A stretch of DNA of 64,000 bases from a virus. Positions within the stretch are counted from its first letter, which is position 1. Every line of letters starts with the position of its first letter. The notes under the pieces are model-generated. The model saw nothing but the letters and a program-made list of their open reading frames with translations, had not been told where the DNA came from and searched no databases. Both the position numbers and the translations under genes were made by a program. Location: the IMG/VR virus record IMGVR_UViG_3300009124_000002, positions 32,001 to 96,000 of that record, one strand, 5' to 3'. Of this stretch, positions 1 through 64,000 are shown in pieces.

Positions 1-200
1 GAGTCGCGGGACGCCAGCGTTCCTTTTGCGACCATGGGAGATGTGTTTGTTTTTGCTCTTGTGACATGTTGAGCGGTCCGAAGATGTTTCAGGAGCTCGG
101 TTGGTGGCGAATAGCAAGTCTCGAAGAGTTTTGCGGTCGCCTTCGATTTCCATTCCGTTTACTTTGATCTTCATTTGTTGCTGTGTTTGGTTTGGTTAGA

Positions 201-593
201 TTACAGAGTGGTCCCCATGAGGCTCAGTTCATCAGCGATGTCCGCGTCAGTCGCATAGAAAGTCCCCTCAATAACAGGGTCATTGGTCGTCACAACCTCA
301 GTTTTCTTGGCTGGTGCCTTCTTGCTCTTGGTCTTCTTGACAACAGGGGCTGCGGCTTTCCGACCACGTTTGCCCGAACCCAGATCGTTCTCAACAGCAG
401 CGAGCATGACAGCGACATCATACGTCTTGATGCCGACCTTGGCACCAGCAACCTTGAAGACTCGCATGTAGTCTTTCTTGTCGACTCCAGCTGCAGCAGC
501 TTGCTTCTTGAATTCGATGGGTGGGCAGATCGTAGGAGTATTGAAGGACTTCAGGATCTTGGCGAGTTTTGTATTGGCTTCAGTCAGTTTCAT
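201..593 (-). CDS. Lys/Ala-rich early hypothetical protein
   Basis: 130-aa ORF downstream of an early-type promoter (633-660). Confidence 0.7.
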   Translation of the reverse strand: MKLTEANTKLAKILKSFNTPTICPPIEFKKQAAAAGVDKKDYMRVFKVAGAKVGIKTYDVAVMLAAVENDLGSGKRGRKAAAPVVKKTKSKKAPAKKTEVVTTNDPVIEGTFYATDADIADELSLMGTTL

Positions 594-632
594 AGTATTT
601 GTTTTGTTTGTGTGTTTCTATTTACGAGAGAG

Positions 633-660
633 ATTCTAAGGCAGAGTGGAAAAAAGACAA
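633..660 (-). promoter_or_regulatory. sigma70-type early promoter (repeat family)
   Basis: TTGTCT-16-TAGAAT followed by CTCTCTCGTA, upstream A-tract. Confidence 0.65.
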
Positions 661-678
661 GGCTTTTTTTGATAAAAA

Positions 679-1110
679 TTACAGCTTGAAAAAACGGTGA
701 TTTCCGATGATTTTCACCGCCTTTTTGCCCTTGCTCCAGTATGGTTTCACTGAGTGGGTGTGATAGTGATTGGCGTATCCCACATAGGAACGGTCAAGGT
801 TCATGATGTTCTCGGCGAGCATCTTGGCATACTTTGCTTGGGGGAGATTCAAGAGGCGACCAAGCTTTCCCTTCTGGGGATCATTGGGATTCCAGCAGGA
901 GAACTGCCACTTCTGTGTGCAAACCTTAGCGGCACTGATCTTTCGCTCAATCGCTCTTTGAGAGATAACACAAGCGACGGCATACATACCGGATTCACCC
1001 TCTCCACGCGCTTCAGCAAGAATGGTGATTGCCACCGTCTCTTCAGGAGTGAAGGCATGAGATTGAAAAGCGGGAAACAACAGGACGAGGGCGAGGAGGT
1101 GTTTTTTCAT
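679..1110 (-). CDS. cell wall hydrolase, SleB/Hydrolase_2 family, with signal peptide
   Basis: AEARGE..GMYAVACVI..R and QFSCWN motifs; start MKKHLLALVLL at 1110. Confidence 0.85.
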   Translation of the reverse strand: MKKHLLALVLLFPAFQSHAFTPEETVAITILAEARGEGESGMYAVACVISQRAIERKISAAKVCTQKWQFSCWNPNDPQKGKLGRLLNLPQAKYAKMLAENIMNLDRSYVGYANHYHTHSVKPYWSKGKKAVKIIGNHRFFKL

Positions 1111-1153
1111 GTTTAGCATTACAGTAAAAGAGTAATCTACTTTTGTATTCCTG

Positions 1154-1342
1154 TCAAGACTCAATCGCTTCATAGCGATGAAAGATTTCGCGAGCAGCAG
1201 CCCACGCTTCGTCGTAGGTAGGGAACGTGGCGGACAGAAGTCCGGTGACGAGATTGAAGACGAGGAACGAGTCGCCGTCCTGCTCGATCTCCGCATAGGG
1301 AGAAATTGAAGTATTGAAGTAAGTTATCGTATGCTTAACCAT
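1154..1342 (-). CDS. small early hypothetical protein (leaderless)
   Basis: ATG lies 6 nt after TAATAT -10. Confidence 0.65.
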   Translation of the reverse strand: MVKHTITYFNTSISPYAEIEQDGDSFLVFNLVTGLLSATFPTYDEAWAAAREIFHRYEAIES

Positions 1343-1348
1343 GAGAAC

Positions 1349-1397
1349 ATATTAGTTCAAAGTCCCGTATCCGACAACCCCTAAAAGCACTTTTTTT
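1349..1397 (-). promoter_or_regulatory. early promoter cassette
   Basis: AAAAAAAGTGCTTTTAGGGG-TTGTCG-17-TAATAT; upstream part shared with 15589 and 49963 copies. Confidence 0.75.
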
Positions 1398-1411
1398 GAA
1401 CTTTTTTTACC

Positions 1412-2185
1412 CTAAAAACTACCGTTTTTAACGATAAAGTGGACGGATTTCAGGATTTCTTCAAATTTATCCAAAAAAATCATGTTTGGACCGTCTGAAG
1501 GAGCCTCATTGGGGGCTGGGTGAACCTCGAAAAAGAAGTCAGTCACCCCAACTGCTGCTGCTGCCCTTGCCATTCCCGGTGCATACTCGCGATTCCCTGA
1601 ACTAGTGGTTCCATTGCCACCCGGTTTCTGAACACTGTGAGTTGCATCAAAGACGATTGGACAATCGTAGTTCTGAAGCATGTATTGAATGCCAGCGTAA
1701 TCCACCACCAGATTGTTGTATCCAAACGAAGAGCCTCTTTCAGTAATCCAAACCTCCTTTGCAATCTTTGTCTTGGTGAGGATACCGCGAACATCTTGTG
1801 GTGAGAGAAATTGTCCCTTCTTGATGTTCACGATCTTCTGACTCCATGATGCCTCAACAATCAAGTCAGTCTGTCGGCAAAGGAAAGCAGGAATCTGAAT
1901 TACATCTACCACAGAACTCGCTACCAGACGAGACTCTTCAATACTATGAACATCAGTGAGTATCTTGACGCCAAGTTCTTTTTTGATTTCACCAAAGTCA
2001 CTCAGAGTCTTTTTGATGCCAACTCCCCTTGGTGAATCAAGACTGGTTCTGTTTGCCTTGTCATAGCTTGCCTTGAAGAAGTAATCGCAATCAAACTTTT
2101 CGCATATGCGTTTGCACTCCTCTGCAATCTCAAGACTCATCTCCAGAGTCTCGTGCTGACATGGTCCGGCAATGACTCGCATCAA
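1412..2185 (-). CDS. kdsA: 3-deoxy-8-phosphooctulonate (KDO8P) synthase
   Basis: IAGPC, KASYDKANRTS, QIPAFLCRQTDL, NIKKGQF, ERG, DATHSVQ, SDGPN motifs. Confidence 0.95.
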   Translation of the reverse strand: MMRVIAGPCQHETLEMSLEIAEECKRICEKFDCDYFFKASYDKANRTSLDSPRGVGIKKTLSDFGEIKKELGVKILTDVHSIEESRLVASSVVDVIQIPAFLCRQTDLIVEASWSQKIVNIKKGQFLSPQDVRGILTKTKIAKEVWITERGSSFGYNNLVVDYAGIQYMLQNYDCPIVFDATHSVQKPGGNGTTSSGNREYAPGMARAAAAVGVTDFFFEVHPAPNEAPSDGPNMIFLDKFEEILKSVHFIVKNGSF

Positions 2186-2433
2186 GATACAATTCCCTGA
2201 AGGTGCTTACGAAACTGCTGAATCTTCTCCTTGCGATCTGCCCAATAGATGTAAGGCTTCGTGGGATTCTTTTCAAGATTCGCCAAGAGTGGCAGTATTG
2301 CCTTATGGAGTTTCTCAAGTTTCTCTTTAGTCTCTTGAAGTTCATCAGCAGTCTGGGATGCGCTTTGGACTATATCCAATTCATCCTCATCCATTGCCGT
2401 GAAACCGAAATCAAAAAAGTCTTTGTCTGACAT
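2182..2433 (-). CDS. conserved T4-like hypothetical protein
   Basis: DFGFTAMDEDEL...PLLANL..NP..YIYW pattern; ATGA overlap with kdsA. Confidence 0.7.
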   Translation of the reverse strand: MSDKDFFDFGFTAMDEDELDIVQSASQTADELQETKEKLEKLHKAILPLLANLEKNPTKPYIYWADRKEKIQQFRKHLQGIVS

Positions 2434-2434
2434 A

Positions 2435-2989
2435 TTACGCTACCTTTTCTACTTTAATATCATCATGGTGAAGGAAGATCGACTTCCCTTTGGATTTGAA
2501 TTTATGAGTTATCTTGGCAAACGTATGAACCCAACTTTTCAACATCTTCTGCCTTGGGTTCGAACCATCAATCTTACCCTTTGAATCTGATTCAACTGTC
2601 CCGTGAGTCAGAGAATCAAAACCCCAAAGGTGAAGTTCAGTGTAATTCTCTTCAGCATGTCCTAGAAGGTAGATGATTCCATCGTGCCCAGAGTTTCTTG
2701 TTCGAACCGAATCAGGAATCCATCGTAAGGTCGATTTATCAATCAATCCTTTTATCACCAAAGGTTTCACCATTGCTTCATATTTGATTCTTGCAATGAG
2801 AGGATCTTGAAGTTTGGTGTTATGATTCTGCATGTGCCTAAGAGGTCTCTTGTCATGTATGAATACACCCTTGTGCTTTATACCCTCTGTCCCAAAGTTG
2901 CAACCATACACATCACCAACAGGCTCATTCCGAAAGAACTTCTTGGAAGGACCATTACCAATCAAATGTGCGATTCTTTTTTCTGGCAT
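2435..2989 (-). CDS. Maf/CstII-like (DUF115-like) putative glycosyltransferase
   Basis: LIGNGPS, YGCN, ELHLWGFD motifs. Confidence 0.55.
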   Translation of the reverse strand: MPEKRIAHLIGNGPSKKFFRNEPVGDVYGCNFGTEGIKHKGVFIHDKRPLRHMQNHNTKLQDPLIARIKYEAMVKPLVIKGLIDKSTLRWIPDSVRTRNSGHDGIIYLLGHAEENYTELHLWGFDSLTHGTVESDSKGKIDGSNPRQKMLKSWVHTFAKITHKFKSKGKSIFLHHDDIKVEKVA

Positions 2990-3062
2990 AAATAAAGAAG
3001 TATTTATTATGTATATAGTGATGTCATGACTACACTAACAATACAAACGAAAGCAAAGTAAT

Positions 3063-3296
3063 ATGGAAACTGTAATTCAATTCTTGACTGAAAAGGGGTG
3101 GTTTGAATATGTCACCGCTGCCGTCACGATTGCTTCCGTTATCGCCAGTGTCACACCTACACCAAAGGAAGGCACTATCTGGGCAAAGGTCTACAAGGGT
3201 ATTGACTGGTTGGCGATTAACGTAGGTAAAGCCAAGGAAACCGGAGTAAAGCCCGTTGAGGCTCCTGCTCCAAAGGAAAAGAAGAAGAAGGGTTGA
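3063..3296 (+). CDS. small membrane protein, holin-like
   Basis: hydrophobic helix VTAAVTIASVIASVT-PTP and basic C-terminus; only clear plus-strand gene. Confidence 0.55.
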   Translation: METVIQFLTEKGWFEYVTAAVTIASVIASVTPTPKEGTIWAKVYKGIDWLAINVGKAKETGVKPVEAPAPKEKKKKG

Positions 3297-3632
3297 TTAC
3301 TTCTTCTTCTTAGGGGATAATTCCGCACTGCTTTTAGTGGTGCGGAATTTTTCATATTCTTGCTGATACACCGGAAACAGTAGATTCTCCAATGCTCTGA
3401 CGATTGCCTCTTCTTTCTGATCGTCATCAATCATGTATGCAATACCACTCATATCAAAAGCAGCATGAATACATTCATGCATCAGAGTATCAAATGCTTG
3501 TTCATCAGTCAGAGTATTGCGAATCTTGATTACCTTGTCTTCCAACTCATACAAACCATACTCACTTATCTTGCAGTATTTGATTTGAAAATCGACACCA
3601 GCAACAGATATTGATGATGGTCGGTATTTCAC
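3297..3632 (-). CDS. HExxH metallopeptidase-like protein
   Basis: TLMHECIHA motif. Confidence 0.65.
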   Translation of the reverse strand: MKYRPSSISVAGVDFQIKYCKISEYGLYELEDKVIKIRNTLTDEQAFDTLMHECIHAAFDMSGIAYMIDDDQKEEAIVRALENLLFPVYQQEYEKFRTTKSSAELSPKKKK

Positions 3633-3868
3633 TTGTTGTAAACCTTCCGCTCAAGTTGGCGAAAGCGTTTATCAGAATGCCAGATTTCATCGGTCTGTGC
3701 TTGGTAGATTCCCTCCACTGTCTGAACCTTTGTCCCCGCCTTGAGATGCAACGTAGGTGGCTGCCAAAGATTCAAATTGTTCACGTTCGGTGAGGAGTTG
3801 GTCGCGCAGGAGGTCAGCACGAAGGGCATCATTGCTGTTGCCAGAAGAACGGTATTTTTCAATTTCAT
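3629..3868 (-). CDS. lipoprotein, o-spanin (Rz1-like) candidate
   Basis: MKLKNTVLLATAMMPFVLTSC lipobox; overlaps upstream ORF in another frame. Confidence 0.5.
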   Translation of the reverse strand: MKLKNTVLLATAMMPFVLTSCATNSSPNVNNLNLWQPPTLHLKAGTKVQTVEGIYQAQTDEIWHSDKRFRQLERKVYNK

Positions 3869-3989
3869 TAATGAGTCCTTTCTCTCTTTCACGGTGGTCG
3901 TCGATTAAATCCCGATAGAAAGCCTTGTTCTTGAACGCAAGGTAGAGTTCAAGTGATTTCAAGACTGATTTGATAAGTCCGAATATCAT
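3687..3989 (-). CDS. hypothetical protein, i-spanin (Rz-like) candidate
   Basis: amphipathic N-terminus plus coiled coil; overlaps lipoprotein gene. Confidence 0.4.
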   Translation of the reverse strand: MIFGLIKSVLKSLELYLAFKNKAFYRDLIDDHREREKGLINEIEKYRSSGNSNDALRADLLRDQLLTEREQFESLAATYVASQGGDKGSDSGGNLPSTDR

Positions 3990-3995
3990 ATGGTT

Positions 3996-4346
3996 TTATT
4001 TAGTTAGACCCCAAGCGTAAACCCTGTTGTCGTGAATCTCTACTCTTTCTGCCCCGGTAACTGGAGTCTTGTCTGATAAGACAAAAGAGTCATACTTGTA
4101 TGGGTCGTAGAATACTCTTCTGCCCAGATAGCGAAGGCATTCCATATCGATGTCTTCTTTCAATTCACCACGAACATATGCATGGACATTCTTACGCTTC
4201 TCCTGAAGAACCCTTTCCCTGCCTCTTTGTGAGACAATGAATTTTGCTCCTTCGATTATCACTGAATCGCAATGACGAATCACCTTTCCCTTATGCCTCA
4301 CTGAGAGACATTTCTTGTGGAGGTTATAGTAGACATCGACCTTCAT
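3996..4346 (-). CDS. conserved phage hypothetical protein
   Basis: YYNLHKKCLSV...KRKNVHAYVRG pattern. Confidence 0.7.
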   Translation of the reverse strand: MKVDVYYNLHKKCLSVRHKGKVIRHCDSVIIEGAKFIVSQRGRERVLQEKRKNVHAYVRGELKEDIDMECLRYLGRRVFYDPYKYDSFVLSDKTPVTGAERVEIHDNRVYAWGLTK

Positions 4347-4912
4347 CGTATGGTTTTATTTATCCTATCCACGGCTCCACCTATAGCATAAAGAACACTA
4401 TCGAATCCACCTGACCCAAGCCCACCAAGAGTAGCTTGATTCCAAGGTTGCGGAAAGTTAACACCAATCCCACCATGTTCATAGAACTTTTCAATCTTAG
4501 CATCTGTATCATCAATCAGAATGGTCTGAGGATTGGCACAAAAATACTTTTCCTTTGTGAAGATTCGTTTCACCTTGGGAAAGTAACGGTCAAGCCACAT
4601 ACTCTTTCCAACAATGCAAAGGGGATTTCTTGATGGTGCAGTGCAGAATGCCATGTTCTCAATACCCACAAGATTCTCACAGTGCTCAATGAGTTCATCT
4701 GCCCATTCAAACTTATCGAGTCCATCCCAGAACTCTACGTTATCAGTGACCTTCCAGAATTCATCTGGAGTAATGTTCCATGCCTCTTCAATCTGGTATC
4801 CAGTGAATCCCTTCTCATAGGGATTCTCTCTATTGTGTGCCTTGCAGATTCCACCAACGAAATCAGCAACCACACCATCCATGTCAATGAGTATTTTCGC
4901 TTTGTTTTTCAT
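4343..4912 (-). CDS. 5'(3')-deoxyribonucleotidase, HAD family
   Basis: DMDGVVADF and LIDD motifs. Confidence 0.8.
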   Translation of the reverse strand: MKNKAKILIDMDGVVADFVGGICKAHNRENPYEKGFTGYQIEEAWNITPDEFWKVTDNVEFWDGLDKFEWADELIEHCENLVGIENMAFCTAPSRNPLCIVGKSMWLDRYFPKVKRIFTKEKYFCANPQTILIDDTDAKIEKFYEHGGIGVNFPQPWNQATLGGLGSGGFDSVLYAIGGAVDRINKTIR

Positions 4913-4914
4913 AA

Positions 4915-5496
4915 TCAGTTAAACATAAAGTGTTCCCATTCATCTCGGCAATCAATGCCAAGTCTTTGTAGTCTAAAGTTCAAATCCACTAGTGTTCTGG
5001 CACGAACCTCTTTACCCAGAGCATTCATGAAGGGATACTTGTGCCCCTTGTCCCGATTGCATCGTTTACATGCCAGAACCAAATTAAAGTCATCATTTGA
5101 ACCACCCTTGCACTTTGGATATGCATGGTCCTTTGTTGCCTGATCAAAGGGAATCTTCTTCAGGCAATACTGACAGACTGCATCATACAAGACATAGAGT
5201 TGCTTTCTTGTCGGCTGAGTGTTCTTCTTGAACTGAGGCATCTTGCTGTATGAAGGTATCAGAAGAATTGTGGGGACATACCAATTGTGCCGTACGGAAC
5301 TCATGTAGGGTTGGTCATCATGCATATTCAGAGAATGATTCCAGTCATCCCACTGGAGTGCATTGAAATCTTTATCCATACCTTTGCCACTAAACTTCAT
5401 CATATGCCGTATCACATTTCGTGCTGTAAAGAATCCTATTGGTGCATAGGTTGAATTCAGAACAAGGGTTGTCTTTCGATGTGGTTCAACTTTCAC
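4915..5496 (-). CDS. HNH endonuclease
   Basis: CQYC...DH..PKCKGG....NLVLACKRCN. Confidence 0.85.
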   Translation of the reverse strand: MKVEPHRKTTLVLNSTYAPIGFFTARNVIRHMMKFSGKGMDKDFNALQWDDWNHSLNMHDDQPYMSSVRHNWYVPTILLIPSYSKMPQFKKNTQPTRKQLYVLYDAVCQYCLKKIPFDQATKDHAYPKCKGGSNDDFNLVLACKRCNRDKGHKYPFMNALGKEVRARTLVDLNFRLQRLGIDCRDEWEHFMFN

Positions 5497-5763
5497 AAAT
5501 TATATATGAAAGATGCGAACAGAAAAAGGATAAAGACAATACCAAGAATGTCATCAATGTCTCTCGTTTCTTCTTGTGTGTGCTTGTTTTTCATTTTTTG
5601 ATTGATGCAAGAACCAATCCAATGTTTGCCATGGCATAAGACATCCAGACTATAGACCAAGGATAGTTCTTCTTTATGAGATAATATATTCCTGTTAATG
5701 CATACACAACAGCGACCGATCCGGGGAGGTAAATTGTAAACAGTTTATCAGTCATAAAGTATA

Positions 5764-5840
<77 letters not shown>

Positions 5841-5877
5841 TTTGTTTATTCTATTATAGTGGATTTAATTTTTGAAA

Positions 5878-7140
5878 TCAAGAGATGATTTCCTTGAGAA
5901 CCCTACCATCCTTAATGATTTCAATTGGACGGTTACCAGAGGTCATGAGCCGCTTCTCGGGATTGATACCCATAAGGTGATACAGAGTTGCTCCGTAATC
6001 AGCAGGGGTAACTAGATCTTCCTCTGGTTCGCTGCCAGTCATATCAGGTTTGCCATAGACAAATCCTCTCTTGACTCCACCACCAGCAAGTGCAATTCCA
6101 AAAAGCTTTGCCCAATGGTCACGACCAGCAGTTCGATTAATCTTTGGGGTGCGACCAAATTCAGAAGTCACGACCACCAGAGTTTCATCAAGCATACCCC
6201 GTTCATCAAGGTCGCGAATCAGTGCAGCATATGCTTTATCGAATTCAGGTTGCCATCTTGTGATTCCAGCCTCAATGCCATCGTGCATATCCCAACTCCC
6301 AAAGGTAACAGTGACATACCTTACTCCAGCTTCGACCAGACGACGAGAAAGAAGGAAACGAGAACCAGCAGCACCAGTTCCATAATTCTCTCGGGTCTTT
6401 GAATTCTCTGTCTTGAGGTCGAATGCTGCTCTTGCAGTTTCACTTGAAATCAGGTCATATGCCTGAGAGTAGAACTTGTCAACACCACTCATGACATCTG
6501 CCTTTTCTAGATTTGAAAAGTGATTGTCCACAATCGAGCGCATTGACCTGCGCTTGGCAAATCGATTGGTATCTACACCAGATGGTAGCCCAAGGTCTCT
6601 TACCTGAAAGTCACCAGATTCTGGATTTGAACCAAGCCCAAAGGGACCAAATGCAGTTGAGAGATAACCAGATCCACCATAATCATTTGCCTTGTTCGGA
6701 ATTGCCACATATGGTGGAATGTTGTTTCTTCCACCCAATTCATGTGCAACCACTGAACCAATACTAGGATATATGAGTGCTGGAGATGGGCGATATCCAG
6801 TCATCATGTTGTGCGTTCCTCTTTCATGTGCTGCTTCACCATGAGACATTGATTGAATCACGGTAATCTTGTCAGCAATCTTTGCAGTCTCACTTAGATT
6901 CTGTGAGAGTCTCAATCCAGCGACATTGGTATTCACTACACCCAAGGGACCACGATATTCAAGTGGAGCATCAGGAATTGGAATCCAGCTTTCCTGATGT
7001 GCCATGCCACCAGGAAGGAATATCTGAATCACACTCTTGGCACGAACCTTGAGATTTGACTCTGCTTGTGCCTTGAGAATAGATCCCATTGAGAGACCCA
7101 TCACGGAACCATTAAAAAGAAACGATCTTCTATTCATCAT
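5878..7140 (-). CDS. DUF1501 family protein with Tat signal
   Basis: NRRSFL; VIQIFLPGG; RRLVEAGVRYV; WDMH; SEFGRTP; RDHW; LAGGGVKRG. Confidence 0.9.
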   Translation of the reverse strand: MMNRRSFLFNGSVMGLSMGSILKAQAESNLKVRAKSVIQIFLPGGMAHQESWIPIPDAPLEYRGPLGVVNTNVAGLRLSQNLSETAKIADKITVIQSMSHGEAAHERGTHNMMTGYRPSPALIYPSIGSVVAHELGGRNNIPPYVAIPNKANDYGGSGYLSTAFGPFGLGSNPESGDFQVRDLGLPSGVDTNRFAKRRSMRSIVDNHFSNLEKADVMSGVDKFYSQAYDLISSETARAAFDLKTENSKTRENYGTGAAGSRFLLSRRLVEAGVRYVTVTFGSWDMHDGIEAGITRWQPEFDKAYAALIRDLDERGMLDETLVVVTSEFGRTPKINRTAGRDHWAKLFGIALAGGGVKRGFVYGKPDMTGSEPEEDLVTPADYGATLYHLMGINPEKRLMTSGNRPIEIIKDGRVLKEIIS

Positions 7141-7144
7141 AGTA

Positions 7145-8494
7145 TTAGGCGATAATGCCTTTCTGGACTTCTCCATGAACATCAGTCAGACGAAAGTCTC
7201 GACCATTGTAGCGATAAGTGAATTCCTTGAAGTCAAACCCAAGAAGTGTAAGGACTGTGGCATGAAGGTCGTGGACATGGCATGGATTTTCAACTGCCTT
7301 GTATCCAAGTTCATCAGTTGCTCCATATGCAGTCCCACCCTTGACACCACCACCGATCAGGGCAGTGGAGAATCCAGTGTGTTGATGAGCACGACCAAAA
7401 TAACCATTACGACCAGCACCATCACGATGAGGTGTTCTTCCAAATTCACCACCAAGAATGATAAGAGTATCATGGAGCATTCCACGTTGCTTGAGGTCAT
7501 CAATCAATGCAGTCAAGGGACCATCGATACCCTTCGCTCTTACTGTCAATGAAGTAAAGAGATTGTCATGCATATCCCAACCTCCGTTCCATGCCTGTAC
7601 AAAACGAACACCACGTTCAAGAAGTCTCCGGGCGATAAGAAACTGCTTGCCTGTATCTGTGTTTCCATAAGTATCCCTTACTTTCTTTTCTTCCTTACTT
7701 ACATCAAATGCCTCTGTTGCTTCAATTTGCATATTGTATGCAATCTCGTATGACTTGATTCTGTTCTCCAATTCAATATCTTTACCATTCAACTGCGAGT
7801 GCATGGTATTCATCTTAGCAAGGAGATCAAGTTTTCTTCTCTGCTCTTGAAGTGTTCCGCTTGTCTTGATGTTGGCAATCATTTGATTCACATCACGCAA
7901 ACGAGTATCGATTGGAGTTCCCTGATAGAGACCGGGAAGAAAGGCAGACTGCATACTCTCTGTGTATCTCTGAGCACCACCGGGAGCAAGAGAAACAAAA
8001 CCGGGGAGATTATCATTTGCCAAACCAAGACCATAGGATACCCATGAACCAAAGGAAGGGCGAGGTAATGAAATCTGTCCAGTATTGAACATACGAACAC
8101 CAACATCATGGGCAGGAACATCTGTCATCATTGAACGAACTACACAGATATCATCAGCGTGTTTTTGCAATTGAGGAAAGCAAGAAGACATCAAGAGACC
8201 AGACTGACCACAAGGAGTAAACTCAAAATCAGTGGCATGACCAAGACGATTGCCGTTGATCTTTTTGCCATCAAACTTTTCGAGTTCTGGTTTGTAATCC
8301 CACATATCCAGATGTGTTGATGCACCTTGTAGGAAGATGTGTAGAATTCTCTTTGCTTTTCCTTGAGGTGCAACTGCCTGTGCGTTCTCATTGAACATTG
8401 TGCTTGCAGCGATCGCACCAAGACCCATACCTGTTGAACGCAGAAATTCTCTACGGGAGGATGGAAGTGGTTTGATATTAGAGCATGTATTCAT
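7145..8494 (-). CDS. DUF1501 family protein with Tat signal
   Basis: SRREFL; HIFLQG..THLDMWDYKPEL; RRLLERGVRFVQ; WDMH; GEFGRTP; HVHDLHATVL. Confidence 0.9.
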   Translation of the reverse strand: MNTCSNIKPLPSSRREFLRSTGMGLGAIAASTMFNENAQAVAPQGKAKRILHIFLQGASTHLDMWDYKPELEKFDGKKINGNRLGHATDFEFTPCGQSGLLMSSCFPQLQKHADDICVVRSMMTDVPAHDVGVRMFNTGQISLPRPSFGSWVSYGLGLANDNLPGFVSLAPGGAQRYTESMQSAFLPGLYQGTPIDTRLRDVNQMIANIKTSGTLQEQRRKLDLLAKMNTMHSQLNGKDIELENRIKSYEIAYNMQIEATEAFDVSKEEKKVRDTYGNTDTGKQFLIARRLLERGVRFVQAWNGGWDMHDNLFTSLTVRAKGIDGPLTALIDDLKQRGMLHDTLIILGGEFGRTPHRDGAGRNGYFGRAHQHTGFSTALIGGGVKGGTAYGATDELGYKAVENPCHVHDLHATVLTLLGFDFKEFTYRYNGRDFRLTDVHGEVQKGIIA

Positions 8495-8495
8495 A

Positions 8496-11120
8496 TTAGT
8501 TAATATACATCGTCTCGTTTGACATCACCATGACATGAATGAATTGTTCAAATGGAGAGTATGTATCTTGTGGGGTTGATTGAATGAACTTGATTGCAAG
8601 CTTGGTTTCCATATCGGTTGGATTCCTTTGCAGGAGCAATTGATAGATTGCTTGTATCTTTCCCGGTTCATCGATTACCTTATCGAATCTGCTTGCGATT
8701 TCTTTTACTTTCACCATCATCATTGAATTATTTAACATGAACAAAGACTGTTGTGGAACGGATGACCGAAATCTCTTTCCTGTTGGGAGGTTTGGATCAG
8801 CCATATCGAAATTGGATAGAATCTCTGGAAGACGACGACGATCAATCTCACCAAAGATAGAACGAGCATTGGGGTATGGTGAATTAAACAGTTTGACTGG
8901 TCCTCCATGTGCCTTTTCAAAATTACCACCATTGGCAAAGAAGAAGAGAGAATCACGAATACCTTCAAACTCAAGGCGTCGAATATTCTGACGGTGCAAG
9001 AAGATGTTACCGGGGTCTTTGAGTTCCATCTTTCCATCTGCCTTACTTGATTGACGATATGTGCGACTTGTGACAATCAGACGATGCAACCTCTTGATGC
9101 TCCAGTTATTCTCCCTCAGATAATTTGAAAGAAATTCTAGTAGTTCTGGATGACTTGGGTCTTCTGCCTGAATCCCAAAGTCATCTGGTGTATCCACAAA
9201 ACCACGACCAAAGTGGTGCATCCAAATTCGATTTACAAAGGAACGTGTGGAGAGTGGATGTTCAATAATTGAATTTGCAAGTTCAAGTCTACCTGAAGTC
9301 TTGTCAGGATACTTTCCTCCATCTGGATCAAGGTATTCAATGAAAGAACGTGGGGCAGAATCACCAAGTTTTCTTGCATTTCCCAAAAGGAAGATACGAG
9401 AAGTCACTGGTCGATTCTCTGTAATCACCATACTACGTGGAGGCGTCACACTGCTTGCCCACTCATGGTCAATGAGTTTGGCGGTAACACGTTGAAGACC
9501 TCTTTGATATTGAGTCCTCTCGCGGTTGTTTAGAATCCTCCAGAAATTCTCAATATCACCAAGGTCACACGGACCTTTATCCTTGAATAGAATCTTATCA
9601 GCCTTCTTTTGAAGAGACGATAATGGCTTCTTATTGATCTTCTTTTCATAAGTTTCGTAGAAGAGTCTACCATACCATGCTGCAACCTGAACAGGAGTCT
9701 CTGCCTTTGCAAGACGAAGACCTCTCAGGATAATCTCATTAACCTTACGAATCTCTTCTTCTGATTTCTTTACTGATTTGCTTACTTTTACTAGTTGGTA
9801 AACTTTCCAGAAATCATCTTTGCTGTTCATTTCACGATTCCAGTTAGACATCATCCTACCAACAAGACCAGTCACCTTATCAACCTTATTAGTTCTGGAA
9901 TACTGCCCCTTGGCTTCATTCGGTACCTCATTGTAATAGTTGTGTGTATGGACGATATACTGAATAGAACCTTTGCGGAAATGGTCATACCATCTTGAAT
10001 ACTCCTTGCGTTTATACACTTGGATATCAGAAGCCAACTTTTTCTTCTTGGTGATATACTCATTAAATCCATTTGAACCAGTTGTGTCTTCTGTCATTGG
10101 AAGCTCAAATTCATTCGGTTCACGCACTGAACGAAAGATTCCATGTAGTGCATAGTAATCCTTCTGACTGATTGGATCGAACTTATGATCATGACACCTC
10201 GCACAAGTAACAGTCAATGAAAGGAATCCCTTGGTGATGACATCGATGCGATCATCAATCACATCATTTGCATTATTGTCACGACGACCAATAGTGATGA
10301 ACCCAAGCCCTCCTGTATCTGGTTTTGGAAGAAGGTCACCAGCAATCTGTTCCTGAATGAATCGATTGTAAGGCTTGTCTTCATGAAAGGAATCAATCAC
10401 ATAATCACGATATGACCATGCATAAACATAACGAGGATCATCACGACGATTATTGGCACCACCCTTGTAATCACTATAGCGAGCAACATCCAGCCAGTGT
10501 CTTGCCCATCTCTCTGCATATGCTCTGGATGAGAGAATCTCGTCTACGATTTTGTAATAGTTCTTTCCACCATTTTCAAATTCAGAAACCTGAAGTGGAG
10601 TAGGTGGTAATCCAGTCATATCAAAGTAGAGACGACGAATCAACTCTCTCTTTGTTGCTTCAGGCGAAAAGAGCGCACCTTGTTTCTTGAGACCATCGGC
10701 AATGAAGTTGTCAATAGGATTCTCCTGTTTGAAATCTGGAACTGTTGGAGTATATGCCTTCTTGAATGCCCAATGTGATTCCACCTCTTTACCCCAACGG
10801 GAACCTGATGCAGTGAAATTGGTGGGAAGCTTGGCACCATTCTTGATCCATGAAGCAAGGATGTTTCGATTTACTTCTCCAAGGTCTCTCTTTGGTGGCA
10901 TATCACCAGAGACAATGGCATTAAGCAGGACGTTGTCTTTGAGTGCTTTCTGAATGCCTTCCTTGGAGTCCAGTAATGTATCACCTTTGACTCTCTTTGC
11001 CTTGGATGAATGACACTCATAGCAGTTATTTGCGATAAGTGGACGAATTGCATTCTCAAAATCATCTGCACCAAAGACGAAACAAGCGGACAAGAATAGT
11101 ATTGATAATACAAGTTTCAT
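8496..11120 (-). CDS. planctomycete-type cytochrome c / DUF1549 / DUF1553 (PSD1) protein
   Basis: Sec signal; CYECH; HWAF; RRLYFDMTGLPPT; RHWLDVARY; CARCHDHKFDPI; VNRIWMHHFGRG; PSHPELL. Confidence 0.9.
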   Translation of the reverse strand: MKLVLSILFLSACFVFGADDFENAIRPLIANNCYECHSSKAKRVKGDTLLDSKEGIQKALKDNVLLNAIVSGDMPPKRDLGEVNRNILASWIKNGAKLPTNFTASGSRWGKEVESHWAFKKAYTPTVPDFKQENPIDNFIADGLKKQGALFSPEATKRELIRRLYFDMTGLPPTPLQVSEFENGGKNYYKIVDEILSSRAYAERWARHWLDVARYSDYKGGANNRRDDPRYVYAWSYRDYVIDSFHEDKPYNRFIQEQIAGDLLPKPDTGGLGFITIGRRDNNANDVIDDRIDVITKGFLSLTVTCARCHDHKFDPISQKDYYALHGIFRSVREPNEFELPMTEDTTGSNGFNEYITKKKKLASDIQVYKRKEYSRWYDHFRKGSIQYIVHTHNYYNEVPNEAKGQYSRTNKVDKVTGLVGRMMSNWNREMNSKDDFWKVYQLVKVSKSVKKSEEEIRKVNEIILRGLRLAKAETPVQVAAWYGRLFYETYEKKINKKPLSSLQKKADKILFKDKGPCDLGDIENFWRILNNRERTQYQRGLQRVTAKLIDHEWASSVTPPRSMVITENRPVTSRIFLLGNARKLGDSAPRSFIEYLDPDGGKYPDKTSGRLELANSIIEHPLSTRSFVNRIWMHHFGRGFVDTPDDFGIQAEDPSHPELLEFLSNYLRENNWSIKRLHRLIVTSRTYRQSSKADGKMELKDPGNIFLHRQNIRRLEFEGIRDSLFFFANGGNFEKAHGGPVKLFNSPYPNARSIFGEIDRRRLPEILSNFDMADPNLPTGKRFRSSVPQQSLFMLNNSMMMVKVKEIASRFDKVIDEPGKIQAIYQLLLQRNPTDMETKLAIKFIQSTPQDTYSPFEQFIHVMVMSNETMYIN

Positions 11121-11126
11121 ATACTA

Positions 11127-11134
11127 TATTTATA
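11127..11134 (-). promoter_or_regulatory. T4-type late promoter
   Basis: exact TATAAATA 6 nt upstream of the ATG at 11120. Confidence 0.75.
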
Positions 11135-11139
11135 AAAGC

Positions 11140-11604
11140 TTATTCTGTGAGTATTCGTCCTATGATTTGTTCTTTGTTGATGAAATAGTAATCGCTTATC
11201 TTACTGTTATCACCAAAGATAAGGTATTGATCGGGTTTCATCTCAAAGGTGAAATTTGTATTCAAGGGGGTGGGATAGTATAAGATATCTATGACTTCTT
11301 TACCATCTACTAGAATTACTGAATTTGAAATTGAAATTGTGGCAGGGTATCGGGCAATGACTCTCTTGATGACACGAACCATATCGCCATCCTCCACTAT
11401 ATCAGCAACAACAATATCACCAACATAGTAGTTGGGGCAATCCTTGCGAATCCATATGGTTTCCCATGACTTCAATGTTGGTTCCATACTCTTCCCAGAT
11501 ACCACAATGAAAGCAAAAAAGTGCTGGGAGAGATACCCCAGCACTGTTGTGATACCCAAGAGGGCAATGAGAAACCAGAATCTTACTCCATGCTTTCTCG
11601 ACAT
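11140..11604 (-). CDS. signal peptidase I (S26)
   Basis: N-terminal TM helix, SGKSMEPTL (Ser), VIKRV (Lys), GDN. Confidence 0.85.
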   Translation of the reverse strand: MSRKHGVRFWFLIALLGITTVLGYLSQHFFAFIVVSGKSMEPTLKSWETIWIRKDCPNYYVGDIVVADIVEDGDMVRVIKRVIARYPATISISNSVILVDGKEVIDILYYPTPLNTNFTFEMKPDQYLIFGDNSKISDYYFINKEQIIGRILTE

Positions 11605-11721
11605 TTTCTTTTGTCCAGTTGACGCCTTGCTTTTTTCGTATTCTTCTTGTATGCCTTCTCCTGACTGCGAGAAGTTGAAAAGGGAAGACCCTTTGATTTT
11701 GCTACTTCATCTTTCATTGTT

Positions 11722-12042
11722 CTATTTATTCTTTCGTATTGTAATGACGATGGTGCCCACGATGGCAATTGAAATTCCCATCTGAGTAGTGATGAGTGCT
11801 TTTGAAATCCCCTTTGCTAGATTATCGATAGATGATGTCCCTCCAACTGAAAGTGCTTGAAATGTCTGCATCATACCCAAGACAGTTCCCAGAAGACCAA
11901 CAAGAGGGACAGAATTGACAACGATATTTGCCATCCAGTGATCACTAGAAAATGCAAGAGCATATGCCCAACATCCCAATAAGGCGATGACGATCATTGT
12001 CCAACCACCCGAGATCCAGTAATCGATTATTGTTTGTATCAT
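11722..12042 (-). CDS. MotA/TolQ/ExbB proton channel family protein (minimal)
   Basis: PLVGLLGTVLGM..TF and GISKALITT.MG motifs. Confidence 0.85.
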   Translation of the reverse strand: MIQTIIDYWISGGWTMIVIALLGCWAYALAFSSDHWMANIVVNSVPLVGLLGTVLGMMQTFQALSVGGTSSIDNLAKGISKALITTQMGISIAIVGTIVITIRKNK

Positions 12043-12143
12043 TAAGATGAACAACCGGAGCCAAGAGGACAAACATAAACCGAAGAACCAACGTTCTTCA
12101 ACTCTTTGCCACAGCGATCACATTTTCGTTTTTGTTTTTTCAT
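12042..12143 (-). CDS. 33-aa Cys-rich micro-protein
   Basis: MKKQKRKCDRCGKELKNVGSSVYVCPLGSGCSS*, TAATG-coupled to the ExbB-like gene (hand translated). Confidence 0.45.
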   Translation of the reverse strand: MKKQKRKCDRCGKELKNVGSSVYVCPLGSGCSS

Positions 12144-12146
12144 AAA

Positions 12147-12563
12147 TGGTGGAGGCGGCGGGAGTCGAACCCGCGTCCAATACTACCTAGTATGCTCTTC
12201 TACACGTTTAGCTCGACTCTCTATACTCCTGATGCATCATCGAGCATCCTCATCAGGAGGTTGAACCAAGTGTCTTAGGTGATGGTGTCTGGTTCCATCC
12301 AGTCATCACAGCAGCCTCTGCTTTAGTAACCGCGAACTCAACGAGGCATTAAGTCCACGATCTGGTTATGCAACCACTTCAGCGACTTCGGCTCCAGCCA
12401 GAACAGCATCAGCATTGTTCATGATGGCAGCAGCTTCGTCAAGAAGACCGGCAATGTTATCTTCGCCATTTAGTTTTTTTAGTCGATTTTTAATGAGACC
12501 ATTCGACCAACTCATACGTGCTTCTTCATTCATCAGCAATACTGTCGAAACCAGTACGCCCCC
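12147..12563 (-). ncRNA. ssrA: tmRNA
   Basis: 5' GGGGGCGTACTGGTTTCGAC, 3' GGGTTCGACTCCCGCCGCCTCCACCA with G3.U pair; tag ORF 12467-12366. Confidence 0.95.
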
Positions 12564-12568
12564 GAAAT

Positions 12569-12658
12569 TGGCGGTGAGAGAGGGATTTGAACCCCCGGTT
12601 GCTTTTACACAACTCCTGTTTTCAAGACAGGTGCATTAAACCGCTCTGCCATCTCACC
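12569..12658 (-). tRNA. tRNA-Ser(UGA)
   Basis: CCTGT-CT-TGA-AA-ACAGG, long variable arm, CCA. Confidence 0.95.
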
Positions 12659-12662
12659 AAAG

Positions 12663-12739
12663 TGGTCGGAAAGACAGGATTTGAACCTGCGACATCCTGC
12701 TCCCAAAGCAGGTGCTCTACCAAACTGAGCTACTCTCCG
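12663..12739 (-). tRNA. tRNA-Pro(UGG)
   Basis: CCTGC-TT-TGG-GA-GCAGG, CCA. Confidence 0.95.
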
Positions 12740-12743
12740 AAAA

Positions 12744-12818
12744 TGGCATCCCGTACCAGAATCGAACTGGTGTTCTCGCCGTGAAAGGGCGATGTCCTAA
12801 CCGCTAGACGAACGGGAC
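12744..12818 (-). tRNA. tRNA-Glu(UUC)
   Basis: TCGCC-CT-TTC-AC-GGCGA, CCA. Confidence 0.95.
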
Positions 12819-12829
12819 TTAATGTTAAA

Positions 12830-12919
12830 TGGCGGCTGGAAAGAGATTCGAACTCTTGGTACCCTTTCGAGTACGACAGTTTAGCAAACTGTTGCTTTAG
12901 ACCACTCAGCCATCCAACC
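12830..12919 (-). tRNA. tRNA-Ser(GCU)
   Basis: ACAGT-TT-GCT-AA-ACTGT, long variable arm, CCA. Confidence 0.95.
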
Positions 12920-12925
12920 TGAAAT

Positions 12926-13002
12926 TGGTTGGCGCAGTAGGATTTGAACCTACGACCTTTCGATTATCAATCGAATGCTCTAACCAACTGAGCTATGCGC
13001 CA
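12926..13002 (-). tRNA. tRNA-Ile(GAU)
   Basis: TTCGA-TT-GAT-AA-TCGAA, CCA. Confidence 0.95.
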
Positions 13003-13009
13003 ATGAAAA

Positions 13010-13085
13010 TGGAGCCAGATGTCAGATTCGAACTGACGACCGACGGTTTACAAAACCGTTGCTCTACCAACTGAGCTAATCTGGC
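13010..13085 (-). tRNA. tRNA-Thr(UGU)
   Basis: ACGGT-TT-TGT-AA-ACCGT, CCA. Confidence 0.95.
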
Positions 13086-13087
13086 AT

Positions 13088-13164
13088 TGGTGGACCCTAT
13101 AGGGGTTGAACCTATGACCTACCGATTATGAGTCGGGTGCTCTGACCAACTGAGCTAAGGGTCC
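13088..13164 (-). tRNA. tRNA with CAU anticodon, probably tRNA-Ile2 (lysidine)
   Basis: GGACCCTTAGCTCAG...CGACTCATAATCG resembles bacterial Ile2; CCA. Confidence 0.85.
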
Positions 13165-13173
13165 ATTAGAAAT

Positions 13174-13249
13174 TGGTGCCCCCACTAGGACTCGAACCTA
13201 GAACCACCTGATTAAAAGTCAGATACTCTACCAATTGAGCTATAAGGGC
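13174..13249 (-). tRNA. tRNA-Lys(UUU)
   Basis: TCTGA-CT-TTT-AA-TCAGG, CCA. Confidence 0.95.
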
Positions 13250-13254
13250 GGAAG

Positions 13255-13330
13255 TGGTAGCAGGAGTGGGATTTGAACCCACGGTCTTCTGGATATGAGC
13301 CAGACGAGATAACCACTTCTCCATCCTGCA
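13255..13330 (-). tRNA. tRNA-Met(CAU), initiator-like
   Basis: U1xU72 mismatch, A11-U24, CAT anticodon, CCA. Confidence 0.85.
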
Positions 13331-13334
13331 TTAA

Positions 13335-13407
13335 AATTGAGGGCGGGACTCGAACCCGCAACCTCTTCCGTGACAGGGAAGTACTCTACACTTTGAGTTA
13401 CGTCACT
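13335..13407 (-). pseudogene. degenerate tRNA-Asp(GUC)
   Basis: intact D, anticodon (CTTCC-CT-GTC-AC-GGAAG) and T arms; acceptor AGTGACG/CCTCAAT has 2 mismatches and no CCA. Confidence 0.75.
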
Positions 13408-13529
13408 AGAAATTGGAGCTGGGTTAACCTATATTGTTTAACGTCGCACCCAGCTAGGTTCGACGAGCATGATGCGTCTTCTTTTCGGCAGACGTCTCCA
13501 CCTACACATAGGACACATTGGTGCACCGC

Positions 13530-13592
13530 TTGCCGAGCAGTATGACTCTTTCGAGTTTCATCCTTTAGGAATCATCAGATACGCTGTGGCAA
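13530..13592 (-). ncRNA. type I hammerhead ribozyme
   Basis: TTGCC-AC-AGC-GTAT CTGATGA TTCC TAAA GGAT GAAA CTC GAAA GAG TC^ATAC-T-GCT-C-GGCAA. Confidence 0.8.
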
Positions 13593-13867
13593 AGAAAGTC
13601 GATCCATTTACAACCCCCGTTATTGTTTTGGTTGAAGGTGGACCAGACCTGATCGTTGGGTTATCGTGTAACGCCAACAAAGATTCGGCTTTTTATTTTG
13701 CCCTGTTGACATGGGGTCTCCTCTCTCTAGGGACTTACTGCTGAGCCGTAACAGCTTAAAGTTGGATATCATCACCATTGCCCTTTTGGGTCACCCACGG
13801 ATTCTCGGTGGTCTTCAATACCTTATCGGAGTATCTCCCGGAGAGTAGAACCTCTCTCAATTTTTAT

Positions 13868-13896
13868 ATTCTACATGAAGCCTTTGCTTCAGTCAA
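13868..13896 (-). promoter_or_regulatory. sigma70 promoter of the RNA operon
   Basis: TTGACT-17-TAGAAT. Confidence 0.8.
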
Positions 13897-13902
13897 CTAT
13901 TC

Positions 13903-14166
13903 TTATTCTCCAAACACTAAAATTTCATCAGTGAAAAGCATCAAGAAGTCATGTAGGTCTCTATATTGTTCTCCTGCATAAACATACTCTTCAATCTTCT
14001 CCTGAAAGCCCAACTCATCATCAAAGACCTTTTTCAAATCATCACGGTCATGTAGTTTCTGCCAGAGTCGATTCATGATTACTGCACGACCATTATTGTC
14101 ATGGATTGGAAGGTCTTCCTTCGTGCGTTCAACCCATCTCTCATTGTGGTTGCTAATGTAAATCAT
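13903..14166 (-). CDS. hypothetical protein
   Basis: 87-aa co-oriented ORF. Confidence 0.6.
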   Translation of the reverse strand: MIYISNHNERWVERTKEDLPIHDNNGRAVIMNRLWQKLHDRDDLKKVFDDELGFQEKIEEYVYAGEQYRDLHDFLMLFTDEILVFGE

Positions 14167-14186
14167 AAAGTATCTATAAATTCAGT

Positions 14187-14384
14187 TTATGCCCGACGAA
14201 AAACAATATCTGAGGCTTCCCATAATGGTTGTCGGAGTTCCTCAAACATTTCATGTCGGTCAGCATCATCATGATGGAATCGATCAGCTTGATCTGCCGC
14301 ATAATCAGCAAGTGCAGTGAAGAAGTTTTCAAGGGCTTGACCATTCATCTCGTCCAGCATTTTGTATATTTCAATCTTACTCAT
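14187..14384 (-). CDS. hypothetical protein
   Basis: 65-aa co-oriented ORF. Confidence 0.6.
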   Translation of the reverse strand: MSKIEIYKMLDEMNGQALENFFTALADYAADQADRFHHDDADRHEMFEELRQPLWEASDIVFRRA

Positions 14385-14386
14385 AA

Positions 14387-15268
14387 TTATGCTTTCTTTA
14401 CGTAAACCACACCATCGATTGTTATTTCATTTGGGAATTGAGACACAGGCTCTTCTGTATCCCCAGAGACCACTGTATCCCCAGAGACCACTGTATCCCC
14501 AGAGACCACTGTATCCCCAGAGACCACTGCGTTCCAAGAGAGCACTGCACCCCCATAGACCTTTGCGTTCCCATAGACCCATGCGTCCCCAGAGACCTTT
14601 GCGAACCCAAAGACCAATGCGTTCCCATAGACCTCAGCGTCCTCATAGACCTCGGCACTTCCAAAGACCTCGGCACTTCCAAAGACCTCGGCGCCCCCAG
14701 AGACCTTTGCGTCCTCATAGACGCATGCAACGCCATAGACCTCAGCGTCCTCATAGACCTCGGCACTTCCAAAGACCTCGGCACTTCCAAAGACCTCGGC
14801 GCCCCCAGAGACCTTTGCGTCCTCATAGACGCATGCAACGCCATAGACCTCAGCGTCCTCATAGACCTCGGCACTTCCAAAGACCTCGGCACTTCCAAAG
14901 ACCTCGGCGCCCCCAGAGACCTTTGCGTCCTCATAGACGCATGCAACGCCATAGACCTCAGCGTTCCCATAGACCTTTGCGTTCCCATAGACCTCAGCGT
15001 CCTCATAGACCTCGGCACTTCCAAAGACCTCGGCGCCCCCAGAGACCTTTGCGTCCTCATAGACCAATGCATCGCCATAGACCTTTGCGTTCCCATAGAC
15101 CCATGCGTTCCCATAGACCCATGCATCACCATCATGACTCAGATTCTCCTCGGACTCGATGTATCCCCCAAGGTCACCTTTCTTTACGTCGCCAAAGTCC
15201 CGCAGGGCTTTGATGCGTCGGAGGTTTGGGTTGTCTGGATGGGCTTCGTTCGTGATTTCGTATTTCAT
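14387..15268 (-). CDS. hexapeptide-repeat (left-handed beta-helix-like) protein
   Basis: RIKALRDFGDVKKGDLGGYIESEENLSH followed by many AxVYG(N/D) hexapeptides. Confidence 0.85.
   Translation of the reverse strand: MKYEITNEAHPDNPNLRRIKALRDFGDVKKGDLGGYIESEENLSHDGDAWVYGNAWVYGNAKVYGDALVYEDAKVSGGAEVFGSAEVYEDAEVYGNAKVYGNAEVYGVACVYEDAKVSGGAEVFGSAEVFGSAEVYEDAEVYGVACVYEDAKVSGGAEVFGSAEVFGSAEVYEDAEVYGVACVYEDAKVSGGAEVFGSAEVFGSAEVYEDAEVYGNALVFGFAKVSGDAWVYGNAKVYGGAVLSWNAVVSGDTVVSGDTVVSGDTVVSGDTEEPVSQFPNEITIDGVVYVKKA
14455..15125. repeat. coding tandem repeat of 18-bp units
   Basis: 4 exact CTGTATCCCCAGAGACCA copies (14455-14526); three exact 108-bp copies (14625-14948). Confidence 0.95.
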
Positions 15269-15293
15269 AGTGTTGTTTCTCATTACGTAGATC

Positions 15294-15322
15294 ATACTAG
15301 ACCATTTCTGGATTCCCGTCAA
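15294..15322 (-). promoter_or_regulatory. early promoter cassette
   Basis: GGGG-TTGACG-17-TAGTAT then CGTAATGAGAAACAAC. Confidence 0.75.
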
Positions 15323-15416
15323 CCCCTCTCATTTGTTAAAGGGACCATCCAGTTGGTGCCTGTTAACTAACTGACTAAATTGTTAAAGCAACACTCTACC
15401 AGAGAACGCAGAAATG

Positions 15417-15563
15417 TCAATCTCTTTCTATACCGAAATCCTTATTCCAACAGAACCCGCAAATACGGAACCCAAAAACCCAAACAGCGATTCTGAAGTA
15501 TCCCGGCATACTATTAGTGAATAGTCCAGTCTTGATTCTGCGAAAAGATATATTGATGTTCAT
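15417..15563 (-). CDS. small early hypothetical protein
   Basis: ORF directly behind promoter cassette; alternative in-frame start 15578. Confidence 0.5.
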   Translation of the reverse strand: MNINISFRRIKTGLFTNSMPGYFRIAVWVFGFRICGFCWNKDFGIERD

Positions 15564-15588
15564 GTCGTTGTTTCTCATTACGAGAGAC

Positions 15589-15637
15589 ATTCTGCCTGAA
15601 GATCGCGGATCCGACAACCCCTAAAAGCACTTTTTTT
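15589..15637 (-). promoter_or_regulatory. early promoter cassette (exact 49-bp copy at 49963-50011)
   Basis: TTGTCG-17-CAGAAT with A-tract upstream element. Confidence 0.8.
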
Positions 15638-15670
15638 ACGTTACCGTTAAAGGTGTTGGTAATCAACGAC

Positions 15671-16342
15671 TTACGAAGATTTTTGTGCGGCTTTTCTGGT
15701 TCTCCTCGCAGGTTTTTTGGATTTTTCGGCTGCTTTCAACTCAGCTTCCTTGAGGAGAGCTTGGAGGTTTTCAAGATGGGCTTGCCTCTTTTCAAGACGT
15801 TCAAGAACCTCTTTGGTCCCCATCCAGAGATCCTTATTATCCAGCACGGACTTGATTTCATCCTGAGTCAAGAAACCATCGTATGCATCATGAAGAAGAT
15901 TCTCGCTCCACTTACGCTCATGAACAATGTTGTCATACATCTCTCCACCCTTACCAAGAGAACCACCAGAGTAATTGTGAATCATGAACATCGCATGAGG
16001 AGAGACTTCATATTCATGACCCATCAGGAAGAGCAGAGTTGCAGCAGACATGCACGCACCTTCAACGGCAATTTGAATTGTTGCCTCTGTCTCAGCAAGG
16101 ACATGAACAAATTGAATTGCAGTCCAGAGGTCACCACCGGGAGAGTTGATGTGAAGCTTTACTACATCAGTTGCATTTGCATTTCGAATCGTATGAAACC
16201 ACTCAGTATATTGGTCAGCAGATTCAATTGCTCCAGTAACGTAGAACTCATGAACATGACCATAGGTGTAACTAAAGTTGTTACTCTGACGCTTATTAAT
16301 GAGGTCCGCAACTGGATTAGATATATCAGAATTATTCATCAT
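15671..16342 (-). CDS. clpP: ClpP-like serine protease
   Basis: LHINSPGG, SAAT (Ser), FMIH (His), DLWM (Asp). Confidence 0.85.
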   Translation of the reverse strand: MMNNSDISNPVADLINKRQSNNFSYTYGHVHEFYVTGAIESADQYTEWFHTIRNANATDVVKLHINSPGGDLWTAIQFVHVLAETEATIQIAVEGACMSAATLLFLMGHEYEVSPHAMFMIHNYSGGSLGKGGEMYDNIVHERKWSENLLHDAYDGFLTQDEIKSVLDNKDLWMGTKEVLERLEKRQAHLENLQALLKEAELKAAEKSKKPARRTRKAAQKSS

Positions 16343-16455
16343 TTGAATTACGGGACTGTTTCTTATCTAGCCGTCTTTGGCGATCAAATTTGTCATATGA
16401 ATCGTCTCGGCGTGTCTTATCGCGCTTTTTGTTCTTCCATTTATTGTATCGTTGA

Positions 16456-17199
16456 TTACTCATTGATCAATGTCATAGGTTGTGTGTTCTTCTCTTCAAG
16501 TTCTTTGGTCATGATATAGTCTCTGACTATCCCACTACGACAGATATCTTCCCATCCAAAGCGAATGTGCTTGAAGTAATTCATCTTCTCAAGGATACTC
16601 AGAAATTTATTGATGCCTTCACGTTCATTATTACGAGTGAAGTCAGACTGGTAGTAGTCGCCAGCAAAGATGATTCGCGAACCTTCACCAATACGAGTGA
16701 TGACGGAATCCAATTCATGAAAGTTGCAGTTTTGCATTTCATCCACAATTACAATTGAATTTCGCAGAGTGATTCCACGAATGTAACTTGTTGTCATGAA
16801 GCGAATCACATCGCGTTCAGTCAGCATATGCCAAGCTTTGCCGTCTGCATAAAGTTCATTCACCACGTTCTCGTAAGGTGTGGTATATGCCGCTTCCTTT
16901 TCCTTTTGTGAACCGGGAAGGAATCCCATATCACGGGTGGGAACGACAGAACGAACAATGATGACCTTCTTTCGATACTGTGACTCCTTGGATTCAGACA
17001 GTGCTTGGTGAAGGGCAATGAATGTCTTACCGCAACCAGCAGCACCAGAAAGAATCATATTGTAACCTTTCTCGTAGTAACGAAAGAAGTCCTCCTGACC
17101 CTGAGAGAAAGGAGAGATATCAATCAACCTCTTTCTCCAAGAACCAGTGGATGCTCTCCCACTACTCTTAGTATCCTCCGACTGTTTTTTTGGTGCCAT
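16456..17199 (-). CDS. phoH: PhoH family ATPase
   Basis: GAAGCGKT, GFLPG, RGITL, VDEMQN, GDYYQSD. Confidence 0.95.
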   Translation of the reverse strand: MAPKKQSEDTKSSGRASTGSWRKRLIDISPFSQGQEDFFRYYEKGYNMILSGAAGCGKTFIALHQALSESKESQYRKKVIIVRSVVPTRDMGFLPGSQKEKEAAYTTPYENVVNELYADGKAWHMLTERDVIRFMTTSYIRGITLRNSIVIVDEMQNCNFHELDSVITRIGEGSRIIFAGDYYQSDFTRNNEREGINKFLSILEKMNYFKHIRFGWEDICRSGIVRDYIMTKELEEKNTQPMTLINE

Positions 17200-17452
17200 C
17201 TTTTAGTTTGTTTGGGTGTGCTCTCTGGATTTGCTCCATGCGATTTATGAAGTCGCTTCCTGCTCCCTGTCTTGCTCTTTGCTGAATAGTCTTTGCTCCA
17301 GCATAGGACATATAAGGGGCAGCAATACCACGCTTCACTGAATGTGCTGCACACTGAGGGCAGGGTCTTTCGGTTGGAATGTCACGGTTAATAATCTGAT
17401 TGTTTTCTTCAAATTCATAACCGCATTTTTCACAGTGATAGTCGTATATCAT
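17168..17452 (-). CDS. FmdB-like zinc ribbon protein
   Basis: YDYHCEKCG...CPQC. Confidence 0.8.
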   Translation of the reverse strand: MIYDYHCEKCGYEFEENNQIINRDIPTERPCPQCAAHSVKRGIAAPYMSYAGAKTIQQRARQGAGSDFINRMEQIQRAHPNKLKDGTKKTVGGY

Positions 17453-17648
17453 TTCGAAATCATGCTTTCAAGTTTACAAACGACATCAGTGAGTCGTTTG
17501 AGTTTTGCGTGGTAGAAGGGTATGTTTTCATGATCATCATCTTTCTCAAGGCGACGAATATAGTGTTGAGTTTTCTCCAAATCCTCTTTGAGACGTTTTA
17601 GTTGGGATAGAATCATAATAACCAGAGCCTTTGCTACACTGGCATTAT

Positions 17649-18098
17649 TTATTGCTTCTCCTGAATCAGAGTAGGGAAGGCACGACTCACCAAGGCAGGA
17701 GTCAATGCTGAATACAACTTGTTCAGCTTCTTATCCTTAATGGCAATAATAATGTCAGCATCCTTGTGATGCATTGCCTCTAGCATCTGAATGAATTTAA
17801 TTTCTTTTCTTGCTCTTGGGAGTTTGGATTGCTTGACCAAATGCTTGAGTTCCTTGATAAGTTTATCAATACGACCAGCACTGAACTCAGGAGGATTCTT
17901 ATCCTTCTTGTAAGGCGCATCTCCTTCAGGAAGGTCAAACTCAATCCAATCATTGAAGTTAACCTGAAGGATAGTCTTGAGAGTAAACGATTCATTTTCC
18001 TTGAGAACCGCGATACGGTCGCTCATGGCACGAACTGCCTGAACCTTCTCAAAGATTTCGTGGGGGAACAGCTTTAGTGGGTTTACTTTTTTATTCAT
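17649..18098 (-). CDS. conserved T4-like hypothetical protein
   Basis: LPEG..PY...RKE..FIQMLE..H..DA pattern; usual neighbour of RNase H. Confidence 0.75.
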   Translation of the reverse strand: MNKKVNPLKLFPHEIFEKVQAVRAMSDRIAVLKENESFTLKTILQVNFNDWIEFDLPEGDAPYKKDKNPPEFSAGRIDKLIKELKHLVKQSKLPRARKEIKFIQMLEAMHHKDADIIIAIKDKKLNKLYSALTPALVSRAFPTLIQEKQ

Positions 18099-18100
18099 TA

Positions 18101-18967
18101 TTAATTTGTGTAGAAATCTTGGACGCTTTCAATCAGCATATTGCATCGCTTCTCGACAAGGTAACCAAAGATCTTTGCATTATTCTTATTTGCTTCGGAA
18201 TTATATAGTTTATGAATATCATCACGTATCTCATTCGGAGTGTGCTCAAGCTCAATGAGTTGCTTGTTGCGATAGAAGTTGCGATACTCCTCCTTGGAGA
18301 TTTCATTCTCCAGCATACCACGATTGAATGCCTCATACATCTCTTCAATCTTCTTGGCACGAAGTGGACGCTGCCGCTTGTTCTCCACAAAGGTATCATC
18401 AGGACTCAGCATATTAGGAACACCATCGCCGGTGTCGCCTTTGCAGATATGCTCAAAGAGATAGTAGTGAGGATCCTCAACAGTAATAAAGTCGCGCTTC
18501 ATGGGAGAGAACTGCTTGACATTATTGAAACGATGAAGCTGGAGGAAGTCCTTGTCGCTTGATACGATCAAGACAGGTTCGTTCTGACCAAACTCCTGAG
18601 TCTTCTTGACTAACTCACCGATGACATCGTCTGCCTCTGCTCCATTTACATGCAATACTCGATATGGAAAGGATTCCCGCAACTCATCACGGACCATACC
18701 AATTAGGTTGAAGAACTTGCTCCAGTCTAGAGGTGATTGGTCTCGCGTTTTCTTTCGCGCTGCTTTGTATTGAGGAAACCTTTCCTTGCGCCAAGAAAAT
18801 GAATCGCAGGCAATAACCATCTCACCATACTCTTCGCGAAATTGCACATTGTAACGCCGAATGCTATTCAGTATCATGTGACGAATCAAACCTTCTTCAA
18901 TTTCTTCAGGACGATCTTGAGAGAAGATCGACGCCACGGCAATACCACTGTAGTCTAGGATTATCAT
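18101..18967 (-). CDS. rnh: T4-like RNase H (5'-3' exonuclease)
   Basis: WRK..FP.YKA.R, EADD, SSDKDFLQL, GDTGDGVPN. Confidence 0.95.
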   Translation of the reverse strand: MIILDYSGIAVASIFSQDRPEEIEEGLIRHMILNSIRRYNVQFREEYGEMVIACDSFSWRKERFPQYKAARKKTRDQSPLDWSKFFNLIGMVRDELRESFPYRVLHVNGAEADDVIGELVKKTQEFGQNEPVLIVSSDKDFLQLHRFNNVKQFSPMKRDFITVEDPHYYLFEHICKGDTGDGVPNMLSPDDTFVENKRQRPLRAKKIEEMYEAFNRGMLENEISKEEYRNFYRNKQLIELEHTPNEIRDDIHKLYNSEANKNNAKIFGYLVEKRCNMLIESVQDFYTN

Positions 18968-18977
18968 AGTGCGTCTA

Positions 18978-19424
18978 TTATACAGTGTTCTTTTCGGCAA
19001 GTAAAGCGACTTTTTCTGAATACTTAAAAAGGTGCTTTTTTGTAACCTTGAGGGATATCCATGAATTGTAGTAATTCTTGTCAAGCAAAACTCCACGGTC
19101 GATCTGCTCCTTAGCCTCTAGATAAGCGCACTCAGATTTGCTGGAACACAAGTGAAGAATCTCTCGAGAAAAGTTATGCTCACCAGCAATCTGGATATCT
19201 TTCTGCAATTCATCATTAGAACCCCAATACTCTTGCCAATTCGACTCATACAGCTTTCGGGTCGTCTTGCCATTGACTTTGCGGCTCTTCATTGCCCAGA
19301 AGAACTTCTTCCCAACATACTGCCTACCATCAATCAGATTGGTGATGAGATACACAAACCCATACAGCTCCTTTCTATCAGGAGTTGCCGAGTAAACTTC
19401 ATTCTTATAAGTCCATTCCACCAT
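18978..19424 (-). CDS. GIY-YIG endonuclease-like protein
   Basis: GFVYLITN...YVGKK, YWGS, YYN. Confidence 0.8.
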   Translation of the reverse strand: MVEWTYKNEVYSATPDRKELYGFVYLITNLIDGRQYVGKKFFWAMKSRKVNGKTTRKLYESNWQEYWGSNDELQKDIQIAGEHNFSREILHLCSSKSECAYLEAKEQIDRGVLLDKNYYNSWISLKVTKKHLFKYSEKVALLAEKNTV

Positions 19425-19481
19425 TGTCTTGCCTTGACTTTTAATGTATAATCGATTCGTGAGCCAAAGGAACTCTAAGGT

Positions 19482-20132
19482 TCAAGTTGATTGAAGATTA
19501 ATACGTTCCCTTATGTGTCTCTTTCCAATAGGTCCAGTCCAGTGAATGATCTTTGCATCATGGTTGAAACCACGTTTTTTGATATCAAGTCTCAACCATT
19601 GGTATTTTGCTGGCATTTCATTGACATATTCTTTTGTATTTTTGATCAAGGCATAAAGTGCCTCTTGATCCCCTCTGTCAATTCCCAAAAGAGACCTTTT
19701 GGTCCACCTTTCTAGAATTTTGGGTTTATCTTTAAATACAACAACACCACTCTGCCAATATGCCCAATTATGTGCATATGAGTATGGATCTGGTGTTAAT
19801 GCTAATTTTTCATCTTTGGCATATTGAAAGATTTCACTAAATGGTTTTAATACCTCACAGTCGATGTCCAACCAACAGGTATACTTATATGGGCTAGAGA
19901 GCATGGCTTTAGGTTTCATAAACCATGTTTTCTTATCAGCTATCTTACTGACTGATATGAATTCTACATCATCTTTGAAGCGTTCTTTCATTTCAGGTGT
20001 CAGACCAAAATCAGCAACAACAATTGGAGTCTTTGGCATATGCCGTTTGACATTCATAAACCACCAAGGCAATAACCAGAATTGATGTGCATCACATCCA
20101 GTCAGAATACATCTATCGGATAAAGAGGACAT
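19482..20132 (-). CDS. GT-A glycosyltransferase
   Basis: WLDIDCEV DxD motif, GDQE, IIHWTG. Confidence 0.75.
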   Translation of the reverse strand: MSSLSDRCILTGCDAHQFWLLPWWFMNVKRHMPKTPIVVADFGLTPEMKERFKDDVEFISVSKIADKKTWFMKPKAMLSSPYKYTCWLDIDCEVLKPFSEIFQYAKDEKLALTPDPYSYAHNWAYWQSGVVVFKDKPKILERWTKRSLLGIDRGDQEALYALIKNTKEYVNEMPAKYQWLRLDIKKRGFNHDAKIIHWTGPIGKRHIRERINLQST

Positions 20133-20832
20133 CTTTGTTCTTTCTTGCTATCTGCTTATACCCATATGACTTCATCAGAGAAAGACACTCTTTATTCTTT
20201 TGAATATCTTCTTTTGAAAGTCGATTTCTGAACGTGGAGTTGAAAATCTCAAGAACTATCGCTGGTCTCTCCCTGTCAATGGTTTCCTTTGCCCCCTCAA
20301 GGAATTCAAGTTCATGACCTTCAATGTCCACCTTAATGAAGCTGATGTTTTTGATGTTTAGGTCATCCAGTTTTACAAATTCAACGATTGCAAACCCATG
20401 ATCGTCTTTGTTTATCTTATTAAACTGCCCTTGTCCCCTTACGGCTTCAAGATGAGAATCAGATGATGGAAAGTTGATTGCCATTTCCCCAGCCGAATTC
20501 GACAACGCAAGTTTCTTCAATTCAACATTGTTAAGATCGTTTACACGAACCAACTCTTTGAGAATTTCTTGATTGATTGCAACAGGTTCAAAACCAATAA
20601 CATGGACCTTACCTCCATGTAATCTTGAGAATGGGAGAATCTTTGATCCAATATTTGCACCAACATCGAGAATGACTGTGTTTGGTTTGCTATACTGTTC
20701 TGCCCACTTATCAATCCACGGTTGATACTCACCAAGATTCTCTAGGGCTTTGATGATGTCTTTATCAGAAGACCTATCATAAATCTCTTGTGGAACAACG
20801 TATAGACCTGATGGTGTTGAAATCTGTTTCAT
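20113..20832 (-). CDS. FkbM family methyltransferase
   Basis: LDVGANIG, FEP, IKVDIEGHE. Confidence 0.9.
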   Translation of the reverse strand: MKQISTPSGLYVVPQEIYDRSSDKDIIKALENLGEYQPWIDKWAEQYSKPNTVILDVGANIGSKILPFSRLHGGKVHVIGFEPVAINQEILKELVRVNDLNNVELKKLALSNSAGEMAINFPSSDSHLEAVRGQGQFNKINKDDHGFAIVEFVKLDDLNIKNISFIKVDIEGHELEFLEGAKETIDRERPAIVLEIFNSTFRNRLSKEDIQKNKECLSLMKSYGYKQIARKNKDVLFIR

Positions 20833-21668
20833 AGTAATGCTCTGATTTGGGCATAAAGTTCGTCAATTGATATACAGACTTTACTTATACCTCTCAACCA
20901 GTCTCGCATCAAATCTTCCTTCGGCATCTTGACATTTTCAATATCAGAAATTGTAGACGAACAAACAGGAGAAGCAACGCAAGAACGCAAAGTGATTGTT
21001 GGAATACCACAAAGTATTGATTCAAGACCTGCCACGCTTCCCCAACTGACAGTGCAATGAATATCACCCACCTCTAACCTTTTCCAAAATTGATTCTTAA
21101 TGAATCTCTCTCTTGCTCCCTTTGTGGGGAATCCTCGAAACTCAATTTCCCGGTCTGTATATTTGCGGATCTCCTGAGTTATCTCTTCTGAAAGGGCATT
21201 GATATCAATATTGTGATAGGTGCAAGCAACATGACCCGGTAGAGCAACAAGTATCTTATTGCCCCTTTTGAATTTAACTGGAGAAACACCTAGATTTCTA
21301 AGACGATCATCACTGTTGTATCGTATGAATTCGCAATGCTGAATGTCATTAGGAACAAGGCGAAACCACTTCTTGTATTTTGCATAACCAGATGTTTGAA
21401 ATGGTGCATTGACATTGCCGAGATATGCTGAGTCTAGTGTGTAGAAGGGTCTTCCGACTCTCCAGCACTCTTTGATTACTTCCATTTTTTGAGGGCAAGC
21501 ACCAAACATCACGATAGGATCATTTGATTCATGCACACGTTCTGGCGGGAAGTCGTCCTGTTTCGTTAAAGGATGACTCAGATGAGTGGCAATCTTGTGT
21601 ATCCGAGAACCTTTGTTGCCAAGTAATATCATAGGTAATTCTTCACTCCCTCTTTTATGTAGTCCCAA
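20829..21668 (-). CDS. GT-B protein, capsule-synthesis (KpsS/KpsC)-like
   Basis: DSAYLG...IRKYTDREIEFR...SVAGLESILCGIP. Confidence 0.5.
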   Translation of the reverse strand: MGLHKRGSEELPMILLGNKGSRIHKIATHLSHPLTKQDDFPPERVHESNDPIVMFGACPQKMEVIKECWRVGRPFYTLDSAYLGNVNAPFQTSGYAKYKKWFRLVPNDIQHCEFIRYNSDDRLRNLGVSPVKFKRGNKILVALPGHVACTYHNIDINALSEEITQEIRKYTDREIEFRGFPTKGARERFIKNQFWKRLEVGDIHCTVSWGSVAGLESILCGIPTITLRSCVASPVCSSTISDIENVKMPKEDLMRDWLRGISKVCISIDELYAQIRALL

Positions 21669-22579
21669 TACAGACCCGATTCAACTTCCTCGATTGTGAA
21701 GTGTGTCTTTTTGTATTTGCGTAAAAGACCTTCTGCATCATTCGTTGTCTCTTCTTCGTATGATTTTGGGGAGAAGTTATATGCAAATGCAGATGGATGT
21801 GACACAACGGTTCTCTTTCCCATGACAATAGACTCACAAGATGCTGATGAGCTACTGAAGATATGAGTTGCTTTATTTGAAGATAGCGACTCCATAAACG
21901 TCCCCTTTTGTGGAAGCAGAAAGTTTACTTTTGGAAACTCGTTCTTGATCTTATCGTAGTAAATGTGGTCAACTTCTCGGGTAAAACTCCTGAAAGTCCT
22001 TCTTGCCTTTGCTGATGTGTTGCCGGGGTGAACTCGTATGGTGATATGAGTTGCTTTTAGATCACGAATCAATTCATATGCCCACTTAAATTGGTCTACG
22101 CCACAACGACCATAACCCCCCAGACGATTCAAATTGATGACGACCAAACCATCTTTAGTCTTCTGTGGTTTACTAATTTTCAAATTTGAAAAAGCATTGT
22201 TTCTTTCTTCGGGTATATTCTCTAGGAAATACTCAGCTTCATGGTCATATACTGAACGAAACGGAAAACGAGCGACATACATTTCGCCATTCAAATCTTT
22301 GAGAACATCATTCTCAAAGAAGAATAGGTTCTTGTTTCCATTCATGAATATGTTCTTTCTATATTGCATGTATGGAATAAGGTCATCTTCTGGTGCGTGT
22401 AAGTCAACAAAGGAGAACATTAGACCAATGTCCGATTTAACATAGTCAATATCATTTGATTCTACAACAGAAACGCCATGTTTTTTTGCGCCAGCAATGA
22501 ATGCATTTATCCCACCAACCTTATGTTTATGATATAAAGCTTTATTGGGTATTGTTCTTTTGTAGACTACAAGTTTCAA
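21629..22579 (-). CDS. GT-B protein, capsule-synthesis-like
   Basis: IRVHP...SSSASCESIVMGK. Confidence 0.45.
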   Translation of the reverse strand: MKLVVYKRTIPNKALYHKHKVGGINAFIAGAKKHGVSVVESNDIDYVKSDIGLMFSFVDLHAPEDDLIPYMQYRKNIFMNGNKNLFFFENDVLKDLNGEMYVARFPFRSVYDHEAEYFLENIPEERNNAFSNLKISKPQKTKDGLVVINLNRLGGYGRCGVDQFKWAYELIRDLKATHITIRVHPGNTSAKARRTFRSFTREVDHIYYDKIKNEFPKVNFLLPQKGTFMESLSSNKATHIFSSSSASCESIVMGKRTVVSHPSAFAYNFSPKSYEEETTNDAEGLLRKYKKTHFTIEEVESGLYWDYIKEGVKNYL

Positions 22580-22580
22580 A

Positions 22581-23432
22581 TCAATGGAGAGACATATGTT
22601 GCAGTTTCATGATCTTGGGTAAGAGATTCTTAAATTCATTCATACTGAATTCATTTGATGCTAATGAACCAACCCATCGATTAAAGCGGTCATCATCTGG
22701 GTAGTATATATCATCAAGTGACTCATACACTTTATCTATGCACCCAGATACTGGATTCGATAAGCTAAACGAATCTGATATGACGGGAACGCCATGTTTT
22801 AATGAGTCTAGTCCAGTTAGTGATTGTGACGTAACAGTGAGACAGGCATTGTCCAACATAGATTCAAACGGGATACTTTTTTTTGCTCTATCCTGATAGG
22901 TTCTTACTACAAAAGGTTTACCTAAAGGCTCAAGGTTTCGCTTCACCTTTTCAAGCCAGTCTGAAATTTTAAAGCCATGACTAACCGCAATATATTCGGA
23001 TGGAACCACTACAAGTATGTAATCCCCACCCGGTTTTCTATGCACATATTCAACTCCAGTATCTCCAACAATTTGTTTGGTGATGCAACTTAAACGGGTA
23101 TTGTTTATAGTAAACGAGTATTTGGCAGACTGTTTGTTAATACCACGTTTATGGCGAGAGTATAGATATCCATTATCCACATAAATGAAATTGATTTGTT
23201 GTTGTAGCAACTTATTAATGATAGGGCAAACTCCAAAATGCCCAAACATAAAGTATATTGCGTCTTTTTTATAGTCTAAGTTTGGATGCGCATTCCAAGT
23301 CGCGCCTTTTACAAGTGGAGTATTGGGGGTTATTAGTTTGGTCTCCTTAGCACCACTGAGGCGTAGAAAACAGTTTACTAGTTTTAATTTTCTGCTTCTT
23401 TGATTTGAATTTGCTAAAGCGATTAGTTTCAC
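22581..23432 (-). CDS. GT-B protein, capsule-synthesis-like
   Basis: VDNGYL...YILVV...SLTGLDSLKHGVPV. Confidence 0.5.
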   Translation of the reverse strand: MKLIALANSNQRSRKLKLVNCFLRLSGAKETKLITPNTPLVKGATWNAHPNLDYKKDAIYFMFGHFGVCPIINKLLQQQINFIYVDNGYLYSRHKRGINKQSAKYSFTINNTRLSCITKQIVGDTGVEYVHRKPGGDYILVVVPSEYIAVSHGFKISDWLEKVKRNLEPLGKPFVVRTYQDRAKKSIPFESMLDNACLTVTSQSLTGLDSLKHGVPVISDSFSLSNPVSGCIDKVYESLDDIYYPDDDRFNRWVGSLASNEFSMNEFKNLLPKIMKLQHMSLH

Positions 23433-24094
23433 TCAGGCAACATCTCCTTATAGTATTCATACCACTCTTCTGAGTAGTCAGTATCGCGAAACTCCTTAAA
23501 CCAAGGTCCACCCTCAGTGTAGTGGATGTTATGAACATCAGATTTGGTTTCATACTCACCAGCAAGCCAGTTCCATTCCAGAGGAATGTCCCCGATTAGT
23601 TTCTCTGATTCCAACCATTTGAATTGATGTAGTTGTAATCCGGTAGCAGTGTTCACATACTCAGGAGTCAGGTTCCAACACTTCTCGCAGTTCATGAGCA
23701 TGAAGGATGACCAGTTCTTCTTCTCATACTTGGTCTGAACCTGTCCGAGAAACTTCTTCTCTGACTTGGGAGTATAATCATGCTTACAGACTTGAATTGC
23801 ATACTTGTCATCACGCAAGTCCCATAGTTTTGAAATGTCTGAAACCGTGAGCATATCACAATCCATAAACAGTGCCCACCCCTTGTAGTTCATCAGGTGG
23901 GGGACCATGAATCGACTGAATGAAAACTCAGTAGATGAGAGTGCATTGCGCTCCCGTGTGAAGACATCATGAAGGTTGTTCAGTGCAATGGGAGTTATCG
24001 CAAGAGGCTTGGTGCTGTTCTTAATCAGACTCCATGAAAGAGTGTTGTAAGCAGCACGTTCCTTGCTATCAAATCCAATGAATATGTTGATCAT
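23429..24094 (-). CDS. GT-A glycosyltransferase
   Basis: IFIGFD, STEFSFSRF, FMDCDML, KNWSS, HYTEGGPW. Confidence 0.85.
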   Translation of the reverse strand: MINIFIGFDSKERAAYNTLSWSLIKNSTKPLAITPIALNNLHDVFTRERNALSSTEFSFSRFMVPHLMNYKGWALFMDCDMLTVSDISKLWDLRDDKYAIQVCKHDYTPKSEKKFLGQVQTKYEKKNWSSFMLMNCEKCWNLTPEYVNTATGLQLHQFKWLESEKLIGDIPLEWNWLAGEYETKSDVHNIHYTEGGPWFKEFRDTDYSEEWYEYYKEMLPE

Positions 24095-24705
24095 ATCTTT
24101 TTATTTACAAAGACCATGCCAGTATCGACCATGAAGGAGATACCTTTCTTCCTCATTGACTTTACAATTGGCATGGTGGAGTTGCTTCTAAGTGATTCTG
24201 TTAAGACCTTTGATTGGTAAAGATGATACTCTTTAAATTTATCTATCCAATAAGATGCTTCTTGACAGTTGACATGGTGATACCCCTTTTTACCCGGCAA
24301 AGCATGAGTCATAACAACATATTTGCATCTTTTCATGATGTCTACGTAGTTTGGTATATATTGCTGATCTACGTGTTCTACAAACTCAACACACCAACAA
24401 ACATCATACAAGTTAAGCGGAAGTTCCTTCACGGTCCCTTTGGTGAAATCATGAATAATGAATTTTGATTCATCAAATCTTTTGATGGTGAAGTCGCCAT
24501 CAATACCAACAACATGATTAAATCCAACTTTTAATGCCTCTTCGACCATTCCACCGGGACCACATCCAAGGTCACAAAATGACTGGCATTCTAATTCATT
24601 ATGCAACCAAGTTAAAGCCCCTCGGTCAATATGAGTTAGATTAGAATGACCGCCGAGATGTTTTCCTAATTTAGAACCATCCATATCTTTTCTTGACTTC
24701 TTCAT
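24091..24705 (-). CDS. class I SAM-dependent methyltransferase
   Basis: DLGCGPG, EFVEH, GYHHVN. Confidence 0.85.
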   Translation of the reverse strand: MKKSRKDMDGSKLGKHLGGHSNLTHIDRGALTWLHNELECQSFCDLGCGPGGMVEEALKVGFNHVVGIDGDFTIKRFDESKFIIHDFTKGTVKELPLNLYDVCWCVEFVEHVDQQYIPNYVDIMKRCKYVVMTHALPGKKGYHHVNCQEASYWIDKFKEYHLYQSKVLTESLRSNSTMPIVKSMRKKGISFMVDTGMVFVNKKI

Positions 24706-25612
24706 AGCACTTCATTAGATGATTTATAGGTTTAAATGAAAGAATTTCTTTTTTGTTCCACTGCGTATAAGCAAGGTTATGCAGCCATTGTGCCCTATCA
24801 AATTCAACAATATCATTTTCAATGCTTGAGAGGTCATGATTAGAAACCTCCCAAGCCATACAAGATGGACAAGTAGACCAAGTTGGGATTCCTTCGCAAA
24901 CACTTTCTGTCAGTGTGTTTGATGACATTCCGACCACGGCGAAGGCTCCAGCAAAATCTTCATACAATCCTCTTCCTCCCCATCCTTGTTTAGTGTGGAC
25001 CCCATCATAATTAGAACTTATCTCCAGACCATCAATTTCAAGTCTATTGATAAGATCAAGTTGCCGCTGAATAAAACAGGATGCAATAGGATGAAGTCTT
25101 ATTCGTATCTTTCTGTCAGTGTGTCTTCGTATCTCCCTCAAGACTGAATCCAAATATCTAAAGTATTTCTCTGAACTATATTGCCCACCCTCCCATGCTA
25201 TCTTCATTAAGGCACTATCTTCTGGCTTTTGGAGAATGAATAGAATATACCCATCATCTGGACGACACCAATCCTTGATGTCGATATTGAGATCCTCCTT
25301 AATTTTATTCCATCTATCCGGTGGGCAGTCTTTGTTATTATATTCTCCATCATCTCTGGTATATGAATTCCATGAAAATCTATAATAATACTCTTTACCT
25401 AATCCAATTTGCCTAAATGCCGGACTTTCAAAAACAATGACTGGCTTTCTTGATTCTCTTATGGTATCAATGCTGACTTGCTCTTCATAATTCTTTCCCT
25501 TTATGTTATGCTGTAACCAAACATCAACATCGTCTGCCGCCGTCGCCTGTTTAATATCTGGTGGGAGAATTCTTTGGATTCTTTTCTTTAAATGTAAGTA
25601 ACCAAACCTCAT
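24671..25612 (-). CDS. GT-B protein, capsule-synthesis-like
   Basis: LQKPED, IRRHTDRKIRIRLHP, SSNTLTESVCEGIP. Confidence 0.55.
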   Translation of the reverse strand: MRFGYLHLKKRIQRILPPDIKQATAADDVDVWLQHNIKGKNYEEQVSIDTIRESRKPVIVFESPAFRQIGLGKEYYYRFSWNSYTRDDGEYNNKDCPPDRWNKIKEDLNIDIKDWCRPDDGYILFILQKPEDSALMKIAWEGGQYSSEKYFRYLDSVLREIRRHTDRKIRIRLHPIASCFIQRQLDLINRLEIDGLEISSNYDGVHTKQGWGGRGLYEDFAGAFAVVGMSSNTLTESVCEGIPTWSTCPSCMAWEVSNHDLSSIENDIVEFDRAQWLHNLAYTQWNKKEILSFKPINHLMKCYEEVKKRYGWF

Positions 25613-26343
25613 GTTACGAGATACTTATTTTCTGGACTCCTGAGATTGTCTTTTCTCTTGCCTTTGCAATGGTCATAGATTGAACCAAGGACACTCCATG
25701 CTTGAACATGACCAGTCCCTTTCCCTTTGAAGTTTTTCTTAGTGAATCCAATATTGTGATTTTTCACACCATGCTTTTTTTCAAATTCAATCCTCACTTG
25801 GTCAACAACATAACTATCATGCCACTCACGAAGTTGGTATATTTCATCGTTTGAATACATGTCCTGTAATCTCCTCGCCCATGATTTGGTTTGCTCATGA
25901 TTCGTATTGAAGTAAAGGAATCCGCATTCCGAATACTTTCTAATCCTACCAAGATATGCCATCATGCATTCGTCTTTATGGATATTTGAACTAACCCACT
26001 CATGGTCTATTGGTTTATAGAACACACTATCGGCATCAATGTAGATAACTCCATCATAGTCAGTTCTATTCAAGATCAGGTCAGTGTAACCATACACTTT
26101 GTAGCAAAATCTAACCCCATCGTAAAGAAATGACTCTACAGGCTTATCCTTGTTTCTCTCGACAAACTCTTTACATTCTGGAACATCTTTGAATAGGTTT
26201 ACCGTCTTCCCCTTTGGGGCAATCCAATCTGCATCCTCCGTATATGTAAACAGATCAAAATCCCAATTGTATGTTTCATAGAACTTATGACCATAGTAGT
26301 CATAGAGTTTCTTATTCAGTGATGTTACAACTGCAATCTTCAT
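25609..26343 (-). CDS. GT-A glycosyltransferase
   Basis: RFCYKVY, YIDADS, SECGF, EWHDS. Confidence 0.75.
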   Translation of the reverse strand: MKIAVVTSLNKKLYDYYGHKFYETYNWDFDLFTYTEDADWIAPKGKTVNLFKDVPECKEFVERNKDKPVESFLYDGVRFCYKVYGYTDLILNRTDYDGVIYIDADSVFYKPIDHEWVSSNIHKDECMMAYLGRIRKYSECGFLYFNTNHEQTKSWARRLQDMYSNDEIYQLREWHDSYVVDQVRIEFEKKHGVKNHNIGFTKKNFKGKGTGHVQAWSVLGSIYDHCKGKRKDNLRSPENKYLVT

Positions 26344-26927
26344 TTCAGAATATCTTGAATCTTGGAAAAGGTATCATCGTCTTCTGTCCAGATAGCTAGA
26401 CAAACATCCATCACCTTTCCACATGGCTCTGTGATTAATACATTCTTCATGTCTTTTACAATGGAATAGCATCCAAAGTTTTCCCTGTCAAATCCACCAT
26501 GAATATCGTTGATGTAGTAATCATCAAACACAACAACCTTGCTTCCACTAACAGATTTGAAATCTCCAATAATAGATTCTACTCTATGGTCACCATCAAT
26601 GAATACCAAGTCAGCACTCTTTGGATTTTTCCAGAGAGTTTCTTGCGTTACGCCCTTGATCAACTCAACACGGGAAGCGTGTTCCTTTAATCTTTGCTTT
26701 ACTTGAGAAACAGTGTGAACTCTCTTACCGTTTCCAACCATCTTGTGAAATTCTTGGTCAGAGAAATCGAACACATCATATCCTGTATATGTCGTATCCT
26801 TTGGTGCAGTGTCCAGCATCCATTTTGCCGTCTTGCCTTTCGCTACACCAATTTCAATGATTGATTTTGGTTTCAATTCTTCAATCAGTCTGAAGATATA
26901 TCCATATCTTGATTTTATCTCATTCAT
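26340..26927 (-). CDS. class I SAM-dependent methyltransferase
   Basis: IEIGV..G, FIDGDH, VVFDDY. Confidence 0.85.
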   Translation of the reverse strand: MNEIKSRYGYIFRLIEELKPKSIIEIGVAKGKTAKWMLDTAPKDTTYTGYDVFDFSDQEFHKMVGNGKRVHTVSQVKQRLKEHASRVELIKGVTQETLWKNPKSADLVFIDGDHRVESIIGDFKSVSGSKVVVFDDYYINDIHGGFDRENFGCYSIVKDMKNVLITEPCGKVMDVCLAIWTEDDDTFSKIQDILK

Positions 26928-27349
26928 CTTCGCTTTGGTATCTTGTCGTGTGGTATGTGAGTGTATCTCTTAATCATCTGACGTTCTGCTGTTGAGGTTA
27001 TCATGTATCCCTCAATTGCCTTATATCCGTTCTCCAATGCCCACTTGACTCTTTTGTGACCAACATGAACATATAGACCGGGAATAATCTTACCATCCTT
27101 ATCTACGTTGGTTCTCTCTGGGTTATTTGGTTCTATTTCAATTCTTCTTTTAACCCACTTATGATCGTGTGTAGATACCGCAATTGGATACATCATACCT
27201 GCCTTCTGAAAGCTTTCATTGTATCCAAATTTCTCCATACGAGCATTGAGCCAAGCATCAGAGGGGAGAAAGCGAATGTCCTTTACATCAAACAGTCGAA
27301 CGCAAAGTTTGATTTCTTTTGGATGGAAGTTTGCTTGTAGTATTTTCAC
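26924..27349 (-). CDS. hypothetical protein (ParB/Srx-like?)
   Basis: PIAV...GHKRV motif, weak. Confidence 0.45.
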   Translation of the reverse strand: MKILQANFHPKEIKLCVRLFDVKDIRFLPSDAWLNARMEKFGYNESFQKAGMMYPIAVSTHDHKWVKRRIEIEPNNPERTNVDKDGKIIPGLYVHVGHKRVKWALENGYKAIEGYMITSTAERQMIKRYTHIPHDKIPKRR

Positions 27350-27687
27350 TTAGTCACACCACCACTATTGAGCCTCTCAATGTCATCATGAGAAAACTCT
27401 GCCCAATACAACTCAAAAGCAATACCATCTTCAAGCCCAATGAATTGATGAAAGACTCCCGGCTTCACCTTTGTGAAATCACCGGCACCAAGAATTGTTT
27501 CATCAATAAGGTCACCGTTCCAGCAACGGACCATCATCTTACCAGACTCAACAAAGAAACCATTGCTCTTTGTCTGATGTCGATGTTCGCTACATTGATA
27601 TCCTGCCTTGAATTCAATTCTATGAAATTCAAGACAATGATTCTTGAAGACTTCTTCTGTCTTACCCCATACCTTTCCAGCAATCAT
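27346..27687 (-). CDS. cupin (sugar isomerase-like)
   Basis: KVWG, CSEHRH..K..FFVESG, PGVFHQF. Confidence 0.8.
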   Translation of the reverse strand: MIAGKVWGKTEEVFKNHCLEFHRIEFKAGYQCSEHRHQTKSNGFFVESGKMMVRCWNGDLIDETILGAGDFTKVKPGVFHQFIGLEDGIAFELYWAEFSHDDIERLNSGGVTK

Positions 27688-27890
27688 AGTTCGTAATCTT
27701 CATCTTCGTCATGCCCATCTATTCTTTCCATACAAAATGGACATATTGTAGGTTCATTTTCTTCGTATTCGTCATCCTCTAAATCATTCTCTACATCATA
27801 GGTCGAGTGGTTGAAATCGTGCCACTCAATAGAATATGTAGTCCGGCAGGACGGGCATGTAGTTTGAAAAAACATTATCTTATGGGGCAA
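27684..27890 (-). CDS. small zinc-ribbon protein
   Basis: CPSC...CPFC, acidic. Confidence 0.6.
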   Translation of the reverse strand: MPHKIMFFQTTCPSCRTTYSIEWHDFNHSTYDVENDLEDDEYEENEPTICPFCMERIDGHDEDEDYEL

Positions 27891-29836
27891 ACCCCGCCCT
27901 CACATTCAATACCCTCAATCATTTCATTTGAGGTCTGAATCGGCGATATGGGTTTAACTTTCTTTACCATCTTCTCATATTGATCTGCATCAATTTCTTC
28001 GTATGGTGCTTGGGTGAATCCATGATCAGAGTGAAGAAGGAACGAGACACTCTTGATATGATTTTTGAAATTCTTTGCCAACCAATCTTGAATCTCTGGA
28101 AGCTCTTCCTTGCGATAGTAGACAGTGCAGGATACCGCATTATCTGCCCACTGAGATTGAAGAGTCTTGATGAGTTCAAGTTGGTCAATGGCACTCATGT
28201 CCTTGGCGACAGTTGCATTCTCATCGAACTGACAGGGAAACTCAACAACCACGGTATCGTGATTCTCTGTTCCATCGAAGTTCTTGGCAAACTCGGTATG
28301 ATAACCAAGGTCACGACAAACATCGATAAGTGAATCGGTTGCTGCCATGCGAATACGACGAATGAAGTAATGAGAGAATGCCGGATGGACACCGGGAGTA
28401 GAACCAGCAAGGATGCTTAATGTGCCACTAGGTTTAACGGTAGTCAACTTAATGGAGGGATTATGACCATTCTTCTCGGAGTATTTCTGGTCAAACTCAC
28501 GAAGTTTCTGATAGGTATAATCCAACCAATCCATCTTATGTTGACTCTGACAGATACCAGTCACACCAAGACCAATACGCATGTTCTTGTGAACGATCTT
28601 ATTGGTATCTTCATGGATGAATGGTAGCGCACATATTGCCTTCTGAGTCTTATACAGAAGCTTTGCACATTCATACATCTCTTCCTTGGATTCGATATTG
28701 TTGAGATACAGTTCACTTAGGTTACAACACTCATAGTTGCCCAGAGAGATTTCACCGCATGGATTGGTCCCCACGACGTTATCCTTATTGGTGGGATACA
28801 GTTCAGAACTGCGAAGGTTTCCGTCAGAAATACGACCATACTTTTCTGACAAGGGAAGGTTGAAAAGACCGTAAGGTTCACCATTGCCAGCATAACCTTC
28901 CCAGAGAGCATCAGATGTATGGTCATAAGAGTCACAGTAAATCGTGTTATTGGACATGGCACGGTAGTTTGGAATACCGCCCAAGTCCCAACGCTTTGCC
29001 CGAAGAAAGAGAAAGTCATCAGGATCACCAATTGCAATCTCTGCGCTTCTACGAACATTACCAGCAACAACAATGGAACCAATGATGTTATTGATATCCA
29101 GAACATCCAGTGAGCGAAGTTTCTTACCCTCTCGACTCTTGAATACCTCACAGATTTTTGTGATACCATCAATCAGAATAGAGGGACCAGAGGCAGTGCC
29201 ACCGAAACCACGAATCTTTTCACCAGCACCACGAATCAGAATGGTTGAATAGGTAAATCCTTTACCAGTCTCAAAGAATGAATCCAAGACCTTGCGAAGA
29301 AGATATACCCAACCCTCACGGGAATCAGGAACAATGAAGTCGGCATCATTGGTTGCCTTTCCATCAAGTTCATCATGAGTAATCTCAACATCAGGTTTGA
29401 TTCGAGGGAGTTCATGGACATCCTCACGGCGAACAGAAAACCCAACACCACCACCAAGCATGAGGTTCTCGAAAAGGAATGTGAATGCCTTTGGTTCATT
29501 CATCTGAGTGAACCAGCAGTTCAGGAGAGAGTTGGCACCAAACCGTTCGACGGTAGGGGTGCCAAGTTGCCAGAGCATACGTCCAGCGAAGTTACATTTC
29601 AGATTGAAGACATGATCAAAGAGCTTCTCTGCTTCCTTTTGTGCGTAATTGGCACCAAGGCTTTGCGCTCCATTGATGCATCTCTGAACGGTCTCATGCC
29701 ATTCTTCTGTTGTGCCATCGTCCTTTAAGCGAGCATAGGTGCGCTTGTAAACGATGTAACCAAGACCATTGAATCCCCATTTCGGGGTTTTGTTTGCGTA
29801 TGTTGATGCGAATTCGTCAGAGATGATATTTTCCAT
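27875..29836 (-). CDS. nrdJ: class II (B12-dependent) ribonucleotide reductase
   Basis: GNVRRSA, TNPCGEI, CNLSE, KPSGT, C-terminal CEGGVCPIR. Confidence 0.95.
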   Translation of the reverse strand: MENIISDEFASTYANKTPKWGFNGLGYIVYKRTYARLKDDGTTEEWHETVQRCINGAQSLGANYAQKEAEKLFDHVFNLKCNFAGRMLWQLGTPTVERFGANSLLNCWFTQMNEPKAFTFLFENLMLGGGVGFSVRREDVHELPRIKPDVEITHDELDGKATNDADFIVPDSREGWVYLLRKVLDSFFETGKGFTYSTILIRGAGEKIRGFGGTASGPSILIDGITKICEVFKSREGKKLRSLDVLDINNIIGSIVVAGNVRRSAEIAIGDPDDFLFLRAKRWDLGGIPNYRAMSNNTIYCDSYDHTSDALWEGYAGNGEPYGLFNLPLSEKYGRISDGNLRSSELYPTNKDNVVGTNPCGEISLGNYECCNLSELYLNNIESKEEMYECAKLLYKTQKAICALPFIHEDTNKIVHKNMRIGLGVTGICQSQHKMDWLDYTYQKLREFDQKYSEKNGHNPSIKLTTVKPSGTLSILAGSTPGVHPAFSHYFIRRIRMAATDSLIDVCRDLGYHTEFAKNFDGTENHDTVVVEFPCQFDENATVAKDMSAIDQLELIKTLQSQWADNAVSCTVYYRKEELPEIQDWLAKNFKNHIKSVSFLLHSDHGFTQAPYEEIDADQYEKMVKKVKPISPIQTSNEMIEGIECEGGVCPIR

Positions 29837-29894
29837 AATTGTTCTATTTCACGTTCACTGTGAAATTATATAGTATCACAAAACTCAGTTGAAA

Positions 29895-30278
29895 TCAATC
29901 AAGTTCTTGGCTATCACTTAATTTCATTTTCCAATTTGATATTTCAAGTTTTCCTAGTGGCTTTTCGATGTCCATGTCGGCAAGTCTTTCATTCTGGATA
30001 ACCAATTTTGTGCCGCCGTATATAACGCCATCTCTTATCTCATACAGAAAGAAAGTGCTCTTTGTGATACCAACACGGACAAGCCTTCCGGGTCTTCCAT
30101 TGACGATCACAATGTCGTCTTCGTTGTAATCGTTTCCCAGAAAGACGAATATCCCAGCAACAAGTTTCTCAAGAGTTGACTTGAAAATAAGTGTTAATAG
30201 ACCAGCAAAAAGTAACCAAGAATTATCCTTTATGAAATGCTCAACCGCGTTCTTCAGAACCGTTGTTTCGTTTTCCAT
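29895..30278 (-). CDS. small MscS-like membrane protein
   Basis: TM helix, LVAGIFVF..DYNEDDIV.VNG. Confidence 0.5.
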   Translation of the reverse strand: MENETTVLKNAVEHFIKDNSWLLFAGLLTLIFKSTLEKLVAGIFVFLGNDYNEDDIVIVNGRPGRLVRVGITKSTFFLYEIRDGVIYGGTKLVIQNERLADMDIEKPLGKLEISNWKMKLSDSQELD

Positions 30279-30957
30279 TTGTTTCCTTTTGGATCATAGT
30301 TGACTCTTCATCACTATCCATATCCAATTCAGAACGGAATGGCATTGGCTTGGTTGCAATGGAACCCGCCACAGTAGTTTCCTCCACATCACTTTCAGTC
30401 ACGTAGATTTTTTGTAAAGTGTTACGATGCTCGACTTCAAAAACCGAGACATCAAAAATGGTCCCCACGGGTTGTGGTCTGTGAACCTCAACAAGTGTTC
30501 CCTTGAAGGCAAGCAACTCGCCAGTCATTGGCAGTGCAATATCATGCTTCAATTGATACATACCTTCGGGGAGGTAACCACCATCATCGACCAAGAGCCA
30601 ACTCTCGCTCAGGTCCAGTTTCGTGGGGTCGATACCATAGGCTTCTTGTAGAATTCCCTTGATATCATCGTCCTCTAAATCTGTATTTTCCTTGATCAAC
30701 CAGAAGGCAGCAAGGTAACGGGCAATGGTTGATTTGCCCAATGGGATTTTTGCAAGCAGACGACGAATATTGAATACCAGACGATGAAAGATTGTGTATG
30801 CTTCCTTCTCTTCCTTTGTCTCTGGTTTCTTGAGACGTTCTCCGTTCATGTCCACAACACCAGCCTTGAAGGCTGCGGTCTTCTCCCAAGGCATTGTCAG
30901 GAGTCGAAGAAACCTCAATGCATAAACCGTATCTGCGCCTCTAAGTAGTAGTCCCAT
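30241..30957 (-). CDS. conserved T4-like hypothetical protein
   Basis: RFLRLL..PWEK..AFK.GV.D..G...AYT.FHRLVFNI pattern. Confidence 0.75.
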   Translation of the reverse strand: MGLLLRGADTVYALRFLRLLTMPWEKTAAFKAGVVDMNGERLKKPETKEEKEAYTIFHRLVFNIRRLLAKIPLGKSTIARYLAAFWLIKENTDLEDDDIKGILQEAYGIDPTKLDLSESWLLVDDGGYLPEGMYQLKHDIALPMTGELLAFKGTLVEVHRPQPVGTIFDVSVFEVEHRNTLQKIYVTESDVEETTVAGSIATKPMPFRSELDMDSDEESTMIQKETNGKRNNGSEERG

Positions 30958-30958
30958 T

Positions 30959-31327
30959 TTAAATTTCCTGTAGTTCTTTTGCGATTTGTAAATCGAGCTT
31001 TGTGTTTCCCTGTTGGCTCTCTGGCAGATAGTTCAGGAAGATTAAGAATGTCTTGAGCACTGAGTGCAAGTCATCATCAATCTTAAAGAACATCATTTTG
31101 TTTGCAGCAGAGATGTCATACACATTGTAGATGGTGATGATATGATTCAGCACCAGCCTTGTATTTATCTCATTCGTATCTTTGTATTTTCTTAGCAATC
31201 GAAGGACATAACTAAACCGACTCATGTCCTCATAAAAGTCTTTTATGTCTAGACACTGATTATTTCGATAGTGCCTTGCAGCATATAGTTCAAAGTTTTT
31301 AGATGTAAGCTCATCAAATAATCTCAC
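30959..31327 (-). CDS. conserved T4-like hypothetical protein
   Basis: NF.LYA..HY.N..C.....F.ED..RF.Y pattern. Confidence 0.8.
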   Translation of the reverse strand: MRLFDELTSKNFELYAARHYRNNQCLDIKDFYEDMSRFSYVLRLLRKYKDTNEINTRLVLNHIITIYNVYDISAANKMMFFKIDDDLHSVLKTFLIFLNYLPESQQGNTKLDLQIAKELQEI

Positions 31328-31331
31328 GAAT

Positions 31332-31604
31332 CTATTTATGAAACAAATTAAACCATGCAGTCACAAATGCCCCGGCAATCGCGACAAAGAAAGCAACCAC
31401 GGTATTAAAGAATCCCTTTTGAAACCTGAGATTCTCTTTCTGCTCAACCTCAAGTTTATTGATTCGATACTCATTGGTCTGGTTCTTCTCGATCATTCTT
31501 CTGGTATGTTTCTCAAGGTTGCTGACCTTCTCTTCGGTCCTCACACTTGTAACCAGTAACGATTCAATCTTCTCTTCCAGTTTGTTAAAACGATCTTCAG
31601 TCAT
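31332..31604 (-). CDS. coiled-coil protein with C-terminal TM helix
   Basis: VVAFFVAIAGAFVTAWF. Confidence 0.6.
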   Translation of the reverse strand: MTEDRFNKLEEKIESLLVTSVRTEEKVSNLEKHTRRMIEKNQTNEYRINKLEVEQKENLRFQKGFFNTVVAFFVAIAGAFVTAWFNLFHK

Positions 31605-31872
31605 TATTTTCAGTGATTTGTATTTTCAGTTCCGTTGCATTTTCACCCTTCATCAATCGATGATATAAGTCCCTCTCAATGCTATAGGTTTTTCCGACAA
31701 CCAACTCAATCGGCATTTGATTGTCGAACTGAAGAAACCAATCAGTCCCATTCAGTATCGTGACCTCTCTGTTCCTTCTGTCTCTATGCCATACCAGTTC
31801 ATCACTATTTACATCAGCACAAAAGCATCTTTCAATGCTCTGGTCTTCGCGAATCGTATCAGTATAGGGCAT
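31597..31872 (-). CDS. cupin-like hypothetical protein
   Basis: ELVWHRD..R...W..Q.DN..P...YHR. Confidence 0.65.
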   Translation of the reverse strand: MPYTDTIREDQSIERCFCADVNSDELVWHRDRRNREVTILNGTDWFLQFDNQMPIELVVGKTYSIERDLYHRLMKGENATELKIQITENND

Positions 31873-31874
31873 TA

Positions 31875-32399
31875 TTACCAGAAGAACTTACCGCCGCCCT
31901 CAAGACCCAATGCCTTGGCGAACCACGGCAAACGACAAGACCAATAACTTGGTTTTGTCTTATCATTTCTTGTCTCACACTTATGTCTTGCTGCGAAATT
32001 CTTACGTGCCTCTGGATCGTTAATCTTTGCTTGCAAACCAGAGGTATCACCAAACTCTACTTTGATGACATTGCCTTTGTCATTCTTGACATAGACATAA
32101 AACTTCTTGTTACCTCCACGTTTGGGTTTCTCTAACTCAGGTTCTTTTTGTTCCTCAATCATAGGAACATCAAGAGGCACATCCTTACCCTCATAGACCC
32201 CCATAAGACCAATATCTGATTCTAGTAGGGTTTTGTCTTGTGAGTCTAGGAGGGCAGGATCAAGATTACGTGCCTCCTGAAAGAACAGAAGGTATGCTTC
32301 GGAACCAATGCGAAAAATGTTATCAGAGAAAGGTATCGAGTTCTCTAGGTGATAGTCGATACCCTCTCTGACAACTTCATATTGGTCGAAATCAATCAT
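31875..32399 (-). CDS. T4-like hypothetical protein, putative internal head protein
   Basis: KKFYVYVKN..GNVIKV.FGD...F.ARHKC...YWSC. Confidence 0.7.
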   Translation of the reverse strand: MIDFDQYEVVREGIDYHLENSIPFSDNIFRIGSEAYLLFFQEARNLDPALLDSQDKTLLESDIGLMGVYEGKDVPLDVPMIEEQKEPELEKPKRGGNKKFYVYVKNDKGNVIKVEFGDTSGLQAKINDPEARKNFAARHKCETRNDKTKPSYWSCRLPWFAKALGLEGGGKFFW

Positions 32400-32641
32400 C
32401 TTTGACGAATCTCTCTGAAGGATTTCTTCTTAGACTCAACCTGTTGTCTCTTCTTGGAAACCATGTAGTCACGGGCTGAATCAAGATAGTCAGTAGCCTT
32501 GGTGATTTTGGACTGAACCCACTCAGGGAGATTCTCATCATCACTCAGTAGCGCATGGAGTTGCTTGGCAGCATCTTCAATAGTTCTGAGTTGAGTCTTT
32601 GCCATCTCACCCTCATAGTCGTATTCGTTAGGATCTTTCAT
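32396..32641 (-). CDS. T4-like hypothetical protein
   Basis: EGEMAK.QL...LPEWVQSKITKA.DYL. Confidence 0.7.
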   Translation of the reverse strand: MKDPNEYDYEGEMAKTQLRTIEDAAKQLHALLSDDENLPEWVQSKITKATDYLDSARDYMVSKKRQQVESKKKSFREIRQR

Positions 32642-32652
32642 TGTTTATTTGC

Positions 32653-34554
32653 TTACGAAATGTAGGCATTCAACTCATAGCGTCCAGATTCCAGACCATA
32701 GACCTGAAACGAAACAACCTTGCGAGTTGGCTTACCACCCTTTTCAAGTTCAAGAGTGAAGCTGTTTGTCTTGCCAGCAGAAGGCTTGCGAGGACCACTT
32801 GAAACATTGGTGAACCAGAGGTCTTCGTCAACCTTGTATCCATTTCGAGCAACAAGGTCCAGAACTTCACTCAAGGCAGAAGTGTATGAGTCATGGTAGA
32901 TCTCGTAGTCACTCTTGGACTTGCGCTTTTCTTCCAACTCCTCGGTGGACTCTTCAATCTCTTCCTTGACATGACTCACAGAAACAGCACCGATTGCCTC
33001 GTATTTTTGAACTTCAAGGGGCTTGTCAACACCTTCGACCTTTTCCTCTTCATCATCCGCATCGCTAATGCCCTTGATCATCTTCTTTGCCTTCTCATAG
33101 GCAAGTTTGCGAATCTTCTCACGAAATTCACGACGACGAGCATCGAGTCTTTCAGTCTCTTCAGGAAGGTTATCGACTACTTTGTATCCAGTGGTTGTAT
33201 CCAATGTAGCGAGCATATCATCTTCATCGGGATGATTGTCGTCATCAGCAGCAGCTTCGGCATCAGGGATGGTATCCAAGATGCTGGCAACGATTTCCTC
33301 TTCTTCCTCTTCAGTAAGAGTATCATCAAATTCGCCAAAATCTTCTTTCGTAAAGACGGCTTTAAGAAGTCCCTTAATTCCTCCGCTCTGAGTAGCCTTA
33401 AGCCATTTGATGTATCGCCTCAAACCTTTTTCGTCGAGAACATCAATGTCTTTAATATCTGCCTTAGAACCCACTTTCTTATGAAGAGCCTTTGCTTCAT
33501 CACGTAGCTTTTCAACTTCTGGATCGGCGAAAAGTTTCATCTTACCCTCTTTAAGAGTTTCCTCGCTAATACCCATTCCCTTCAGCGTATCAGTGAGATT
33601 CTGCATCCAGAAACCCAGAGTGTTCTTGGCGAACTTCTTCTTGCTCTTCTCAACTTCTTGGTCGGTCTTGGCTTGATCGGCAACAGCAAAGGAGTGGAAG
33701 TAATCAAAGGCAGCATCACTGGTATTGAACTTCTTGTTCAGGTCAATCTTTGCCTCTTCCAACTCCTCAGTGGATTCTGAAATGTCTTGCACATCCAACA
33801 CATAGATTTTCGAGTATTTTTTGTGACCCGAATCGACGGCAATATAGAAGTCATCATCATAATCACCTTTTCTGAGATCAGCAACTGCCTTCTCAACTCC
33901 ATCATGAGAAATCGTTAAGACCACATTTGCATCAGGGTGGTTTATGATCTGCTTATCAGTCAACTTGGGCTTCTTCTTACCTTCTCCCAAATCTTCAGTA
34001 GATTCTTCCAACTCCTCAACTGATTCTTCAACAGAGGCATATCCTTTAGCAGCAGGAACCAAAACTTTATCATAGAAGTTCCTTGCTCCACCGATCCAAC
34101 CCCACCCATCAGTTGACTTCTTGCCACCATGCTTCTTAGCCAAATTGATGAACGCATCAAGACCGGGACCAGAACCCCTATACGATTTCACGGCATCATC
34201 AAAAGAGGGGGGATTGGTAAAGTCTTCATCATCAAAGACTTTGTTTGAAGTCAACCACTTATAGGCATCTTTACCCGAAATCTTTGCTGCCTCTTCCAAT
34301 TCAACGGATTCATTCTTCTCAGGCTTCTCATCATCACCCTTCCAACCAGCATCAATCTCATCAAAGAACTTCTTCTTGTCATCACCCTTAAGTTCAGATG
34401 GTGATTTCACACCATACTTTTTCAGAGTGTCATTGAAGAACTTCTGATAGGCTTCCTTGTCGCCGGTGGCTTCTTCAATCGCTTCTACAGACTCCCCAGC
34501 CATGATTCGCTTGGCAGTCTCTGCTAGTTTTTTTGTAAGTTCGTCGTTATACAT
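32653..34554 (-). CDS. multi-module putative internal head polyprotein
   Basis: modules separated by repeated ES(T/V)EELEE linkers; GATAAATA late-like promoter 5 nt upstream. Confidence 0.7.
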   Translation of the reverse strand: MYNDELTKKLAETAKRIMAGESVEAIEEATGDKEAYQKFFNDTLKKYGVKSPSELKGDDKKKFFDEIDAGWKGDDEKPEKNESVELEEAAKISGKDAYKWLTSNKVFDDEDFTNPPSFDDAVKSYRGSGPGLDAFINLAKKHGGKKSTDGWGWIGGARNFYDKVLVPAAKGYASVEESVEELEESTEDLGEGKKKPKLTDKQIINHPDANVVLTISHDGVEKAVADLRKGDYDDDFYIAVDSGHKKYSKIYVLDVQDISESTEELEEAKIDLNKKFNTSDAAFDYFHSFAVADQAKTDQEVEKSKKKFAKNTLGFWMQNLTDTLKGMGISEETLKEGKMKLFADPEVEKLRDEAKALHKKVGSKADIKDIDVLDEKGLRRYIKWLKATQSGGIKGLLKAVFTKEDFGEFDDTLTEEEEEEIVASILDTIPDAEAAADDDNHPDEDDMLATLDTTTGYKVVDNLPEETERLDARRREFREKIRKLAYEKAKKMIKGISDADDEEEKVEGVDKPLEVQKYEAIGAVSVSHVKEEIEESTEELEEKRKSKSDYEIYHDSYTSALSEVLDLVARNGYKVDEDLWFTNVSSGPRKPSAGKTNSFTLELEKGGKPTRKVVSFQVYGLESGRYELNAYIS

Positions 34555-34567
34555 GCTACTATTTATC

Positions 34568-35242
34568 TTATTTAAGTTTTGAGAGTTGGATAGTCTTCTT
34601 TACAGCATCCTTTGGGATATATGAGACTGCATAGTTGCCGGGATCTCTTGGTTCTAGATTGGGGAGCTTCTTGCGATCCAGAACAAGAAGATATCCTTCT
34701 CCAGTGTCACGATATGCCACCAGAGCAAAGCGTCCAGCAAGGTGAACATTATCAGCAACATATGAACCATCAATGTCACTGGTGTTCCCCTTGCCTTTAG
34801 ATTTCACTGAACCCTTACGAGTCAGCACATTGTATTCAGCACCAGAGATTCCACGATAAACCTCTGACTTACTGCTCTTGAGTTTGTTGAGTTTGTCTGT
34901 GATAGCGCGAAGGTCACCTTCTGGTTCCCAGATTAGATGATCTTCTACCTTGGATTCGTTAAGGTCAAATCCTTTATATCCAAGTCTTTTATTCATCAAC
35001 TTGACGGCATCCTTATAGCTCAAGTCTTTTTCTACGTATGCCCATGATGAGCGAATCCCACCACGAACCTTGCCGTCATAATTCTGTTTCAGAACCCAGA
35101 CATAATAACCACCCTCTTCTTTTGGTCTGCCATCAAGTCTACTGTCTCTACCGAATGCATATGTTTTTCCACTTTTTGCTTTTGTGGCAGTCTTCTGATA
35201 GACAGAGGCTCCTTCAGAAATATATTCAATGAATGTTTTCAT
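34568..35242 (-). CDS. putative internal head protein with ADP-ribosyltransferase-like C-terminal module
   Basis: N-term MKTFIEYISE; LNE linker; VYRGIS..E......G motif. Confidence 0.55.
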   Translation of the reverse strand: MKTFIEYISEGASVYQKTATKAKSGKTYAFGRDSRLDGRPKEEGGYYVWVLKQNYDGKVRGGIRSSWAYVEKDLSYKDAVKLMNKRLGYKGFDLNESKVEDHLIWEPEGDLRAITDKLNKLKSSKSEVYRGISGAEYNVLTRKGSVKSKGKGNTSDIDGSYVADNVHLAGRFALVAYRDTGEGYLLVLDRKKLPNLEPRDPGNYAVSYIPKDAVKKTIQLSKLK

Positions 35243-35490
35243 CCACCCTTGTGTTTCTTCCAGAGGTCGGCATCAGTTGTCTTCTGAGTCTTTCCACCAG
35301 TGACAAATGAATTCACCCTAGCTAAACCCCACTGTTCAGGAGTAGTGCCGGGTCGATGACCAGTTCTCCATGCACCTACACCTCTCTTGTAGACATCCCA
35401 GAGAATATCAAAGGCAATACCAGTTTCCTTTGCCTTATTCTGGACTGCCTTCTTGGGATTTGCTTCTCTGATTTGTCTAAGAGTTTTCAT
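35239..35490 (-). CDS. T4-like hypothetical protein
   Basis: MKTLRQIRE; GHRPG.TP.QW..ARVNSF. Confidence 0.7.
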   Translation of the reverse strand: MKTLRQIREANPKKAVQNKAKETGIAFDILWDVYKRGVGAWRTGHRPGTTPEQWGLARVNSFVTGGKTQKTTDADLWKKHKGG

Positions 35491-35900
35491 TTTGAAAAAG
35501 CACGGTCTTGCCAATCATATGAAACCTTGTCATCAGTGATCGGTCCACCTTTTGCCCATGTGGTGCAAGTGCGAGCAGAGTGACACTTGAAGTGATGCAT
35601 CCAGCAGTATCCAAGTTCACCATCATCATCAGATGTTTCACCGGGCATACAGTCTTTCATACGAGCACTGATATCAAATGCAACACAATTGGCGCATAGA
35701 GATTTCTTTGCTGCTTCAACAGAGGTATCCCACTTCTTTGCAATCTTCTCCCAATAGTCACCCGGTTCATCTACATTCAAGGGACCATAGGCAAACTGCT
35801 TGGTTGTGGCATCACGGTTCTTTGTGTTGAGTTTTACATCTTGTGTCGCTGGTGGACAAGGGTGTTCTTTTTCGGTAAGATATTCAGTGAATGATTTCAT
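35487..35900 (-). CDS. Cys-rich putative internal head protein
   Basis: MKSFTEYLTE; CANC, GYC..H.FKC...RTC..W. Confidence 0.7.
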   Translation of the reverse strand: MKSFTEYLTEKEHPCPPATQDVKLNTKNRDATTKQFAYGPLNVDEPGDYWEKIAKKWDTSVEAAKKSLCANCVAFDISARMKDCMPGETSDDDGELGYCWMHHFKCHSARTCTTWAKGGPITDDKVSYDWQDRAFSK

Positions 35901-37714
35901 TTCTTTTTCCCATAGAGTTGCTGATACTTCTTTGTGTATTTGGAAGGTTTGGTCTTGGCAGATGCATCACCGGGAGCAGGCTTGTAAGCAGATGGGTCAT
36001 CTGTCGCTTTCTTTGTCTGCTTCTTGAAGTGAGATGAGCGACTCTTCTTGGTGCTCTTTGCCATCTCATCGCCCTCTGCATCCTTGGCATAGTAACGGTC
36101 TGGACCTTGAAGATCGTCTTCTTCTTTTTCTTCTTCCAATCCAGCTTCACGAGGGTTTCGTGTCCTTCGCTCAAGGTATCTGGTGAGGTCAGGAGTAGGA
36201 ACGATCTTCGGGCGAACCCCAAACGAGGGGTTCGCCTTGTTTGTTGCCTTGTCCCTCTTGCCGCTAGAAAGATACTCGAAATGTCTGGGATAAGCCTTTG
36301 CCAGACCTCTGAGTCCCGCTAGTGTAGTGTTCAGGGCAAGTGCAATATCATCGGCATCCACGGTGTTCTCTCGCTGCCAGAGCTTGATCAACTCCCTTGC
36401 CATCTGCTCCTGCTTCGGGTTTGGAGCAGACTCATTCACCGCAAGATTTGCCAGCTTGTCCTTGAGCCGCATCATCATCCGCCTTTTGGTTCCTGAGACT
36501 TCCAGCCCATACCGACTCCCATAGTCATCCTCCAGCTTCTTGATCAGACTCCGTGCCTGTTCCTTACTCAAGACCAGCTTGCCCCTTTCCAAAGAAAACC
36601 AACCATCCTCCAGACCCAGAACTTCATGTCCCCATGTGGAGGCAGTGGCATCCAGTTCAGATATCTGGGCGTTGCTCAATTTGACTGTGATGGTTCCTCC
36701 TGCCTTGGGATCAAGTTTTTCTTCAATGGGTTGAAGGTCATCTTCTTTTTCTTCTTCCAATCCAGCTTCACGACGAGCAGAATAGTATGCAGCAAGTGCC
36801 ATGTCGATCCTCTTCTTCTTGTCCTTACCCTTGAACTGAGGGGCATCGGACTTCACGAAGTCATCAATCCATGTCTCGACATCTGCCTTGGGATCAAGTT
36901 TCTCTTCAATAGGTTGAAGGTCTTCCAACCAACATTTGAAAGTCACCTTTTCGGCATTCTCACAGACCACAAAATTAGGTTTGCGTTCGACCACTCTGAG
37001 TTCTACACCCGCCTTTGTGACACGATCACCAATATTAAAGATGTTACCCTCAGTGTATTGTTCGCGGATATCACTTACCTTTGGAAGTGCGATGTGTTTT
37101 CGAAAGATAAAGGACTCTTTGAGACCCATACCCTTACGAATGGCATTCAAGAGTTCTTGTACTTCTCCAAAGTTCTTGGGAAGACCAGTGGCGAATAGTT
37201 CCAGATCGTTATCCGCTGCTGCGGCACGCATCTTGGATGCTGACATTCCAGAAACACCCTCTGCATCAGGATCTCTTTCACCAGCAGAGATGACCTGAAT
37301 ACCATCCTTGAAGTTGTAGAATCCATCCTTTCTTTCCTTGCCGTTGTATTTGTTCAACAAGACCTTGAACTCATTCACACGGTCAGAACCAGCAACATAG
37401 ACGAATTCTGTATACCCTTCCTTGTATGCACGATCAGCAATATGAAGCGCCATCTTGACATTTTTGTCCATGTAGATGTTACGAGCATGTTTTGGAAACA
37501 TCTTACGCATGAACTTCACCTTGTCATTATAACTCAGTGGATTCTTCTTTGCGTCCTGTGACTGAGAAGGATAAATCTGGTAATCGTTCTTACCAGCAAC
37601 CTTGGCAACCTTATCAATGAGCTTCTGATGCCCAATGGTAGGTGGATTGAAGCGACCAAAGGCAGTCACCAAGGTCTTCTTCTTTTCTTCTGTAAACTGG
37701 CTAAATGATTTCAT
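35897..37714 (-). CDS. cytidyltransferase-like (HIGH) domain polyprotein
   Basis: MKSFSQFTEE; FGRFNPPTIGH, GSDR, GERDPD, MSASKMR; further modules behind duplicated linkers. Confidence 0.8.
   Translation of the reverse strand: MKSFSQFTEEKKKTLVTAFGRFNPPTIGHQKLIDKVAKVAGKNDYQIYPSQSQDAKKNPLSYNDKVKFMRKMFPKHARNIYMDKNVKMALHIADRAYKEGYTEFVYVAGSDRVNEFKVLLNKYNGKERKDGFYNFKDGIQVISAGERDPDAEGVSGMSASKMRAAAADNDLELFATGLPKNFGEVQELLNAIRKGMGLKESFIFRKHIALPKVSDIREQYTEGNIFNIGDRVTKAGVELRVVERKPNFVVCENAEKVTFKCWLEDLQPIEEKLDPKADVETWIDDFVKSDAPQFKGKDKKKRIDMALAAYYSARREAGLEEEKEDDLQPIEEKLDPKAGGTITVKLSNAQISELDATASTWGHEVLGLEDGWFSLERGKLVLSKEQARSLIKKLEDDYGSRYGLEVSGTKRRMMMRLKDKLANLAVNESAPNPKQEQMARELIKLWQRENTVDADDIALALNTTLAGLRGLAKAYPRHFEYLSSGKRDKATNKANPSFGVRPKIVPTPDLTRYLERRTRNPREAGLEEEKEEDDLQGPDRYYAKDAEGDEMAKSTKKSRSSHFKKQTKKATDDPSAYKPAPGDASAKTKPSKYTKKYQQLYGKKK
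36120..36922. repeat. dispersed direct repeats bounding an in-frame insert
   Basis: 33 bp identical at 36120-36152 and 36741-36773; 40 bp with 2 mismatches at 36700-36739 and 36883-36922. Confidence 0.9.
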
Positions 37715-37718
37715 TCTA

Positions 37719-38417
37719 TTATCTAATCTTCTGTTTGAAGATCTTGTAATCCATCTTTTTCACCTTTCCATCCTGTTTATAGTGTACATACAATTTACCA
37801 CTAACAGTTTTTGTGATATCAACAATCTTAACTTCGGCAACACCATCTCTATTTGTTTTCGCTGAAAAGGATTTGATATTCACGGTATCGCCGACTTTAA
37901 AACCTTCTGTGATGTGCTTCTCCTGTTCAGCTTTCTTCAACTGAGGAAGGAGTTTCTTGGCAATACGATTAATGCCACCCTGCATCTTATCTAGTTTCTT
38001 TTCGATGCGTTCTTGTTCGCCAGCAGAAACTTCAGAACGGTCTCTACCTTTCAACAGCTTGGTGTATAGAAGATCTCTTGCTTTCTTCATGGCACGTTTC
38101 TGGAGTGTTTCGGTTGAAGCCCTCTTCTTCTTCGCCTTCTGAAGAGCACGTTGAATCTTTGCCTTGTTGCGTTTGGCAATCTGCGAACGCTTGATACGTT
38201 GTGCGCGAGTCAGTGCTTCATCCAATTCAGTCTCTTCTTCAATCTCTTCGTTCATCAACCTATCAATCTTGCTCTGAATCATCTTCTTATATCCATCAAT
38301 TCCACCATAGTTCTTGGCAATCTTTGGATCAGGATTCTTGAGGAGTGCTTTCAGATCTGCAATGTCTTCTTGCTTGGATTCGTTAAGTTCGTTTCTGAGT
38401 TCTTTGATTGATTTCAT
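37719..38417 (-). CDS. basic putative prohead core/internal protein
   Basis: LNE, IEEETELDE and ITE linkers; Arg/Lys-rich helix. Confidence 0.65.
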   Translation of the reverse strand: MKSIKELRNELNESKQEDIADLKALLKNPDPKIAKNYGGIDGYKKMIQSKIDRLMNEEIEEETELDEALTRAQRIKRSQIAKRNKAKIQRALQKAKKKRASTETLQKRAMKKARDLLYTKLLKGRDRSEVSAGEQERIEKKLDKMQGGINRIAKKLLPQLKKAEQEKHITEGFKVGDTVNIKSFSAKTNRDGVAEVKIVDITKTVSGKLYVHYKQDGKVKKMDYKIFKQKIR

Positions 38418-38418
38418 T

Positions 38419-39654
38419 TTAGTGTTCCCATCCTTTGATGATATCTGGTGAAAAATTGTTCATGGAGAATTCCAGTCTATCCACCAGTTTGACTGCTCCA
38501 CCACCGATCTTGTCAATTGCCACAAATCCTTCTTGACCCGTGACACGAAATCCATTCTTCGTGCGAACGAAGGTATCCAGTTTTTTGAGGTCATCAAGTT
38601 TTGCAATGATAAGTTTCTTTGCCACAACTACTGCATTCTGCAATTGAAAAACCAAGTCAAGGTTCTTCTGGTTTTCCGGTGAGAAGAACTTCAGGAACTC
38701 ATCCCTTCTCTTCTCAACAGCAGTCTTACCTTTCTCGGTCTTTCTCTTCTCTGCTTCTTTGGCATATTTATCATTGACCCAAGCAATCATGTTCTGGACA
38801 TGCTTCTTGGTATTCGTTACCTCTTCACCCCTACGGACATAGGTGTTATTGAATGTCTCAATCGTCTTTGCAAGCTCAGGGTCACCTTCAATCTGACGAA
38901 GAGTAGAACCAGAAATCTTCTGGAAGATCTTACCAGCAGTAGAGAGTGCCTTCTGAACCTTTGCAGTATCACTGGAGTTCAGGAGTGCTTTACCAGAAAT
39001 GTCACGAAGACCAGCATCTTGAAACCAGACACTTGGTGTTTGCTTGAGTTTCGATGCATCCACATCATAGGAAGCAGTCATGGACTCAAAGTCTTTACCT
39101 GCATATGCAGTATGAAAGACCACACCAAGATTGGCTTTGGAAATCTGTTTACCCAAGGCACTGCTTGCAGGAACCGCATACACAATGGTATTGGGTTGAA
39201 AGGTCAGGTAGGATTCACCATCAATGGTTTCTTTCTTCAGGTCACTCTTCGTGAACATGATGTCCCCTTGAATGACTCCCTTGATACCAAGCTTGGGAAG
39301 TTCAGCAAGGGCAACTTTCATCTTTGCTGCAAGGTCACCAGACATATCTGCATCAATCTCTGCATCTGTCTTGTAGACCTTTGGCTCCTTGTTAAAGATA
39401 CCCTTCTTGGCGACAAAGAACTTACCATCTCTTGGATCTTGACCAGCAAAAACAGCAGGAGCACCATCCCACTTCACGGTAATGTCAACCTCCTTGGATG
39501 AGTTACCAGCAAGCATATCTCTCAGAGAACGAAGAGCAAGAATAGCTTGGCGAGCACCAGAGACACCACCATAGATTACCTGATCTTCAATATGAGTCAT
39601 GTGGGTATTCTTACCCACTGCTGCTTCGGAAATGAAGTCAAGGAAGGTGGTCAT
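38419..39654 (-). CDS. conserved T4-like protein (DUF6267-like)
   Basis: MTTFLDFISE; KNTHMTHIED, TVKWDGAPA, FQPNTIVY, EGFV, KLVDRLEFS. Confidence 0.75.
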   Translation of the reverse strand: MTTFLDFISEAAVGKNTHMTHIEDQVIYGGVSGARQAILALRSLRDMLAGNSSKEVDITVKWDGAPAVFAGQDPRDGKFFVAKKGIFNKEPKVYKTDAEIDADMSGDLAAKMKVALAELPKLGIKGVIQGDIMFTKSDLKKETIDGESYLTFQPNTIVYAVPASSALGKQISKANLGVVFHTAYAGKDFESMTASYDVDASKLKQTPSVWFQDAGLRDISGKALLNSSDTAKVQKALSTAGKIFQKISGSTLRQIEGDPELAKTIETFNNTYVRRGEEVTNTKKHVQNMIAWVNDKYAKEAEKRKTEKGKTAVEKRRDEFLKFFSPENQKNLDLVFQLQNAVVVAKKLIIAKLDDLKKLDTFVRTKNGFRVTGQEGFVAIDKIGGGAVKLVDRLEFSMNNFSPDIIKGWEH

Positions 39655-39655
39655 A

Positions 39656-40594
39656 TCACCAAGGGTCTCCACTGAGTTTAAGAGACGATGCCATCTTTTC
39701 AGATTCGAATTTGAATCGAATCTTCATGATTTTCTTGGGACCAGCCTTTACTCCAATAGACTCATTTCCAATTGGCTCAAGTTCAATATCATTCTTAGAA
39801 AAAGCAGAAAGCTTATCGTTCTTGAGTGGGTCCATTGTTACTGCCTTATATGGTGCCTTTTTACCTTGTCCAGTAACTTTAACATATGGAGGATAAAGAA
39901 CTTCAGCGTCCATCCAGTCATCTAAAAGATACTTTTTCAAAGAGGCTTGGTCAAACTGAAGAAGACGCTTTAGGAGGATATCGCGGAACTCTCGCATGGT
40001 TGTGACACCAGCTTCGATTGTCTGCTTTTGGATATCCTTATTGGCGCGGATAAATTGTTTCCTCGCTTTGGTTGAGGGAGGAAGGTCAAGTCGTCGGATA
40101 GTATCTTCGGTGACATCCTTGAGAGTTGCGGCGAAGGAAGTGTTCAGGCTTCTGTCAATAGTTCCAATGCCGGGATTTTTGAAACCGATATCACCCTTGC
40201 TCTTCGTGGCTTTTGCAGATAGACCAAGAAAACCATTAGCAGGACCATCAGCAAATCGAATAAGAACATCAGTGGGATTCTTCTTCTGGTTGACTTCTTG
40301 ACCAACTGCCTTGGTCATTGAGTTTGGTCTTGCGGTCCACCAGACTTGAGTGGGTTTACCTTTATAACCCGCTTTCTTTGCCCATTTAAGAAAATCAACT
40401 GCCATTGCCTCTGCCTTACCTTTGGCATCTTCAACAGCAGCAGGTGAAGCTTGTTTTATTCTTTCTTCAAACTGCCTTCTTGCATCAGCATCAAACCAGC
40501 GATTTCCAGCAAGGACGTATCCAACCCAAATTTCATTGATGTCTGCTAGAATTGTGTTGGCAGATTCCGATAGGTATTCTTTAAAAGATAGCAT
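39656..40594 (-). CDS. putative PD-(D/E)xK restriction-like endonuclease
   Basis: MLSFKEYLSE; NE...NPTDVLI...GLSAK. Confidence 0.5.
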   Translation of the reverse strand: MLSFKEYLSESANTILADINEIWVGYVLAGNRWFDADARRQFEERIKQASPAAVEDAKGKAEAMAVDFLKWAKKAGYKGKPTQVWWTARPNSMTKAVGQEVNQKKNPTDVLIRFADGPANGFLGLSAKATKSKGDIGFKNPGIGTIDRSLNTSFAATLKDVTEDTIRRLDLPPSTKARKQFIRANKDIQKQTIEAGVTTMREFRDILLKRLLQFDQASLKKYLLDDWMDAEVLYPPYVKVTGQGKKAPYKAVTMDPLKNDKLSAFSKNDIELEPIGNESIGVKAGPKKIMKIRFKFESEKMASSLKLSGDPW

Positions 40595-40635
40595 AGTTCC
40601 CATAAATTGCAATTGAATTGTAGCGTTACTGGAAC

Positions 40636-40643
40636 TATTTATA
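40636..40643 (-). promoter_or_regulatory. T4-type late promoter
   Basis: exact TATAAATA heading the internal-protein cluster. Confidence 0.75.
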
Positions 40644-40648
40644 CAAAT

Positions 40649-42031
40649 TCATTCTTTGAGATTTGAGAAGTCGCCTGAGTTAGATTTGAATGGAGTGTGA
40701 GTCACTGGAGAGGCACTTGTGTCTGAAACTATTCCAGAGCTTGCGTCCTCAAGGTCAAACAGCCTCATATGAGAACGATCCACGCCAACACAAAACCTTT
40801 GATTTCTCTGTGGGTCGTTGTATCGATTCTTTAGCTGCTTGATCATAAGCTGCCCCTTAGAGGCAAGTTGATCGTTACTGATTGCAGCAATCATGAAGTC
40901 AGCAGTCGCAGGAAGACCAAATGATTCACTGGTATCTGTCAGGTCAACATCTGAACTTTTGAAACCCTCACGGGTAACCTGAGTAGCAGACCAGACAGGG
41001 ACATTAAACTCCACGGCAAGACCACGTATCTCCTCTGCAATTGCCTTGACAAAGGAGTAGGTGTTGATGGAACCACCAAGACCACGAACACGACTGGAGG
41101 CACATATGTTCAGGTAGTCAATGAAGATGATATCAGGAGCAAAGTTCTTCTTCATCTTCAACTCATTCAGTAGTGCTCGAAAGTGTGCAACATGAGCAGA
41201 CCCTGTAGGATACTCCTTGATGACTAGCTTACCCTGAGTCTTCTGGCGAATGGAATCAATCTTGGAATCAAATATCGGCTTCGTGACATTCTCAAGGTCA
41301 TCCAGAGATATGTCAAAGAGATTCGCATCAATGCGTTCAGCAATCTTTTCCTCTGCCATCTCCATTGTGATATAGAGAACATTCTTACCCTGCTGAAGAG
41401 CAGCACCAGCAAAGTGACACATCATCAGACTCTTACCAACACCAGTGCCAGCAAGGATGATATTCAGTGTCTTTCTTGGTAGACCACCCTTGGTGATGGT
41501 ATTGAACATCTCAAGGTCAAAGGACTGCTTCTCCTCAACACGATGATATGCTTCATAACGGTCAGTGGCATTCTCAATGTAGTCATGACCAACATTGGTA
41601 TCAAAGGTCACTGCAAGTGCTTTACTCAGGATATCTGGAATCGCTCCTTCTGCTTTGTCTTTGGTCTTACCATCAATAATTTGAATCGACTCCATGATTG
41701 CCAGATATACAGCACGGTCCTTGCACCACTTCTCAGTAGAGTCAAGCAGCCAGTCTTCATTGACATCATCTTCTTGCTTTGAGAGCGACTGTATAGCATC
41801 GACAACTTCCTCGACGTTTGCCTTACTGAAGTCTGACTGCTCATACTCGATCTGGATGGCAGATGAGTTTGGAAGCTTGTTGTATTTTGTAATGAAGCGA
41901 AGAATCAACTCATAGACAGTGCGAGAAGACCCTTCAAAGTATTCTGGTTTGATATGGGGAATCGCCTTGCGACAGAACGATTCGTTTTGGATTAGGTTTC
42001 TAAGAATTAGGGGTGTTAGGTTGCTGCTCAT
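40649..42031 (-). CDS. 41: replicative DNA helicase, T4 gp41-like
   Basis: AGTGVGKSL, IKEYPT, DYLNIC, SESFGLPATAD. Confidence 0.95.
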   Translation of the reverse strand: MSSNLTPLILRNLIQNESFCRKAIPHIKPEYFEGSSRTVYELILRFITKYNKLPNSSAIQIEYEQSDFSKANVEEVVDAIQSLSKQEDDVNEDWLLDSTEKWCKDRAVYLAIMESIQIIDGKTKDKAEGAIPDILSKALAVTFDTNVGHDYIENATDRYEAYHRVEEKQSFDLEMFNTITKGGLPRKTLNIILAGTGVGKSLMMCHFAGAALQQGKNVLYITMEMAEEKIAERIDANLFDISLDDLENVTKPIFDSKIDSIRQKTQGKLVIKEYPTGSAHVAHFRALLNELKMKKNFAPDIIFIDYLNICASSRVRGLGGSINTYSFVKAIAEEIRGLAVEFNVPVWSATQVTREGFKSSDVDLTDTSESFGLPATADFMIAAISNDQLASKGQLMIKQLKNRYNDPQRNQRFCVGVDRSHMRLFDLEDASSGIVSDTSASPVTHTPFKSNSGDFSNLKE

Positions 42032-42299
42032 TCTCTACTTGTTCTTCCAAGATGTTGATTAGAATCTTTCCAATTGTGTCCTGCAATTCTAACATATTCT
42101 CTGCCTCTTGACAAGCCTTTCCTTTGGGTGGCGTGGTAACTTCAAAGTCAAATGTGAGCTTACACTTGTCTTCGTCATCGTCTTCATTAAAGGTGATCTT
42201 TCCAAATGCAAATTCAACATTCTTGAATTCACCTTCAGTGATTTGAATAATGGCAAGACCATTATCTGTGTTCTTTTCTGTGAGTTCGTAGTTTTTCAT
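42000..42299 (-). CDS. hypothetical protein
   Basis: 99-aa ORF immediately upstream of gp41. Confidence 0.65.
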   Translation of the reverse strand: MKNYELTEKNTDNGLAIIQITEGEFKNVEFAFGKITFNEDDDEDKCKLTFDFEVTTPPKGKACQEAENMLELQDTIGKILINILEEQVENEQQPNTPNS

Positions 42300-42566
42300 T
42301 TAATCATTCAGTAATACAACAGTTCCATCTTCAAGATGCTTGTGTGCCTTCTTGATTGTAGGGGCAAGTAAAGGATGTTCGCTCATCGAAGAGTGAAGAG
42401 CATGAACACAATAAGGACAATCTGAGGAATACACCTTGTCAAGCTCCTTACGCATGATTGTTACCTCCTGTTTGATTTCAAGAGTATTTGAGAGAATCCA
42501 GCCAGCAGTTGCAAGCAAAAGCGTTCCAGCAAGACCAACAATTGTTTTAGATGTTTTATCGTTCAT
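42300..42566 (-). CDS. small membrane-anchored protein
   Basis: N-terminal TM helix; CPYCVH. Confidence 0.6.
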   Translation of the reverse strand: MNDKTSKTIVGLAGTLLLATAGWILSNTLEIKQEVTIMRKELDKVYSSDCPYCVHALHSSMSEHPLLAPTIKKAHKHLEDGTVVLLND

Positions 42567-43141
42567 ATTTCATAAACTTCGTTTATATCTATTCCGCGAT
42601 ATTTTATGCCATTTAGTTCGCTTGTTATAGATTTATGATGATGCCCAGCTACTACAATTTTGGGCTTTCTTACTTCTAACATAGCTTGTAAGAGGTTTCT
42701 GGTAGCAGAATTGTCGTATATTTTATACACATATTCAGCAAAACTTTGAGGTATATCGTGCGCGACTAATATGTTTTTATCGCTTCTCTCCCAAGCTTCA
42801 AGGCATTGTTTCATTTGGTTACAGTTAAGTTCTTCATCTTCCCACCAATTGACTTCAGGAGTTCTCCAATCCTTGTCTATGCTATCTGCTCCGCTAACAA
42901 AAAATATATCGTCAAATTCTCCGAAATCTCCCATATACCCTTTAATCATGGGAGCTTCGCGCCTTTTGTCGTGGTTCCCGCAGAAAAAATATAGATTATC
43001 AGGGAAGTTTTCGTTTAACTCGTCAGAAGAAATGAATCCTACTCCGAAATCCCCCACTTGGATAACCTTATCTTTCGGGTAACGTGCGGCGATAGATTTG
43101 GCGAAATGGTGGTCGCCGTGTATGTCTCCTAAAAAAATCAT
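42563..43141 (-). CDS. metallophosphoesterase
   Basis: GDIHG, GDFG, GNHD, GHHH. Confidence 0.9.
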   Translation of the reverse strand: MIFLGDIHGDHHFAKSIAARYPKDKVIQVGDFGVGFISSDELNENFPDNLYFFCGNHDKRREAPMIKGYMGDFGEFDDIFFVSGADSIDKDWRTPEVNWWEDEELNCNQMKQCLEAWERSDKNILVAHDIPQSFAEYVYKIYDNSATRNLLQAMLEVRKPKIVVAGHHHKSITSELNGIKYRGIDINEVYEI

Positions 43142-43148
43142 TCTTAAT

Positions 43149-43841
43149 TCATAGTCCAAAAGCAGTAATGGTATGTTCAAATGGATTGCCTTCAATATTC
43201 TTCACCAAGTCAAGCATCATCTGAGCAATCTCACGAATCTCTTTCTGAGCTTCCGGTTTGTTTCGCAATCCCTGAAAGTGATAGAATGATCTCCAGTTGA
43301 ACATCACATCTGACGTAATCCTGCTATTGTAGGTCTTGAAGAATCGAGCAGATTCCTTGGCACGTTTGCGACCCAGAACAGGTTCAAGATCAGCAACACA
43401 TTGGTGATAAAGGTCATTTCCTTTTCTGGTATATTGTTCTAAAACCTCAGTCCAGTATTCTGTTGGAAACGGAAACTCATTTCCGTTAATATCCCTTGGC
43501 ACAATGGGCGGGGGAGATTTCTTAATACCAGCCCAATCATCAGGCACAATATACTTGTCTTCTTTCAGTTCCTTGTATCGAGCAGATTCAGCATTTAATG
43601 ACACTCCGATACGATGTTTAAGAAGGTGAATATGACTAGCAATATCGCAATCGACCAGAAAGTGCAGAGAAGACTTCTCGAAAGGTGTGTGGTGACCCTC
43701 TTTAGCGAGGAAGCTGAGTAGTTGCGGTATTCTGTTTCGTTTCTCATCTGTAATCTCTCGACTGGTGGAAGTCCATGCGCTACAGGCATGAACCTCATCA
43801 TCACCGTAGTATCCGATAAGTTCTACTGTATTATTGTTCAT
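43149..43841 (-). CDS. thyX: flavin-dependent thymidylate synthase
   Basis: H.TPFE, KHR......ESARY, KESARF. Confidence 0.9.
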   Translation of the reverse strand: MNNNTVELIGYYGDDEVHACSAWTSTSREITDEKRNRIPQLLSFLAKEGHHTPFEKSSLHFLVDCDIASHIHLLKHRIGVSLNAESARYKELKEDKYIVPDDWAGIKKSPPPIVPRDINGNEFPFPTEYWTEVLEQYTRKGNDLYHQCVADLEPVLGRKRAKESARFFKTYNSRITSDVMFNWRSFYHFQGLRNKPEAQKEIREIAQMMLDLVKNIEGNPFEHTITAFGL

Positions 43842-44077
43842 TAAACTTCTTCCAATGGGCAATGTTCACTTACTACTTCAATTTCTGCGTAATCAAAAAG
43901 CTCGTATCCGTGCAGCTTGAACACGGCGTCTTCAAAAACAACTTTGCCTTCAAGGTCGTAATATTCGTGATTTGCGAGAATCATTCTCGCCGTGATAGTG
44001 TCGCCCTCATAGATGTCAACACCATTCTTGTCCTTGAGTCCAGCGGGGGTGCGTAGATCGCGCTCTTGTTCTTTCAT
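43841..44077 (-). CDS. YopX-like protein
   Basis: GLKDKNGVDIYEGD; consensus TTGACA-17-TATAAT promoter at 44087-44115. Confidence 0.7.
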   Translation of the reverse strand: MKEQERDLRTPAGLKDKNGVDIYEGDTITARMILANHEYYDLEGKVVFEDAVFKLHGYELFDYAEIEVVSEHCPLEEV

Positions 44078-44124
44078 TGTCCAACAATTATACCGGACTT
44101 CCAATCCAGTGTCAACCGTTCATC

Positions 44125-44625
44125 TCATTTGAAAATCCTGCGAATGTTCTCGTCGTCAATGTCAAATCCCTTTTTCAAGTATCTAGTCATTCTTCTTGCT
44201 TGAATGATATTTCGATTCACAGTCTCTGGCATTCCTGCAAACCACTTTTCACTTCCACCAGTATAGACCAATTTCTTAGCATGAAGATGTGTGAAAAAAT
44301 CGGGATGATGGCAACATTCTCCAAGGTTGTCTTTGGCAATACTACACACAGTATAATCGAAACACTCAATAGTTTCTTGTGGCGTTGCGCCCATGTGAAG
44401 CAAGTCATAAACCTTTCCTTCAAATTCAATTGAGTCACCAAGTCTTAGTTTCTTGACATGAGTGCCGCCTTTACTCAGCAATGTCTCTACTGCTCTTTCT
44501 CTTTCAGATTCAGTAGCAAAGAAGACATCAATGTCCTTTGGTGTTGTGTTTAAAAGCTCTGCAAGAACAGCACCACCAGCAACCCAACAGTGAGAATCAA
44601 AATGGCTTAGGAAACTCTGAATCAT
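44125..44625 (-). CDS. minimal nucleotidyltransferase (CCA/poly(A) polymerase head-like)
   Basis: WVAGGAV....PKDIDVFF, FDYT. Confidence 0.75.
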   Translation of the reverse strand: MIQSFLSHFDSHCWVAGGAVLAELLNTTPKDIDVFFATESERERAVETLLSKGGTHVKKLRLGDSIEFEGKVYDLLHMGATPQETIECFDYTVCSIAKDNLGECCHHPDFFTHLHAKKLVYTGGSEKWFAGMPETVNRNIIQARRMTRYLKKGFDIDDENIRRIFK

Positions 44626-45050
44626 TTTCCAGAAGAACCAAATCCACCCATACCACGATGAGTAGGATTGAAAAAATCATCAACTACTTCAAGTTCAAAT
44701 GGATCAACTCGCTCAAAGATGATTTGAGCAATACGATCCCCTTTCTTGAATTCAAATGGATCTTCACTGGTATTCAACAGAACAACCCCAATTTCATTGC
44801 GATATCCAGAATCAACTACACCAGCAAGAACATCAATACCATTCTTAACTGCAAGCCCAGAACGTGGGGCAATACGACCATAGTAACCGCGAGGAATTGC
44901 CATTGCGATTCCCGTCTTTACAATGGTTCGAAATCCAGAAAAGACCTTGCCATCTTCATTAGCATAAATGTCCCATCCAGCATCATCTTCATGTGCCTTC
45001 GTTGGTACGAGTGCGTCGTCAGACAATTTTTTTATAGATACAATATTCAT
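44622..45050 (-). CDS. dut: dUTPase
   Basis: AGWD, PRSGLA, GVVDSGYR, RIAQ, RGMGGFGSSG. Confidence 0.97.
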   Translation of the reverse strand: MNIVSIKKLSDDALVPTKAHEDDAGWDIYANEDGKVFSGFRTIVKTGIAMAIPRGYYGRIAPRSGLAVKNGIDVLAGVVDSGYRNEIGVVLLNTSEDPFEFKKGDRIAQIIFERVDPFELEVVDDFFNPTHRGMGGFGSSGK

Positions 45051-45306
45051 TCTATCTGTTCAATAAAGCATTGAGTTGTTTCACGTCTTCAATTACTTCT
45101 TCAAGGAAGAAGTTAAAGGTCTTATTCTCCTGAAGGTAGACTCGCTCCTTCTGAAGTTTGTTCTCCAAGTCCTTTGCTCTTTTTTGTATCTCTTGAATTT
45201 TCATGGTTCTTATTCCCAAATATTGTATCATAGTTATCTCGAAACTTCTGACTGAAACAGTTTCGTGGAGAATCGCCCTTGCCGTTTGTTGACTTGCTCA
45301 TTTATT

Positions 45307-46338
45307 TCAATCTTCAAGCATTGGTGAATGTGCAACAGTGAATTTCTGACGAATCACTTCGGCAAAGTCTGTATTATCTATAATGGGCTTCCAGAAGTCT
45401 CCCTTCATGGTATCTGCTGCTCGACAATTGCTGGCAGCAAGTTCCTTCTTGGTTGCAGGATCGATGGGCATATACCAACCATTCTTTGGCTTGATAACAT
45501 GACCAGTCTGTAGTGCAACATCCAGAAGACCAGACCACTTTTCAATTCCACCTTCCCAAGAAACTGAAATTGGAATCTTGGACTTCTCACGAACAAAGCG
45601 AGACTTCTCGACATTGATTACAAAGTGATAACCCTGAATCTCAGTTCCAACCTTATCCTGCTGGCGACCAATGATCCAGATGTTATCAGCGGAGTAGTAT
45701 GCACCGGTTCCACCAGATACGATGTCCTTGGGGAACATACCCTGTTCCTTGTAGGTATGATTGATCGTCAGAAGAGGAATGTCCTTCATTGCCAAGTGAG
45801 GAGTCAGCATACGAAAGAGAGACTTCAATGCCTTGGCGCGGGTCATGTCAGCAACACTCTTTTCATTCAGGGCATCCTCAACCTCTTTCTTAGAAGCGAC
45901 ATTACCAATAGAGTCAATGACAATGACAACCTTCTCATCACGCTTGAGTTCATTCAACTGATGAATCAAGTCGAACTTCAGAACCTCAATGTCAGTGACA
46001 GGAGTATGAAGAACACGATCCGTATCGATACCAAAGGATTCAAAGTATGATTGTGGCGAACCAAATTCACTATCATAGAACAGCAATGCTGCATCATCAT
46101 ACTTCTTGAGATATGCAGATGCCATTAGCAGTGCAAAGGATGTCTTGAAGTGTTTGCTTGGTCCTGCCAGCATTGTGTGACCGGGAGCAAGACCACCATC
46201 AAGTGAACCAGACAATGCCACATTGAGCATTGGAACTGAGGTTGGAATCATGTCCTTCTTGGTGAAGAACTTTGAGTCAGTGAGAACAGAGACGTTCTCA
46301 ACCTTACTTGATTTTTTGAGTCTATCGATTAGTGACAT
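45307..46338 (-). CDS. uvsX: RecA-like recombinase UvsX
   Basis: LNVALSG, GPSKHFKT, YDSEFG, DMTRAK. Confidence 0.95.
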   Translation of the reverse strand: MSLIDRLKKSSKVENVSVLTDSKFFTKKDMIPTSVPMLNVALSGSLDGGLAPGHTMLAGPSKHFKTSFALLMASAYLKKYDDAALLFYDSEFGSPQSYFESFGIDTDRVLHTPVTDIEVLKFDLIHQLNELKRDEKVVIVIDSIGNVASKKEVEDALNEKSVADMTRAKALKSLFRMLTPHLAMKDIPLLTINHTYKEQGMFPKDIVSGGTGAYYSADNIWIIGRQQDKVGTEIQGYHFVINVEKSRFVREKSKIPISVSWEGGIEKWSGLLDVALQTGHVIKPKNGWYMPIDPATKKELAASNCRAADTMKGDFWKPIIDNTDFAEVIRQKFTVAHSPMLED

Positions 46339-46341
46339 AGT

Positions 46342-46794
46342 TTAGATATTGATTTTACGGTATTCTACTTTTGCTTCTTTGAAGAATTCTGCTGCTCTCA
46401 TTGTGGATGACATCCATTGTGGGGAAGCTTCCATTGTATTTACAATGACTCTCTTGATGCCTACCTGAATAACAGTCTTGGCGCATTCATGACAAACGGG
46501 AAGACCATACACATAAAGAGTGGTGCCGTTCAGACACTTTCCTTTCCTTGCAGCAGTGCAGATTGCATTCACCTCTGCATGAACAGTGTAATTGTATTTC
46601 ACGACACGGTTTTCAAATCTTTCACCTGTATCTTGAAATCCACGGGGAAAGCCATTATATCCCATAGAGACAACATCATGACTTGGACCTTCTTCAGCAA
46701 TCACTGCACCAATCTTGGTTGTATCTTTAGACCAAGATGAGATGTGTTTTGCGAGCTCAAGGAACTTACGGTTCCACTTTTGCTCAGAGGTCAT
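46342..46794 (-). CDS. cd: dCMP deaminase
   Basis: GYNGFPRG, HAEVNAI, CHEC. Confidence 0.9.
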   Translation of the reverse strand: MTSEQKWNRKFLELAKHISSWSKDTTKIGAVIAEEGPSHDVVSMGYNGFPRGFQDTGERFENRVVKYNYTVHAEVNAICTAARKGKCLNGTTLYVYGLPVCHECAKTVIQVGIKRVIVNTMEASPQWMSSTMRAAEFFKEAKVEYRKINI

Positions 46795-46972
46795 TGGTTT
46801 TGTTTCGTTGTTCTTCACAAGCTTCGGCAATATATTCACAGTATTCTTGGAGGGTTTTGAGGTTAATGGACGAGACGGTAGAAAGACCATATTTGTCAAT
46901 CATTTGTTTTAATTCATTTGCCTTGACCATAATCTTGTGATGTGATGTTTCTTCCATTTCAATTATTATACA

Positions 46973-47524
46973 CTATTTTGAGGGAGAAGTAAACCACTTA
47001 GGTGTAGGGCGTTTTGTCCAGACCATCTTGAATCTCTTCTGTTTGGTCTTGTAGAAAGAACGATAGGAATTGATTGGATCTGGTCCCATGCATTCTGGAT
47101 TTGAACTCATTGCCAAGCGGAATGGAGTCATTCCTGCAATTGGAATTGAATTTGGGCAATCTGCAAGGGCATCGATAAGCTTGGTCTCAGTGACATGAGT
47201 CTTTCCGTATCGATGAGTGTACTCCTCACACAAAGCGACAAAGAGTTCAAAATGCCAATAGTAATTGTCACTGCTTTCTCTTGTCCAAATAGCGCATGGG
47301 TGATTGTAAGAGACGCACTGATACATTTGATTCTCACGGGCATCAGGCAGAACCCATGTGCGATGTTTGCGACCATTGCGAACCTGAATCTGCTCAGTGC
47401 CATCCAGCATACGATGAGCAGTAGATAGCATCTGAGCAGATTCTAGGATCATCTTGACAACGTGCTTGTCACAGTGTTCACGGGCAGCAATCTCAGGGTT
47501 TTCATTCAAGACAAAGATGTTCAT
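46973..47524 (-). CDS. pyrimidine-dimer DNA glycosylase-like protein
   Basis: MNIFVL...HCDKHVVKMILESAQMLSTAH, NHPC..W. Confidence 0.75.
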   Translation of the reverse strand: MNIFVLNENPEIAAREHCDKHVVKMILESAQMLSTAHRMLDGTEQIQVRNGRKHRTWVLPDARENQMYQCVSYNHPCAIWTRESSDNYYWHFELFVALCEEYTHRYGKTHVTETKLIDALADCPNSIPIAGMTPFRLAMSSNPECMGPDPINSYRSFYKTKQKRFKMVWTKRPTPKWFTSPSK

Positions 47525-47668
47525 AATAAAAGAGATTATACACTATTGTCAGTCATCAGTCAATGGTTGATTTCAAACTTACCCCAGACTTGATTCCAGA
47601 CCTGATTTTTGGGTGTCCCTTTTTCCTTGAAAGGAAACGGAAGATCTGGTTTACGCCTGTTTCTCATC

Positions 47669-48190
47669 TTAGTAATTTTTGGTTGCTTCTATGATTTCCT
47701 CAAAGTCAATTGGCGTTTGATTTATTTGCTCGACGCTCACATTAAAATAGCGCAAGTCTGGTTTGCCATCAAGCAAAACTTTTCGTGCGTGAATGTGACC
47801 GTGAATGTTGGCTTTGCACCAATCCGCAATAGATTCTGGATGGACCGGAATGTGTGTTAAGATAAACTTAAATAGCTTATGACTTCCGCGAATATCTTTA
47901 AAGTGTTTTAAATAGTCTTTGGCTTTGAAGATGTCATGGTTTCCTTTGATTAGAATTTTACGACCGTTTAATCTATCAAGAATATCAAGTCCTTTTCTGC
48001 CAATTGCGACATCGCCAAGGTGATAAACTTTATCGTCTTTTCCAACAACACGATTCCAGTTATCGGTCATTATTTGGTCACCTTCCTCTGAATTTGAAGC
48101 CCAAGGACGCATCAACTCACCAGATTCTGTGGCAAATCTGTAGCAGTTATTGTGACAGAAATGAGTATCTGAAATGAGGAATGTTTTCAA
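47669..48190 (-). CDS. metallophosphoesterase
   Basis: SDTHF, LGD, GNHD, HGHIH. Confidence 0.9.
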   Translation of the reverse strand: MKTFLISDTHFCHNNCYRFATESGELMRPWASNSEEGDQIMTDNWNRVVGKDDKVYHLGDVAIGRKGLDILDRLNGRKILIKGNHDIFKAKDYLKHFKDIRGSHKLFKFILTHIPVHPESIADWCKANIHGHIHARKVLLDGKPDLRYFNVSVEQINQTPIDFEEIIEATKNY

Positions 48191-48193
48191 AAC

Positions 48194-49937
48194 TCACAGT
48201 TCCTCACTTATGTATTTTAATGCCAGTTCTTTGGAACCGCAAACGTATCGATCCTCGTAACCACCCTTCATTGTCCGAAACAGAATCCAGTTGGGGCTAT
48301 AGACACGAACCTCACCATCCAGAGTTCTAGCACGACAGAAGGTTGCGTATCGGTATTTCTTGTCTTGACTGAGACCAGTATTAATTCCATAAACTTGATC
48401 AAGGTCTGCTTCTTGCAGTGCCTCGATCAAGTCTTCTAGGATTTCTTCACGCTTGCTCATTGACAAACTCTTTCAAGAATTCAATTTCCTTCTCAACATC
48501 CTCTTCGGTAAGGTAACCATTCACCTTACTGCCCCACTCAGGAACTTCTTCAAGGTCACCAGAGGGACCATAGAAACCAATCTCGTAGTGACCCTCCCTG
48601 CCCCCATAAGACCAATCATGACGAATCACAGAGGCTTTACAGCCATTACCCAAATCGACAATGGCTTGAATGGCATCCAGACCAAATGCCGAACCCATCT
48701 TTTCAAATTGCAATTCATTGAATTTCATTTTATCGCTTGTTCTTGTTTTTCTCATACCAATATTTTCCTGAATCCCGGAGCATTTCATTGCTGTTTCGGA
48801 TATGCTCTAGTTCTGCCTTGATCGTCTCATAGAGCGATTCCGCAAACCGTAGTTTGTTCTCTTCAGCGAGATCTTTAAGTTCATCAACCATGTGAATGAC
48901 ATGGTCGATGTAGGGACACGTATTTGCCGGGATGGGCGGGGATTCATCTTTTTTGTTCATGAATTATCTATGTTCTCAAGCACATCCTCCAAGAAGTCAA
49001 CTTCAGACTTCTTTTGAATCAGTTTTTCTCGCACTTCACTGGCAAGCCATTTCTTGTCGTGCATTCGACGTTTGAACTGCTCCCAACCCACGCACTGTTC
49101 CCCAGCAACAACTAGTTGAAAGAGTTTCATTCTATCTTCAGGTTTCATTTCGTTTTTCATATCAATCCTCCACTTCCAATTCAACAACATACCAATTATC
49201 GCAGTAACGCAGGTTTTCCTTATACTTTCCATTAGCAGCTTCGTTAGCCTTATCTTCCGAAGAAAACAAAGAAACCAAAGAAACCAACTCAGTGCCTGAG
49301 TAGTTATACTCTTTGAACAATCCGTAAACTTTCATAATTTTGATACTATTAGATTTTTTGTTGTATGTCAAGTTTATTGCCCACTCATGACAAATGTGGA
49401 CTTGTCGAGGCGAGCGACATACCTCTGACCAACACCACCTTGAGCAACACCATCACGCCTCCAAGGGATGATGGTCACAAAGGCAGAGTTCCCCTCAATC
49501 TCATCAACGCGAACAATCGCGCCAAAGTTCTCAATGATGTCACCAACCTTGATGTTGGTCTTGTAGTTGGGTTTGAGTTTCATATCGGTATTCATAATTC
49601 AATTCATTTCTTAGCTGATACCAGACCAACGAACCCTGCTGAAGTCACCAGTGAAGATGTTCCCGCGAGAGAAATTAGTGGCGGGAGCCTTCCATGAAGC
49701 TGCCTTGAGAATGTCGCCCTTGGCAAATCCCTTCTTGGGGTTGTCCTTCTTGGCAACAAACCCAACCACGCTCCTCTGATTCCCAGAGTCAACGAAAACC
49801 TTGTCGTAGTTGCGACCAGAATCGTCAAGGTGAAAGGTGTATCCAAGGCGAATTCCAGAAGGGCGATTGGCATCCTGCTTGCCCCAATCGTTTCGAATGT
49901 GGGAGAGGAGGTTGTTCAGTGCTTTTTCGTAGCTCAT
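48194..49937 (-). other. run of ~7 small early hypothetical genes
   Basis: ORFs 48194-48466, 48447-~48728, 48730-48960, 48957-~49160, 49162-49335, 49374-49595, 49611-49937 behind promoters near 49343-49371 and 49963. Confidence 0.65.
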
Positions 49938-49962
49938 AGCGTTCTTTCTCATTACGAGAAAG

Positions 49963-50011
49963 ATTCTGCCTGAAGATCGCGGATCCGACAACCCCTAAAA
50001 GCACTTTTTTT
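49963..50011 (-). promoter_or_regulatory. early promoter cassette (identical to 15589-15637)
   Basis: 49-bp exact repeat containing TTGTCG-17-CAGAAT. Confidence 0.8.
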
Positions 50012-50036
50012 CACTTTTTTCGTAAGCTCCGCAGTA

Positions 50037-50588
50037 TTAGGAACTTACAACTTTCAGGAGAAAATCCACGATATTTTCAGTGTTTTCATGGGTTTCATGT
50101 GGCATCTCGATCACGCATCCCTTCTCCTCTCCGAAAAGGGTCTGTTTTGGTCCGAACTCCGTGATAATATTCTGGACCTTGGTGCGGACTGTGGAGATGA
50201 ACCTTTCGGGCTGACTCGAGCCTCTCTCGGCGTATCTCCGCTCCCTCTCGGCGTCCGAGACCGTCAGGTGGAGGATGGTCAGATCATCACCGCAGGAGGA
50301 AAAGAAAGTCTTGTTGTTTAGACGATCTCCTTCTCCCACGATCACTTCATTCGGTTTCCCAGAAACGAACTTGACTGCTTCAGGGCAAACCGCCATGGAC
50401 AAGCGATCGGTTCCACTGAAAGTCTCGCCCTCTTCATACTTACCAAGCACACGAATGTTGCCTGATATATGAGTGTCAAGGAGATTGACAGGTCGATCCG
50501 AGGTCCACCCATCAAAACGACTCATGAATTCCTTCATGACCGTAGACTTGCCGGAGCCGGGAAGTCCAATGAGATAAACAACCTTCAT
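50037..50588 (-). CDS. P-loop nucleotide/DNA kinase of base-modification systems
   Basis: GLPGSGKST, FSGTDRLSM, EGDRL, RGS.Q. Confidence 0.75.
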   Translation of the reverse strand: MKVVYLIGLPGSGKSTVMKEFMSRFDGWTSDRPVNLLDTHISGNIRVLGKYEEGETFSGTDRLSMAVCPEAVKFVSGKPNEVIVGEGDRLNNKTFFSSCGDDLTILHLTVSDAERERRYAERGSSQPERFISTVRTKVQNIITEFGPKQTLFGEEKGCVIEMPHETHENTENIVDFLLKVVSS

Positions 50589-51991
50589 GCGAAGAAATCG
50601 TCAAGTGTGCTTACTTGTTGGCGAGCTTCGGGGTGATATTGTTTGAGCATATCCTCGCCACCTCGGTCAGCAAGATAATCATACCATTCACCCTCATCCC
50701 ACATTGAAGGAGAAACTCCATTCCAAAATGGTTTCCAGAGAGGATGTTCCTCATTCTTGCGGCGATCATCAACGTATTGCTTACGAAGTGCTTCGTATTC
50801 CCATGAGCCAAGCTTGTCCATATCTTCACGAAAATAGAAGACCAACGACATACGCAACATGTCTTCATCACCAGAATCAGGCGCAGAGATCGGAGTATTA
50901 CCATGAATGATTCTCATGTTATCAATCAGCAGTAGATCTCCCGGTCGAATGTTGATTGCTGCACGAACTTCTGGTGTTACCAGATAACCACCTTTCCAAT
51001 CTTTACCGTCCTTGGTCACAACTGTGAGGTTGGAATACCCAGCATTCAAAGAACCGGCATCACGATGACAAGCCATGCGAGCATTGCGATCCTTGCTTGT
51101 GGTGTTAACAGTAATTGTAGTGAATGTGGTGTCTTCTCCGATTAGAAAGCGATTGTCAAGACGATCAGCAAACTCTTTCTGTTTTGCCCATCTTTCAGGA
51201 AGCAATCGCTTGAACTCAGCTTCAAGTTTGCGGGCAAAGGGGTAGCACTTATCAAACTGCTCTCGGTTATGATCGGTGTAAGCTGTTGCGCGACCATAAG
51301 GAATCCGAGGATACCGACCATAGAAACCAGCAATGCCAGACCAGATTGGAGTAGCGTAACTGGTAGCAGAAACAAACTCTTTTCTCAGCTTCTTCGAGTA
51401 TGCTTTAGCATCATCAATAGACATACCAATCATCTTCTCAAGAGCCAACGGGAAGAAACCTTCGTATGTCCCAAACTCTTTCTCAACTCGAGAGCGCAAC
51501 CACACCTCACCGCGAGTCTCATACTTTTTGTTTTGGTGCTGTTGAAAGATGTTATCAAGAGGATCATCGCCATCGATAGACTGTGGTTGACCTTGTTCAA
51601 AGTGAGCAAGAATATCTTGCTGATAAGGAGTCACCCAATCTCTATTCCCGTCCTTGTCACCTCTGGGACCAGCTGCATGCCCACGGTTATTGGATTCAAC
51701 AGCAGCTTCATACAGACCATCGAAAGCGCCAAGCTGTTCTTCCGGCGTGAACGTGCCTTTGCGAAACTTAAAGGCAACGCAATCTTCACCTAGCTCATCT
51801 CCGGCATCGAAGCCATTCTTTGGCAAGTAGAAATCAGCATCGCTATCAACAAGAATATCGTATGATCCCTCATCAACCAACTTACCAAGAAGGTCATCTT
51901 CATTAACCACAAATTGGGCAATATAGACATCTTGACCCTCATCGCCTTTGAACTTCTTCCACTTCCGACCGTTTTTTTCGATTATTTCCAT
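50585..51991 (-). CDS. TET/JBP family 2OG-Fe(II) dioxygenase
   Basis: FTTITVN, HRDAG (HxD), GDLLL, HGNT, RMSLVFYFR. Confidence 0.85.
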   Translation of the reverse strand: MEIIEKNGRKWKKFKGDEGQDVYIAQFVVNEDDLLGKLVDEGSYDILVDSDADFYLPKNGFDAGDELGEDCVAFKFRKGTFTPEEQLGAFDGLYEAAVESNNRGHAAGPRGDKDGNRDWVTPYQQDILAHFEQGQPQSIDGDDPLDNIFQQHQNKKYETRGEVWLRSRVEKEFGTYEGFFPLALEKMIGMSIDDAKAYSKKLRKEFVSATSYATPIWSGIAGFYGRYPRIPYGRATAYTDHNREQFDKCYPFARKLEAEFKRLLPERWAKQKEFADRLDNRFLIGEDTTFTTITVNTTSKDRNARMACHRDAGSLNAGYSNLTVVTKDGKDWKGGYLVTPEVRAAINIRPGDLLLIDNMRIIHGNTPISAPDSGDEDMLRMSLVFYFREDMDKLGSWEYEALRKQYVDDRRKNEEHPLWKPFWNGVSPSMWDEGEWYDYLADRGGEDMLKQYHPEARQQVSTLDDFFA

Positions 51992-52006
51992 ATCTGTTAT
52001 ATTCTA

Positions 52007-53020
52007 CTAAACTATGAACTTATCCAACCCAATATCATTTATCTCATTCGAGAAGGTGCCTCTATGATCAATCTTCCCACTATCAAGGAAGAGAGACATC
52101 TTACCCTTATTCACACAATTTGTCAAGTATTCTTCTCGTAGAGTTTCTCTCCTTGCGTCCCACATAGGTTGCCAATCAATACCGAACCAATTGTCTCCCT
52201 CAACCTTCTGAATCTCTTCAGCCTGTCGGTCAATGTAGTATCCAAGGTAGCGACCATTGCGAACTCGAAACAACTTCTTGAACGAACACAGACATGTTTC
52301 CATGGCAAAATAATCTGCCTTGTCTGCTACATTAGGAAATCTCTTCCTCACTTCAGCCAGCATCTCTGCTGCCCTTGAATTCAACATAGAAAGTTGGTCC
52401 TTGTTTAGTCTCTGATTGACCCACTCGTCTTCACCAACAGCATAGCAAAGACCATTGCGATGAGAACGGCTTCCTGAGTAGTCATGCAACCAAAGATTGT
52501 CAACATCCAGATTCACCTTGGCGCATTGCTTTAGAGTCTGAAGGTAGAACCATGAAGTGTAACGTCCGAACTTGTGCCAACCATTGACCTGCTCCCACAG
52601 GTTCTGAAAGGTTTGATTTGCATCATCAGTCAAATGCTCAGAAAACCTTTCGTGTTGCGTCTTATCGCCAACCCATTCCTTGTAAGACTCAAACTGATCA
52701 GCCAAATGCCCCTTGTTCCATTTGGTGTCCGTTTGATAGCGCAACCGACTGTAGTTTTCGTTGTTCCACTCACGAAGACGTTCAACACCTACCAACTCCA
52801 TATCAGGAAATTCATTCCAGATGAGGTAAGCTGTGGGGAAGTGATACGTTGTCCCATACAACCAAACCAACCAATACTTTTGCTCAAGATTGTATTCAAA
52901 CCGATCAAAGAAATAGTTGGTCATGTAGAGAGCAGAGTCGCAATCATCTAACTCAAGGGACCAACCAAACCAATTGATGAATGCTTCTTCTCTGTTTTCT
53001 TTAAGTCTGTAATCCATCAT
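52007..53020 (-). CDS. amino acid:DNA transferase (aGPT-Pplase2-like)
   Basis: EQKYW..WLY...Y, FGRY..W.YL, ETCLCSFKK, RYLGYYIDR. Confidence 0.75.
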   Translation of the reverse strand: MMDYRLKENREEAFINWFGWSLELDDCDSALYMTNYFFDRFEYNLEQKYWLVWLYGTTYHFPTAYLIWNEFPDMELVGVERLREWNNENYSRLRYQTDTKWNKGHLADQFESYKEWVGDKTQHERFSEHLTDDANQTFQNLWEQVNGWHKFGRYTSWFYLQTLKQCAKVNLDVDNLWLHDYSGSRSHRNGLCYAVGEDEWVNQRLNKDQLSMLNSRAAEMLAEVRKRFPNVADKADYFAMETCLCSFKKLFRVRNGRYLGYYIDRQAEEIQKVEGDNWFGIDWQPMWDARRETLREEYLTNCVNKGKMSLFLDSGKIDHRGTFSNEINDIGLDKFIV

Positions 53021-53661
53021 AGAAACGCATCTATTGTAACTGGTTCTGCGATACTTTCAAGAGAATTTCTGAGCCATGAATCACCAACAGCCTTGATTGC
53101 CCCAAGAACCTTCTCTGTTTTCTTGACGCCAAATCCATGAGACTCAAGGGATTCATTTAAAAATTGACACACAACCTTGGCGTCTGGAACGGCAAGTTTC
53201 GGAGACGCTATAGCTTTCTCTCGAAACTCAAGTTGTTCCTTGCGGGTTGGGAAAAGTGGCTGGTCGCTGCGCAATGAGCCAGAACGATCCACTGCCCAGA
53301 ACACAAGACCGTTTCGATTATGCCATGTCACAGAAGTTGGAGTACATGATAACTTCAATCTTCTCATACCCGAGTTGTATGCATCAGCCATGACTTCCTC
53401 CCATATGCGACTTGCATATCCATTGCCTTCTTTGCCTTCGATTGTGACTATCTCATAAAGGTTAATATACTTCGACCTTTGGCTGTATGTGGCAAATACA
53501 AGGGCGACGACTTCTCCGTTATCCTTTAGTGCAAAGGGAGGGTGCTTATCATAATTCTTGAAGCGATACCAGAGGCTATGAGCAGCAGAAAGAAACTTGG
53601 TGTTCTTTCCCGGCGAAGACTCATTGATAATATCCTCGGTGTTTTTAATTCTTTCTATCAT
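53017..53661 (-). CDS. GNAT-like acetyltransferase
   Basis: LYEIVT....GNGYASRI acetyl-CoA motif. Confidence 0.65.
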   Translation of the reverse strand: MIERIKNTEDIINESSPGKNTKFLSAAHSLWYRFKNYDKHPPFALKDNGEVVALVFATYSQRSKYINLYEIVTIEGKEGNGYASRIWEEVMADAYNSGMRRLKLSCTPTSVTWHNRNGLVFWAVDRSGSLRSDQPLFPTRKEQLEFREKAIASPKLAVPDAKVVCQFLNESLESHGFGVKKTEKVLGAIKAVGDSWLRNSLESIAEPVTIDAFL

Positions 53662-54329
53662 CGCTGCAAGTCCTTTATTTGATTCTCTTCAATAAAGTCT
53701 CTGTGCATGTCCATTATGGTTCTTTGTGCGCTATATTGACGAAACATTTCGCACTTCTGGGGATTAACCAAACCAGCTCGAAGAGCGATATCTTTGGTTG
53801 AGGTAAAAACAACATCACTGTCATTGAACACTGTTTTCCAAAGAGGTCTTGCCTCATTACGATATGCCCAAATCATTTTAGACGCATGAAGTTCAATCAC
53901 TGCCATACTACTAGGGCGAAAGAAAGTGAGTGGGTTCTTATCGTTCTCAAGCGCACGAAGAATAAGCTCGCTGTCATTTTTGGTTTCAGTCTTGTAACAC
54001 CATTTGTCTGGTGGTTCCTGAGATATGACGCCATTGTGAACTATGGAGATTTGTCCATTGCTAAATGGTTGATTGTATCTTAGGTCTGATGTTGAGTATC
54101 GAATGTGACCAATAAGAGAAACGCTTCCATCAGAATCAATCACCCGATTAAGGTCAAACGTATCAAGAAACTCTTCTGACGGAACGCTTTCCTTGAATGT
54201 TTTCAATACACCATCAACCACATAACTGATTCCTGTTGCGTGTTTTCCGCGAATCATAGACTGTTGGAAGATCCTTTGAATCAACCCAACGTCTGCCTGT
54301 TTCATTTGTATTCCGATTACTGCGCACAT
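53658..54329 (-). CDS. stand-alone class II (Ntn) glutamine amidotransferase
   Basis: N-terminal MC, RG..ATG, GHIRYST, NQPF, HNGVI, NDSE. Confidence 0.85.
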   Translation of the reverse strand: MCAVIGIQMKQADVGLIQRIFQQSMIRGKHATGISYVVDGVLKTFKESVPSEEFLDTFDLNRVIDSDGSVSLIGHIRYSTSDLRYNQPFSNGQISIVHNGVISQEPPDKWCYKTETKNDSELILRALENDKNPLTFFRPSSMAVIELHASKMIWAYRNEARPLWKTVFNDSDVVFTSTKDIALRAGLVNPQKCEMFRQYSAQRTIMDMHRDFIEENQIKDLQR

Positions 54330-55249
54330 AAAACGTGTTGTATTGCTCTGTCTGCTTCTGCTTCCATAGGTCTGTTCTTATACCATGCACCCGATTGGTT
54401 GTCTATCTCTCGGCACAAGGCGGCGATTTCATAACAAGTTATGGGATAACCTCTGCGAATAGCTTTACTTGCGATGCTGGTCATTATCCGATACATGTGT
54501 CGATACCAACCAGTGCCGGAGATCAAAAAGTATTGTTCGACTAATTCTCTGTTGATAAACGGGCAATCTTGCCAACCAACCCAACTGTATTCTCTGTTCG
54601 TAAGTGTTCCCAGTTTAGATTGCATGACCTTTCTTTGCATATCCTCAGGCAACCCATGAACAAGTGTCTGTGGCTGAGTGTTTACGAAAGGATGCTTTCG
54701 CATAAAAGCAAATGGATTCAAGTATTCGCCTTTGTGCGTGAAGATGAAATTGTGAGCACCGGGGTATCGGGCAGGAACGTAATACATTCGACTGACATCT
54801 TTGGTTTGCTTATCGCCCATTGTCGCAAACTCAGTGTTCATAGCATGCCAAAAGTGACGTAGTTTATCAGCAAGCACCACGCCATTGAAAGGAAGGACAA
54901 CACGAAACTTTGGGTGATCTTCGGTAGACGAAGCAGTTGAGTAGCACACATAATAGTAGTCTGAGAAGACCACCAGTGCATCATCAAAAGAACCCTCATA
55001 CTCATCAACATCAAGTGCTGCCCAACCATTCCATGAAACCACATTGTCGTTTGCTCGAGTTGTCCCTTCCTTGTATGAGGCAGGGCTGATTAACGCCGAT
55101 CCTCTTTTTCTGTCTCCTCTTTTGGGCTTGTAACCTGGCTGCTCGCTAAGGGAATACAACAATTTCTCAAAGCCTTCGAAGGAATCGAAAGACATCTTTC
55201 GATGAGTCTTGTTATCAAAGATACCCTGAAAGAGTGTTAGCGAAGTCAT
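54317..55249 (-). CDS. primase-polymerase-like protein
   Basis: ALDVD, YSTASS....KFRVVLP, D...KD.SRMYYVP. Confidence 0.7.
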   Translation of the reverse strand: MTSLTLFQGIFDNKTHRKMSFDSFEGFEKLLYSLSEQPGYKPKRGDRKRGSALISPASYKEGTTRANDNVVSWNGWAALDVDEYEGSFDDALVVFSDYYYVCYSTASSTEDHPKFRVVLPFNGVVLADKLRHFWHAMNTEFATMGDKQTKDVSRMYYVPARYPGAHNFIFTHKGEYLNPFAFMRKHPFVNTQPQTLVHGLPEDMQRKVMQSKLGTLTNREYSWVGWQDCPFINRELVEQYFLISGTGWYRHMYRIMTSIASKAIRRGYPITCYEIAALCREIDNQSGAWYKNRPMEAEADRAIQHVLCAQ

Positions 55250-55263
55250 GCCTCTATTATACC

Positions 55264-57774
55264 TCAAACAAAGAAATCTTCAAGAGTTACAATCTTCTCC
55301 GGTGCCCAGCCAATCGCATCAAGAACGAACTTCAGTGGCTCAAGAAATGCTTTCTCAAACTGTAGGTCATGATTGATGTATTTCTCCAACCCAAACTCTT
55401 CAGGCAGAACTGAGTTGAACGCAATGACATTTTCGCGAATAGGGTTTGGGATATGCAAGTAGACATACTTCATCTTGTCTCCGTTACGAATAGACTCAAA
55501 CCGATTCTGAAGACCGTTTTTCTTCAGGTGGTGATTGTAGAGAAGTGACGCTCGAACGTGCATTGGAGTCCCCTTGTCGTAGATATTAAGGTTGTCTTGA
55601 TAGTTGGTCACGTTTGACACGCCACGGGGAAAGGCGATCTTCTCGACCGGGATCTCACGAAAGGCTTTCTTGAAGTCAGCGATTGCTGCTTGTGTCGTTT
55701 CCTCATCGGTGGTAAGGATAATCTTAAACATCTCCTTCATCGCTTCCCGGCAGACTTGAGGTGTTGAAGACTTGACTGCCTCGATGCCCATGATCTTCAG
55801 TTTTGGTTTTGCATACTGAACACCCTCACTGTTGTGAACATTCAGGATGTATCGTTTCTTGGCAGTCCAGATACCACGGTCAGCAATCACTTCCCGTGCC
55901 ATGACCATACGATTCTTGTATGAGTTCATGGTCACTGCAAAACGCTCAAACGCTTTCTTCAGAACAGGCTCGATTGCAGTTGAACCAAGTTCATCAAGGA
56001 ACGCAACCGGGTCTTTTGGTTTTGCTTTTTGAATAACATCGTTGACATTCACATAAACAGAGTCAGTGTCAATCGCAACCACTCGGTCTTTGTCCTCACC
56101 AAGTGCTTTGTTAAGGTATGCATTCAGTTCTTTCTCTGCATACCGAATCACAGACTGACCTGTCAGAGTCACGCCTTCAGCAATACGCAAGTCAAAGTAT
56201 CGAAACCATATGTTGCCCATTGCGCCATACAAGGAGTTGAGTAGAATCTTCACTGCCATCTGCTCAGTCTCACAACGAGCAATCTCTCTTTCAATCGATG
56301 GGCTTGACCCCTCTTGCTCCATGCGTTGTTGTGCCTTGAGCATTTGCTGTTTGATCATGACACGCTTGTCATACAACTCCTGAATGATCTCAGGAATGAT
56401 ACCCTGCTTGTCCTTACGATAGCATGAACCATTTGCAGCAACAGAAACATCATCTTCAGTAAGGCAACTATCTGCCTCAAGCACCTTGTCAGGATTCAAT
56501 CCATCGATACGAGTATGCGGTATCAAAGTCTCTGGTGACATATTGCATTGAATGATGATGTTGGGATACAGAGAGTTCAAGTCAAAGGACATCACCCAAT
56601 CATGAAGACCAACATGAGGTTCCTTGACATACCCACCAGTGAATCCCGTCCGATGATGCTTCTTGCTTGGAGGAATTGCGACCTTCTGTTGCGCCAATCT
56701 GCGAAAGATGATAGAGTCCCAGATACCCACGGTCCCAAGTGTGTCGCTATAGTTTACGCCACCAAGGTATGCCATCGTCAGAACCAGATTGATAAGACCA
56801 ACCTTGTCTTCCATCTTCTCAATCAACTCAACGTCCACGATATTGTAGTCAACGAAACGCTGATAGTCCTGCTCATAGAGTTTCTTGAGTGACCCCAAGT
56901 CAGTGTAGTCTACCTTCTTTGTGCCAAGCACAACATTAGCAATGTGATCAAGCTTGTATGATTCTTGATTGCCATACTTGTAACCGAACTTCTTGAACAG
57001 GTCTAGGTAGTCCAACTGTTCGATACCCTTGATCTCAAAGGCAAGTTGTTCCTTGCCCATCATCTTGATAGTCTTAGCATCATACAACCCCCATGGCGAG
57101 AGCTTCTTTGCCTCTTTTGCCCCTAAGACGTTTACAATGCGATTTACAATGTAAGGGATATCAAAGAACCGAGTGTTCCACCCAGTAATAATGTCTGGTG
57201 TGTGATCCTTGTTTGACCACCAAGCAAGGAAAGACTGGAGCATAGAGACTTCATCGGGGTATTCGTAGTATTCGATCTGAAGCCCAGTGGTGGTTTGATG
57301 TGGGTTGTAGCTCTTACCAAAACCCCAGATGCGATAGATGTCTTCTCGACTCGACTTCAAGGCGATAGTGAGGATCTCTTGATTGGCGATATGCGGATGA
57401 GGAAACCCATCATCATATGCAGTCTCAATGTCAATGTAAACAACATCGACGTTCCTTGGTTCAAACTCAATCTTGCCGGGAAACCTCGACTGAATGAATG
57501 CTGGAATGTGTCTGTCATTACCATGAATGGTATATCCATCGACACCCTCATACAATTTGATAAACTCACCCGCCTCACGCATGGTGTTGAACTTCATAGG
57601 CTCAAGCGAGGAACCAGCAAGGGATTGCCATTGAGAGGGTGAGGAGTTTTTGGATTCAAGGTAGAGTGTGGGCTTGAACGAAACCCTTTCCTCAACTCGC
57701 TTTCCTTGATTGTCGTATCCTCGGTAGAGGATCTTGTTTCCGTATTTGCAAATGGAAGTGTAAAACCCGGTCAT
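55264..57774 (-). CDS. 43: family B DNA polymerase, T4 gp43-like
   Basis: DIET, FDIPY, SFDLNSLYP, KILLNSLYG, DTDS, KKRY. Confidence 0.97.
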   Translation of the reverse strand: MTGFYTSICKYGNKILYRGYDNQGKRVEERVSFKPTLYLESKNSSPSQWQSLAGSSLEPMKFNTMREAGEFIKLYEGVDGYTIHGNDRHIPAFIQSRFPGKIEFEPRNVDVVYIDIETAYDDGFPHPHIANQEILTIALKSSREDIYRIWGFGKSYNPHQTTTGLQIEYYEYPDEVSMLQSFLAWWSNKDHTPDIITGWNTRFFDIPYIVNRIVNVLGAKEAKKLSPWGLYDAKTIKMMGKEQLAFEIKGIEQLDYLDLFKKFGYKYGNQESYKLDHIANVVLGTKKVDYTDLGSLKKLYEQDYQRFVDYNIVDVELIEKMEDKVGLINLVLTMAYLGGVNYSDTLGTVGIWDSIIFRRLAQQKVAIPPSKKHHRTGFTGGYVKEPHVGLHDWVMSFDLNSLYPNIIIQCNMSPETLIPHTRIDGLNPDKVLEADSCLTEDDVSVAANGSCYRKDKQGIIPEIIQELYDKRVMIKQQMLKAQQRMEQEGSSPSIEREIARCETEQMAVKILLNSLYGAMGNIWFRYFDLRIAEGVTLTGQSVIRYAEKELNAYLNKALGEDKDRVVAIDTDSVYVNVNDVIQKAKPKDPVAFLDELGSTAIEPVLKKAFERFAVTMNSYKNRMVMAREVIADRGIWTAKKRYILNVHNSEGVQYAKPKLKIMGIEAVKSSTPQVCREAMKEMFKIILTTDEETTQAAIADFKKAFREIPVEKIAFPRGVSNVTNYQDNLNIYDKGTPMHVRASLLYNHHLKKNGLQNRFESIRNGDKMKYVYLHIPNPIRENVIAFNSVLPEEFGLEKYINHDLQFEKAFLEPLKFVLDAIGWAPEKIVTLEDFFV

Positions 57775-57782
57775 GAGCATAC

Positions 57783-57830
57783 ATTATATACTAAAGCGGC
57801 AGGGAAGACAAGTAGTGATCCCTGCCGCTA
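57783..57830 (-). terminator. hairpin terminator overlapping the gp43 promoter
   Basis: AGCGGCAGGGA/TCCCTGCCGCT stem; contains TTGTCT-17-TATAAT. Confidence 0.6.
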
Positions 57831-57845
57831 TTGCCTCAATTTGAA

Positions 57846-58262
57846 TTAAGAACGAATGTTCAACTTCTTCGGCTTTTCGGCTTCAGGAACGATACGCTGA
57901 AGCTCAACACCAACAATACCATTCTTGTAATAAGAACCAGTAGGAGTAATGTGCTCACCCAAACGAAAGCACTTAGTGAACTTACGTGCAGCAATGCCTT
58001 TCGTTTGATATTTGCGATCATCCTTCTCTTTCTTATCACCAGTAATGGTCAGTGTATTGTCTTTCCACTCAACATCCAAATCCTCTGGTCCGAAACCAGC
58101 AACTGCCAATTCAATGGCAGAATTGTCGTCATCAATATTTATGACGTTATATGGAGGGAATGAAGTGGATTCGTCTCTGGACTGAGAGTAGGAGAGTGAA
58201 TTGAAGAGTTCTTCAAAACCAATCCAGTTAGACGGATACGATGAATACTTAGATACGGTCAT
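57846..58262 (-). CDS. hsp20: small heat shock protein
   Basis: FPPYN, IELAVAGF, GIAARKF, NG. Confidence 0.95.
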   Translation of the reverse strand: MTVSKYSSYPSNWIGFEELFNSLSYSQSRDESTSFPPYNVINIDDDNSAIELAVAGFGPEDLDVEWKDNTLTITGDKKEKDDRKYQTKGIAARKFTKCFRLGEHITPTGSYYKNGIVGVELQRIVPEAEKPKKLNIRS

Positions 58263-58354
58263 TTGTTTACCTTTCTTTCGACAAGGTTATTGTATTACGA
58301 CTGACCCCATCATTGGGCATCAGAAGTTCGCTCCCATTCGGGCAGCAAATTTAT

Positions 58355-58777
58355 TTAGCTTTTCTTTACATTGCCAATTGTGTATTTGGCTTGTAGATTC
58401 CACACCTTCTTATCTCGGTGAGGAATGATCTTAATCTGTCTCAGTGTAGTTGTCTCTGTTGGTCTCTCTTTGATTTCAAGCAGACCCCAATCAGAAAGCA
58501 ATACAGCAATGGTGTTACGACGAGCAAAGTCATCCTTCGTGAAGTTGGATGGTTTGCCATCGAGCATAAACAGTTCCTTGAAATGCACAATGAAGTATCT
58601 CCCTTGTTTGTGAAGAATATGACAACTCTGATACAGAGTGTTTTCTTCTTTCCTTGAGGCAACCCCAATACGAGTAAGTGTCTCTCGTATCTTGAGAAAG
58701 TCATCAGGATCACCAAGCGATACTTCCAGCATATCTGCTGGAGTCCATTTCATAACTTCTTCGTCGTTATTCACCAT
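58355..58777 (-). CDS. regA: translational repressor RegA
   Basis: DDFLKIRETLTRIG, LYQSCHILHKQG.Y.IVHFKE; TATAAATA at 58785-58792. Confidence 0.97.
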   Translation of the reverse strand: MVNNDEEVMKWTPADMLEVSLGDPDDFLKIRETLTRIGVASRKEENTLYQSCHILHKQGRYFIVHFKELFMLDGKPSNFTKDDFARRNTIAVLLSDWGLLEIKERPTETTTLRQIKIIPHRDKKVWNLQAKYTIGNVKKS

Positions 58778-58792
58778 GTATTTCTATTTATA

Positions 58793-59209
58793 CTATTTGC
58801 CTCCTTGAGACATAGAACTAACGACATCTTTGATTTGTTCTTTAGTCAGAACAGAAATTGCCTCGCGAGCTCTCTGAGAAGAGTATGAGTATCGCTTCAT
58901 GAAACACTCAACAGTGTGATCATCGGCAATCGCTTTGGCGAACTTAGCAAAACGCTTTCTTGGTTTAACGCTGCTCTTCAAAAAGTCATACTGCATCTTC
59001 GGCGGCAAGTGATGATGTTGATTCATCTCATTAGCAAAGAAAACAGTATCCATGAAGTTCGAAAGAGAACGGTTTACCAAAAAGGCTGAGTAAGACTTTG
59101 ATGGTGAGTCAGGATCAAGTTCATCTTCAAGCGCATTGAATCCATCGAAGAGACTCTTCTTGCTTGCTGAGTTGATGCTGTTTACAAATTCAAATGGATT
59201 CATTTCCAC
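58793..59209 (-). CDS. 62: clamp loader small subunit, gp62-like
   Basis: Y..F.VNR.LS...D...ANEMN, QYDF; synteny. Confidence 0.9.
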   Translation of the reverse strand: MEMNPFEFVNSINSASKKSLFDGFNALEDELDPDSPSKSYSAFLVNRSLSNFMDTVFFANEMNQHHHLPPKMQYDFLKSSVKPRKRFAKFAKAIADDHTVECFMKRYSYSSQRAREAISVLTKEQIKDVVSSMSQGGK

Positions 59210-60135
59210 TTCACCTTTACCATCAATTCAGTCAGGCATGCCATCAAATTGATTTCTTTATCAGCCACAAAAGCTGACTTGTAGCTGTAATCAGCGATGA
59301 TTAGAATAGATTCAGCAACTGATTCTGTGGTCATATATTGACTTAGATTGTCATACAAAGCTCTGAATGTAACGGTGCCATCAAGCACGTTATTGTTCGC
59401 CACCCACTTGCGGATGTCGCCAAACTTCTTCTCGCGCAGCATGCCCATCATCTCATGAATAGACTCATCGGATACCGAGATAAGAACGTCTGGGGTAATC
59501 TTACCTGTGGTGCTGTGCCGTTGACACTCATTCAGAACACGACGCCAGTCAGGAGCGTGTTTCATGATCAGGTCAACTAGAACCTTGGTGTCATACTCAA
59601 CTCCCTCTTTCTTGAGGATATCTTCGAGTCGCCGAAGGAAAGTGGCACAAAGCTTTTGTAGCTCGCTTTTCTTGAAGTTGAAGTCAAAACCCGAACACCG
59701 GGAGTGTAGTGGCTCAATGATTCTGTTCTTGAAGTTACAAGTCAGAATGAATCGACAGTTTGCGCTAAACTCTTCAATGAAAGCACGAAGGGCGGGTTGA
59801 GTTGAGTTTGCATTTAGGTAATCTGCTTCATCCAGAATCACAACACGATACCCACCAGTCAGAGACATGCTTGATGCAAAATTTTTGATCTTGTTGCGGA
59901 GCGTATCAATGCCACTCTCTTCAGAGCAGTTCACTAGAAGGTATTCAAGATTCAACTCATTACAGAGTGCCTTGGCGACAGTAGTCTTCCCAAGACCAGC
60001 AGTCCCAGAAAAGAGCATGTTCGGAAGTTCACCTGAACTAACAAACCCCTTGAAGGTGTTCAGGATATCGGCGGGAAGAATGATGTCTTCAATGATTTGT
60101 GGGCGATACTTTTCGACCCAGAGGAATTCTTTCAT
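59200..60135 (-). CDS. 44: clamp loader large subunit, gp44-like
   Basis: LWVEKYRP, GTAGLGKTT, DEAD, SRC. Confidence 0.95.
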   Translation of the reverse strand: MKEFLWVEKYRPQIIEDIILPADILNTFKGFVSSGELPNMLFSGTAGLGKTTVAKALCNELNLEYLLVNCSEESGIDTLRNKIKNFASSMSLTGGYRVVILDEADYLNANSTQPALRAFIEEFSANCRFILTCNFKNRIIEPLHSRCSGFDFNFKKSELQKLCATFLRRLEDILKKEGVEYDTKVLVDLIMKHAPDWRRVLNECQRHSTTGKITPDVLISVSDESIHEMMGMLREKKFGDIRKWVANNNVLDGTVTFRALYDNLSQYMTTESVAESILIIADYSYKSAFVADKEINLMACLTELMVKVKWK

Positions 60136-60208
60136 ATTGTAGTATTATATCAAAAAGGTTGGTGGCTAGTCAAGAGACTAGTAAGGCTACCACCATCACC
60201 ATCCCATA

Positions 60209-60520
60209 TCAGTCAGCACCTTCAGCGGTGACTTCTTCTCCTTGTTTTGCTTGCTCCTCTACCTCTTCTTCAGTGGTTGCCTCAGTCTTTGGAGCATTCT
60301 CCTCCAAAAATGCTTGCAGACGTTCACCAAGGGTTCCTACGTTTTTCAACTCATTGAGTTCAAATGCACCACGACGGGATGCTGCTTTAAGAACTTCAAC
60401 GGTGAAAGCAATATCACTCAAAGAGATACTTGCCTTTTGTTCCTTTGGTTCCCATCCATCCTTTACGGTGGATGCCCCTTCTTCCACTTGTTCTGTTTCT
60501 TTATCCATATCTTTATCCAT
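60209..60520 (-). CDS. acidic hypothetical protein
   Basis: A..RGAF...EL..VG pattern, between gp45 and gp44. Confidence 0.7.
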   Translation of the reverse strand: MDKDMDKETEQVEEGASTVKDGWEPKEQKASISLSDIAFTVEVLKAASRRGAFELNELKNVGTLGERLQAFLEENAPKTEATTEEEVEEQAKQGEEVTAEGAD

Positions 60521-61187
60521 TGAATGTTGATGCCTTATCCACTGCGATGAAGTATTCAACTTTGGTATCGTCAGCAGTATTTGCCCATTTACTTATAAGC
60601 TTTGAACTAATTTGAACCAGATAGTCGCCAGCCACCAAGGACAAGTTGTTGAGGTCAAAGTGCATGTCAAAGGCAACTTTGCTCTCATGATCAAGTTCAA
60701 TGCTGAACTCATTTGAAGACTTGTCCTTATCGTTCAAGGTTGAAAAACGAGTCTTTCCTTTACCCTTAGAATGAATATGGCAAAAACTACACCCAAGAGT
60801 GCGAGCAGCTGTATCAATAGTCTGCCGATCAGGGTGAGTGATAACCAACTCAACATCAACAGATGGCAAGGCGATATCCTTCGGGGGAGTCTCGAGAGTT
60901 GCCGTCTCTGCTCTGGTATAGCGCACTCGCTGATTCCCAGACTTCATGATCACTAACCTGTCATCAAACTCAAGGTCAGCGTCATCAAGGATCTTGTAAA
61001 TCGCTAGGAAGTTCTTGAGATTGTAGATACCAAACTCTTGTGGGAAGGTTTCTTCAATAGTAGCACTTCCGAGGACAGTGCGTGAACTGGAGATGGTCTT
61101 GAGCGTGGATCCCGGTTTGATCAGGATATTGTCGTTAATGAGAGAGAAGTTCTCGAGGATTCGTTTAGTGTTATTCGATAGTTTCAT
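60513..61187 (-). CDS. 45: sliding clamp, gp45-like
   Basis: MKLS..T..IL.NFS.IN, FGIY.L..FL, Y.IA; synteny. Confidence 0.9.
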   Translation of the reverse strand: MKLSNNTKRILENFSLINDNILIKPGSTLKTISSSRTVLGSATIEETFPQEFGIYNLKNFLAIYKILDDADLEFDDRLVIMKSGNQRVRYTRAETATLETPPKDIALPSVDVELVITHPDRQTIDTAARTLGCSFCHIHSKGKGKTRFSTLNDKDKSSNEFSIELDHESKVAFDMHFDLNNLSLVAGDYLVQISSKLISKWANTADDTKVEYFIAVDKASTFNG

Positions 61188-61570
61188 ATGTCAAATGTTA
61201 ACTGGTTAGGATCTATTGTATCGCAATCTTTAGTTTTGTCAAGTTCAAGCATGAAGAACAAACAACAAGCAGCATGTGCCGCATGATGGTATCCAGATTC
61301 AGGATCACTTTCTTCTCCCCTTTGTAGTGCCCACATATGTCTTTGTGCGGCAGCAAAGTATCGAGTCCATGCACTATCCAGCTTCTTCCAGTTGTTGGGA
61401 GAATACTTCTTAGCACCAAAGGTCAAAACCCTGACAGTCTCTTCAAGGGCATGTGGGGGAATCAACGAGTAGTCAGGCTTCTCTGAATCATACTTGGTGC
61501 CTATCTCATCTTCATCACGAACAAATTGCGTGATTCTGGTGATGATTTGGTTTTGTTGTTTTTTAGTCAT
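61184..61570 (-). CDS. dATP/dGTP diphosphohydrolase (DUF5664-like)
   Basis: KYDSEKPDYSLIP, GAKKY...NW, DPESG.HH.AH. Confidence 0.85.
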   Translation of the reverse strand: MTKKQQNQIITRITQFVRDEDEIGTKYDSEKPDYSLIPPHALEETVRVLTFGAKKYSPNNWKKLDSAWTRYFAAAQRHMWALQRGEESDPESGYHHAAHAACCLFFMLELDKTKDCDTIDPNQLTFDI

Positions 61571-61574
61571 GGTG

Positions 61575-61607
61575 AAAAAAAGGGAGAGGGGAGAAATCCC
61601 CTCTCCC
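61575..61607 (-). terminator. intrinsic terminator
   Basis: GGGAGAGGGGA-TTTC-TCCCCTCTCCC followed by T7. Confidence 0.85.
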
Positions 61608-61615
61608 AATCACGA

Positions 61616-61897
61616 TTAGCGCGAGATCTGGTAAACTCCAAACGGAGCCAGCATGTCTCGGTAACCACGGGTCATACCCAAGGCATAACGAGTCACAGTG
61701 TGCCCCTTGGAGTTAGTGCGCTTGTTAGCATAGACATCGACAATCGCCCTCTTCTCAGAGAGATAGGAACGCAAATCGGAAACCGTGGCGGTGGGATTTG
61801 CAATCTTCAACTGAGTCTTGATCTCCCCGGCAGTGAATTGCTTGCCAGCGGCGAGATGGTTGTAGAGACGTTCGATGTTAGTGGCAGACTTGCTCAT
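61616..61897 (-). CDS. winged-helix-like small DNA-binding protein
   Basis: L..GKQFTA.EI....I.NP.ATVS.LR...Y.LG. Confidence 0.6.
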   Translation of the reverse strand: MSKSATNIERLYNHLAAGKQFTAGEIKTQLKIANPTATVSDLRSYLSEKRAIVDVYANKRTNSKGHTVTRYALGMTRGYRDMLAPFGVYQISR

Positions 61898-61963
61898 ACT
61901 TTACTATTTTCTTTCTTGTTTTGTTCTTGTTTGTTAGATTCGATACAACAGGTATCGAAATTG

Positions 61964-63145
61964 TTAGAGAGTTTCATCAACGGACTCAGCGGCAGCAGGG
62001 ACTTCATCGCCCAGCTTGTCGTAAAGGTCATTGAAGGAATCCTTGGTATCATTGTCAAAGCGGCGAATGCAGAATTCAATCGACTTCTTCTCATCTTGAA
62101 AGATGGAGTAGGTCTGGACAATGTGGCAGAGACGACGGGTTGAGATAAACTCTTCAACTCCTCCATCCTCAAAGGTCTTGCGAATCACTTCGCTCCATGC
62201 AGTGAGTTTGTCGGCAAACTTCTCGACCACACACTCAAACTTCTCCATGTGCTTTTTGACAATCTTGGTTTCAACAGCACGGGAAGGATAAGGCTGTTCA
62301 AGAGTTGCAGGGAATCGCTCAAGGAAAGCATCATCGATGATACCAGCAGCACTGTAGCGACCATCATCAGAACCGCGTCCCTTGGTGTTAGCAGTAGCGA
62401 CAACAGTGAAACCAGCTGCGGGAGAAACAACCTCACCAGTCTTCTTGACCAGCACTGGCTTGCCTTCCAGAACACCTTGGAGACACATAATCTTGTTGGT
62501 GCCTCGATCAATCTCATCAATGAGAAGAACAGCACCAGATTCCATTGCCTTGAGAACCGGACCTTTCTGAAAAACAGTCTCTCCATTGATGAGACGAAAC
62601 CCGCCAATCAGGTCATCCTCATCAGTCTCAGGGGAAATCTGGACACGAACATACTCACGCCCCAATTGAGCACAAGCCTGTTCGACCATGAAGGTCTTGC
62701 CGTTGCCAGAGAGACCAGCAATGTAGAAGGGAAAGAACTGCTCGCTCTTCAGAGCAGTCTTCAAATCCTTGAAGTGACCCCAAGGGACAAAGGTATCGTC
62801 CTTGGAGGGAATGAAAACGGAGTCATTGATCACAGAGGAAACGCTCGCAGCAAGAGCCATCGATGCAGGAGCCTCTTGAACCGGAGCCGGGATGGTCTCA
62901 GTCTTGCGCTTTGCCCTTGGTGCAGCCTTTGCTTTGGTCTTTGTTGGAGTCCCGAACGACCACTGTCCGCGATCAACTCGAGTCATGTGCTTTGCAACCA
63001 TGGACCTAGCTTGGGGATCAGTCAAACCAAGAGCCATGCCTTCTCGGACTAGATCCTTCAGAGGATAGAGATCAAGATCTCCATAGGCTTTCACGATAGA
63101 GGTCTTCAGGGATTCGAACTGGATGTTGTCTTTAGCGGGTTTCAT
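61964..63145 (-). CDS. CobS/MoxR-like AAA+ ATPase
   Basis: GLSGNGKT, ETDEDDLIGGFRL, IDEID, TANTKGRG, FLERF. Confidence 0.9.
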   Translation of the reverse strand: MKPAKDNIQFESLKTSIVKAYGDLDLYPLKDLVREGMALGLTDPQARSMVAKHMTRVDRGQWSFGTPTKTKAKAAPRAKRKTETIPAPVQEAPASMALAASVSSVINDSVFIPSKDDTFVPWGHFKDLKTALKSEQFFPFYIAGLSGNGKTFMVEQACAQLGREYVRVQISPETDEDDLIGGFRLINGETVFQKGPVLKAMESGAVLLIDEIDRGTNKIMCLQGVLEGKPVLVKKTGEVVSPAAGFTVVATANTKGRGSDDGRYSAAGIIDDAFLERFPATLEQPYPSRAVETKIVKKHMEKFECVVEKFADKLTAWSEVIRKTFEDGGVEEFISTRRLCHIVQTYSIFQDEKKSIEFCIRRFDNDTKDSFNDLYDKLGDEVPAAAESVDETL

Positions 63146-63175
63146 AATGTAAGGGTCTTTCAATCTACGAGAGAG

Positions 63176-63224
63176 ATTCTAATCCATTTCAGAGGGCAAG
63201 ACAACCCCTCAGAGCACTTTTTTT
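63176..63224 (-). promoter_or_regulatory. early promoter cassette
   Basis: A-tract GTGCT..GAGGGG-TTGTCT-17-TAGAAT-CTCTCTCGTA. Confidence 0.75.
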
Positions 63225-63264
63225 CACTTTTTTTTCCATGCGTAAGTTGTTGATTTTTAGCGGT

Positions 63265-64000
63265 TTAGGAGATAATGTCCGAAAACACATTCAAAAACCG
63301 CCGAGAATCTTTGCGATTCTTGGTCGAATTCTTGAACTTCTTCATCAAATTCCGAACACTTTTCTTGTCACTGGCATCGAAGGTATCGGAACCAAGATCA
63401 AGCTCATCATCTTCAATCTCAAGTTTGGCAGAATTCATCATGAAATAGTGGTCATACCCAAGGGCATTAGGAGCATGAGCGAATCCCTCTTTTCTAAGAC
63501 TCTTCTTCAAATTTTCACCATCATTGATTCTCCAAGTCTGACTAGAAAGGTCGGAACGATTACCAACACGGTATCCAACCAGAGTGATATCAACCTCTTT
63601 GCAAAGTGCCGCAAACATTTGGGTAGTGCTACCGTATCTTCTAGAATCTACCCCACTTCCAAAATCAACGGTAATGCGAGAGGGGCAGCAGGACATTGAA
63701 TCACCATCAGTGAGAAACAGCGCAATCGTTTTCTGAATTCGATGAGTCTTTTGAAAACGTCGAATGATAGCGGCACTGATGACAATTGTTGAATCCAGTG
63801 GAGTTCCATGCATCCGTTCAATGAACGACTGATCACGGAAGTAGCCTTCCGAAACTGGTGCCCATAGCCGAAAACATGCTTCTTCAAACTCACCCTTTTT
63901 CAAGCGAGAGTTGACCAATTCAAAAACATTGGTTGAGGAAAAATCCAATTCGTTTTTCTTCCCAGCGTCACTAGGATTGGCGCAATGACCACAAGTGAAC
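63265..64000 (-). CDS. C-terminal part of a CobT-like/VWA protein (5' end probably outside window)
   Basis: GTPL and FLTDG MIDAS-type motifs; adjacent to CobS-like AAA. Confidence 0.7.
   Translation of the reverse strand, partial: FTCGHCANPSDAGKKNELDFSSTNVFELVNSRLKKGEFEEACFRLWAPVSEGYFRDQSFIERMHGTPLDSTIVISAAIIRRFQKTHRIQKTIALFLTDGDSMSCCPSRITVDFGSGVDSRRYGSTTQMFAALCKEVDITLVGYRVGNRSDLSSQTWRINDGENLKKSLRKEGFAHAPNALGYDHYFMMNSAKLEIEDDELDLGSDTFDASDKKSVRNLMKKFKNSTKNRKDSRRFLNVFSDIIS

What the first reader, a model, noticed from the sequence alone, without database searches (positions are those of the whole stretch)
5878..12042. Phage-borne PVC-type periplasmic heme module under a late promoter, with its own signal peptidase and ExbB
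Seen: a tight operon with 1-4 nt gaps encodes an 874-aa Sec-exported protein with two CxxCH sites (CYECH, CARCH) and DUF1549/DUF1553 motifs, then two divergent twin-arginine DUF1501 paralogues. An exact TATAAATA lies 6 nt before the first ATG. A signal peptidase I and a minimal MotA/TolQ/ExbB gene are immediately upstream, and the block is bracketed by tmRNA and tRNA-Arg. Known: DUF1549/1553-DUF1501 pairs are highly expanded and functionally uncharacterised in Planctomycetes and Verrucomicrobia; TATAAATA is the T4 gp55 late promoter. Inference: the phage has domesticated a complete envelope redox or hydrolytic complex and its export support, and expresses it late. Possible roles are envelope remodelling, superinfection exclusion or nutrient scavenging. 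I do not know this module as a described phage auxiliary system, and it points to a PVC host.
Basis: partly seen in the sequence, partly recalled or inferred. Interest (0 to 1): 0.88.

Follow-up and report, generated by a model that had tools for sequence, protein, structure and literature searches.

The report
Phage-borne PSCyt-DUF1501 exported enzyme module
An uncultured T4-like phage carries intact, well-conserved copies of an exported haem-motif protein and two exported enzymes of unknown function that are typical of Verrucomicrobia and Planctomycetes, probably switched on late in infection; such genes turn out to be common in uncultured phages.

Summary
An 874-aa Sec-type protein carries CYECH, CARCH, DUF1549 and DUF1553. 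It is followed by two Tat-signal DUF1501 proteins that are 31% identical to each other. An S26 signal peptidase and a 106-aa ExbB-like protein lie upstream, and the block sits between a tmRNA and tRNA-Arg.

The record is a T4-like phage with DNA polymerase, UvsX, portal, sheath and a gp55 homologue. TATAAATA is not enriched in the window alone. In the whole 119-kb record it occurs 14 times against 2.3 expected, and it precedes portal, tail tube, sheath and baseplate genes. A late promoter is therefore plausible.

Two independent IMG/VR assemblies share the junctions, so a chimera is unlikely. dN/dS is 0.11-0.14.

The first DUF1501 is the usual neighbour of this PSCyt type. A complex model supports docking on the DUF1553 C-terminus (0.85 against 0.00 for the best control). 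The second DUF1501 matches the one in the PVC four-gene cluster but lacks that cluster's partners.

At least 138 IMG/VR stretches encode relatives of the second DUF1501. Neither DUF1501 query found a full-length match in GenBank phages (one partial hit), and no searched paper describes phage copies. This scan has met such phage genes on other DNA before.

The signal peptidase is linked to the block only within this lineage, and the ExbB-like gene is dispensable. The chemistry is unknown. A PVC host is likely but not shown.

The parts
12147..12563 (-). Phage tmRNA; the upstream border of the block. Ten tRNA genes follow at 12569-13407.
   Evidence: ARAGORN; Rfam RF00023, 120.6 bits against a gathering score of 47.
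11722..12042 (-). Minimal MotA/TolQ/ExbB-like membrane protein of about 106 aa with three hydrophobic stretches. The ORF runs to 12072 from a TTG; the start is probably the ATG at 12042.
   Evidence: Pfam MotA_ExbB at 9.3e-19. NCBIfam tolQ and exbB matches are far below their cut-offs. It is 76% identical in relative L182, whose copy begins at the equivalent Met. It is absent from the 99%-identical relative L001. No GenBank phage match.
11583..11717 (-). Small, very basic 44-aa ORF that overlaps the signal peptidase start.
   Evidence: Read from the sequence. Its aligned part is 100% identical in L001 (39 aa) and L182 (42 aa). No family was assigned.
11140..11604 (-). Type I signal peptidase (S26), 154 aa. 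It carries SMEPTL (Ser), KRVIA (Lys) and GDNS boxes.
   Evidence: Pfam Peptidase_S26 at 3e-12; TIGR02227 at 55.7 bits against a cut-off of 47. 100% identical in L001 and 82% in L182. dN/dS against L182 is 0.29. Only close relatives (75-100%) were found in 5.8 billion proteins. The names of the catalytic boxes are recalled.
11127..11134 (-). TATAAATA box, a T4 gp55-type late-promoter consensus, 6 nt before the P0001 ATG.
   Evidence: Genome-wide enrichment and the same spacing before the portal and tail-tube genes. gp55 homologue in the record. The box is kept before the equivalent slot in L001 and L182.
8496..11120 (-). P0001: exported cytochrome-c-like N-domain (CYECH ... MPP), PSCyt2/DUF1549 (CARCHDH) and PSD1/DUF1553; 874 aa.
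   Evidence: Pfam. Both CxxCH motifs are conserved in relatives. AF2 model has pLDDT 83.8 and is all-alpha. No PDB fold match at E<=0.001. dN/dS is 0.11.
7145..8494 (-). P0002: Tat-signal DUF1501 (alkaline-phosphatase superfamily), the cognate partner type of P0001.
   Evidence: Pfam at 1.8e-128. Adjacent to a PSCyt2/PSD1 gene in most of 80 cellular loci. Complex model scores 0.85 against 0.00. Lies in a clade with no GTDB member.
5878..7140 (-). P0003: second Tat-signal DUF1501, orthologue type of the PVC four-gene cluster. The longest ORF starts at 7182; the probable start is 7140 or 7137.
   Evidence: Pfam at 9.1e-103. Cellular context. AF2 model and fold search point to the AP superfamily, with 74 matches at E<=0.001. 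dN/dS against L182 is 0.14. Lies in a clade with no GTDB member.
5764..5840 (-). tRNA-Arg(tct); the downstream border of the block.
   Evidence: ARAGORN; Rfam tRNA, 72.7 bits.

Best explanation
This is a host-derived auxiliary module of an uncultured T4-like phage. It has long been kept in phages and lies in the variable region between the tRNA/tmRNA array and tRNA-Arg.

**Shown**
- Three intact exported proteins are encoded back to back behind a TATAAATA box. In this genome the same box marks virion genes.
- P0001 is a haem-motif, all-helical PSCyt2/PSD1 protein.
- P0002 is the DUF1501 type that normally sits beside such a protein in Verrucomicrobiota and Planctomycetota.
- P0003 is the DUF1501 type of the separate PVC four-gene cluster.

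**Supported by a model only**
- P0002 docks with its helical cap (residues about 144-256) on the conserved C-terminal part of the PSD1 domain (692-874).

**Inferred**
- gp55-directed late transcription starts at or just before the ATG.
- P0001 goes through Sec and receives haem from the host machinery.
- The two DUF1501 enzymes fold with their metal in the cytoplasm, cross by Tat and are cut at AQA by a type I signal peptidase, possibly the phage's own.
- In the periplasm the P0001-P0002 pair acts as a metal-dependent phospho- or sulfo-ester hydrolase or transferase of the alkaline-phosphatase superfamily. P0003, which lacks its own partners, plugs into the host's four-gene-cluster complex.
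- The benefit to the phage is most likely to sustain or boost a host periplasmic scavenging or envelope-processing activity while host expression fails.
- The host is probably a PVC bacterium, with Verrucomicrobiota slightly favoured.

The substrate and the chemistry are unknown.
For: **Phage identity.** PHROG matches to DNA polymerase, UvsX, DnaB-like helicase and RNR, and to portal, tail tube, sheath, baseplate wedge, prohead protease and regA. A gp55 homologue is present at 40% identity, E 4e-19. The best GenBank DNA polymerase match is only 48.5% identical, in Kyanoviridae phage C48C1.

**Not a chimera.** IMG/VR contig L001 is 99% identical over window 1-11707 but has a different tRNA array and order beyond it. 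L182 is syntenic at 47-100% amino-acid identity. GC content is unremarkable.

**Selection.** P0001 shows 20.5 synonymous against 8.5 non-synonymous differences (0.11). P0002 shows 5 against 2 (0.12). P0003 against L182 shows 65.5 against 34.5 (0.14).

**Promoter.**

**Pairing.** In 80 cellular P0002-type loci the neighbour is usually a PSCyt2/PSD1 gene.

**Complex model.** ipSAE was 0.85 (runs 0.84-0.86) against 0.00 for the best of 3 controls. The runs agree in at least 69% of contacts and the partner pLDDT is at least 86. In calibration the mark was reached by 58 of 80 solved complexes and 2 of 110 mismatched pairs. These counts hold only roughly here, because my own alignments and three chains were used. 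No like structure exists in the PDB by sequence or by fold.

**P0003 type.** In Limnoglobus roseus it is followed by a PPC protein and then a PSCyt2/PSD1 protein. In most of 80 cellular loci a distant PSCyt hit lies 3.5-4.5 kb downstream.

**AP-superfamily fold.** Foldseek gives 74 PDB matches at E<=0.001, including LtaS, sulfatases and alkaline phosphatase.

**Family-invariant residues.** The His, Asp and Arg columns are kept in both phage copies.

**Viral spread.**
- 11 IMG/VR loci hold P0002-type genes.
- 138 of 161 IMG/VR stretches encode P0003-type relatives.
- There are 19 clades without cellular members in a tree of 344 sequences.
- The P0002 and P0003 clades have SH-aLRT 99 and hold no GTDB genome.
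Against: - No expression, export, haem or activity data exist.
- The box also precedes regA, and it is only 6 nt from the ATG, which would require a nearly leaderless mRNA. Read-through from the signal peptidase gene cannot be excluded, since no terminator-like site lies between them.
- The P0003 model is only moderate (pLDDT 66.5) and the TM-scores are 0.3-0.4.
- The nucleophile of DUF1501 is not known.
- The donor phylum is unresolved in both trees. Cellular sampling was capped at the best 80 of about 600 matched stretches per scan. The metagenome proteins inside the 'viral' clades (P0007-P0013, P0127-P0139) have unknown context.
- P0003's counterpart of the P0002 interface region is poorly conserved, so whether it uses P0001 at all is open.
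- Other viral DUF1501 genes rarely have the box: 2 of 164.
- The LSAC at residues 10-13 of P0001 could be a lipobox rather than a signal-peptidase-I site. It is not conserved in relatives.
Confidence: 0.6

Rival explanations
1. The five genes from ExbB to P0003 are one functional unit. On this view the phage brings its own signal peptidase, and a proton-channel protein, specifically to mature and serve the exported module.
For: - The genes are adjacent on one strand.
- Both DUF1501 signals end in AQA, a type I cleavage site.
- The signal peptidase is kept next to the slot in both IMG/VR relatives, at 100% and 82% identity, with dN/dS 0.29.
- The peptidase is a lineage-specific form with no close cellular relative in the word-based search.
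Against: - The peptidase lies upstream of, and outside, the TATAAATA-led unit.
- It was found in none of the other viral DUF1501 loci: only 2 loci hit it, and only 2 relatives were found.
- The ExbB-like gene is absent from the 99%-identical relative L001.
- ExbB-type proteins energise TonB/Tol systems and are not part of Sec or Tat (established knowledge, recalled).
- In L182 the peptidase stays while PSCyt and P0002 are replaced.
Confidence: 0.2
2. The module serves envelope remodelling late in infection, not nutrient supply. Possible roles are destroying or masking a surface receptor or glycan (superinfection exclusion, or avoiding loss of progeny on debris) or helping lysis.
For: - The late-type box is shared with virion genes.
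- In other viral contigs the pair lies next to tail-fibre-like genes (L002; L016).
- A cell-wall hydrolase and a KDO-8-P-synthase-like gene lie nearby.
- The closest folds include LtaS and YejM, which act on envelope lipids and polymers.
Against: - Nothing here links the proteins to any envelope substrate.
- The fold matches are generic for the superfamily, and sulfatases and phosphatases rank equally.
- In cells the families are hugely expanded and sit near sulfatases and carbohydrate-binding domains, which was read as substrate use (He 2017, PMC5615132, passages read).
Confidence: 0.25
3. The host is not a PVC bacterium. It could be, for example, a Bacteroidota member that also has such modules, and the genes say little about host range.
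For: - Phage genes show no Shine-Dalgarno enrichment: 13% against 17% in the control.
- PSCyt/DUF1501 genes occur outside PVC: Acidobacteriota, Armatimonadota and Bacteroidales rows appear, and earlier notes report the same.
- The phage clades branch outside all sampled cellular clades.
Against: - By their record titles, most of the 160 best GTDB loci are Verrucomicrobiota or Planctomycetota; I did not count them. Only one is Bacteroidales.
- The highest identities are to Verrucomicrobiota: 53-54% for P0002 and up to 63% for P0003.
Confidence: 0.2
4. The block is an assembly chimera or cellular contamination inside a viral bin.
For: The record is an uncultured, incomplete contig with a CheckV completeness of 66%. 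The genes have no PHROG family.
Against: - The same junctions appear in two other metagenome assemblies.
- Phage genes flank the block on both sides within the contig.
- GC content is even.
- The exact proteins were seen on several contigs.
- A phage promoter box sits inside the block.
Confidence: 0.03

Closest known systems
Two-gene DUF1501 + PSCyt1/PSCyt2/PSD1 module of Planctomycetes, Verrucomicrobia and Lentisphaerae (Kamneva et al. 2012, PMC3542564; passages read)
   Same: Same Pfam families, the same Sec and Tat signals, the same CxxCH motifs and the same adjacency of the two genes. The function is unknown there too.
   Different: - It is carried by a T4-like phage, behind a late-type promoter box.
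- The N-terminal haem domain is too diverged for the PSCyt1 model.
- The phage copies form their own clades at 58-75% identity, while the best cellular match is 51-54%.
- A second DUF1501 of another type is appended on the same strand. That arrangement was not seen in 160 cellular loci; the nearest case is L109, in divergent orientation.
Four-gene DUF1501 / PPC / PSCyt1-Big_2-PSCyt2-PSD1 / further PSCyt cluster of PVC bacteria (Kamneva et al. 2012)
   Same: P0003 is 55-63% identical to the DUF1501 of this cluster across two phyla. In Limnoglobus roseus the order DUF1501, then PPC, then PSCyt2/PSD1 was confirmed.
   Different: The phage has only the DUF1501 gene of that cluster. It has no PPC protein and no matching PSCyt protein.
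PSCyt-encoding genes of freshwater Verrucomicrobia MAGs (He et al. 2017, PMC5615132; passages read)
   Same: The PSCyt2 gene lies next to a gene of a family of unknown function. The products are predicted to be periplasmic.
   Different: That study covers cellular genomes only. It has no phage copies, and no carbohydrate-binding module is present in P0001.
Classical phage auxiliary genes for exported nutrient-scavenging proteins, such as cyanophage pstS and phoA (recalled, not searched here)
   Same: A T4-like phage carries a host-type periplasmic protein that may relieve a nutrient bottleneck.
   Different: The family and partner protein differ, the substrate is unknown, and the promoter is late-type. 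No GenBank phage carries a full-length DUF1501.
Alkaline-phosphatase superfamily enzymes: LtaS, type I sulfatases, alkaline phosphatase and YejM
   Same: The fold of the P0003 model matches them at Foldseek E 2e-6 to 5e-4. There are weak Pfam echoes of Sulfatase and Phosphodiest in relatives.
   Different: - There is no significant sequence match to any PDB chain; the best is an arylsulfatase at E 0.41.
- No CxPxR or other known nucleophile motif was identified (the motif name is recalled).
- These enzymes need a haem-motif partner, which none of the listed enzymes has.

Membership tests
DUF1501 (PF07394) | Full-length match above Pfam's gathering score | tested here: met
   P0002 scores 429.5 bits and P0003 344.8 bits against a cut-off of 27, both over profile positions 1-390.
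DUF1501 (PF07394) | Twin-arginine signal at the N-terminus, common in the family according to Kamneva 2012 | tested here: met
   SRREFL in P0002 and NRRSFL in P0003, each followed by a hydrophobic stretch and AQA. These were read by eye; no predictor was run.
DUF1501 (PF07394) | Family-invariant His, Asp and Arg columns retained | tested here: met
   The invariant columns of A1 (23 sequences) and A2 (22 sequences) include the phage sequence, for example WDxH, EFGRTP and GRxH.
PSCyt2/PSD1 proteins (PF07583 + PF07587) | Both domains present in order and above their cut-offs | tested here: met
   233.4 and 222.4 bits against cut-offs of 29.8 and 28.5.
PSCyt2/PSD1 proteins (PF07583 + PF07587) | Conserved CxxCH inside PSCyt2 | tested here: met
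   CARCH at residue 306. The motif is CARCH in 49 of 53 homologue ORFs, CSRCH or CAQCH in 3, and missing in 1 truncated ORF. C306, C309, H310, D311 and H312 are invariant in A3.
PSCyt2/PSD1 proteins (PF07583 + PF07587) | Covalent haem actually bound | not testable with these tools
   Only the motifs are seen. The AF2 model has pLDDT below 50 at residues 310-313.
PSCyt1 (PF07635) N-terminal cytochrome c domain | Match to the PSCyt1 model | tested here: not met
   P0001 has no PSCyt1 hit at E<=0.01, only Cytochrome_CBB3 at 20.6 bits, below the cut-off of 27. C33, C36, H37, M74 and P75 are invariant in A3, so it works like a class I c-type domain but is not filed as PSCyt1.
DUF1501 + PSCyt module (Kamneva 2012) | DUF1501 gene adjacent to a PSCyt2/PSD1 gene | tested here: met
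   A 1-nt gap separates P0001 and P0002. The same adjacency holds in most of 80 cellular loci.
DUF1501 + PSCyt module (Kamneva 2012) | The two products form a complex | tested here: inconclusive
   The model supports binding: 0.85 against 0.00 for the best control, with calibration of 58 of 80 solved complexes and 2 of 110 mismatched pairs, which holds only roughly here. It is a prediction, not a measurement.
T4-type late transcription unit | gp55-type sigma factor encoded by the phage | tested here: met
   G000 100501-100890, 40% identical to T4 gp55, E 4.3e-19.
T4-type late transcription unit | TATAAATA box upstream, enriched and tied to virion genes | tested here: met
   14 occurrences against 2.34 expected. 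The box lies before portal (6 nt), tail tube (6 nt), sheath (67 nt) and baseplate wedge (23 nt).
T4-type late transcription unit | Late transcript starting at the box | not testable with these tools
   No transcript data are available. gp33 and gp45 homologues were not searched for.
Type I signal peptidase (S26) | Match above the curated cut-off, with Ser and Lys boxes | tested here: met
   TIGR02227 at 55.7 bits against a cut-off of 47. SMEPTL and KRVIA are present; the box names are recalled.
ExbB/TolQ/MotA | Full-length equivalog match and a partner ExbD/TolR/MotB gene | tested here: not met
   The best matches are 46.3 bits against a cut-off of 221 (tolQ) and 35.6 against 206 (exbB). Only the C-terminal channel helices are covered. 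No ExbD-like ORF lies nearby. The protein resembles the channel core but is not a member.

The most novel reading that the evidence does not exclude
DUF1501 enzymes, with or without their PSCyt partner, may be among the commonest unrecognised auxiliary genes of large phages that infect Verrucomicrobiota and Planctomycetota. On this reading, phages supply a labile or rate-limiting catalytic subunit that docks on host PSCyt/PSD1 scaffolds, much as cyanophages supply PsbA. This phage's compact late-expressed pair, P0001-P0002, would be a self-sufficient minimal version of the system. That would make one of the largest orphan protein systems of PVC bacteria testable with three genes.
Probability: 0.3. 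Interest if true: 0.75.

Novelty: new variant of a known kind. Interest (0 to 1): 0.55.

Why it matters
PSCyt/PSD1 and DUF1501 proteins are present in dozens of copies in many Verrucomicrobia and Planctomycetes. No function has been assigned since they were described in 2004-2012.

Phages keep only genes that pay. Here the phage copies have their own old clades, strong purifying selection and presence on well over a hundred viral contigs. That argues the enzymes do something limiting during infection.

This phage offers a minimal set: one scaffold, its cognate enzyme, an orphan enzyme and a predicted interface. The set can be expressed and assayed. The genes also give a host clue for a T4-like lineage that has no cultured member.

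Tried and rejected
- **PHROGs.** None of P0001, P0002, P0003 or P0005 matched any family.
- **GenBank phages (50,697 records).** P0001, P0002 and P0005 found nothing. P0003 gave one partial hit covering 26% of the query. P0004 gave two marginal Enterococcus phage hits.
- **PDB by sequence.** P0001 matched nothing. The best match for P0002 was an arylsulfatase at E 0.41.
- **Fold search with the P0001 model.** 0 matches at E<=0.001; the top rows have TM below 0.13 and are meaningless.
- **NCBIfam.** No family for the three module proteins.
- **Portal search in four other DUF1501-bearing viral records.** 0 of 4 matched. They are fragments, 13-23% complete, and a fifth record (L020) is not held, so this shows nothing.
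- **Is the box general to viral DUF1501 genes?** TATAAATA lies within 200 nt upstream in only 2 of 164 viral genes, against 0 of 84 cellular ones, so the late box is specific to this lineage.
- **Metagenome scan for the P0002 clade.** Only one close locus was found (L263, 60%). It has the L002-type order and no genes shared with this phage.
- **Donor phylum.** It could not be resolved in either tree.
- **Lipoprotein reading of P0001 (LSAC).** Considered; the motif is not conserved in relatives.
- **Virion-protein reading.** Set aside because all three proteins carry export signals.
- **Papers.** No paper holds both DUF1501 and DUF1553. The 12 papers with DUF1501 and the 5 with DUF1549, DUF1553, PSCyt2 or 'PSD1 domain' include no phage example, apart from a weak CDD hit to a 61-aa Pseudomonas phage ORF. 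Two wider searches added nothing.
- **Supplements closed.** Supplementary figures S13/S14 of Kamneva 2012 and Text S1 and Fig. S7 of He 2017 could not be seen. They may hold cluster classifications that bear on the typing of P0002 and P0003.

Full report
**What is there.** The block lies on the minus strand of the window. Reading 5' to 3' on that strand, it holds the following:
- a tmRNA (12147-12563; Rfam 120.6 bits), preceded by ten tRNA genes
- a 106-116-aa MotA/ExbB-like membrane protein (11722-12072; probable start 12042)
- a 44-aa basic ORF (11583-11717)
- an S26 signal peptidase (11140-11604)
- a 19-nt gap that holds TATAAATA (11127-11134)
- P0001 (8496-11120, 874 aa)
- P0002 (7145-8494, 449 aa)
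- P0003 (5878 to 7140 or 7137, about 420 aa)
- tRNA-Arg (5764-5840)

Pfam gives PSCyt2/DUF1549 and PSD1/DUF1553 for P0001. Each of P0002 and P0003 is a full-length DUF1501. P0001 begins with a hydrophobic signal and holds CYECH (residue 33) and CARCH (residue 306). P0002 and P0003 carry SRREFL and NRRSFL twin-arginine motifs, each followed by AQA. The two DUF1501 proteins are 31% identical.

**Is it a phage, and is the join real?**

PHROG scans find a T4-type set:
- DNA polymerase, UvsX, DnaB-like helicase and ribonucleotide reductase
- portal, tail tube, tail sheath, baseplate wedge and prohead protease
- a head-tail adaptor and regA

A homologue of the T4 late sigma factor gp55 lies at G000 100501-100890 (40% identity, E 4e-19). 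The window is part of a 119,003-bp viral record that CheckV puts at 66% complete. Its DNA polymerase is at most 48.5% identical to any GenBank phage. The best match is a Kyanoviridae record with no stated host, and cyanophages follow.

Two other metagenome assemblies carry the same region.
- **L001/L003** is 99% identical over window 1-11707. It has another tRNA set (Ser-Gly-Pro before the tmRNA), lacks the ExbB-like gene, and is arranged differently beyond that point.
- **L182** is syntenic at 47-100% amino-acid identity.

GC content is even across the block. A chimeric join is therefore very unlikely.

**The promoter.** In the window alone TATAAATA is not enriched: 3 matches against 1.23 expected, and 15 of 100 shuffles reach 3. 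In the whole record it occurs 14 times against 2.34 +/- 1.37 in 100 Markov-1 simulations (maximum 6). Twelve of the 14 are on the coding strand. It is also the commonest 8-mer in the 40 nt upstream of ORF starts, present in 6 of 146 windows.

Its distance to the next start codon is:

| Gene | Distance (nt) |
|---|---|
| portal | 6 |
| tail tube | 6 |
| tail sheath | 67 |
| baseplate wedge | 23 |
| regA | 7 |
| P0001 | 6 |

The box is kept in front of the same slot in L001 and L182. Together with gp55, this supports late, gp55-type transcription.

Two cautions apply. A 6-nt spacing implies an almost leaderless mRNA. It is also consistent with the lack of Shine-Dalgarno enrichment in this phage (13% of starts against 17% in a control). 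Read-through from the peptidase gene is not excluded, because no terminator-like site lies between the two genes.

**Selection and age.** dN/dS values are:
- P0001 against L001: 0.11 (20.5 synonymous, 8.5 non-synonymous differences)
- P0002 against L001: 0.12 (5 and 2)
- P0003 against L182: 0.14 (65.5 and 34.5)
- the peptidase against L182: 0.29

The protein searches give a graded series of relatives. For P0002 they run 75, 74, 72, 66, 60, 59 and 58% identical. For P0003 they run 85, 82 and 69-63%. Below these lies the mass of cellular sequences, at about 50-57% and 58-64%, named mostly as Verrucomicrobiota where a name exists.

In quick maximum-likelihood trees:
- P0002 sits in a clade of 10 with SH-aLRT 99. 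The clade includes IMG/VR contigs L001 and L002. It lies outside a 99-supported clade of 59 mostly cellular sequences.
- P0003 sits in a clade of 16 with SH-aLRT 99. The clade includes L001, L182 and L183. No GTDB genome is in it, and its position among the Verrucomicrobiota and Planctomycetota clades is unresolved.
- L183 carries T4-type baseplate genes about 50% identical to those of this phage.

Limits on these trees: only the best 80 of about 600 matched cellular stretches were kept per scan. The context of the metagenome proteins inside these clades could not be seen.

**What the three genes are.** In 80 cellular loci found with the P0002 profile, the neighbour is usually one PSCyt2/PSD1 gene, in either order. 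This is the two-gene module of Kamneva et al. 2012 (PMC3542564, passages read).

In most of 80 cellular loci found with the P0003 profile, a distant PSCyt2/PSD1 hit (21-30% to P0001) lies 3.5-4.5 kb downstream. In the complete genome of Limnoglobus roseus the order is DUF1501, then an 869-aa PPC-domain protein, then a PSCyt2/PSD1 protein. This is Kamneva's four-gene cluster.

So the phage trio is a cognate pair plus an orphan enzyme from another cluster type. A same-strand trio was not seen in the 160 cellular loci. The nearest case, L109, has the two types side by side in divergent orientation.

**Structure and interaction.**

*P0001.*
- The AF2 model is confident (pLDDT 83.8, pTM 0.78) and almost all-helical.
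- It has no PDB match at E<=0.001 and no PDB relative by sequence.
- C33, C36, H37, M74 and P75 are invariant in 30 relatives. This fits a class I c-type haem site with a Met ligand (the ligand assignment is recalled knowledge).
- C306, C309, H310, D311, H312 and D315 are also invariant.
- The model is uncertain exactly at 310-313.

*P0003.* The model is moderate (pLDDT 66.5). It matches 74 PDB chains at E<=0.001. Those I saw listed are all from the alkaline-phosphatase superfamily: LtaS, sulfatases, alkaline phosphatase, YejM and a phospholipase C.

*Complex of P0001 and P0002.*
- I ran a complex prediction with the two P0001 domains (116-345 and 560-874) and mature P0002.
- The score was 0.85 (runs 0.84, 0.85, 0.86) against 0.00 for the best of three controls.
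- The runs agree in at least 69% of contacts, and the partner pLDDT is at least 86.
- In calibration the mark was reached by 58 of 80 solved complexes and 2 of 110 mismatched pairs. Those counts hold only roughly here, because my own alignments and three chains were used.
- The interface joins PSD1 residues 692-874, including the conserved C-terminal N868-E869 motif, to P0002 residues 144-256. That stretch contains many columns invariant in the P0002 type.
- The same stretch is poorly conserved in P0003, so P0003 probably has a different partner.
- This is a model's confidence, not a measurement.

**How common it is in phages.** GenBank phages (50,697 records) hold no full-length relative of P0001, P0002 or P0003, and PHROGs has no family for them.

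IMG/VR is different.
- 11 loci encode P0002-type proteins.
- 138 of 161 matched stretches encode P0003-type relatives, on contigs of up to 177 kb.
- Of the 78 loci kept (leaving out L181, a duplicate of L001), 52 hold two to four DUF1501 genes. Only 3 hold any PSCyt-like hit.
- Neighbours in two sampled loci are phage-like: an ATPase, HNH and other endonucleases, minor tail and tail assembly proteins, and thymidylate synthase. L002 has collagen-like tail fibre genes.
- A FastTree of 344 sequences has 19 clades without cellular members. This points to repeated capture and long retention.
- The late box is not general: 2 of 164 viral DUF1501 genes have it within 200 nt.

Earlier notes of this scan report phage-borne DUF1501 or PSCyt-DUF1501 genes on other DNA many times. 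So within the scan this is a repeat, with new details here.

**Signal peptidase and ExbB.** The peptidase passes the NCBIfam equivalog cut-off and keeps its Ser and Lys boxes. It has only close relatives (75-100%) in the large protein collection. It stays next to the slot in both relatives.

It lies outside the box-led unit, however, and is absent from all other viral DUF1501 loci. In L182 it remains while PSCyt and P0002 are replaced by a 275-aa ORF with no Pfam family and a divergent DUF1501.

The ExbB-like protein matches only the channel helices, far below the equivalog cut-offs. It has no ExbD-like neighbour and is missing from L001. A functional tie of the peptidase to the two AQA-ending Tat signals is reasonable but unproven. 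The ExbB link is not supported.

**Mechanism and verdict.** The best-supported reading is a host-derived, late-expressed periplasmic enzyme module. A haem-motif helical scaffold carries its cognate alkaline-phosphatase-superfamily enzyme on the PSD1 C-terminus. A second enzyme probably works with host partners.

- **Shown:** gene content, phage context, conservation, motif statistics, and spread among viral contigs.
- **Modelled:** the P0001-P0002 interface and the fold.
- **Inferred:** late leaderless transcription, export routes, processing, the type of chemistry, the benefit to the phage, and a PVC host.

The published descriptions of the module cover cellular genomes only. Kamneva 2012 and He 2017 were read as passages only, and their supplements could not be seen. 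No searched paper reports phage copies.

I rate this a new variant of a known kind. It is of moderate interest because the function is still unknown and the scan has met the theme repeatedly. It has real value as a compact test system.

Noticed in passing
G000 whole record; window 11127-11134, 40636-40643, 58785-58792: TATAAATA sits 6-7 nt before the ATG of the portal, tail tube, regA and P0001 genes. Phage starts show no Shine-Dalgarno enrichment (13% against 17% in a control). This suggests nearly leaderless late mRNAs in this T4-like lineage.
   Followed up: partly
window 12147-13407: The phage carries a tmRNA (Rfam 120.6 bits; ARAGORN predicts an unusually long tag peptide) followed by ten tRNA genes. 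The 99%-identical relative L001 has a different tRNA set next to the same tmRNA.
   Followed up: partly
window 1412-2185 (-) and 679-1296 (-): A DAHP_synth_1 family gene (possibly KDO-8-phosphate synthase; 1.7e-53) and a SleB-type cell wall hydrolase (3e-14) lie a few kb downstream of the module. With them are an L5 gp82-like gene, an NT5C nucleotidase and an HNH endonuclease.
   Followed up: no
L001:1693-5933 (IMGVR_UViG_3300021964_010058): The near-identical relative carries a second, different DUF1501 plus PSCyt1/PSCyt2/PSD1 pair (52% and 35% identical to P0002 and P0001) upstream of its tRNA array. One phage can therefore hold two pairs plus the orphan DUF1501.
   Followed up: partly
L182:7820-10001 (IMGVR_UViG_3300032087_004395): In a syntenic relative, the slot behind the TATAAATA box holds a 275-aa ORF with no Pfam family and a long-branch DUF1501 (47% to P0002) instead of PSCyt plus P0002. 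The P0003-type gene (92%) and the signal peptidase (82%) are kept. This looks like cassette exchange at a fixed site.
   Followed up: partly
L217, L220, L224, L229, L234, L238, L241, L242, L250, L258 and others: Many IMG/VR contigs, several of them over 100 kb, carry three or four DUF1501 paralogues in a row with no PSCyt gene. Of 78 loci, 52 have at least two.
   Followed up: partly
window 11583-11717 (-): A 44-aa, very basic ORF overlaps the start of the signal peptidase gene. Its aligned part is 100% identical in both relatives, although neighbouring genes differ.
   Followed up: no
window 50585-51991 (-) and 35897-39672 (-): One gene matches phrog_24024 with a weaker queuine tRNA-ribosyltransferase-like hit. 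Cytidylyltransferase and phrog_455 genes are also present. These may be nucleotide or DNA modification functions.
   Followed up: no
window 14362-15370: Long overlapping ORFs on both strands lie around a gene with YdcK beta-solenoid repeats. GC skew here is strongly negative (-0.21).
   Followed up: no

Follow-up and report, generated by a model that had tools for sequence, protein, structure and literature searches.

A putative type I hammerhead ribozyme of a PaP3-like phage family in the leader of a tRNA-tmRNA transcript

What might a hammerhead motif be doing in the leader of a phage tRNA operon? Hammerheads are abundant in phages, and two reports describe their purpose as not known (PMC3088659, PMC10085705). 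The case considered here lies within a 64,000-nt stretch (the window), which is part of the 119-kb viral record of an uncultured phage, a record estimated to be 66% complete. An earlier note on this DNA had read the motif as a self-cleaving RNA that cuts the polycistronic transcript. The reading we favor, at a probability of roughly 0.7, is that an active type I hammerhead belonging to a PaP3-like phage family, marked by a U10.1.U11.1 mispair and the stem II UUCC-UAAA-GGAU, is probably built into the leader of the tRNA-tmRNA transcript. Below, this proposal is weighed against three others: a look-alike that does not cut, a portable RNA module with no role in the operon, and a ribozyme whose cleavage is conditional on folding.

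The motif, the promoter-like site and the tRNAs all lie on one strand (Table 1). Their placement is as the earlier note described it, with the motif in sense orientation between the promoter-like site and the first tRNA; this is tRNA-Asp, which starts at 13407, 136 nt downstream of the predicted cut. The tRNA row ends in a tmRNA gene, for which a long tag peptide of 33 residues, ending VVA, is predicted. Neighboring genes are phage-like and encode a T4-type RNase H, PhoH and a Clp-protease-like protein. Below the array (7145-12072) lie DUF1501, PSCyt2/PSD1 (DUF1549/DUF1553), signal peptidase S26 and MotA/ExbB-like genes. The DUF1501 and PSCyt2/PSD1 families are typical of Planctomycetota and their relatives, and their presence here would hint at the host. 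Upstream of the leader is a gene for a beta-solenoid repeat protein with YdcK-type repeats (14387-15322), of which a related second copy occurs in the record at ~29730-30343; the more distant relative L020, discussed below, lacks this gene at the corresponding place. Within the leader, a 30-codon ORF (13620-13712, minus strand) has a GGAG box 5-6 nt ahead of its ATG, but is probably not coding, because the same start in L020 gives a different frame and length. A search of the 66%-complete record for an RtcB-type ligase gene gave none.

Table 1. Features of the leader and the tRNA-tmRNA operon, in window coordinates.
Feature	Position	Strand	Remarks
Promoter-like site TTGACT-17-TAGAAT	13896-13868	minus	10/12 matches, best of 5 sites in 11900-14300
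Leader 5' part, conserved non-coding RNA of no assigned class	13682..13860	minus	
Block of ~140 nt	13541..13681	minus	Two hairpins, hammerhead core and stem I 5' strand
Predicted type I hammerhead	13529..13593	minus	Predicted cut C13544/A13543
Stem I 5' strand	13593-13579	minus	UUUGCC-AC-AGC-GUAU
Core (C3-A9)	13578-13572	minus	CUGAUGA
Stem II	13571-13560	minus	U-UCC-UAAA-GGA-U; U.U at 13571/13560
G12-A14	13559-13557	minus	GAA
Stem III	13556-13545	minus	A-CUC-GAAA-GAG-U; A15.1-U16.1 = A13556-U13545
C17	13544	minus	C
Stem I 3' strand	13543-13529	minus	AUAC-U-GCU-C-GGCAAG; starts at A1.1 = 13543
Leader 3' part, structured spacer of 136 nt	13408..13543	minus	First 15 nt = stem I substrate strand
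11 tRNA genes	12569..13407	minus	Asp, Met, Lys, Met, Thr, Ile, Ser, Glu, Pro, Ser, one more Met-type; ARAGORN, Rfam
tmRNA gene, end of tRNA row	12147..12563	minus	Rfam RF00023 120.6 bits; ARAGORN tag peptide
Terminator-like hairpin	12104-12077		After tmRNA
RNA-library contig	13589-13839		Low depth
RNA-library contig	13705-13855		Low depth
RNA-library contig	13710-13879		Low depth
RNA-library contig	13731-13880		Low depth

Read 5' to 3' on the minus strand, the segments in Table 1 from the stem I 5' strand to the stem I 3' strand follow directly on one another, and every core base is intact: C3 U4 G5 A6 N7 G8 A9, G12 A13 A14, the A15.1-U16.1 pair, and an H17 that is not G. Three helices meet at this core: a stem I of 13 pairs interrupted by one bulge and one internal loop, a stem II of 3 pairs plus U.U, and a stem III of 4 pairs closed by a GAAA loop. 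At 10.1-11.1, where a Watson-Crick pair (usually G-C) belongs, U13571 instead faces U13560. The core, stems II and III, the extended stem I and the U.U mispair had all been read in the same way in the earlier note, and the cleavage site it predicted, between 13544 and 13543, agrees with our reading of the sequence; its extended stem I helix stands too, although at 13593-13529 it is one pair longer than had been noted. Seven pairs of stem I separate the core from the internal loop, and stem I of the type III relatives described below is 7-8 pairs long. The internal loop is placed where those relatives carry loop I, a geometric hint that the same tertiary contact may form; in hammerheads such a contact, of stem I with loop II, is needed for fast cleavage at low Mg2+.

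In folding calculations the hammerhead is accessible. It is the minimum-energy structure in 81-nt and 162-nt contexts, lies 0.1 kcal/mol over the minimum in a 351-nt nascent RNA, and lies 1.7 kcal/mol over it in the 463-nt leader. In folding energy the motif does not surpass its shuffles (z 0.09), as is usual for a motif so small, and the same held for two other phage hammerheads folded likewise. The calculations for the longer RNAs bear on a first alternative, in which the substrate strand (13543-13529) pairs either with the 5' strand of the ribozyme or with the upstream leader at ~13745-13735, such that cleavage is switched by folding or by a bound factor. In the minimum-energy fold of the full leader the substrate strand does pair with the upstream GGCUCAGCAG region, stem I pair probabilities drop from ~0.9 to ~0.4, and the ribozyme-free L020 conserves both rival strands; regulated cleavage of phage hammerheads has, moreover, been raised in PMC3088659. 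The energy differences are nevertheless inside the error of the method, the long-range helix is without covariation support, and during transcription the closest partner is the 5' strand of the ribozyme itself, at a stage when the hammerhead fold is all but level with the minimum. We consider switched cleavage improbable.

A second alternative is that the motif is a look-alike that does not cut, either a chance motif or a decayed copy tolerated in a structured leader that is conserved for other causes. Very many windows were screened at the first stage, such that rare chance motifs are to be expected, and the bare pattern CTGATGA..GAAA..GTC is not rare, occurring 3 times in the window versus 1.5 expected. 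A descriptor combining the core pattern with a demand for three stems is more discriminating: it has one match in the window, against 12 matches when the whole 119-kb record was dinucleotide-shuffled 300 times and 50 when the window was so shuffled 1500 times. Of these 50, not one has a stem I as stable as that of the motif (-11.6 kcal/mol, 13 pairs), so that 0 of the 1500 shuffles match the motif in this respect. Applied to 644,834 bases of fetched phage loci, the descriptor returned only 9 copies of the motif and three hammerheads chosen by pattern. A chance origin of the motif is unlikely. Several weaker matches were set aside as chance: the same core read instead as type III (GGGU/ACUC), with a poor stem I, scattered weak type II and type III descriptor matches over the loci and the genome, and a relaxed type I match at ~43502-43543.

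Covariance models speak less clearly. The check that the earlier note had proposed, with Infernal hammerhead models, was run with RF00163 and RF00008 and left the motif below threshold: RF00163 (gathering score 34 bits) matched nowhere in the whole record at E<=10, and RF00008 gave 12.5 bits (E 0.93, threshold 48.5) for an alternative reading of the same core, which is chance level. This failure of recognition would favor a look-alike, but the models also miss L009, a canonical phage hammerhead with G10.1-C11.1, for which RF00008 reached only 20.3 bits and RF00163 nothing. Stem II of this control type covaries between contigs (L002 vs L008/L009); the Rfam test is thus of low power, since even a canonical, covarying phage hammerhead falls below threshold. 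With all Rfam families at E<=10, the interval 13400-13950 gave no hammerhead match, and at gathering thresholds the window yielded tRNAs and the tmRNA only. Plus-strand matches to MIR478 and NsiR4 in the same interval at E<=10 were dismissed as chance, as was an RF00008 match at 39043-39090 (13.4 bits, chance level). Also among the matches at E<=10 in 13400-13950, no HDV-like family appeared. The theta/HDV-like class, defined by a nested double-pseudoknot fold directly 3' of a tRNA, does not fit an element that instead precedes the first tRNA.

A feature that favors a look-alike is stem II, in which the most conserved stem pair is replaced by U.U, leaving only 3 standard pairs. According to PMC3088659 (Perreault et al. 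2011), the published screen discarded hits with mispairs beside the core (10.1-11.1) unless activity had been measured, and stem II often has two pairs only. Section 8 of the same paper states that stem II of a natural hammerhead may begin with U10.1-U11.1, the best tolerated mispair at this position. Over 23 nt in all (CUGAUGA-UUCCUAAAGGAU-GAAA), the core and stem II of our candidate agree in every letter with those of a type III hammerhead motif in Pseudomonas phage PaP3 (AY078382.2), which lies near 45444 on the minus strand, immediately ahead of the orf71 start. Searching viral contigs for this 23-mer gave 17 stretches, including the close relative L006 and hence 16 besides it. The caveat that the earlier note had attached to the U.U pair is therefore resolved: this is a natural variant in print, shared letter for letter by the PaP3 motif and 16 other viral contigs.

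By topology, the 23-mer family comprises 12 distinct type III variants, PaP3 included, and two type I members, namely our candidate and L082. In the type III members stem I is 7-8 pairs long and is closed by a GNGU-like loop. Among 11 aligned type III members, 171 of 171 cells pair, and 12 of 18 pairs are changed on both sides, the three stem II pairs being invariant by construction because the 23-mer served for selection; 0 of 500 shuffles reach any of five measures, and slid controls pair in 30-49% of cells. Since these 23-nt relatives covary in stems I and III, the unusual stem II belongs to a genuine phage hammerhead family, and identity over 23 nt with such a family cannot be chance. PaP3 (L080) also carries a second hammerhead motif, near 44106 on the minus strand, which is of type I with G10.1-C11.1 and lies ~1.3 kb downstream of the U.U one. 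A PaP3 hammerhead is listed among active variants in PMC3088659 (legend of Fig. S6); as PaP3 carries two motifs, that the variant assayed was the U.U one is our inference. In our judgment the motif is a genuine hammerhead, of type I and of the PaP3-like family, and it is probably active.

Closely related leaders add constraint and no covariation. Exact-word scans with pieces of the leader returned 2 viral contigs and 6 metagenome contigs, all near-identical in the motif; the leader is present in 7 further contigs (one viral, L006, and six metagenomic, L072-L077), with the hammerhead unchanged in all. There is no covariation at the locus, the motif being identical in all 8 copies. Variable columns among these copies number 1 of 141 in the hammerhead block, 4 of 179 in the 5' leader, 2 of 133 in the 3' leader, 2 of 42 in the promoter region (at 13898 and 13902, just upstream of the site) and 2 of 58 at the end of the upstream ORF. 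Between L006 and the window, identity is 89.7% over 4138 nt of coding flank and 97.0% over the 1163 nt holding the leader, a difference that points to constraint on the leader as a whole and not to ribozyme covariation. The invariance of the motif is not motif-specific, as the whole leader is ~97-99% conserved among close relatives, and this, together with the lack of covariation at the locus, is what a tolerated look-alike would also predict. Taken with the intact core, the shuffles, the PaP3 family and a stem I whose 5' strand, inside the block, pairs over 13 pairs with a flank present in the block-free L020, these points leave a look-alike that does not cut unlikely in our judgment, and we continue with the active hammerhead.

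L020, which is the same contig as L071, is the sole more distant relative; its PhoH is ~82% identical. It has matching leader ends and a tRNA array, but the equivalent of window positions 13678-13541 is absent, with 4-10 other letters in its place. What L020 lacks comprises two hairpins, the ribozyme core and the stem I 5' strand, whereas the stem I 3' strand (CUGCUCGGCAAG) falls within the part that it keeps. Two things follow. The guide strand of the ribozyme complements a flank that exists without a ribozyme, because that flank is retained in L020; and the ribozyme is dispensable for making tRNAs, because L020 has leader and array with no hammerhead. The ribozyme thus appears to be an accessory module of a modular leader, for which an insertion here and a deletion in the L020 line are equally possible.

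This modularity is the ground for a third alternative, in which an active ribozyme forms part of a portable RNA module (hairpins and hammerhead) that landed in the leader, has no role in the tRNA operon, and makes a cut that is neutral or serves the module. Not only is the ~140-nt block an indel relative to L020, but L020 has a different insert of ~75-85 nt elsewhere in its leader, and the same core and stem II recur in unrelated phage contexts and in both topologies. Hammerheads are also common in selfish elements and prophages, with roles given as not known in PMC3088659 and PMC10085705. However, no second copy of the block was found in the 119-kb record or the fetched loci, a 20-mer of the block was found among viral contigs in L006 only, no mobility gene lies alongside, a deletion in the L020 line accounts for the indel equally well, and type I relatives (not type III) sit repeatedly just upstream of tRNAs, which suggests a use tied to tRNA transcripts. 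A portable module is a plausible but doubtful explanation; an active hammerhead that is part of the operon leader remains our preferred reading.

Other searches define the range over which the leader can be followed. A 24-mer search of species genomes found nothing, and blastn of GenBank phages with the 551-nt leader gave no match. The 87-aa upstream ORF, used as a search handle, led to L006 only; PhoH led to 61 loci, among which the leader was reached in L006 and L020 only. One locus, L021, stops inside the repeat-protein gene, and another, L025, has a tRNA array but no leader likeness and no hammerhead. The 5' leader is partly shared with L020; it has no Rfam match at E<=10 and no covariation among 3 sequences. 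The 136-nt spacer is ~91% identical in L020, and 2 of its base pairs, in two hairpins, change from A-U to C-G on both sides. A model built from the spacer found its own copies only in 353,682 bases.

Several further observations concern the leader as an RNA. As a whole (~450 nt, 13408-13860), it is a conserved non-coding RNA that matches no Rfam family and has different inserted blocks in different lineages. The insert of L020 (6917-6990) is placed further upstream than the block described here and is closed by GAUCGAGG/CCUCGAUC; Rfam at E<=10 gave nothing useful on the L020 leader, insert included. By eye, a pseudoknot is possible in the 136-nt part, between CGUCG upstream of the second hairpin and CGACG in its loop. 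The first tRNA after the leader (13335-13407) exists in two gene versions among near-identical relatives (L006/L075/L077/L020), and the tRNA content of the arrays varies among relatives.

RNA libraries offer a limited view of the transcript. Five salt-marsh RNA libraries contain words of the stretch, and contigs could be placed from four, one contig per library at a depth of 2.1-3.4, all upstream of the predicted cut and within 13589-13880 (Table 1). None of them covers 13406-13588 or bridges the cut which, at depths of 2-3.4, is neutral on cleavage. As contigs from libraries in which DNA is possible, they show that the 5' leader occurs in RNA libraries and nothing beyond that. Two of the contigs reach 13879 and 13880, inside the predicted promoter, and may reflect a start or read-through further upstream, or be derived from DNA.

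If the hammerhead is active, the following course of events can be proposed. Transcription from the promoter-like site, or from further upstream, would proceed through the leader; once the stem I 3' strand has been made, the three-way junction would fold and the RNA would be cut between C13544 and A13543. Because the topology is type I, the body of the ribozyme would remain with the upstream product; this would be a leader RNA of ~320 nt, ending in a 2',3'-cyclic phosphate. The downstream product would begin with a 5'-OH at A13543 and carry the 136-nt spacer, the 11 tRNAs and the tmRNA, keeping only the substrate strand of the ribozyme. RNase P would then free the 136-nt spacer at the 5' end of tRNA-Asp. 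The net effect would be to part the leader RNA from the tRNA precursor, with no mature tRNA end made. Possible benefits include uncoupling of the array from a folded leader, a fixed 3' end for the leader RNA, or altered decay by way of the 5'-OH; any such benefit must be non-essential, since L020 keeps leader and array in the absence of a ribozyme.

A wider survey suggests that such an arrangement may recur. A scan for hammerheads with the same stem III led to a motif in L003-L005 and L007 with the stem II AGC-GAAA-GCA, which lies between tRNA-Val and tRNA-Thr and on their strand. A scan of viral contigs with the AGC-GAAA-GCA 21-mer found 64 stretches (L097-L156, L003-L005 and L007) in 44 flank variants, 21 of type I and 23 of type III, whose stems I and III are, by eye, widely different yet paired. 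When both families are pooled, a same-strand tRNA lies within 1 kb of 5 of 23 distinct type I variants and of 0 of 35 distinct type III variants (Fisher p = 0.007), a contrast that depends on 5 cases, on families picked by exact stem II words and on loci of unequal length. An earlier, cruder classification had given 3/22 versus 0/34, with two near-tRNA cases unclassified. In the five type I cases the tRNA starts 50, 53, 59, 137 and 280 nt downstream of the cut; beyond our candidate, type I hammerheads upstream of same-strand tRNAs are thus present in four other phage lineages. As judged by eye, the usual place of type III members is ~20-40 nt before a ribosome-binding site and ATG. Among unrelated phage contigs, L155 (3242-3331), L099 (1290-1377) and L101 (948-1030) carry type I motifs 50-59 nt upstream of tRNA-Phe, tRNA-Pro and tRNA-Leu, respectively. 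The 8-tRNA array of L155 has several long gaps and may hold more RNA modules.

These observations permit a broader, tentative proposal, which we regard as possible at best: phage hammerheads would be sorted by topology according to their job. Type I would serve recurrently as an RNA-only device that, from a position 50-280 nt ahead of tRNAs, frees a 5'-OH precursor from the prior transcript, while type III would stay on mRNAs as structured 5' ends; the leader RNA described here would then be a functional small RNA that carries the ribozyme and a cyclic phosphate end. If the split between topologies (type I 5/23 vs type III 0/35 near tRNA) holds, it would link function to the topology of the ribozyme and set a second ribozyme class beside theta in phage tRNA processing. 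The present locus is a clean case in which to pursue these ideas: it offers one ribozyme, one predicted cut and a defined product pair in a tRNA/tmRNA operon, with a natural ribozyme-free relative as control. Phage hammerheads in all three topologies, and the U.U variant, are already in print, as PMC3088659 documents. A literature search found no description of hammerheads placed in phage tRNA operons.

How, then, does the candidate compare with known systems? Closest are the PaP3-type hammerheads, with which it has in common the core and stem II over 23 nt, the A15.1-U16.1 pair, phage origin and a non-coding position on the sense strand. PaP3 and the 11 further variants are nevertheless of type III with a closed stem I, have A17 in 10 of the 11 aligned, and occur shortly before a start codon, whereas the candidate is of predicted type I and precedes tRNAs, its residue 17 is C, and an internal loop takes the position of loop I; L082 is the only further type I member found with its stem II. 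Features shared with the AGC-GAAA-GCA hammerheads are a short stem II, two like bases facing each other beside the core (A.A in that family, U.U in the candidate) and the occurrence of both topologies; L003 also has the stem III CUC-GAAA-GAG. By eye, stem I in type I members of that family consists of 4 proximal pairs, a large internal loop and a distal helix, and 4 of 21 type I variants have a tRNA start 50-280 nt past the cut, but these hammerheads differ from the candidate in the stem II word and are unlike it in flank sequence. With the type I hammerheads of RF00163, in a clan with RF00008, the candidate shares the open stem I topology, the core and, as predicted, cleavage after H17; the RF00163 model itself fails to cover these phage forms, a canonical phage type I hammerhead included.

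The final comparison is with theta ribozymes, minimal HDV-like elements for which a part in tRNA 3' trailer processing has been proposed by Kienbeck et al. 2024 (PMC10879173), a paper in which hammerheads have 0 occurrences. Like the candidate, they are small self-cleaving ribozymes in a phage tRNA transcript, and 2',3'-cyclic phosphate and 5'-OH products, predicted here, are common to both. The folds are unrelated, and the candidate lies 136 nt upstream of the first tRNA, where it would make no tRNA end. The analogy with theta that had been drawn earlier consequently survives for the setting and lapses for the task, as theta is proposed to trim 3' trailers; it is a loose one, because the hammerhead makes no tRNA end and the L020 array exists without it. 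Should the sorting by topology prove true, type I phage hammerheads would be the 5'-side counterpart of what theta ribozymes are on the 3' side.

Follow-up and report, generated by a model that had tools for sequence, protein, structure and literature searches.

The five open reading frames described here exactly fill positions 50037-54329, all on the minus strand, of the window, by which we mean the whole 64,000-nucleotide stretch of DNA analysed (positions 32,001 to 96,000 of IMG/VR record IMGVR_UViG_3300009124_000002, from an uncultured T4-like phage). The five genes, followed by the neighbours that bear on them, are:

53658-54329, minus strand: stand-alone class II Ntn glutaminase, 223 aa (PF13522, phrog_4736)
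53017-53661, minus strand: GNAT-fold acyltransferase, 214 aa (PF00583)
52007-53020, minus strand: clade-2 aGPT-Pplase, that is, amino acid:DNA transferase (AADT), 337 aa (PF18724)
50585-51991, minus strand: TET/JBP (5mYOX) Fe(II)/2-oxoglutarate DNA dioxygenase, 468 aa (PF12851)
50037-50588, minus strand: P-loop nucleotide kinase of clade 3, candidate 5-hmdU DNA kinase, 183 aa (PF18751)
54317-55267, minus strand: conserved 316-aa ORF, loosely primase-like (phrog_9765 'DNA primase', E 1.5e-48)
55264-57780, minus strand: family-B (gp43-type) DNA polymerase (PF00136, E 6.7e-36)
60513-61187, minus strand: gp45-type sliding clamp (PF09116, E 4.5e-7, 26.7 bits vs a cut-off of 25)
43149-43862, minus strand: ThyX thymidylate synthase (PF02511, E 1.7e-31)
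44622-45050, minus strand: dUTPase (PF00692, E 2.4e-38, window 44628-45014 in the Pfam search)
46342-46899, minus strand: dCMP deaminase (PF00383, E 3.2e-19)

Along the coding strand the order is polB, the 316-aa ORF, glutaminase, GNAT, AADT, TET, kinase. An earlier note on this DNA had described the five genes as mostly ATGA-coupled and as lying downstream of gp43 and a primase-like gene. Both descriptions hold: the genes meet in a 4-base ATGA overlap at glutaminase/GNAT, GNAT/AADT and TET/kinase, which leaves AADT/TET, with its 15-base gap, as the only internal junction of another kind, and the polymerase and then the 316-aa ORF, whose end is overlapped by 13 bases by the glutaminase start, lie upstream. 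The 'primase' label of this ORF comes from PHROG 9765 only; a Pfam search with it returned nothing even at E≤10, a sequence search of the PDB gave no match, and an atlas lead pointed to PriCT_1 in 31% of one cluster. Its position in relatives is beside pol/UvsX or after the kinase, and it is probably a replication gene outside the cassette.

The family names given to the five proteins in that note agree with our HMM searches, in which the Pfam matches of all five exceeded the curated cut-offs. The glutaminase matches GATase_6 (E 2.4e-7, 31.3 bits vs a cut-off of 27) and phrog_4736 (E 8.8e-17), and the best sequence match of its profile in the PDB is the Ntn domain of PurF structures (E 1.6e-6). 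Its sequence opens with Met-Cys and closes with a D-L-Q tail that is invariant; 42 orthologues all keep C2, R27, G28, H75, R77, H98-N99-G100 and N118-D119. The GNAT matches Acetyltransf_1 (E 2.5e-6, 28.2 bits vs 20.7), has 471 database clusters at E≤1e-5 and 334 PDB matches at E≤0.001, the matches listed being GNAT N-acetyltransferases, and its AlphaFold model (pLDDT 93.5) has a helical C-terminal extension. For TET (Tet_JBP, E 1.2e-15, 57.6 bits vs 34.9; model pLDDT 80.9) the top PDB folds were CcTet, NgTET1, TET2 and CMD1, at E 3e-9 to 6e-7, and 40 orthologues keep H309, D311, H363 and R380 without exception. The kinase matches Ploopntkinase3 (E 3.6e-15, 56.4 bits vs 27), carries a Walker A motif at residues 8-15 and has its closest cultured relative in Caulobacter phage Cr30 (33% identity).

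The AADT match, to ADDT, is the strongest of the set (E 1.5e-25, 90.7 bits vs 26.2). Its nearest relatives in cultured phages share about 28% identity with it, as do all 40 matches listed, which cover about 94% of its length. All 46 orthologues have C245, which is also kept in the Cr30, Ackermannviridae-type and PLP-fused relatives. In gp46 of phage PaMx11 the covalent intermediate is formed by a cysteine, Cys247 (PMC11472151). Sequence and profile searches of the PDB gave no match of our AADT to the solved gp46, so C245 is only a candidate counterpart of Cys247.

Relatives of the AADT occur in 153 IMG/VR stretches, with the same genes repeatedly found beside them; the gene cluster thus exceeds chance. 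A survey of neighbourhood conservation, which the earlier note had called for, showed the set to be kept: among the 29 related IMG/VR loci in which the whole cassette could fit, all have the glutaminase, TET, the kinase and a GNAT with the AADT, and 14 also have an amidoligase. In one locus (L058) the TET-glutaminase-AADT-kinase set has no GNAT between. The glutaminase is a constant core member of the cassette. Sister cassettes carry a 430-aa GIY-YIG/ParB-like protein, and the TET tree interleaves them with the present cassette, from which a ParB-like gene is absent.

As the same note had it, the window encodes ThyX, dUTPase and dCMP deaminase, all with Pfam matches, and neither a dUMP hydroxymethylase nor a C5 methyltransferase. 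We searched the whole 119-kb contig, which is only 66% complete (CheckV), for Thymidylat_synt (PF00303) and DNA_methylase (PF00145) and found no match to either; both were likewise absent from all five large related contigs (61-98% completeness). Among relatives sharing the five-gene form the highest completeness is 85%. The available DNA therefore holds no other source of 5hmU or 5mC. With ThyX the phage produces dTMP, so the base that enters its DNA is ordinary T.

On balance, we lean towards reading the cassette as a post-replicative thymidine hypermodification pathway, in which T would be converted by way of 5hmU, phosphomethyl-U and aminomethyl-U, with nitrogen from glutamine, to an N-acyl product. 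We infer each chemical step and both donors. The TET/JBP dioxygenase would hydroxylate thymine in polymer DNA to 5-hydroxymethyluracil, and the P-loop kinase would add phosphate to the new hydroxyl, yielding 5-phosphomethyl-dU. The conserved AADT cysteine would then attack C6, the phosphate would be expelled and a nucleophile would join the exocyclic methylene. That nucleophile is most likely ammonia, derived from glutamine via the stand-alone Ntn glutaminase, and the product would be 5-aminomethyl-dU (257 u; PMC8989533). Finally, the GNAT would acylate the amine, most simply to 5-acetylaminomethyl-dU (299 u; same source); the acyl donor is not deducible from the GNAT fold. This is the route of the earlier note, and it is the reading best supported by computation, given a predicted glutaminase-AADT heterodimer, rare fusions of the glutaminase, its constancy and the lack of another 5hmU or 5mC source.

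The predicted heterodimer had a median score of 0.83, as against 0.00 for the best control. Three runs share at least 96% of contacts, with a partner pLDDT of at least 88. In the tool's calibration 58 of 80 solved complexes attained this mark, as did 2 of 110 mismatched pairs, a calibration that is valid only roughly here because the complex model was built on our own alignments. On the glutaminase the interface comprises residues 1, 25-30, 78, 80, 101 and 104, together with residues 221-223 at the subfamily-specific C-terminus; on the AADT it comprises 39-46, 69-78 and 279-285. Within the first of these AADT segments, D-R-F-E-x-N (39-44) is conserved in all four glutaminase-linked AADTs aligned and in none of the four others. 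In the model the glutaminase is predicted to dock its active-site face onto the AADT. Natural fusions are found in the database, though rarely: one protein joins glutaminase and ADDT (588 aa), another glutaminase and GNAT (445 aa). Each comes from one contig, and because the genes overlap by ATGA a fusion could be a single sequencing error.

The observations on the glutaminase also bear on a different route, possible but in our view rather unlikely, in which the AADT would install a free amino acid (glycine or serine, for instance), following the pattern of M6, PaMx11 and ViI, and the glutaminase and GNAT would tailor the adduct to a new amino-acid-derived base. The Ntn enzyme might then be an amidohydrolase whose substrate is a gamma-glutamyl intermediate, or a nitrogen source for a later step. 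All characterised clade-2 AADTs described in PMC8989533 transfer amino acids or putrescine, never ammonia, and the Amidoligase_2-like gene of 14 of the 29 loci would fit work on a carboxylate; amidoligase and glutaminotransferase genes are among those that Lee et al. list there without an assigned function. However, the glutaminase is present in all 29 loci, with or without the amidoligase, and the five-gene form has neither an ATP-dependent ligase for carboxylate activation nor a flavin lyase. A search of the contig for a DAO-type flavoenzyme found none, so there is no glycine route. The placing of the glutaminase active-site face on the AADT itself in the predicted complex, and the existence of a glutaminase-AADT fusion, also speak against this route.

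It is very improbable that TET here oxidises 5mC, made by a methyltransferase of the host or of the third of the genome that the contig lacks, and that the cassette hypermodifies cytosine: clade A/B phage TETs do act on 5mC (PMC8256090, PMC13229309) and the contig is incomplete, but PF00145 is lacking even from a 98% complete relative, the partner families Ploopntkinase3 and ADDT belong to thymidine pathways, and only 6% of 5mYOX pathways include a C5-MT according to O'Toole et al. (PMC13229309).

The C-termini of three cassette enzymes resemble that of the polymerase: TET ends T-L-D-D-F-F-A, the AADT G-L-D-K-F-I-V and the GNAT T-I-D-A-F-L, and the polymerase T-L-E-D-F-F-V. Of the 466 six-frame ORFs with 60 aa or more, seven have a [LIMV][DE]xF terminus, namely the polymerase, the late sigma factor gp55 (identified by phrog_234, E 1.9e-50), TET, the AADT, the GNAT and two more. 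Of these last two, one lies inside a longer frame and the other is a 91-aa plus-strand ORF. The motif is retained in 53/58 TET, 50/61 AADT and 27/33 GNAT orthologues and is found in 0/51 glutaminase and 0/57 kinase orthologues, while all nine polymerase orthologues from related loci have [ST]-L-[ED]-x-F-F as their C-terminus. The C-termini of T4 gp43, gp55 and gp33 are known clamp-binding epitopes (Geiduschek and Kassavetis 2010, PMC2988020), and what the five proteins of this phage share with them is a short acidic-hydrophobic tail. From these sequences we infer that the tails of TET, the AADT and the GNAT probably bind the gp45 clamp, and that the three enzymes would travel on it, working close behind the fork. 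The passages of PMC2988020 on the T4 clamp ligands name no DNA-modification enzyme, and a literature search for clamp binding tied to hypermodification found no paper.

TET/JBP relatives and GNATs have many substrates, and host DNA, RNA or free nucleotides could be the target in a takeover or anti-defence activity, but this is highly doubtful given the location of the cassette among replication genes (pol and clamp, with UvsX in relatives), the clamp-type tail that three of its enzymes have in common with the polymerase, and the kinase and AADT families, which as described in PMC8989533 are known only from DNA-polymer chemistry.

While the family calls and context of the earlier note stand, its claim of a pathway of a new kind does not, since the gene set is already in print. 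Lee et al. 2021 described metavirome contigs in which TET_JBP replaces the dUMP hydroxymethylase beside 5-HMUDK and AADT, and also mentioned unexplained amidoligase and glutaminotransferase genes (PMC8989533). For one 5mYOX subclass O'Toole et al. 2026 state a consistent link to GATases, P-loop kinases and AADTs, with GNAT among the co-occurring domains (PMC13229309, Fig. 9 legend). T-dioxygenase activity of phage enzymes has also been demonstrated. With these clusters (Fig. 2 legend sequences 22-25; clade C1) our cassette shares TET_JBP, the P-loop 5-hmdU kinase, the clade-2 AADT, the co-occurrence of a glutamine amidotransferase and a GNAT, the IMG/VR-type contigs and the proposal of in-situ T oxidation. 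In those reports the amidotransferase is unexplained and a ParB partner is stressed, whereas our cassette is without a ParB-like gene. Some clade C1 5mYOXs without ParB had no detected activity on T or 5mC (O'Toole et al., PMC13229309); we counted the missing ParB-like gene against the preferred reading, our TET having no assigned place in the O'Toole clades. The glutaminase-AADT pairing and the clamp-type tails are additions made here, neither being in the main texts of PMC8989533 and PMC13229309.

Among characterised phages, PaMx11 (gp49 kinase, gp46 glycine:DNA transferase, gp47 flavin lyase, gp48 acetyltransferase; PMC8989533, PMC11472151) follows the same kinase/AADT/GNAT logic, and its end product, 5-acetylaminomethyl-dU, is likely the same as that of our cassette. 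In PaMx11, however, 5hmU is made before replication by a dUMP hydroxymethylase and the nitrogen comes from glycine trimmed by a FAD enzyme, whereas here TET and the glutaminase would fill these roles. A tblastn search of the phage collection with the GNAT (E≤1) gave no PaMx11 match. Among the cultured phages with relatives of our AADT are Salmonella phage ViI and other Ackermannviridae (5-NeOmdU; serine:DNA transferase gp247), but they use serine, a PLP decarboxylase and a dUMP hydroxymethylase, have neither TET nor glutaminase, and their AADT lacks a clamp-type tail.

PurF uses ammonia released by an Ntn glutaminase to displace pyrophosphate as the leaving group. The proposed AADT step would follow the same logic, which makes PurF a mechanistic analogue and not a family assignment. 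In PurF the glutaminase and its acceptor domain are fused, whereas the cassette glutaminase is a 223-aa protein of its own, with a DNA base as the proposed acceptor.

Five minus-strand open reading frames exactly fill window positions 50037-54329, and all five of their products (5/5) exceed the curated Pfam cut-off, so that the five-gene layout proposed in the earlier note stands and its family assignments now have profile support. These genes and the ORF next to them are as follows.

50037-50588, minus strand, P-loop kinase of clade 3 (PF18751, 56.4 bits against a cut-off of 27)
50585-51991, minus strand, TET/JBP dioxygenase (PF12851, 57.6 bits against a cut-off of 34.9)
52007-53020, minus strand, amino acid:DNA transferase, AADT (PF18724, 90.7 bits against a cut-off of 26.2)
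53017-53661, minus strand, GNAT (PF00583, 28.2 bits against a cut-off of 20.7)
53658-54329, minus strand, stand-alone Ntn glutaminase of 223 aa (PF13522, 31.3 bits)
54317-55267, minus strand, 316-aa ORF, called 'primase' by PHROG 9765 only

ATGA overlaps are found at three of the four internal junctions, in keeping with the description of the genes as mostly ATGA-coupled, and a 15-base gap separates AADT from TET. The thyX, dUTPase and dCMP deaminase genes reported for the window are all present, and in each detail checked the earlier observation was correct. The family-B polymerase and the 316-aa ORF lie 5' of the cassette. No record of the phage collection exceeds 48.5% identity to the polymerase; the nearest are phage C48C1 and T4-like cyanophages. 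A Pfam search with the 316-aa ORF gave no match; the ORF is kept in viral clusters, in the Atlas 31% of one bacterial cluster gives a lead to PriCT_1, and in related loci it is located between the polymerase and UvsX (L048, L062) or directly after the kinase (L014). Promoter and terminator scans of 49500-58200 remained at shuffle level (11 vs 13.0 expected; 8 vs 7.2 expected). The source contig is 119 kb long, with a CheckV completeness of 66%.

Since thyX is present, the phage DNA should contain ordinary T. The Thymidylat_synt (PF00303) and DNA_methylase profiles had no match in the 119-kb contig, nor in any of five large related contigs (0/5; completeness 61, 73, 74, 85 and 98%). The lack of a dUMP hydroxymethylase and a C5 methyltransferase, first remarked for the window, thus extends to the contig and to these relatives, and T is the only 5-methylpyrimidine available. 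With neither a C5 methyltransferase nor a ThyA-like gene in the contig, TET probably oxidises T rather than 5mC. Phage 5mYOX enzymes are shown by O'Toole et al. 2026 to oxidise T in DNA (PMC13229309). The structural model of TET (pLDDT 80.9) has CcTet, NgTET1, TET2 and CMD1 as its top Foldseek matches in the PDB (E 3e-9 to 6e-7, TM 0.29-0.49). Residues H309, D311, H363 and R380 are invariant in 40/40 aligned orthologues; we take the HxD...H residues to be the iron triad and the arginine to be the 2-oxoglutarate-binding residue in TET.

The kinase carries a Walker A motif, G-x4-G-K-S-T, at residues 8-15 and is a candidate 5-hmdU DNA kinase of P-loop nucleotide kinase clade 3. The closest relative from a cultured phage is that of Caulobacter phage Cr30 (record positions 51806-52321, 33% identity). 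One AADT cysteine, C245, is invariant in 46 orthologues and four distant relatives. In PaMx11 gp46, Cys247 is described as forming a covalent intermediate, from which the phosphate leaves and to which the amine adds (PMC11472151). PDB searches with AADT, by single sequence and by profile, did not reach gp46, and C245 is the putative counterpart of Cys247. A search of longer proteins with AADT returned only a fusion to a PLP-dependent enzyme (PF00291), seen in the 707-aa protein P0003, which is 32% identical to the window AADT. This fusion type is already among the modular fusions described in the text of Lee et al. (PMC8989533).

The GNAT model (pLDDT 93.5) gave 334 PDB matches at E<=0.001, those listed being GNAT N-acetyltransferases. 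The modelled fold thus confirms the assignment, and it says nothing of the acyl donor or acceptor. The family comprises 471 database clusters, all without a name or generically named. A tblastn search of phage records at E<=1 produced one irrelevant match, so that no orthology to the acetyltransferase gp48 of PaMx11 is seen. The PaMx11 pathway differs in two further respects. There, a dUMP hydroxymethylase is the source of 5hmU, whereas the contig has no PF00303 match. Nor does any of the five genes match a flavoenzyme, and PF01266 is unmatched in the contig; with no DAO-type flavoenzyme, the glycine-then-lyase route is not available.

The glutaminase begins with Met-Cys, and C2, R27-G28, H75, R77, H98-N99-G100 and N118-D119 are invariant in 42 orthologues. 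A single-sequence PDB search gave no match; the family profile alone succeeded, hitting PurF structures in their Ntn domain (E 1.6e-6), and the invariant motifs align. Class II amidotransferases feature a fused synthase or acceptor domain, which this stand-alone protein does not have. Among 559 longer candidates, two fusions were found at E<=1e-10, glutaminase-GNAT (445 aa) and glutaminase-AADT (588 aa), each on one contig, and these are weak evidence because ATGA overlaps make accidental fusion easy. The modelled complex of AADT with the glutaminase reached a median score of 0.83, against 0.00 for the best control; the runs share at least 96% of their contacts, and the pLDDT of the partner is at least 88. 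Of 80 solved complexes 58 attained the mark used, as did 2 of 110 mismatched pairs; these counts are only a rough calibration here because we used our own alignments. On the glutaminase side the predicted interface comprises residues 1, 25-30, 78, 80, 101 and 104, on the active-site face, together with the subfamily-specific invariant C-terminus (221-223); on the AADT side it comprises residues 39-46, 69-78 and 279-285. The AADT motif D-R-F-E-x-N at 39-44 is kept in 4/4 aligned glutaminase-linked AADTs and is not kept in those of Cr30, two Ackermannviridae-type phages and the PLP-fused protein. As modelled, the interface looks like that expected of an amidotransferase pair.

The main rival explanation is that AADT takes an amino acid, as all characterised AADTs do, and that the glutaminase acts later. 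The glutaminase is constant in the cassette with or without an amidoligase (29 loci), and its lack of the C-terminal tail found on AADT fits a glutaminase that rides on AADT.

That tail, [LIMV][DE]xF within the last eight residues, occurs in 7 of the 466 six-frame ORFs of at least 60 aa in the 119-kb contig. The seven are the polymerase, gp55, TET, AADT, GNAT and two short ORFs, of which one lies inside a longer frame and the other is a 91-aa plus-strand ORF. Two replication and transcription proteins are relevant here.

60513-61187 of the window, gp45 homologue (sliding clamp)
100324-100899 of the contig's own numbering (L096, outside the window), minus strand, gp55 late sigma factor homologue of 191 aa (phrog_234, E 1.9e-50)

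The gp55 C-terminus, N-T-L-E-P-F-M-K, is a tail of the same type as that of the polymerase, consistent with late transcription being activated by the clamp in this phage lineage. When distinct orthologues are counted, the motif is present in 53/58 TETs, 50/61 AADTs and 27/33 GNATs of the window's type, and in 9/9 polymerase orthologues of related loci. It is present in 5/18 GNATs of the other type, most of the others having near variants, and in none of the glutaminases (0/51), kinases (0/57) or amidoligases (0/23). A literature search found no paper linking clamp binding with hypermodification.

Taken together, the assignments suggest a pathway in which TET would convert T to 5hmU in DNA, the kinase would convert 5hmU to 5-phosphomethyl-U, the AADT-glutaminase pair would replace the phosphate with glutamine-derived ammonia to give 5-aminomethyl-U, and GNAT would acylate the resulting amine; TET, AADT and GNAT would act from the sliding clamp. 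We regard the general outline, that is, TET, kinase, AADT and tailoring, all acting on T in DNA, as very probable. For the details of ammonia and acetyl the chances appear evenly balanced. More tentatively, and with somewhat less than even confidence, we propose that the glutaminase and AADT form a two-subunit, PurF-type glutamine-dependent DNA amidotransferase that converts 5-phosphomethyl-uracil directly to 5-aminomethyl-uracil, while TET, AADT and GNAT are held on the clamp by their polymerase-like tails. If this is true, thymine hypermodification would be coupled to the replication fork in the manner of a tool belt. The claims to test are that glutamine is the nitrogen donor, via the putative glutaminase-AADT complex, that the five-gene form works without ParB, and that TET, AADT and GNAT are clamp clients. 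Should the glutamine claim hold, aminomethyl-dU would be reached by a shorter route than in PaMx11, which goes through glycine and a flavin enzyme, and this would be the first amidotransferase to act on DNA. Hypermodified thymines shield phage DNA from restriction and are a source of new DNA-modifying enzymes.

TET-linked phage systems were reportedly predicted by Iyer et al. in 2013, who are also said to have defined the aGPT-Pplase family. Oxidation of thymine in DNA is put forward as a proposal in the text of Lee et al. (PMC8989533). ParB-dependent and ParB-independent 5mYOX subclasses are defined in that of O'Toole et al. 2026, where the ParB-linked subclass is consistently accompanied by GATases, P-loop kinases and AADTs, with GNAT among the co-occurring domains (PMC13229309). 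As both groups describe such clusters, the 'new pathway' of the earlier note is a published kind of cluster. As far as their texts go, both leave the amidotransferase unexplained (PMC8989533, PMC13229309); neither main text gives the product or says what the amidotransferase does, and their datasets may include this contig or relatives of it. The ParB-less form of five genes, in which glutaminase and AADT are predicted to pair and clamp-type tails occur, is a variant and not a categorically new system.

The ParB-dependent subclass of O'Toole et al. has a ParB-like gene nearby, whereas none was found in the window's contig, where ParB_N (PF02195) is absent at E<=1. Sister cassettes encode a 430-aa protein whose N-terminus is GIY-YIG-like and whose middle is weakly ParB_N-like (ParB_N matches in 4 of 14 members, best E 0.004; one GIY-YIG match; ParB_N E 0.006 in the 98%-complete contig), which may be the 5mYOX-associated 'ParB' of these authors. 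It is encoded at 11503-12795 of L014 and at 13 further loci, always with an Amidoligase_2-like gene and a 185-aa GNAT; tblastn of the window's contig with these three proteins gave no match. A hidden ParB-like activator in the 316-aa ORF, GNAT or the TET N-terminus was rejected, as hhalign of the 430-aa family against each gave probabilities below 1% and the 316-aa ORF had no Pfam match. As a caveat to the proposed route, some ParB-less clade C1 enzymes are described as inactive in earlier assays (PMC13229309).

Relatives of TET at 66-80% identity are found in 12 IMG/VR loci and relatives of AADT in 153 IMG/VR stretches. The window and sister-locus proteins were mapped onto all loci; from the best 80 of the 153 AADT stretches, the 29 AADT-anchored loci with at least 4.5 kb upstream and at least 2.2 kb downstream were counted. 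Glutaminase, TET, kinase and some GNAT are each present in 29/29, which answers the question of neighbourhood conservation raised earlier, although several of the loci are near-duplicates and the counts are not independent. The window's type of GNAT occurs in 17/29 and a second, 185-aa type in 12/29; the Amidoligase_2-like gene occurs in 14/29, the 430-aa protein in 11/29 and the exact five-gene composition of the window in 15/29. Five-gene and seven-gene forms are intermixed on a quick maximum-likelihood tree built from 58 TETs, where starred branches force at least eight changes. Close relatives thus exchange tailoring genes but retain TET, glutaminase, AADT and kinase. The 153 AADT stretches and the 471 GNAT clusters indicate that such clusters are common in environmental T4-like phages.

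A 4.8-kb contig (L058:1486-4827) has a four-gene TET-glutaminase-AADT-kinase form with no GNAT between glutaminase and AADT. This form may be a natural drop-out, expected to yield the un-acylated base. In many sister cassettes a MazG/PRA-PH-type pyrophosphohydrolase gene lies directly 5' of TET (L014:7570-7959; L070, L089, L090, L093, L094); tblastn of the window's contig with it gave no match.

With megablast, the region had no match in the phage collection, and the closest cultured relatives share single genes only (TET identity 67% in C48C1, 51% in DLP6 and 39% in Cr30). In phage C48C1 (L001, OQ984149.1, 6001-9448) TET is followed not by kinase and AADT but by a 344-aa protein and a UDP-galactopyranose mutase (PF03275, E 5.6e-52), which suggests a sugar on 5hmU, perhaps galactofuranose. 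The cultured, T4-like phage Cr30 (L003, KF301602.1, 5995-11158) encodes a TET annotated 'SNF2 DNA repair protein', an AADT (PF18724, E 1.3e-52) and a weak match to a TET-associated glycosyltransferase; a literature search found nothing on Cr30 hypermodification. In Stenotrophomonas phage DLP6 (L002, KU682439.2, 4241-7868) the TET homologue is flanked by a nucleotidyltransferase-domain protein on one side and a peptide deformylase on the other, and its label, again 'SNF2 DNA repair protein', is likely a mis-annotation that has spread among T4-like phages.
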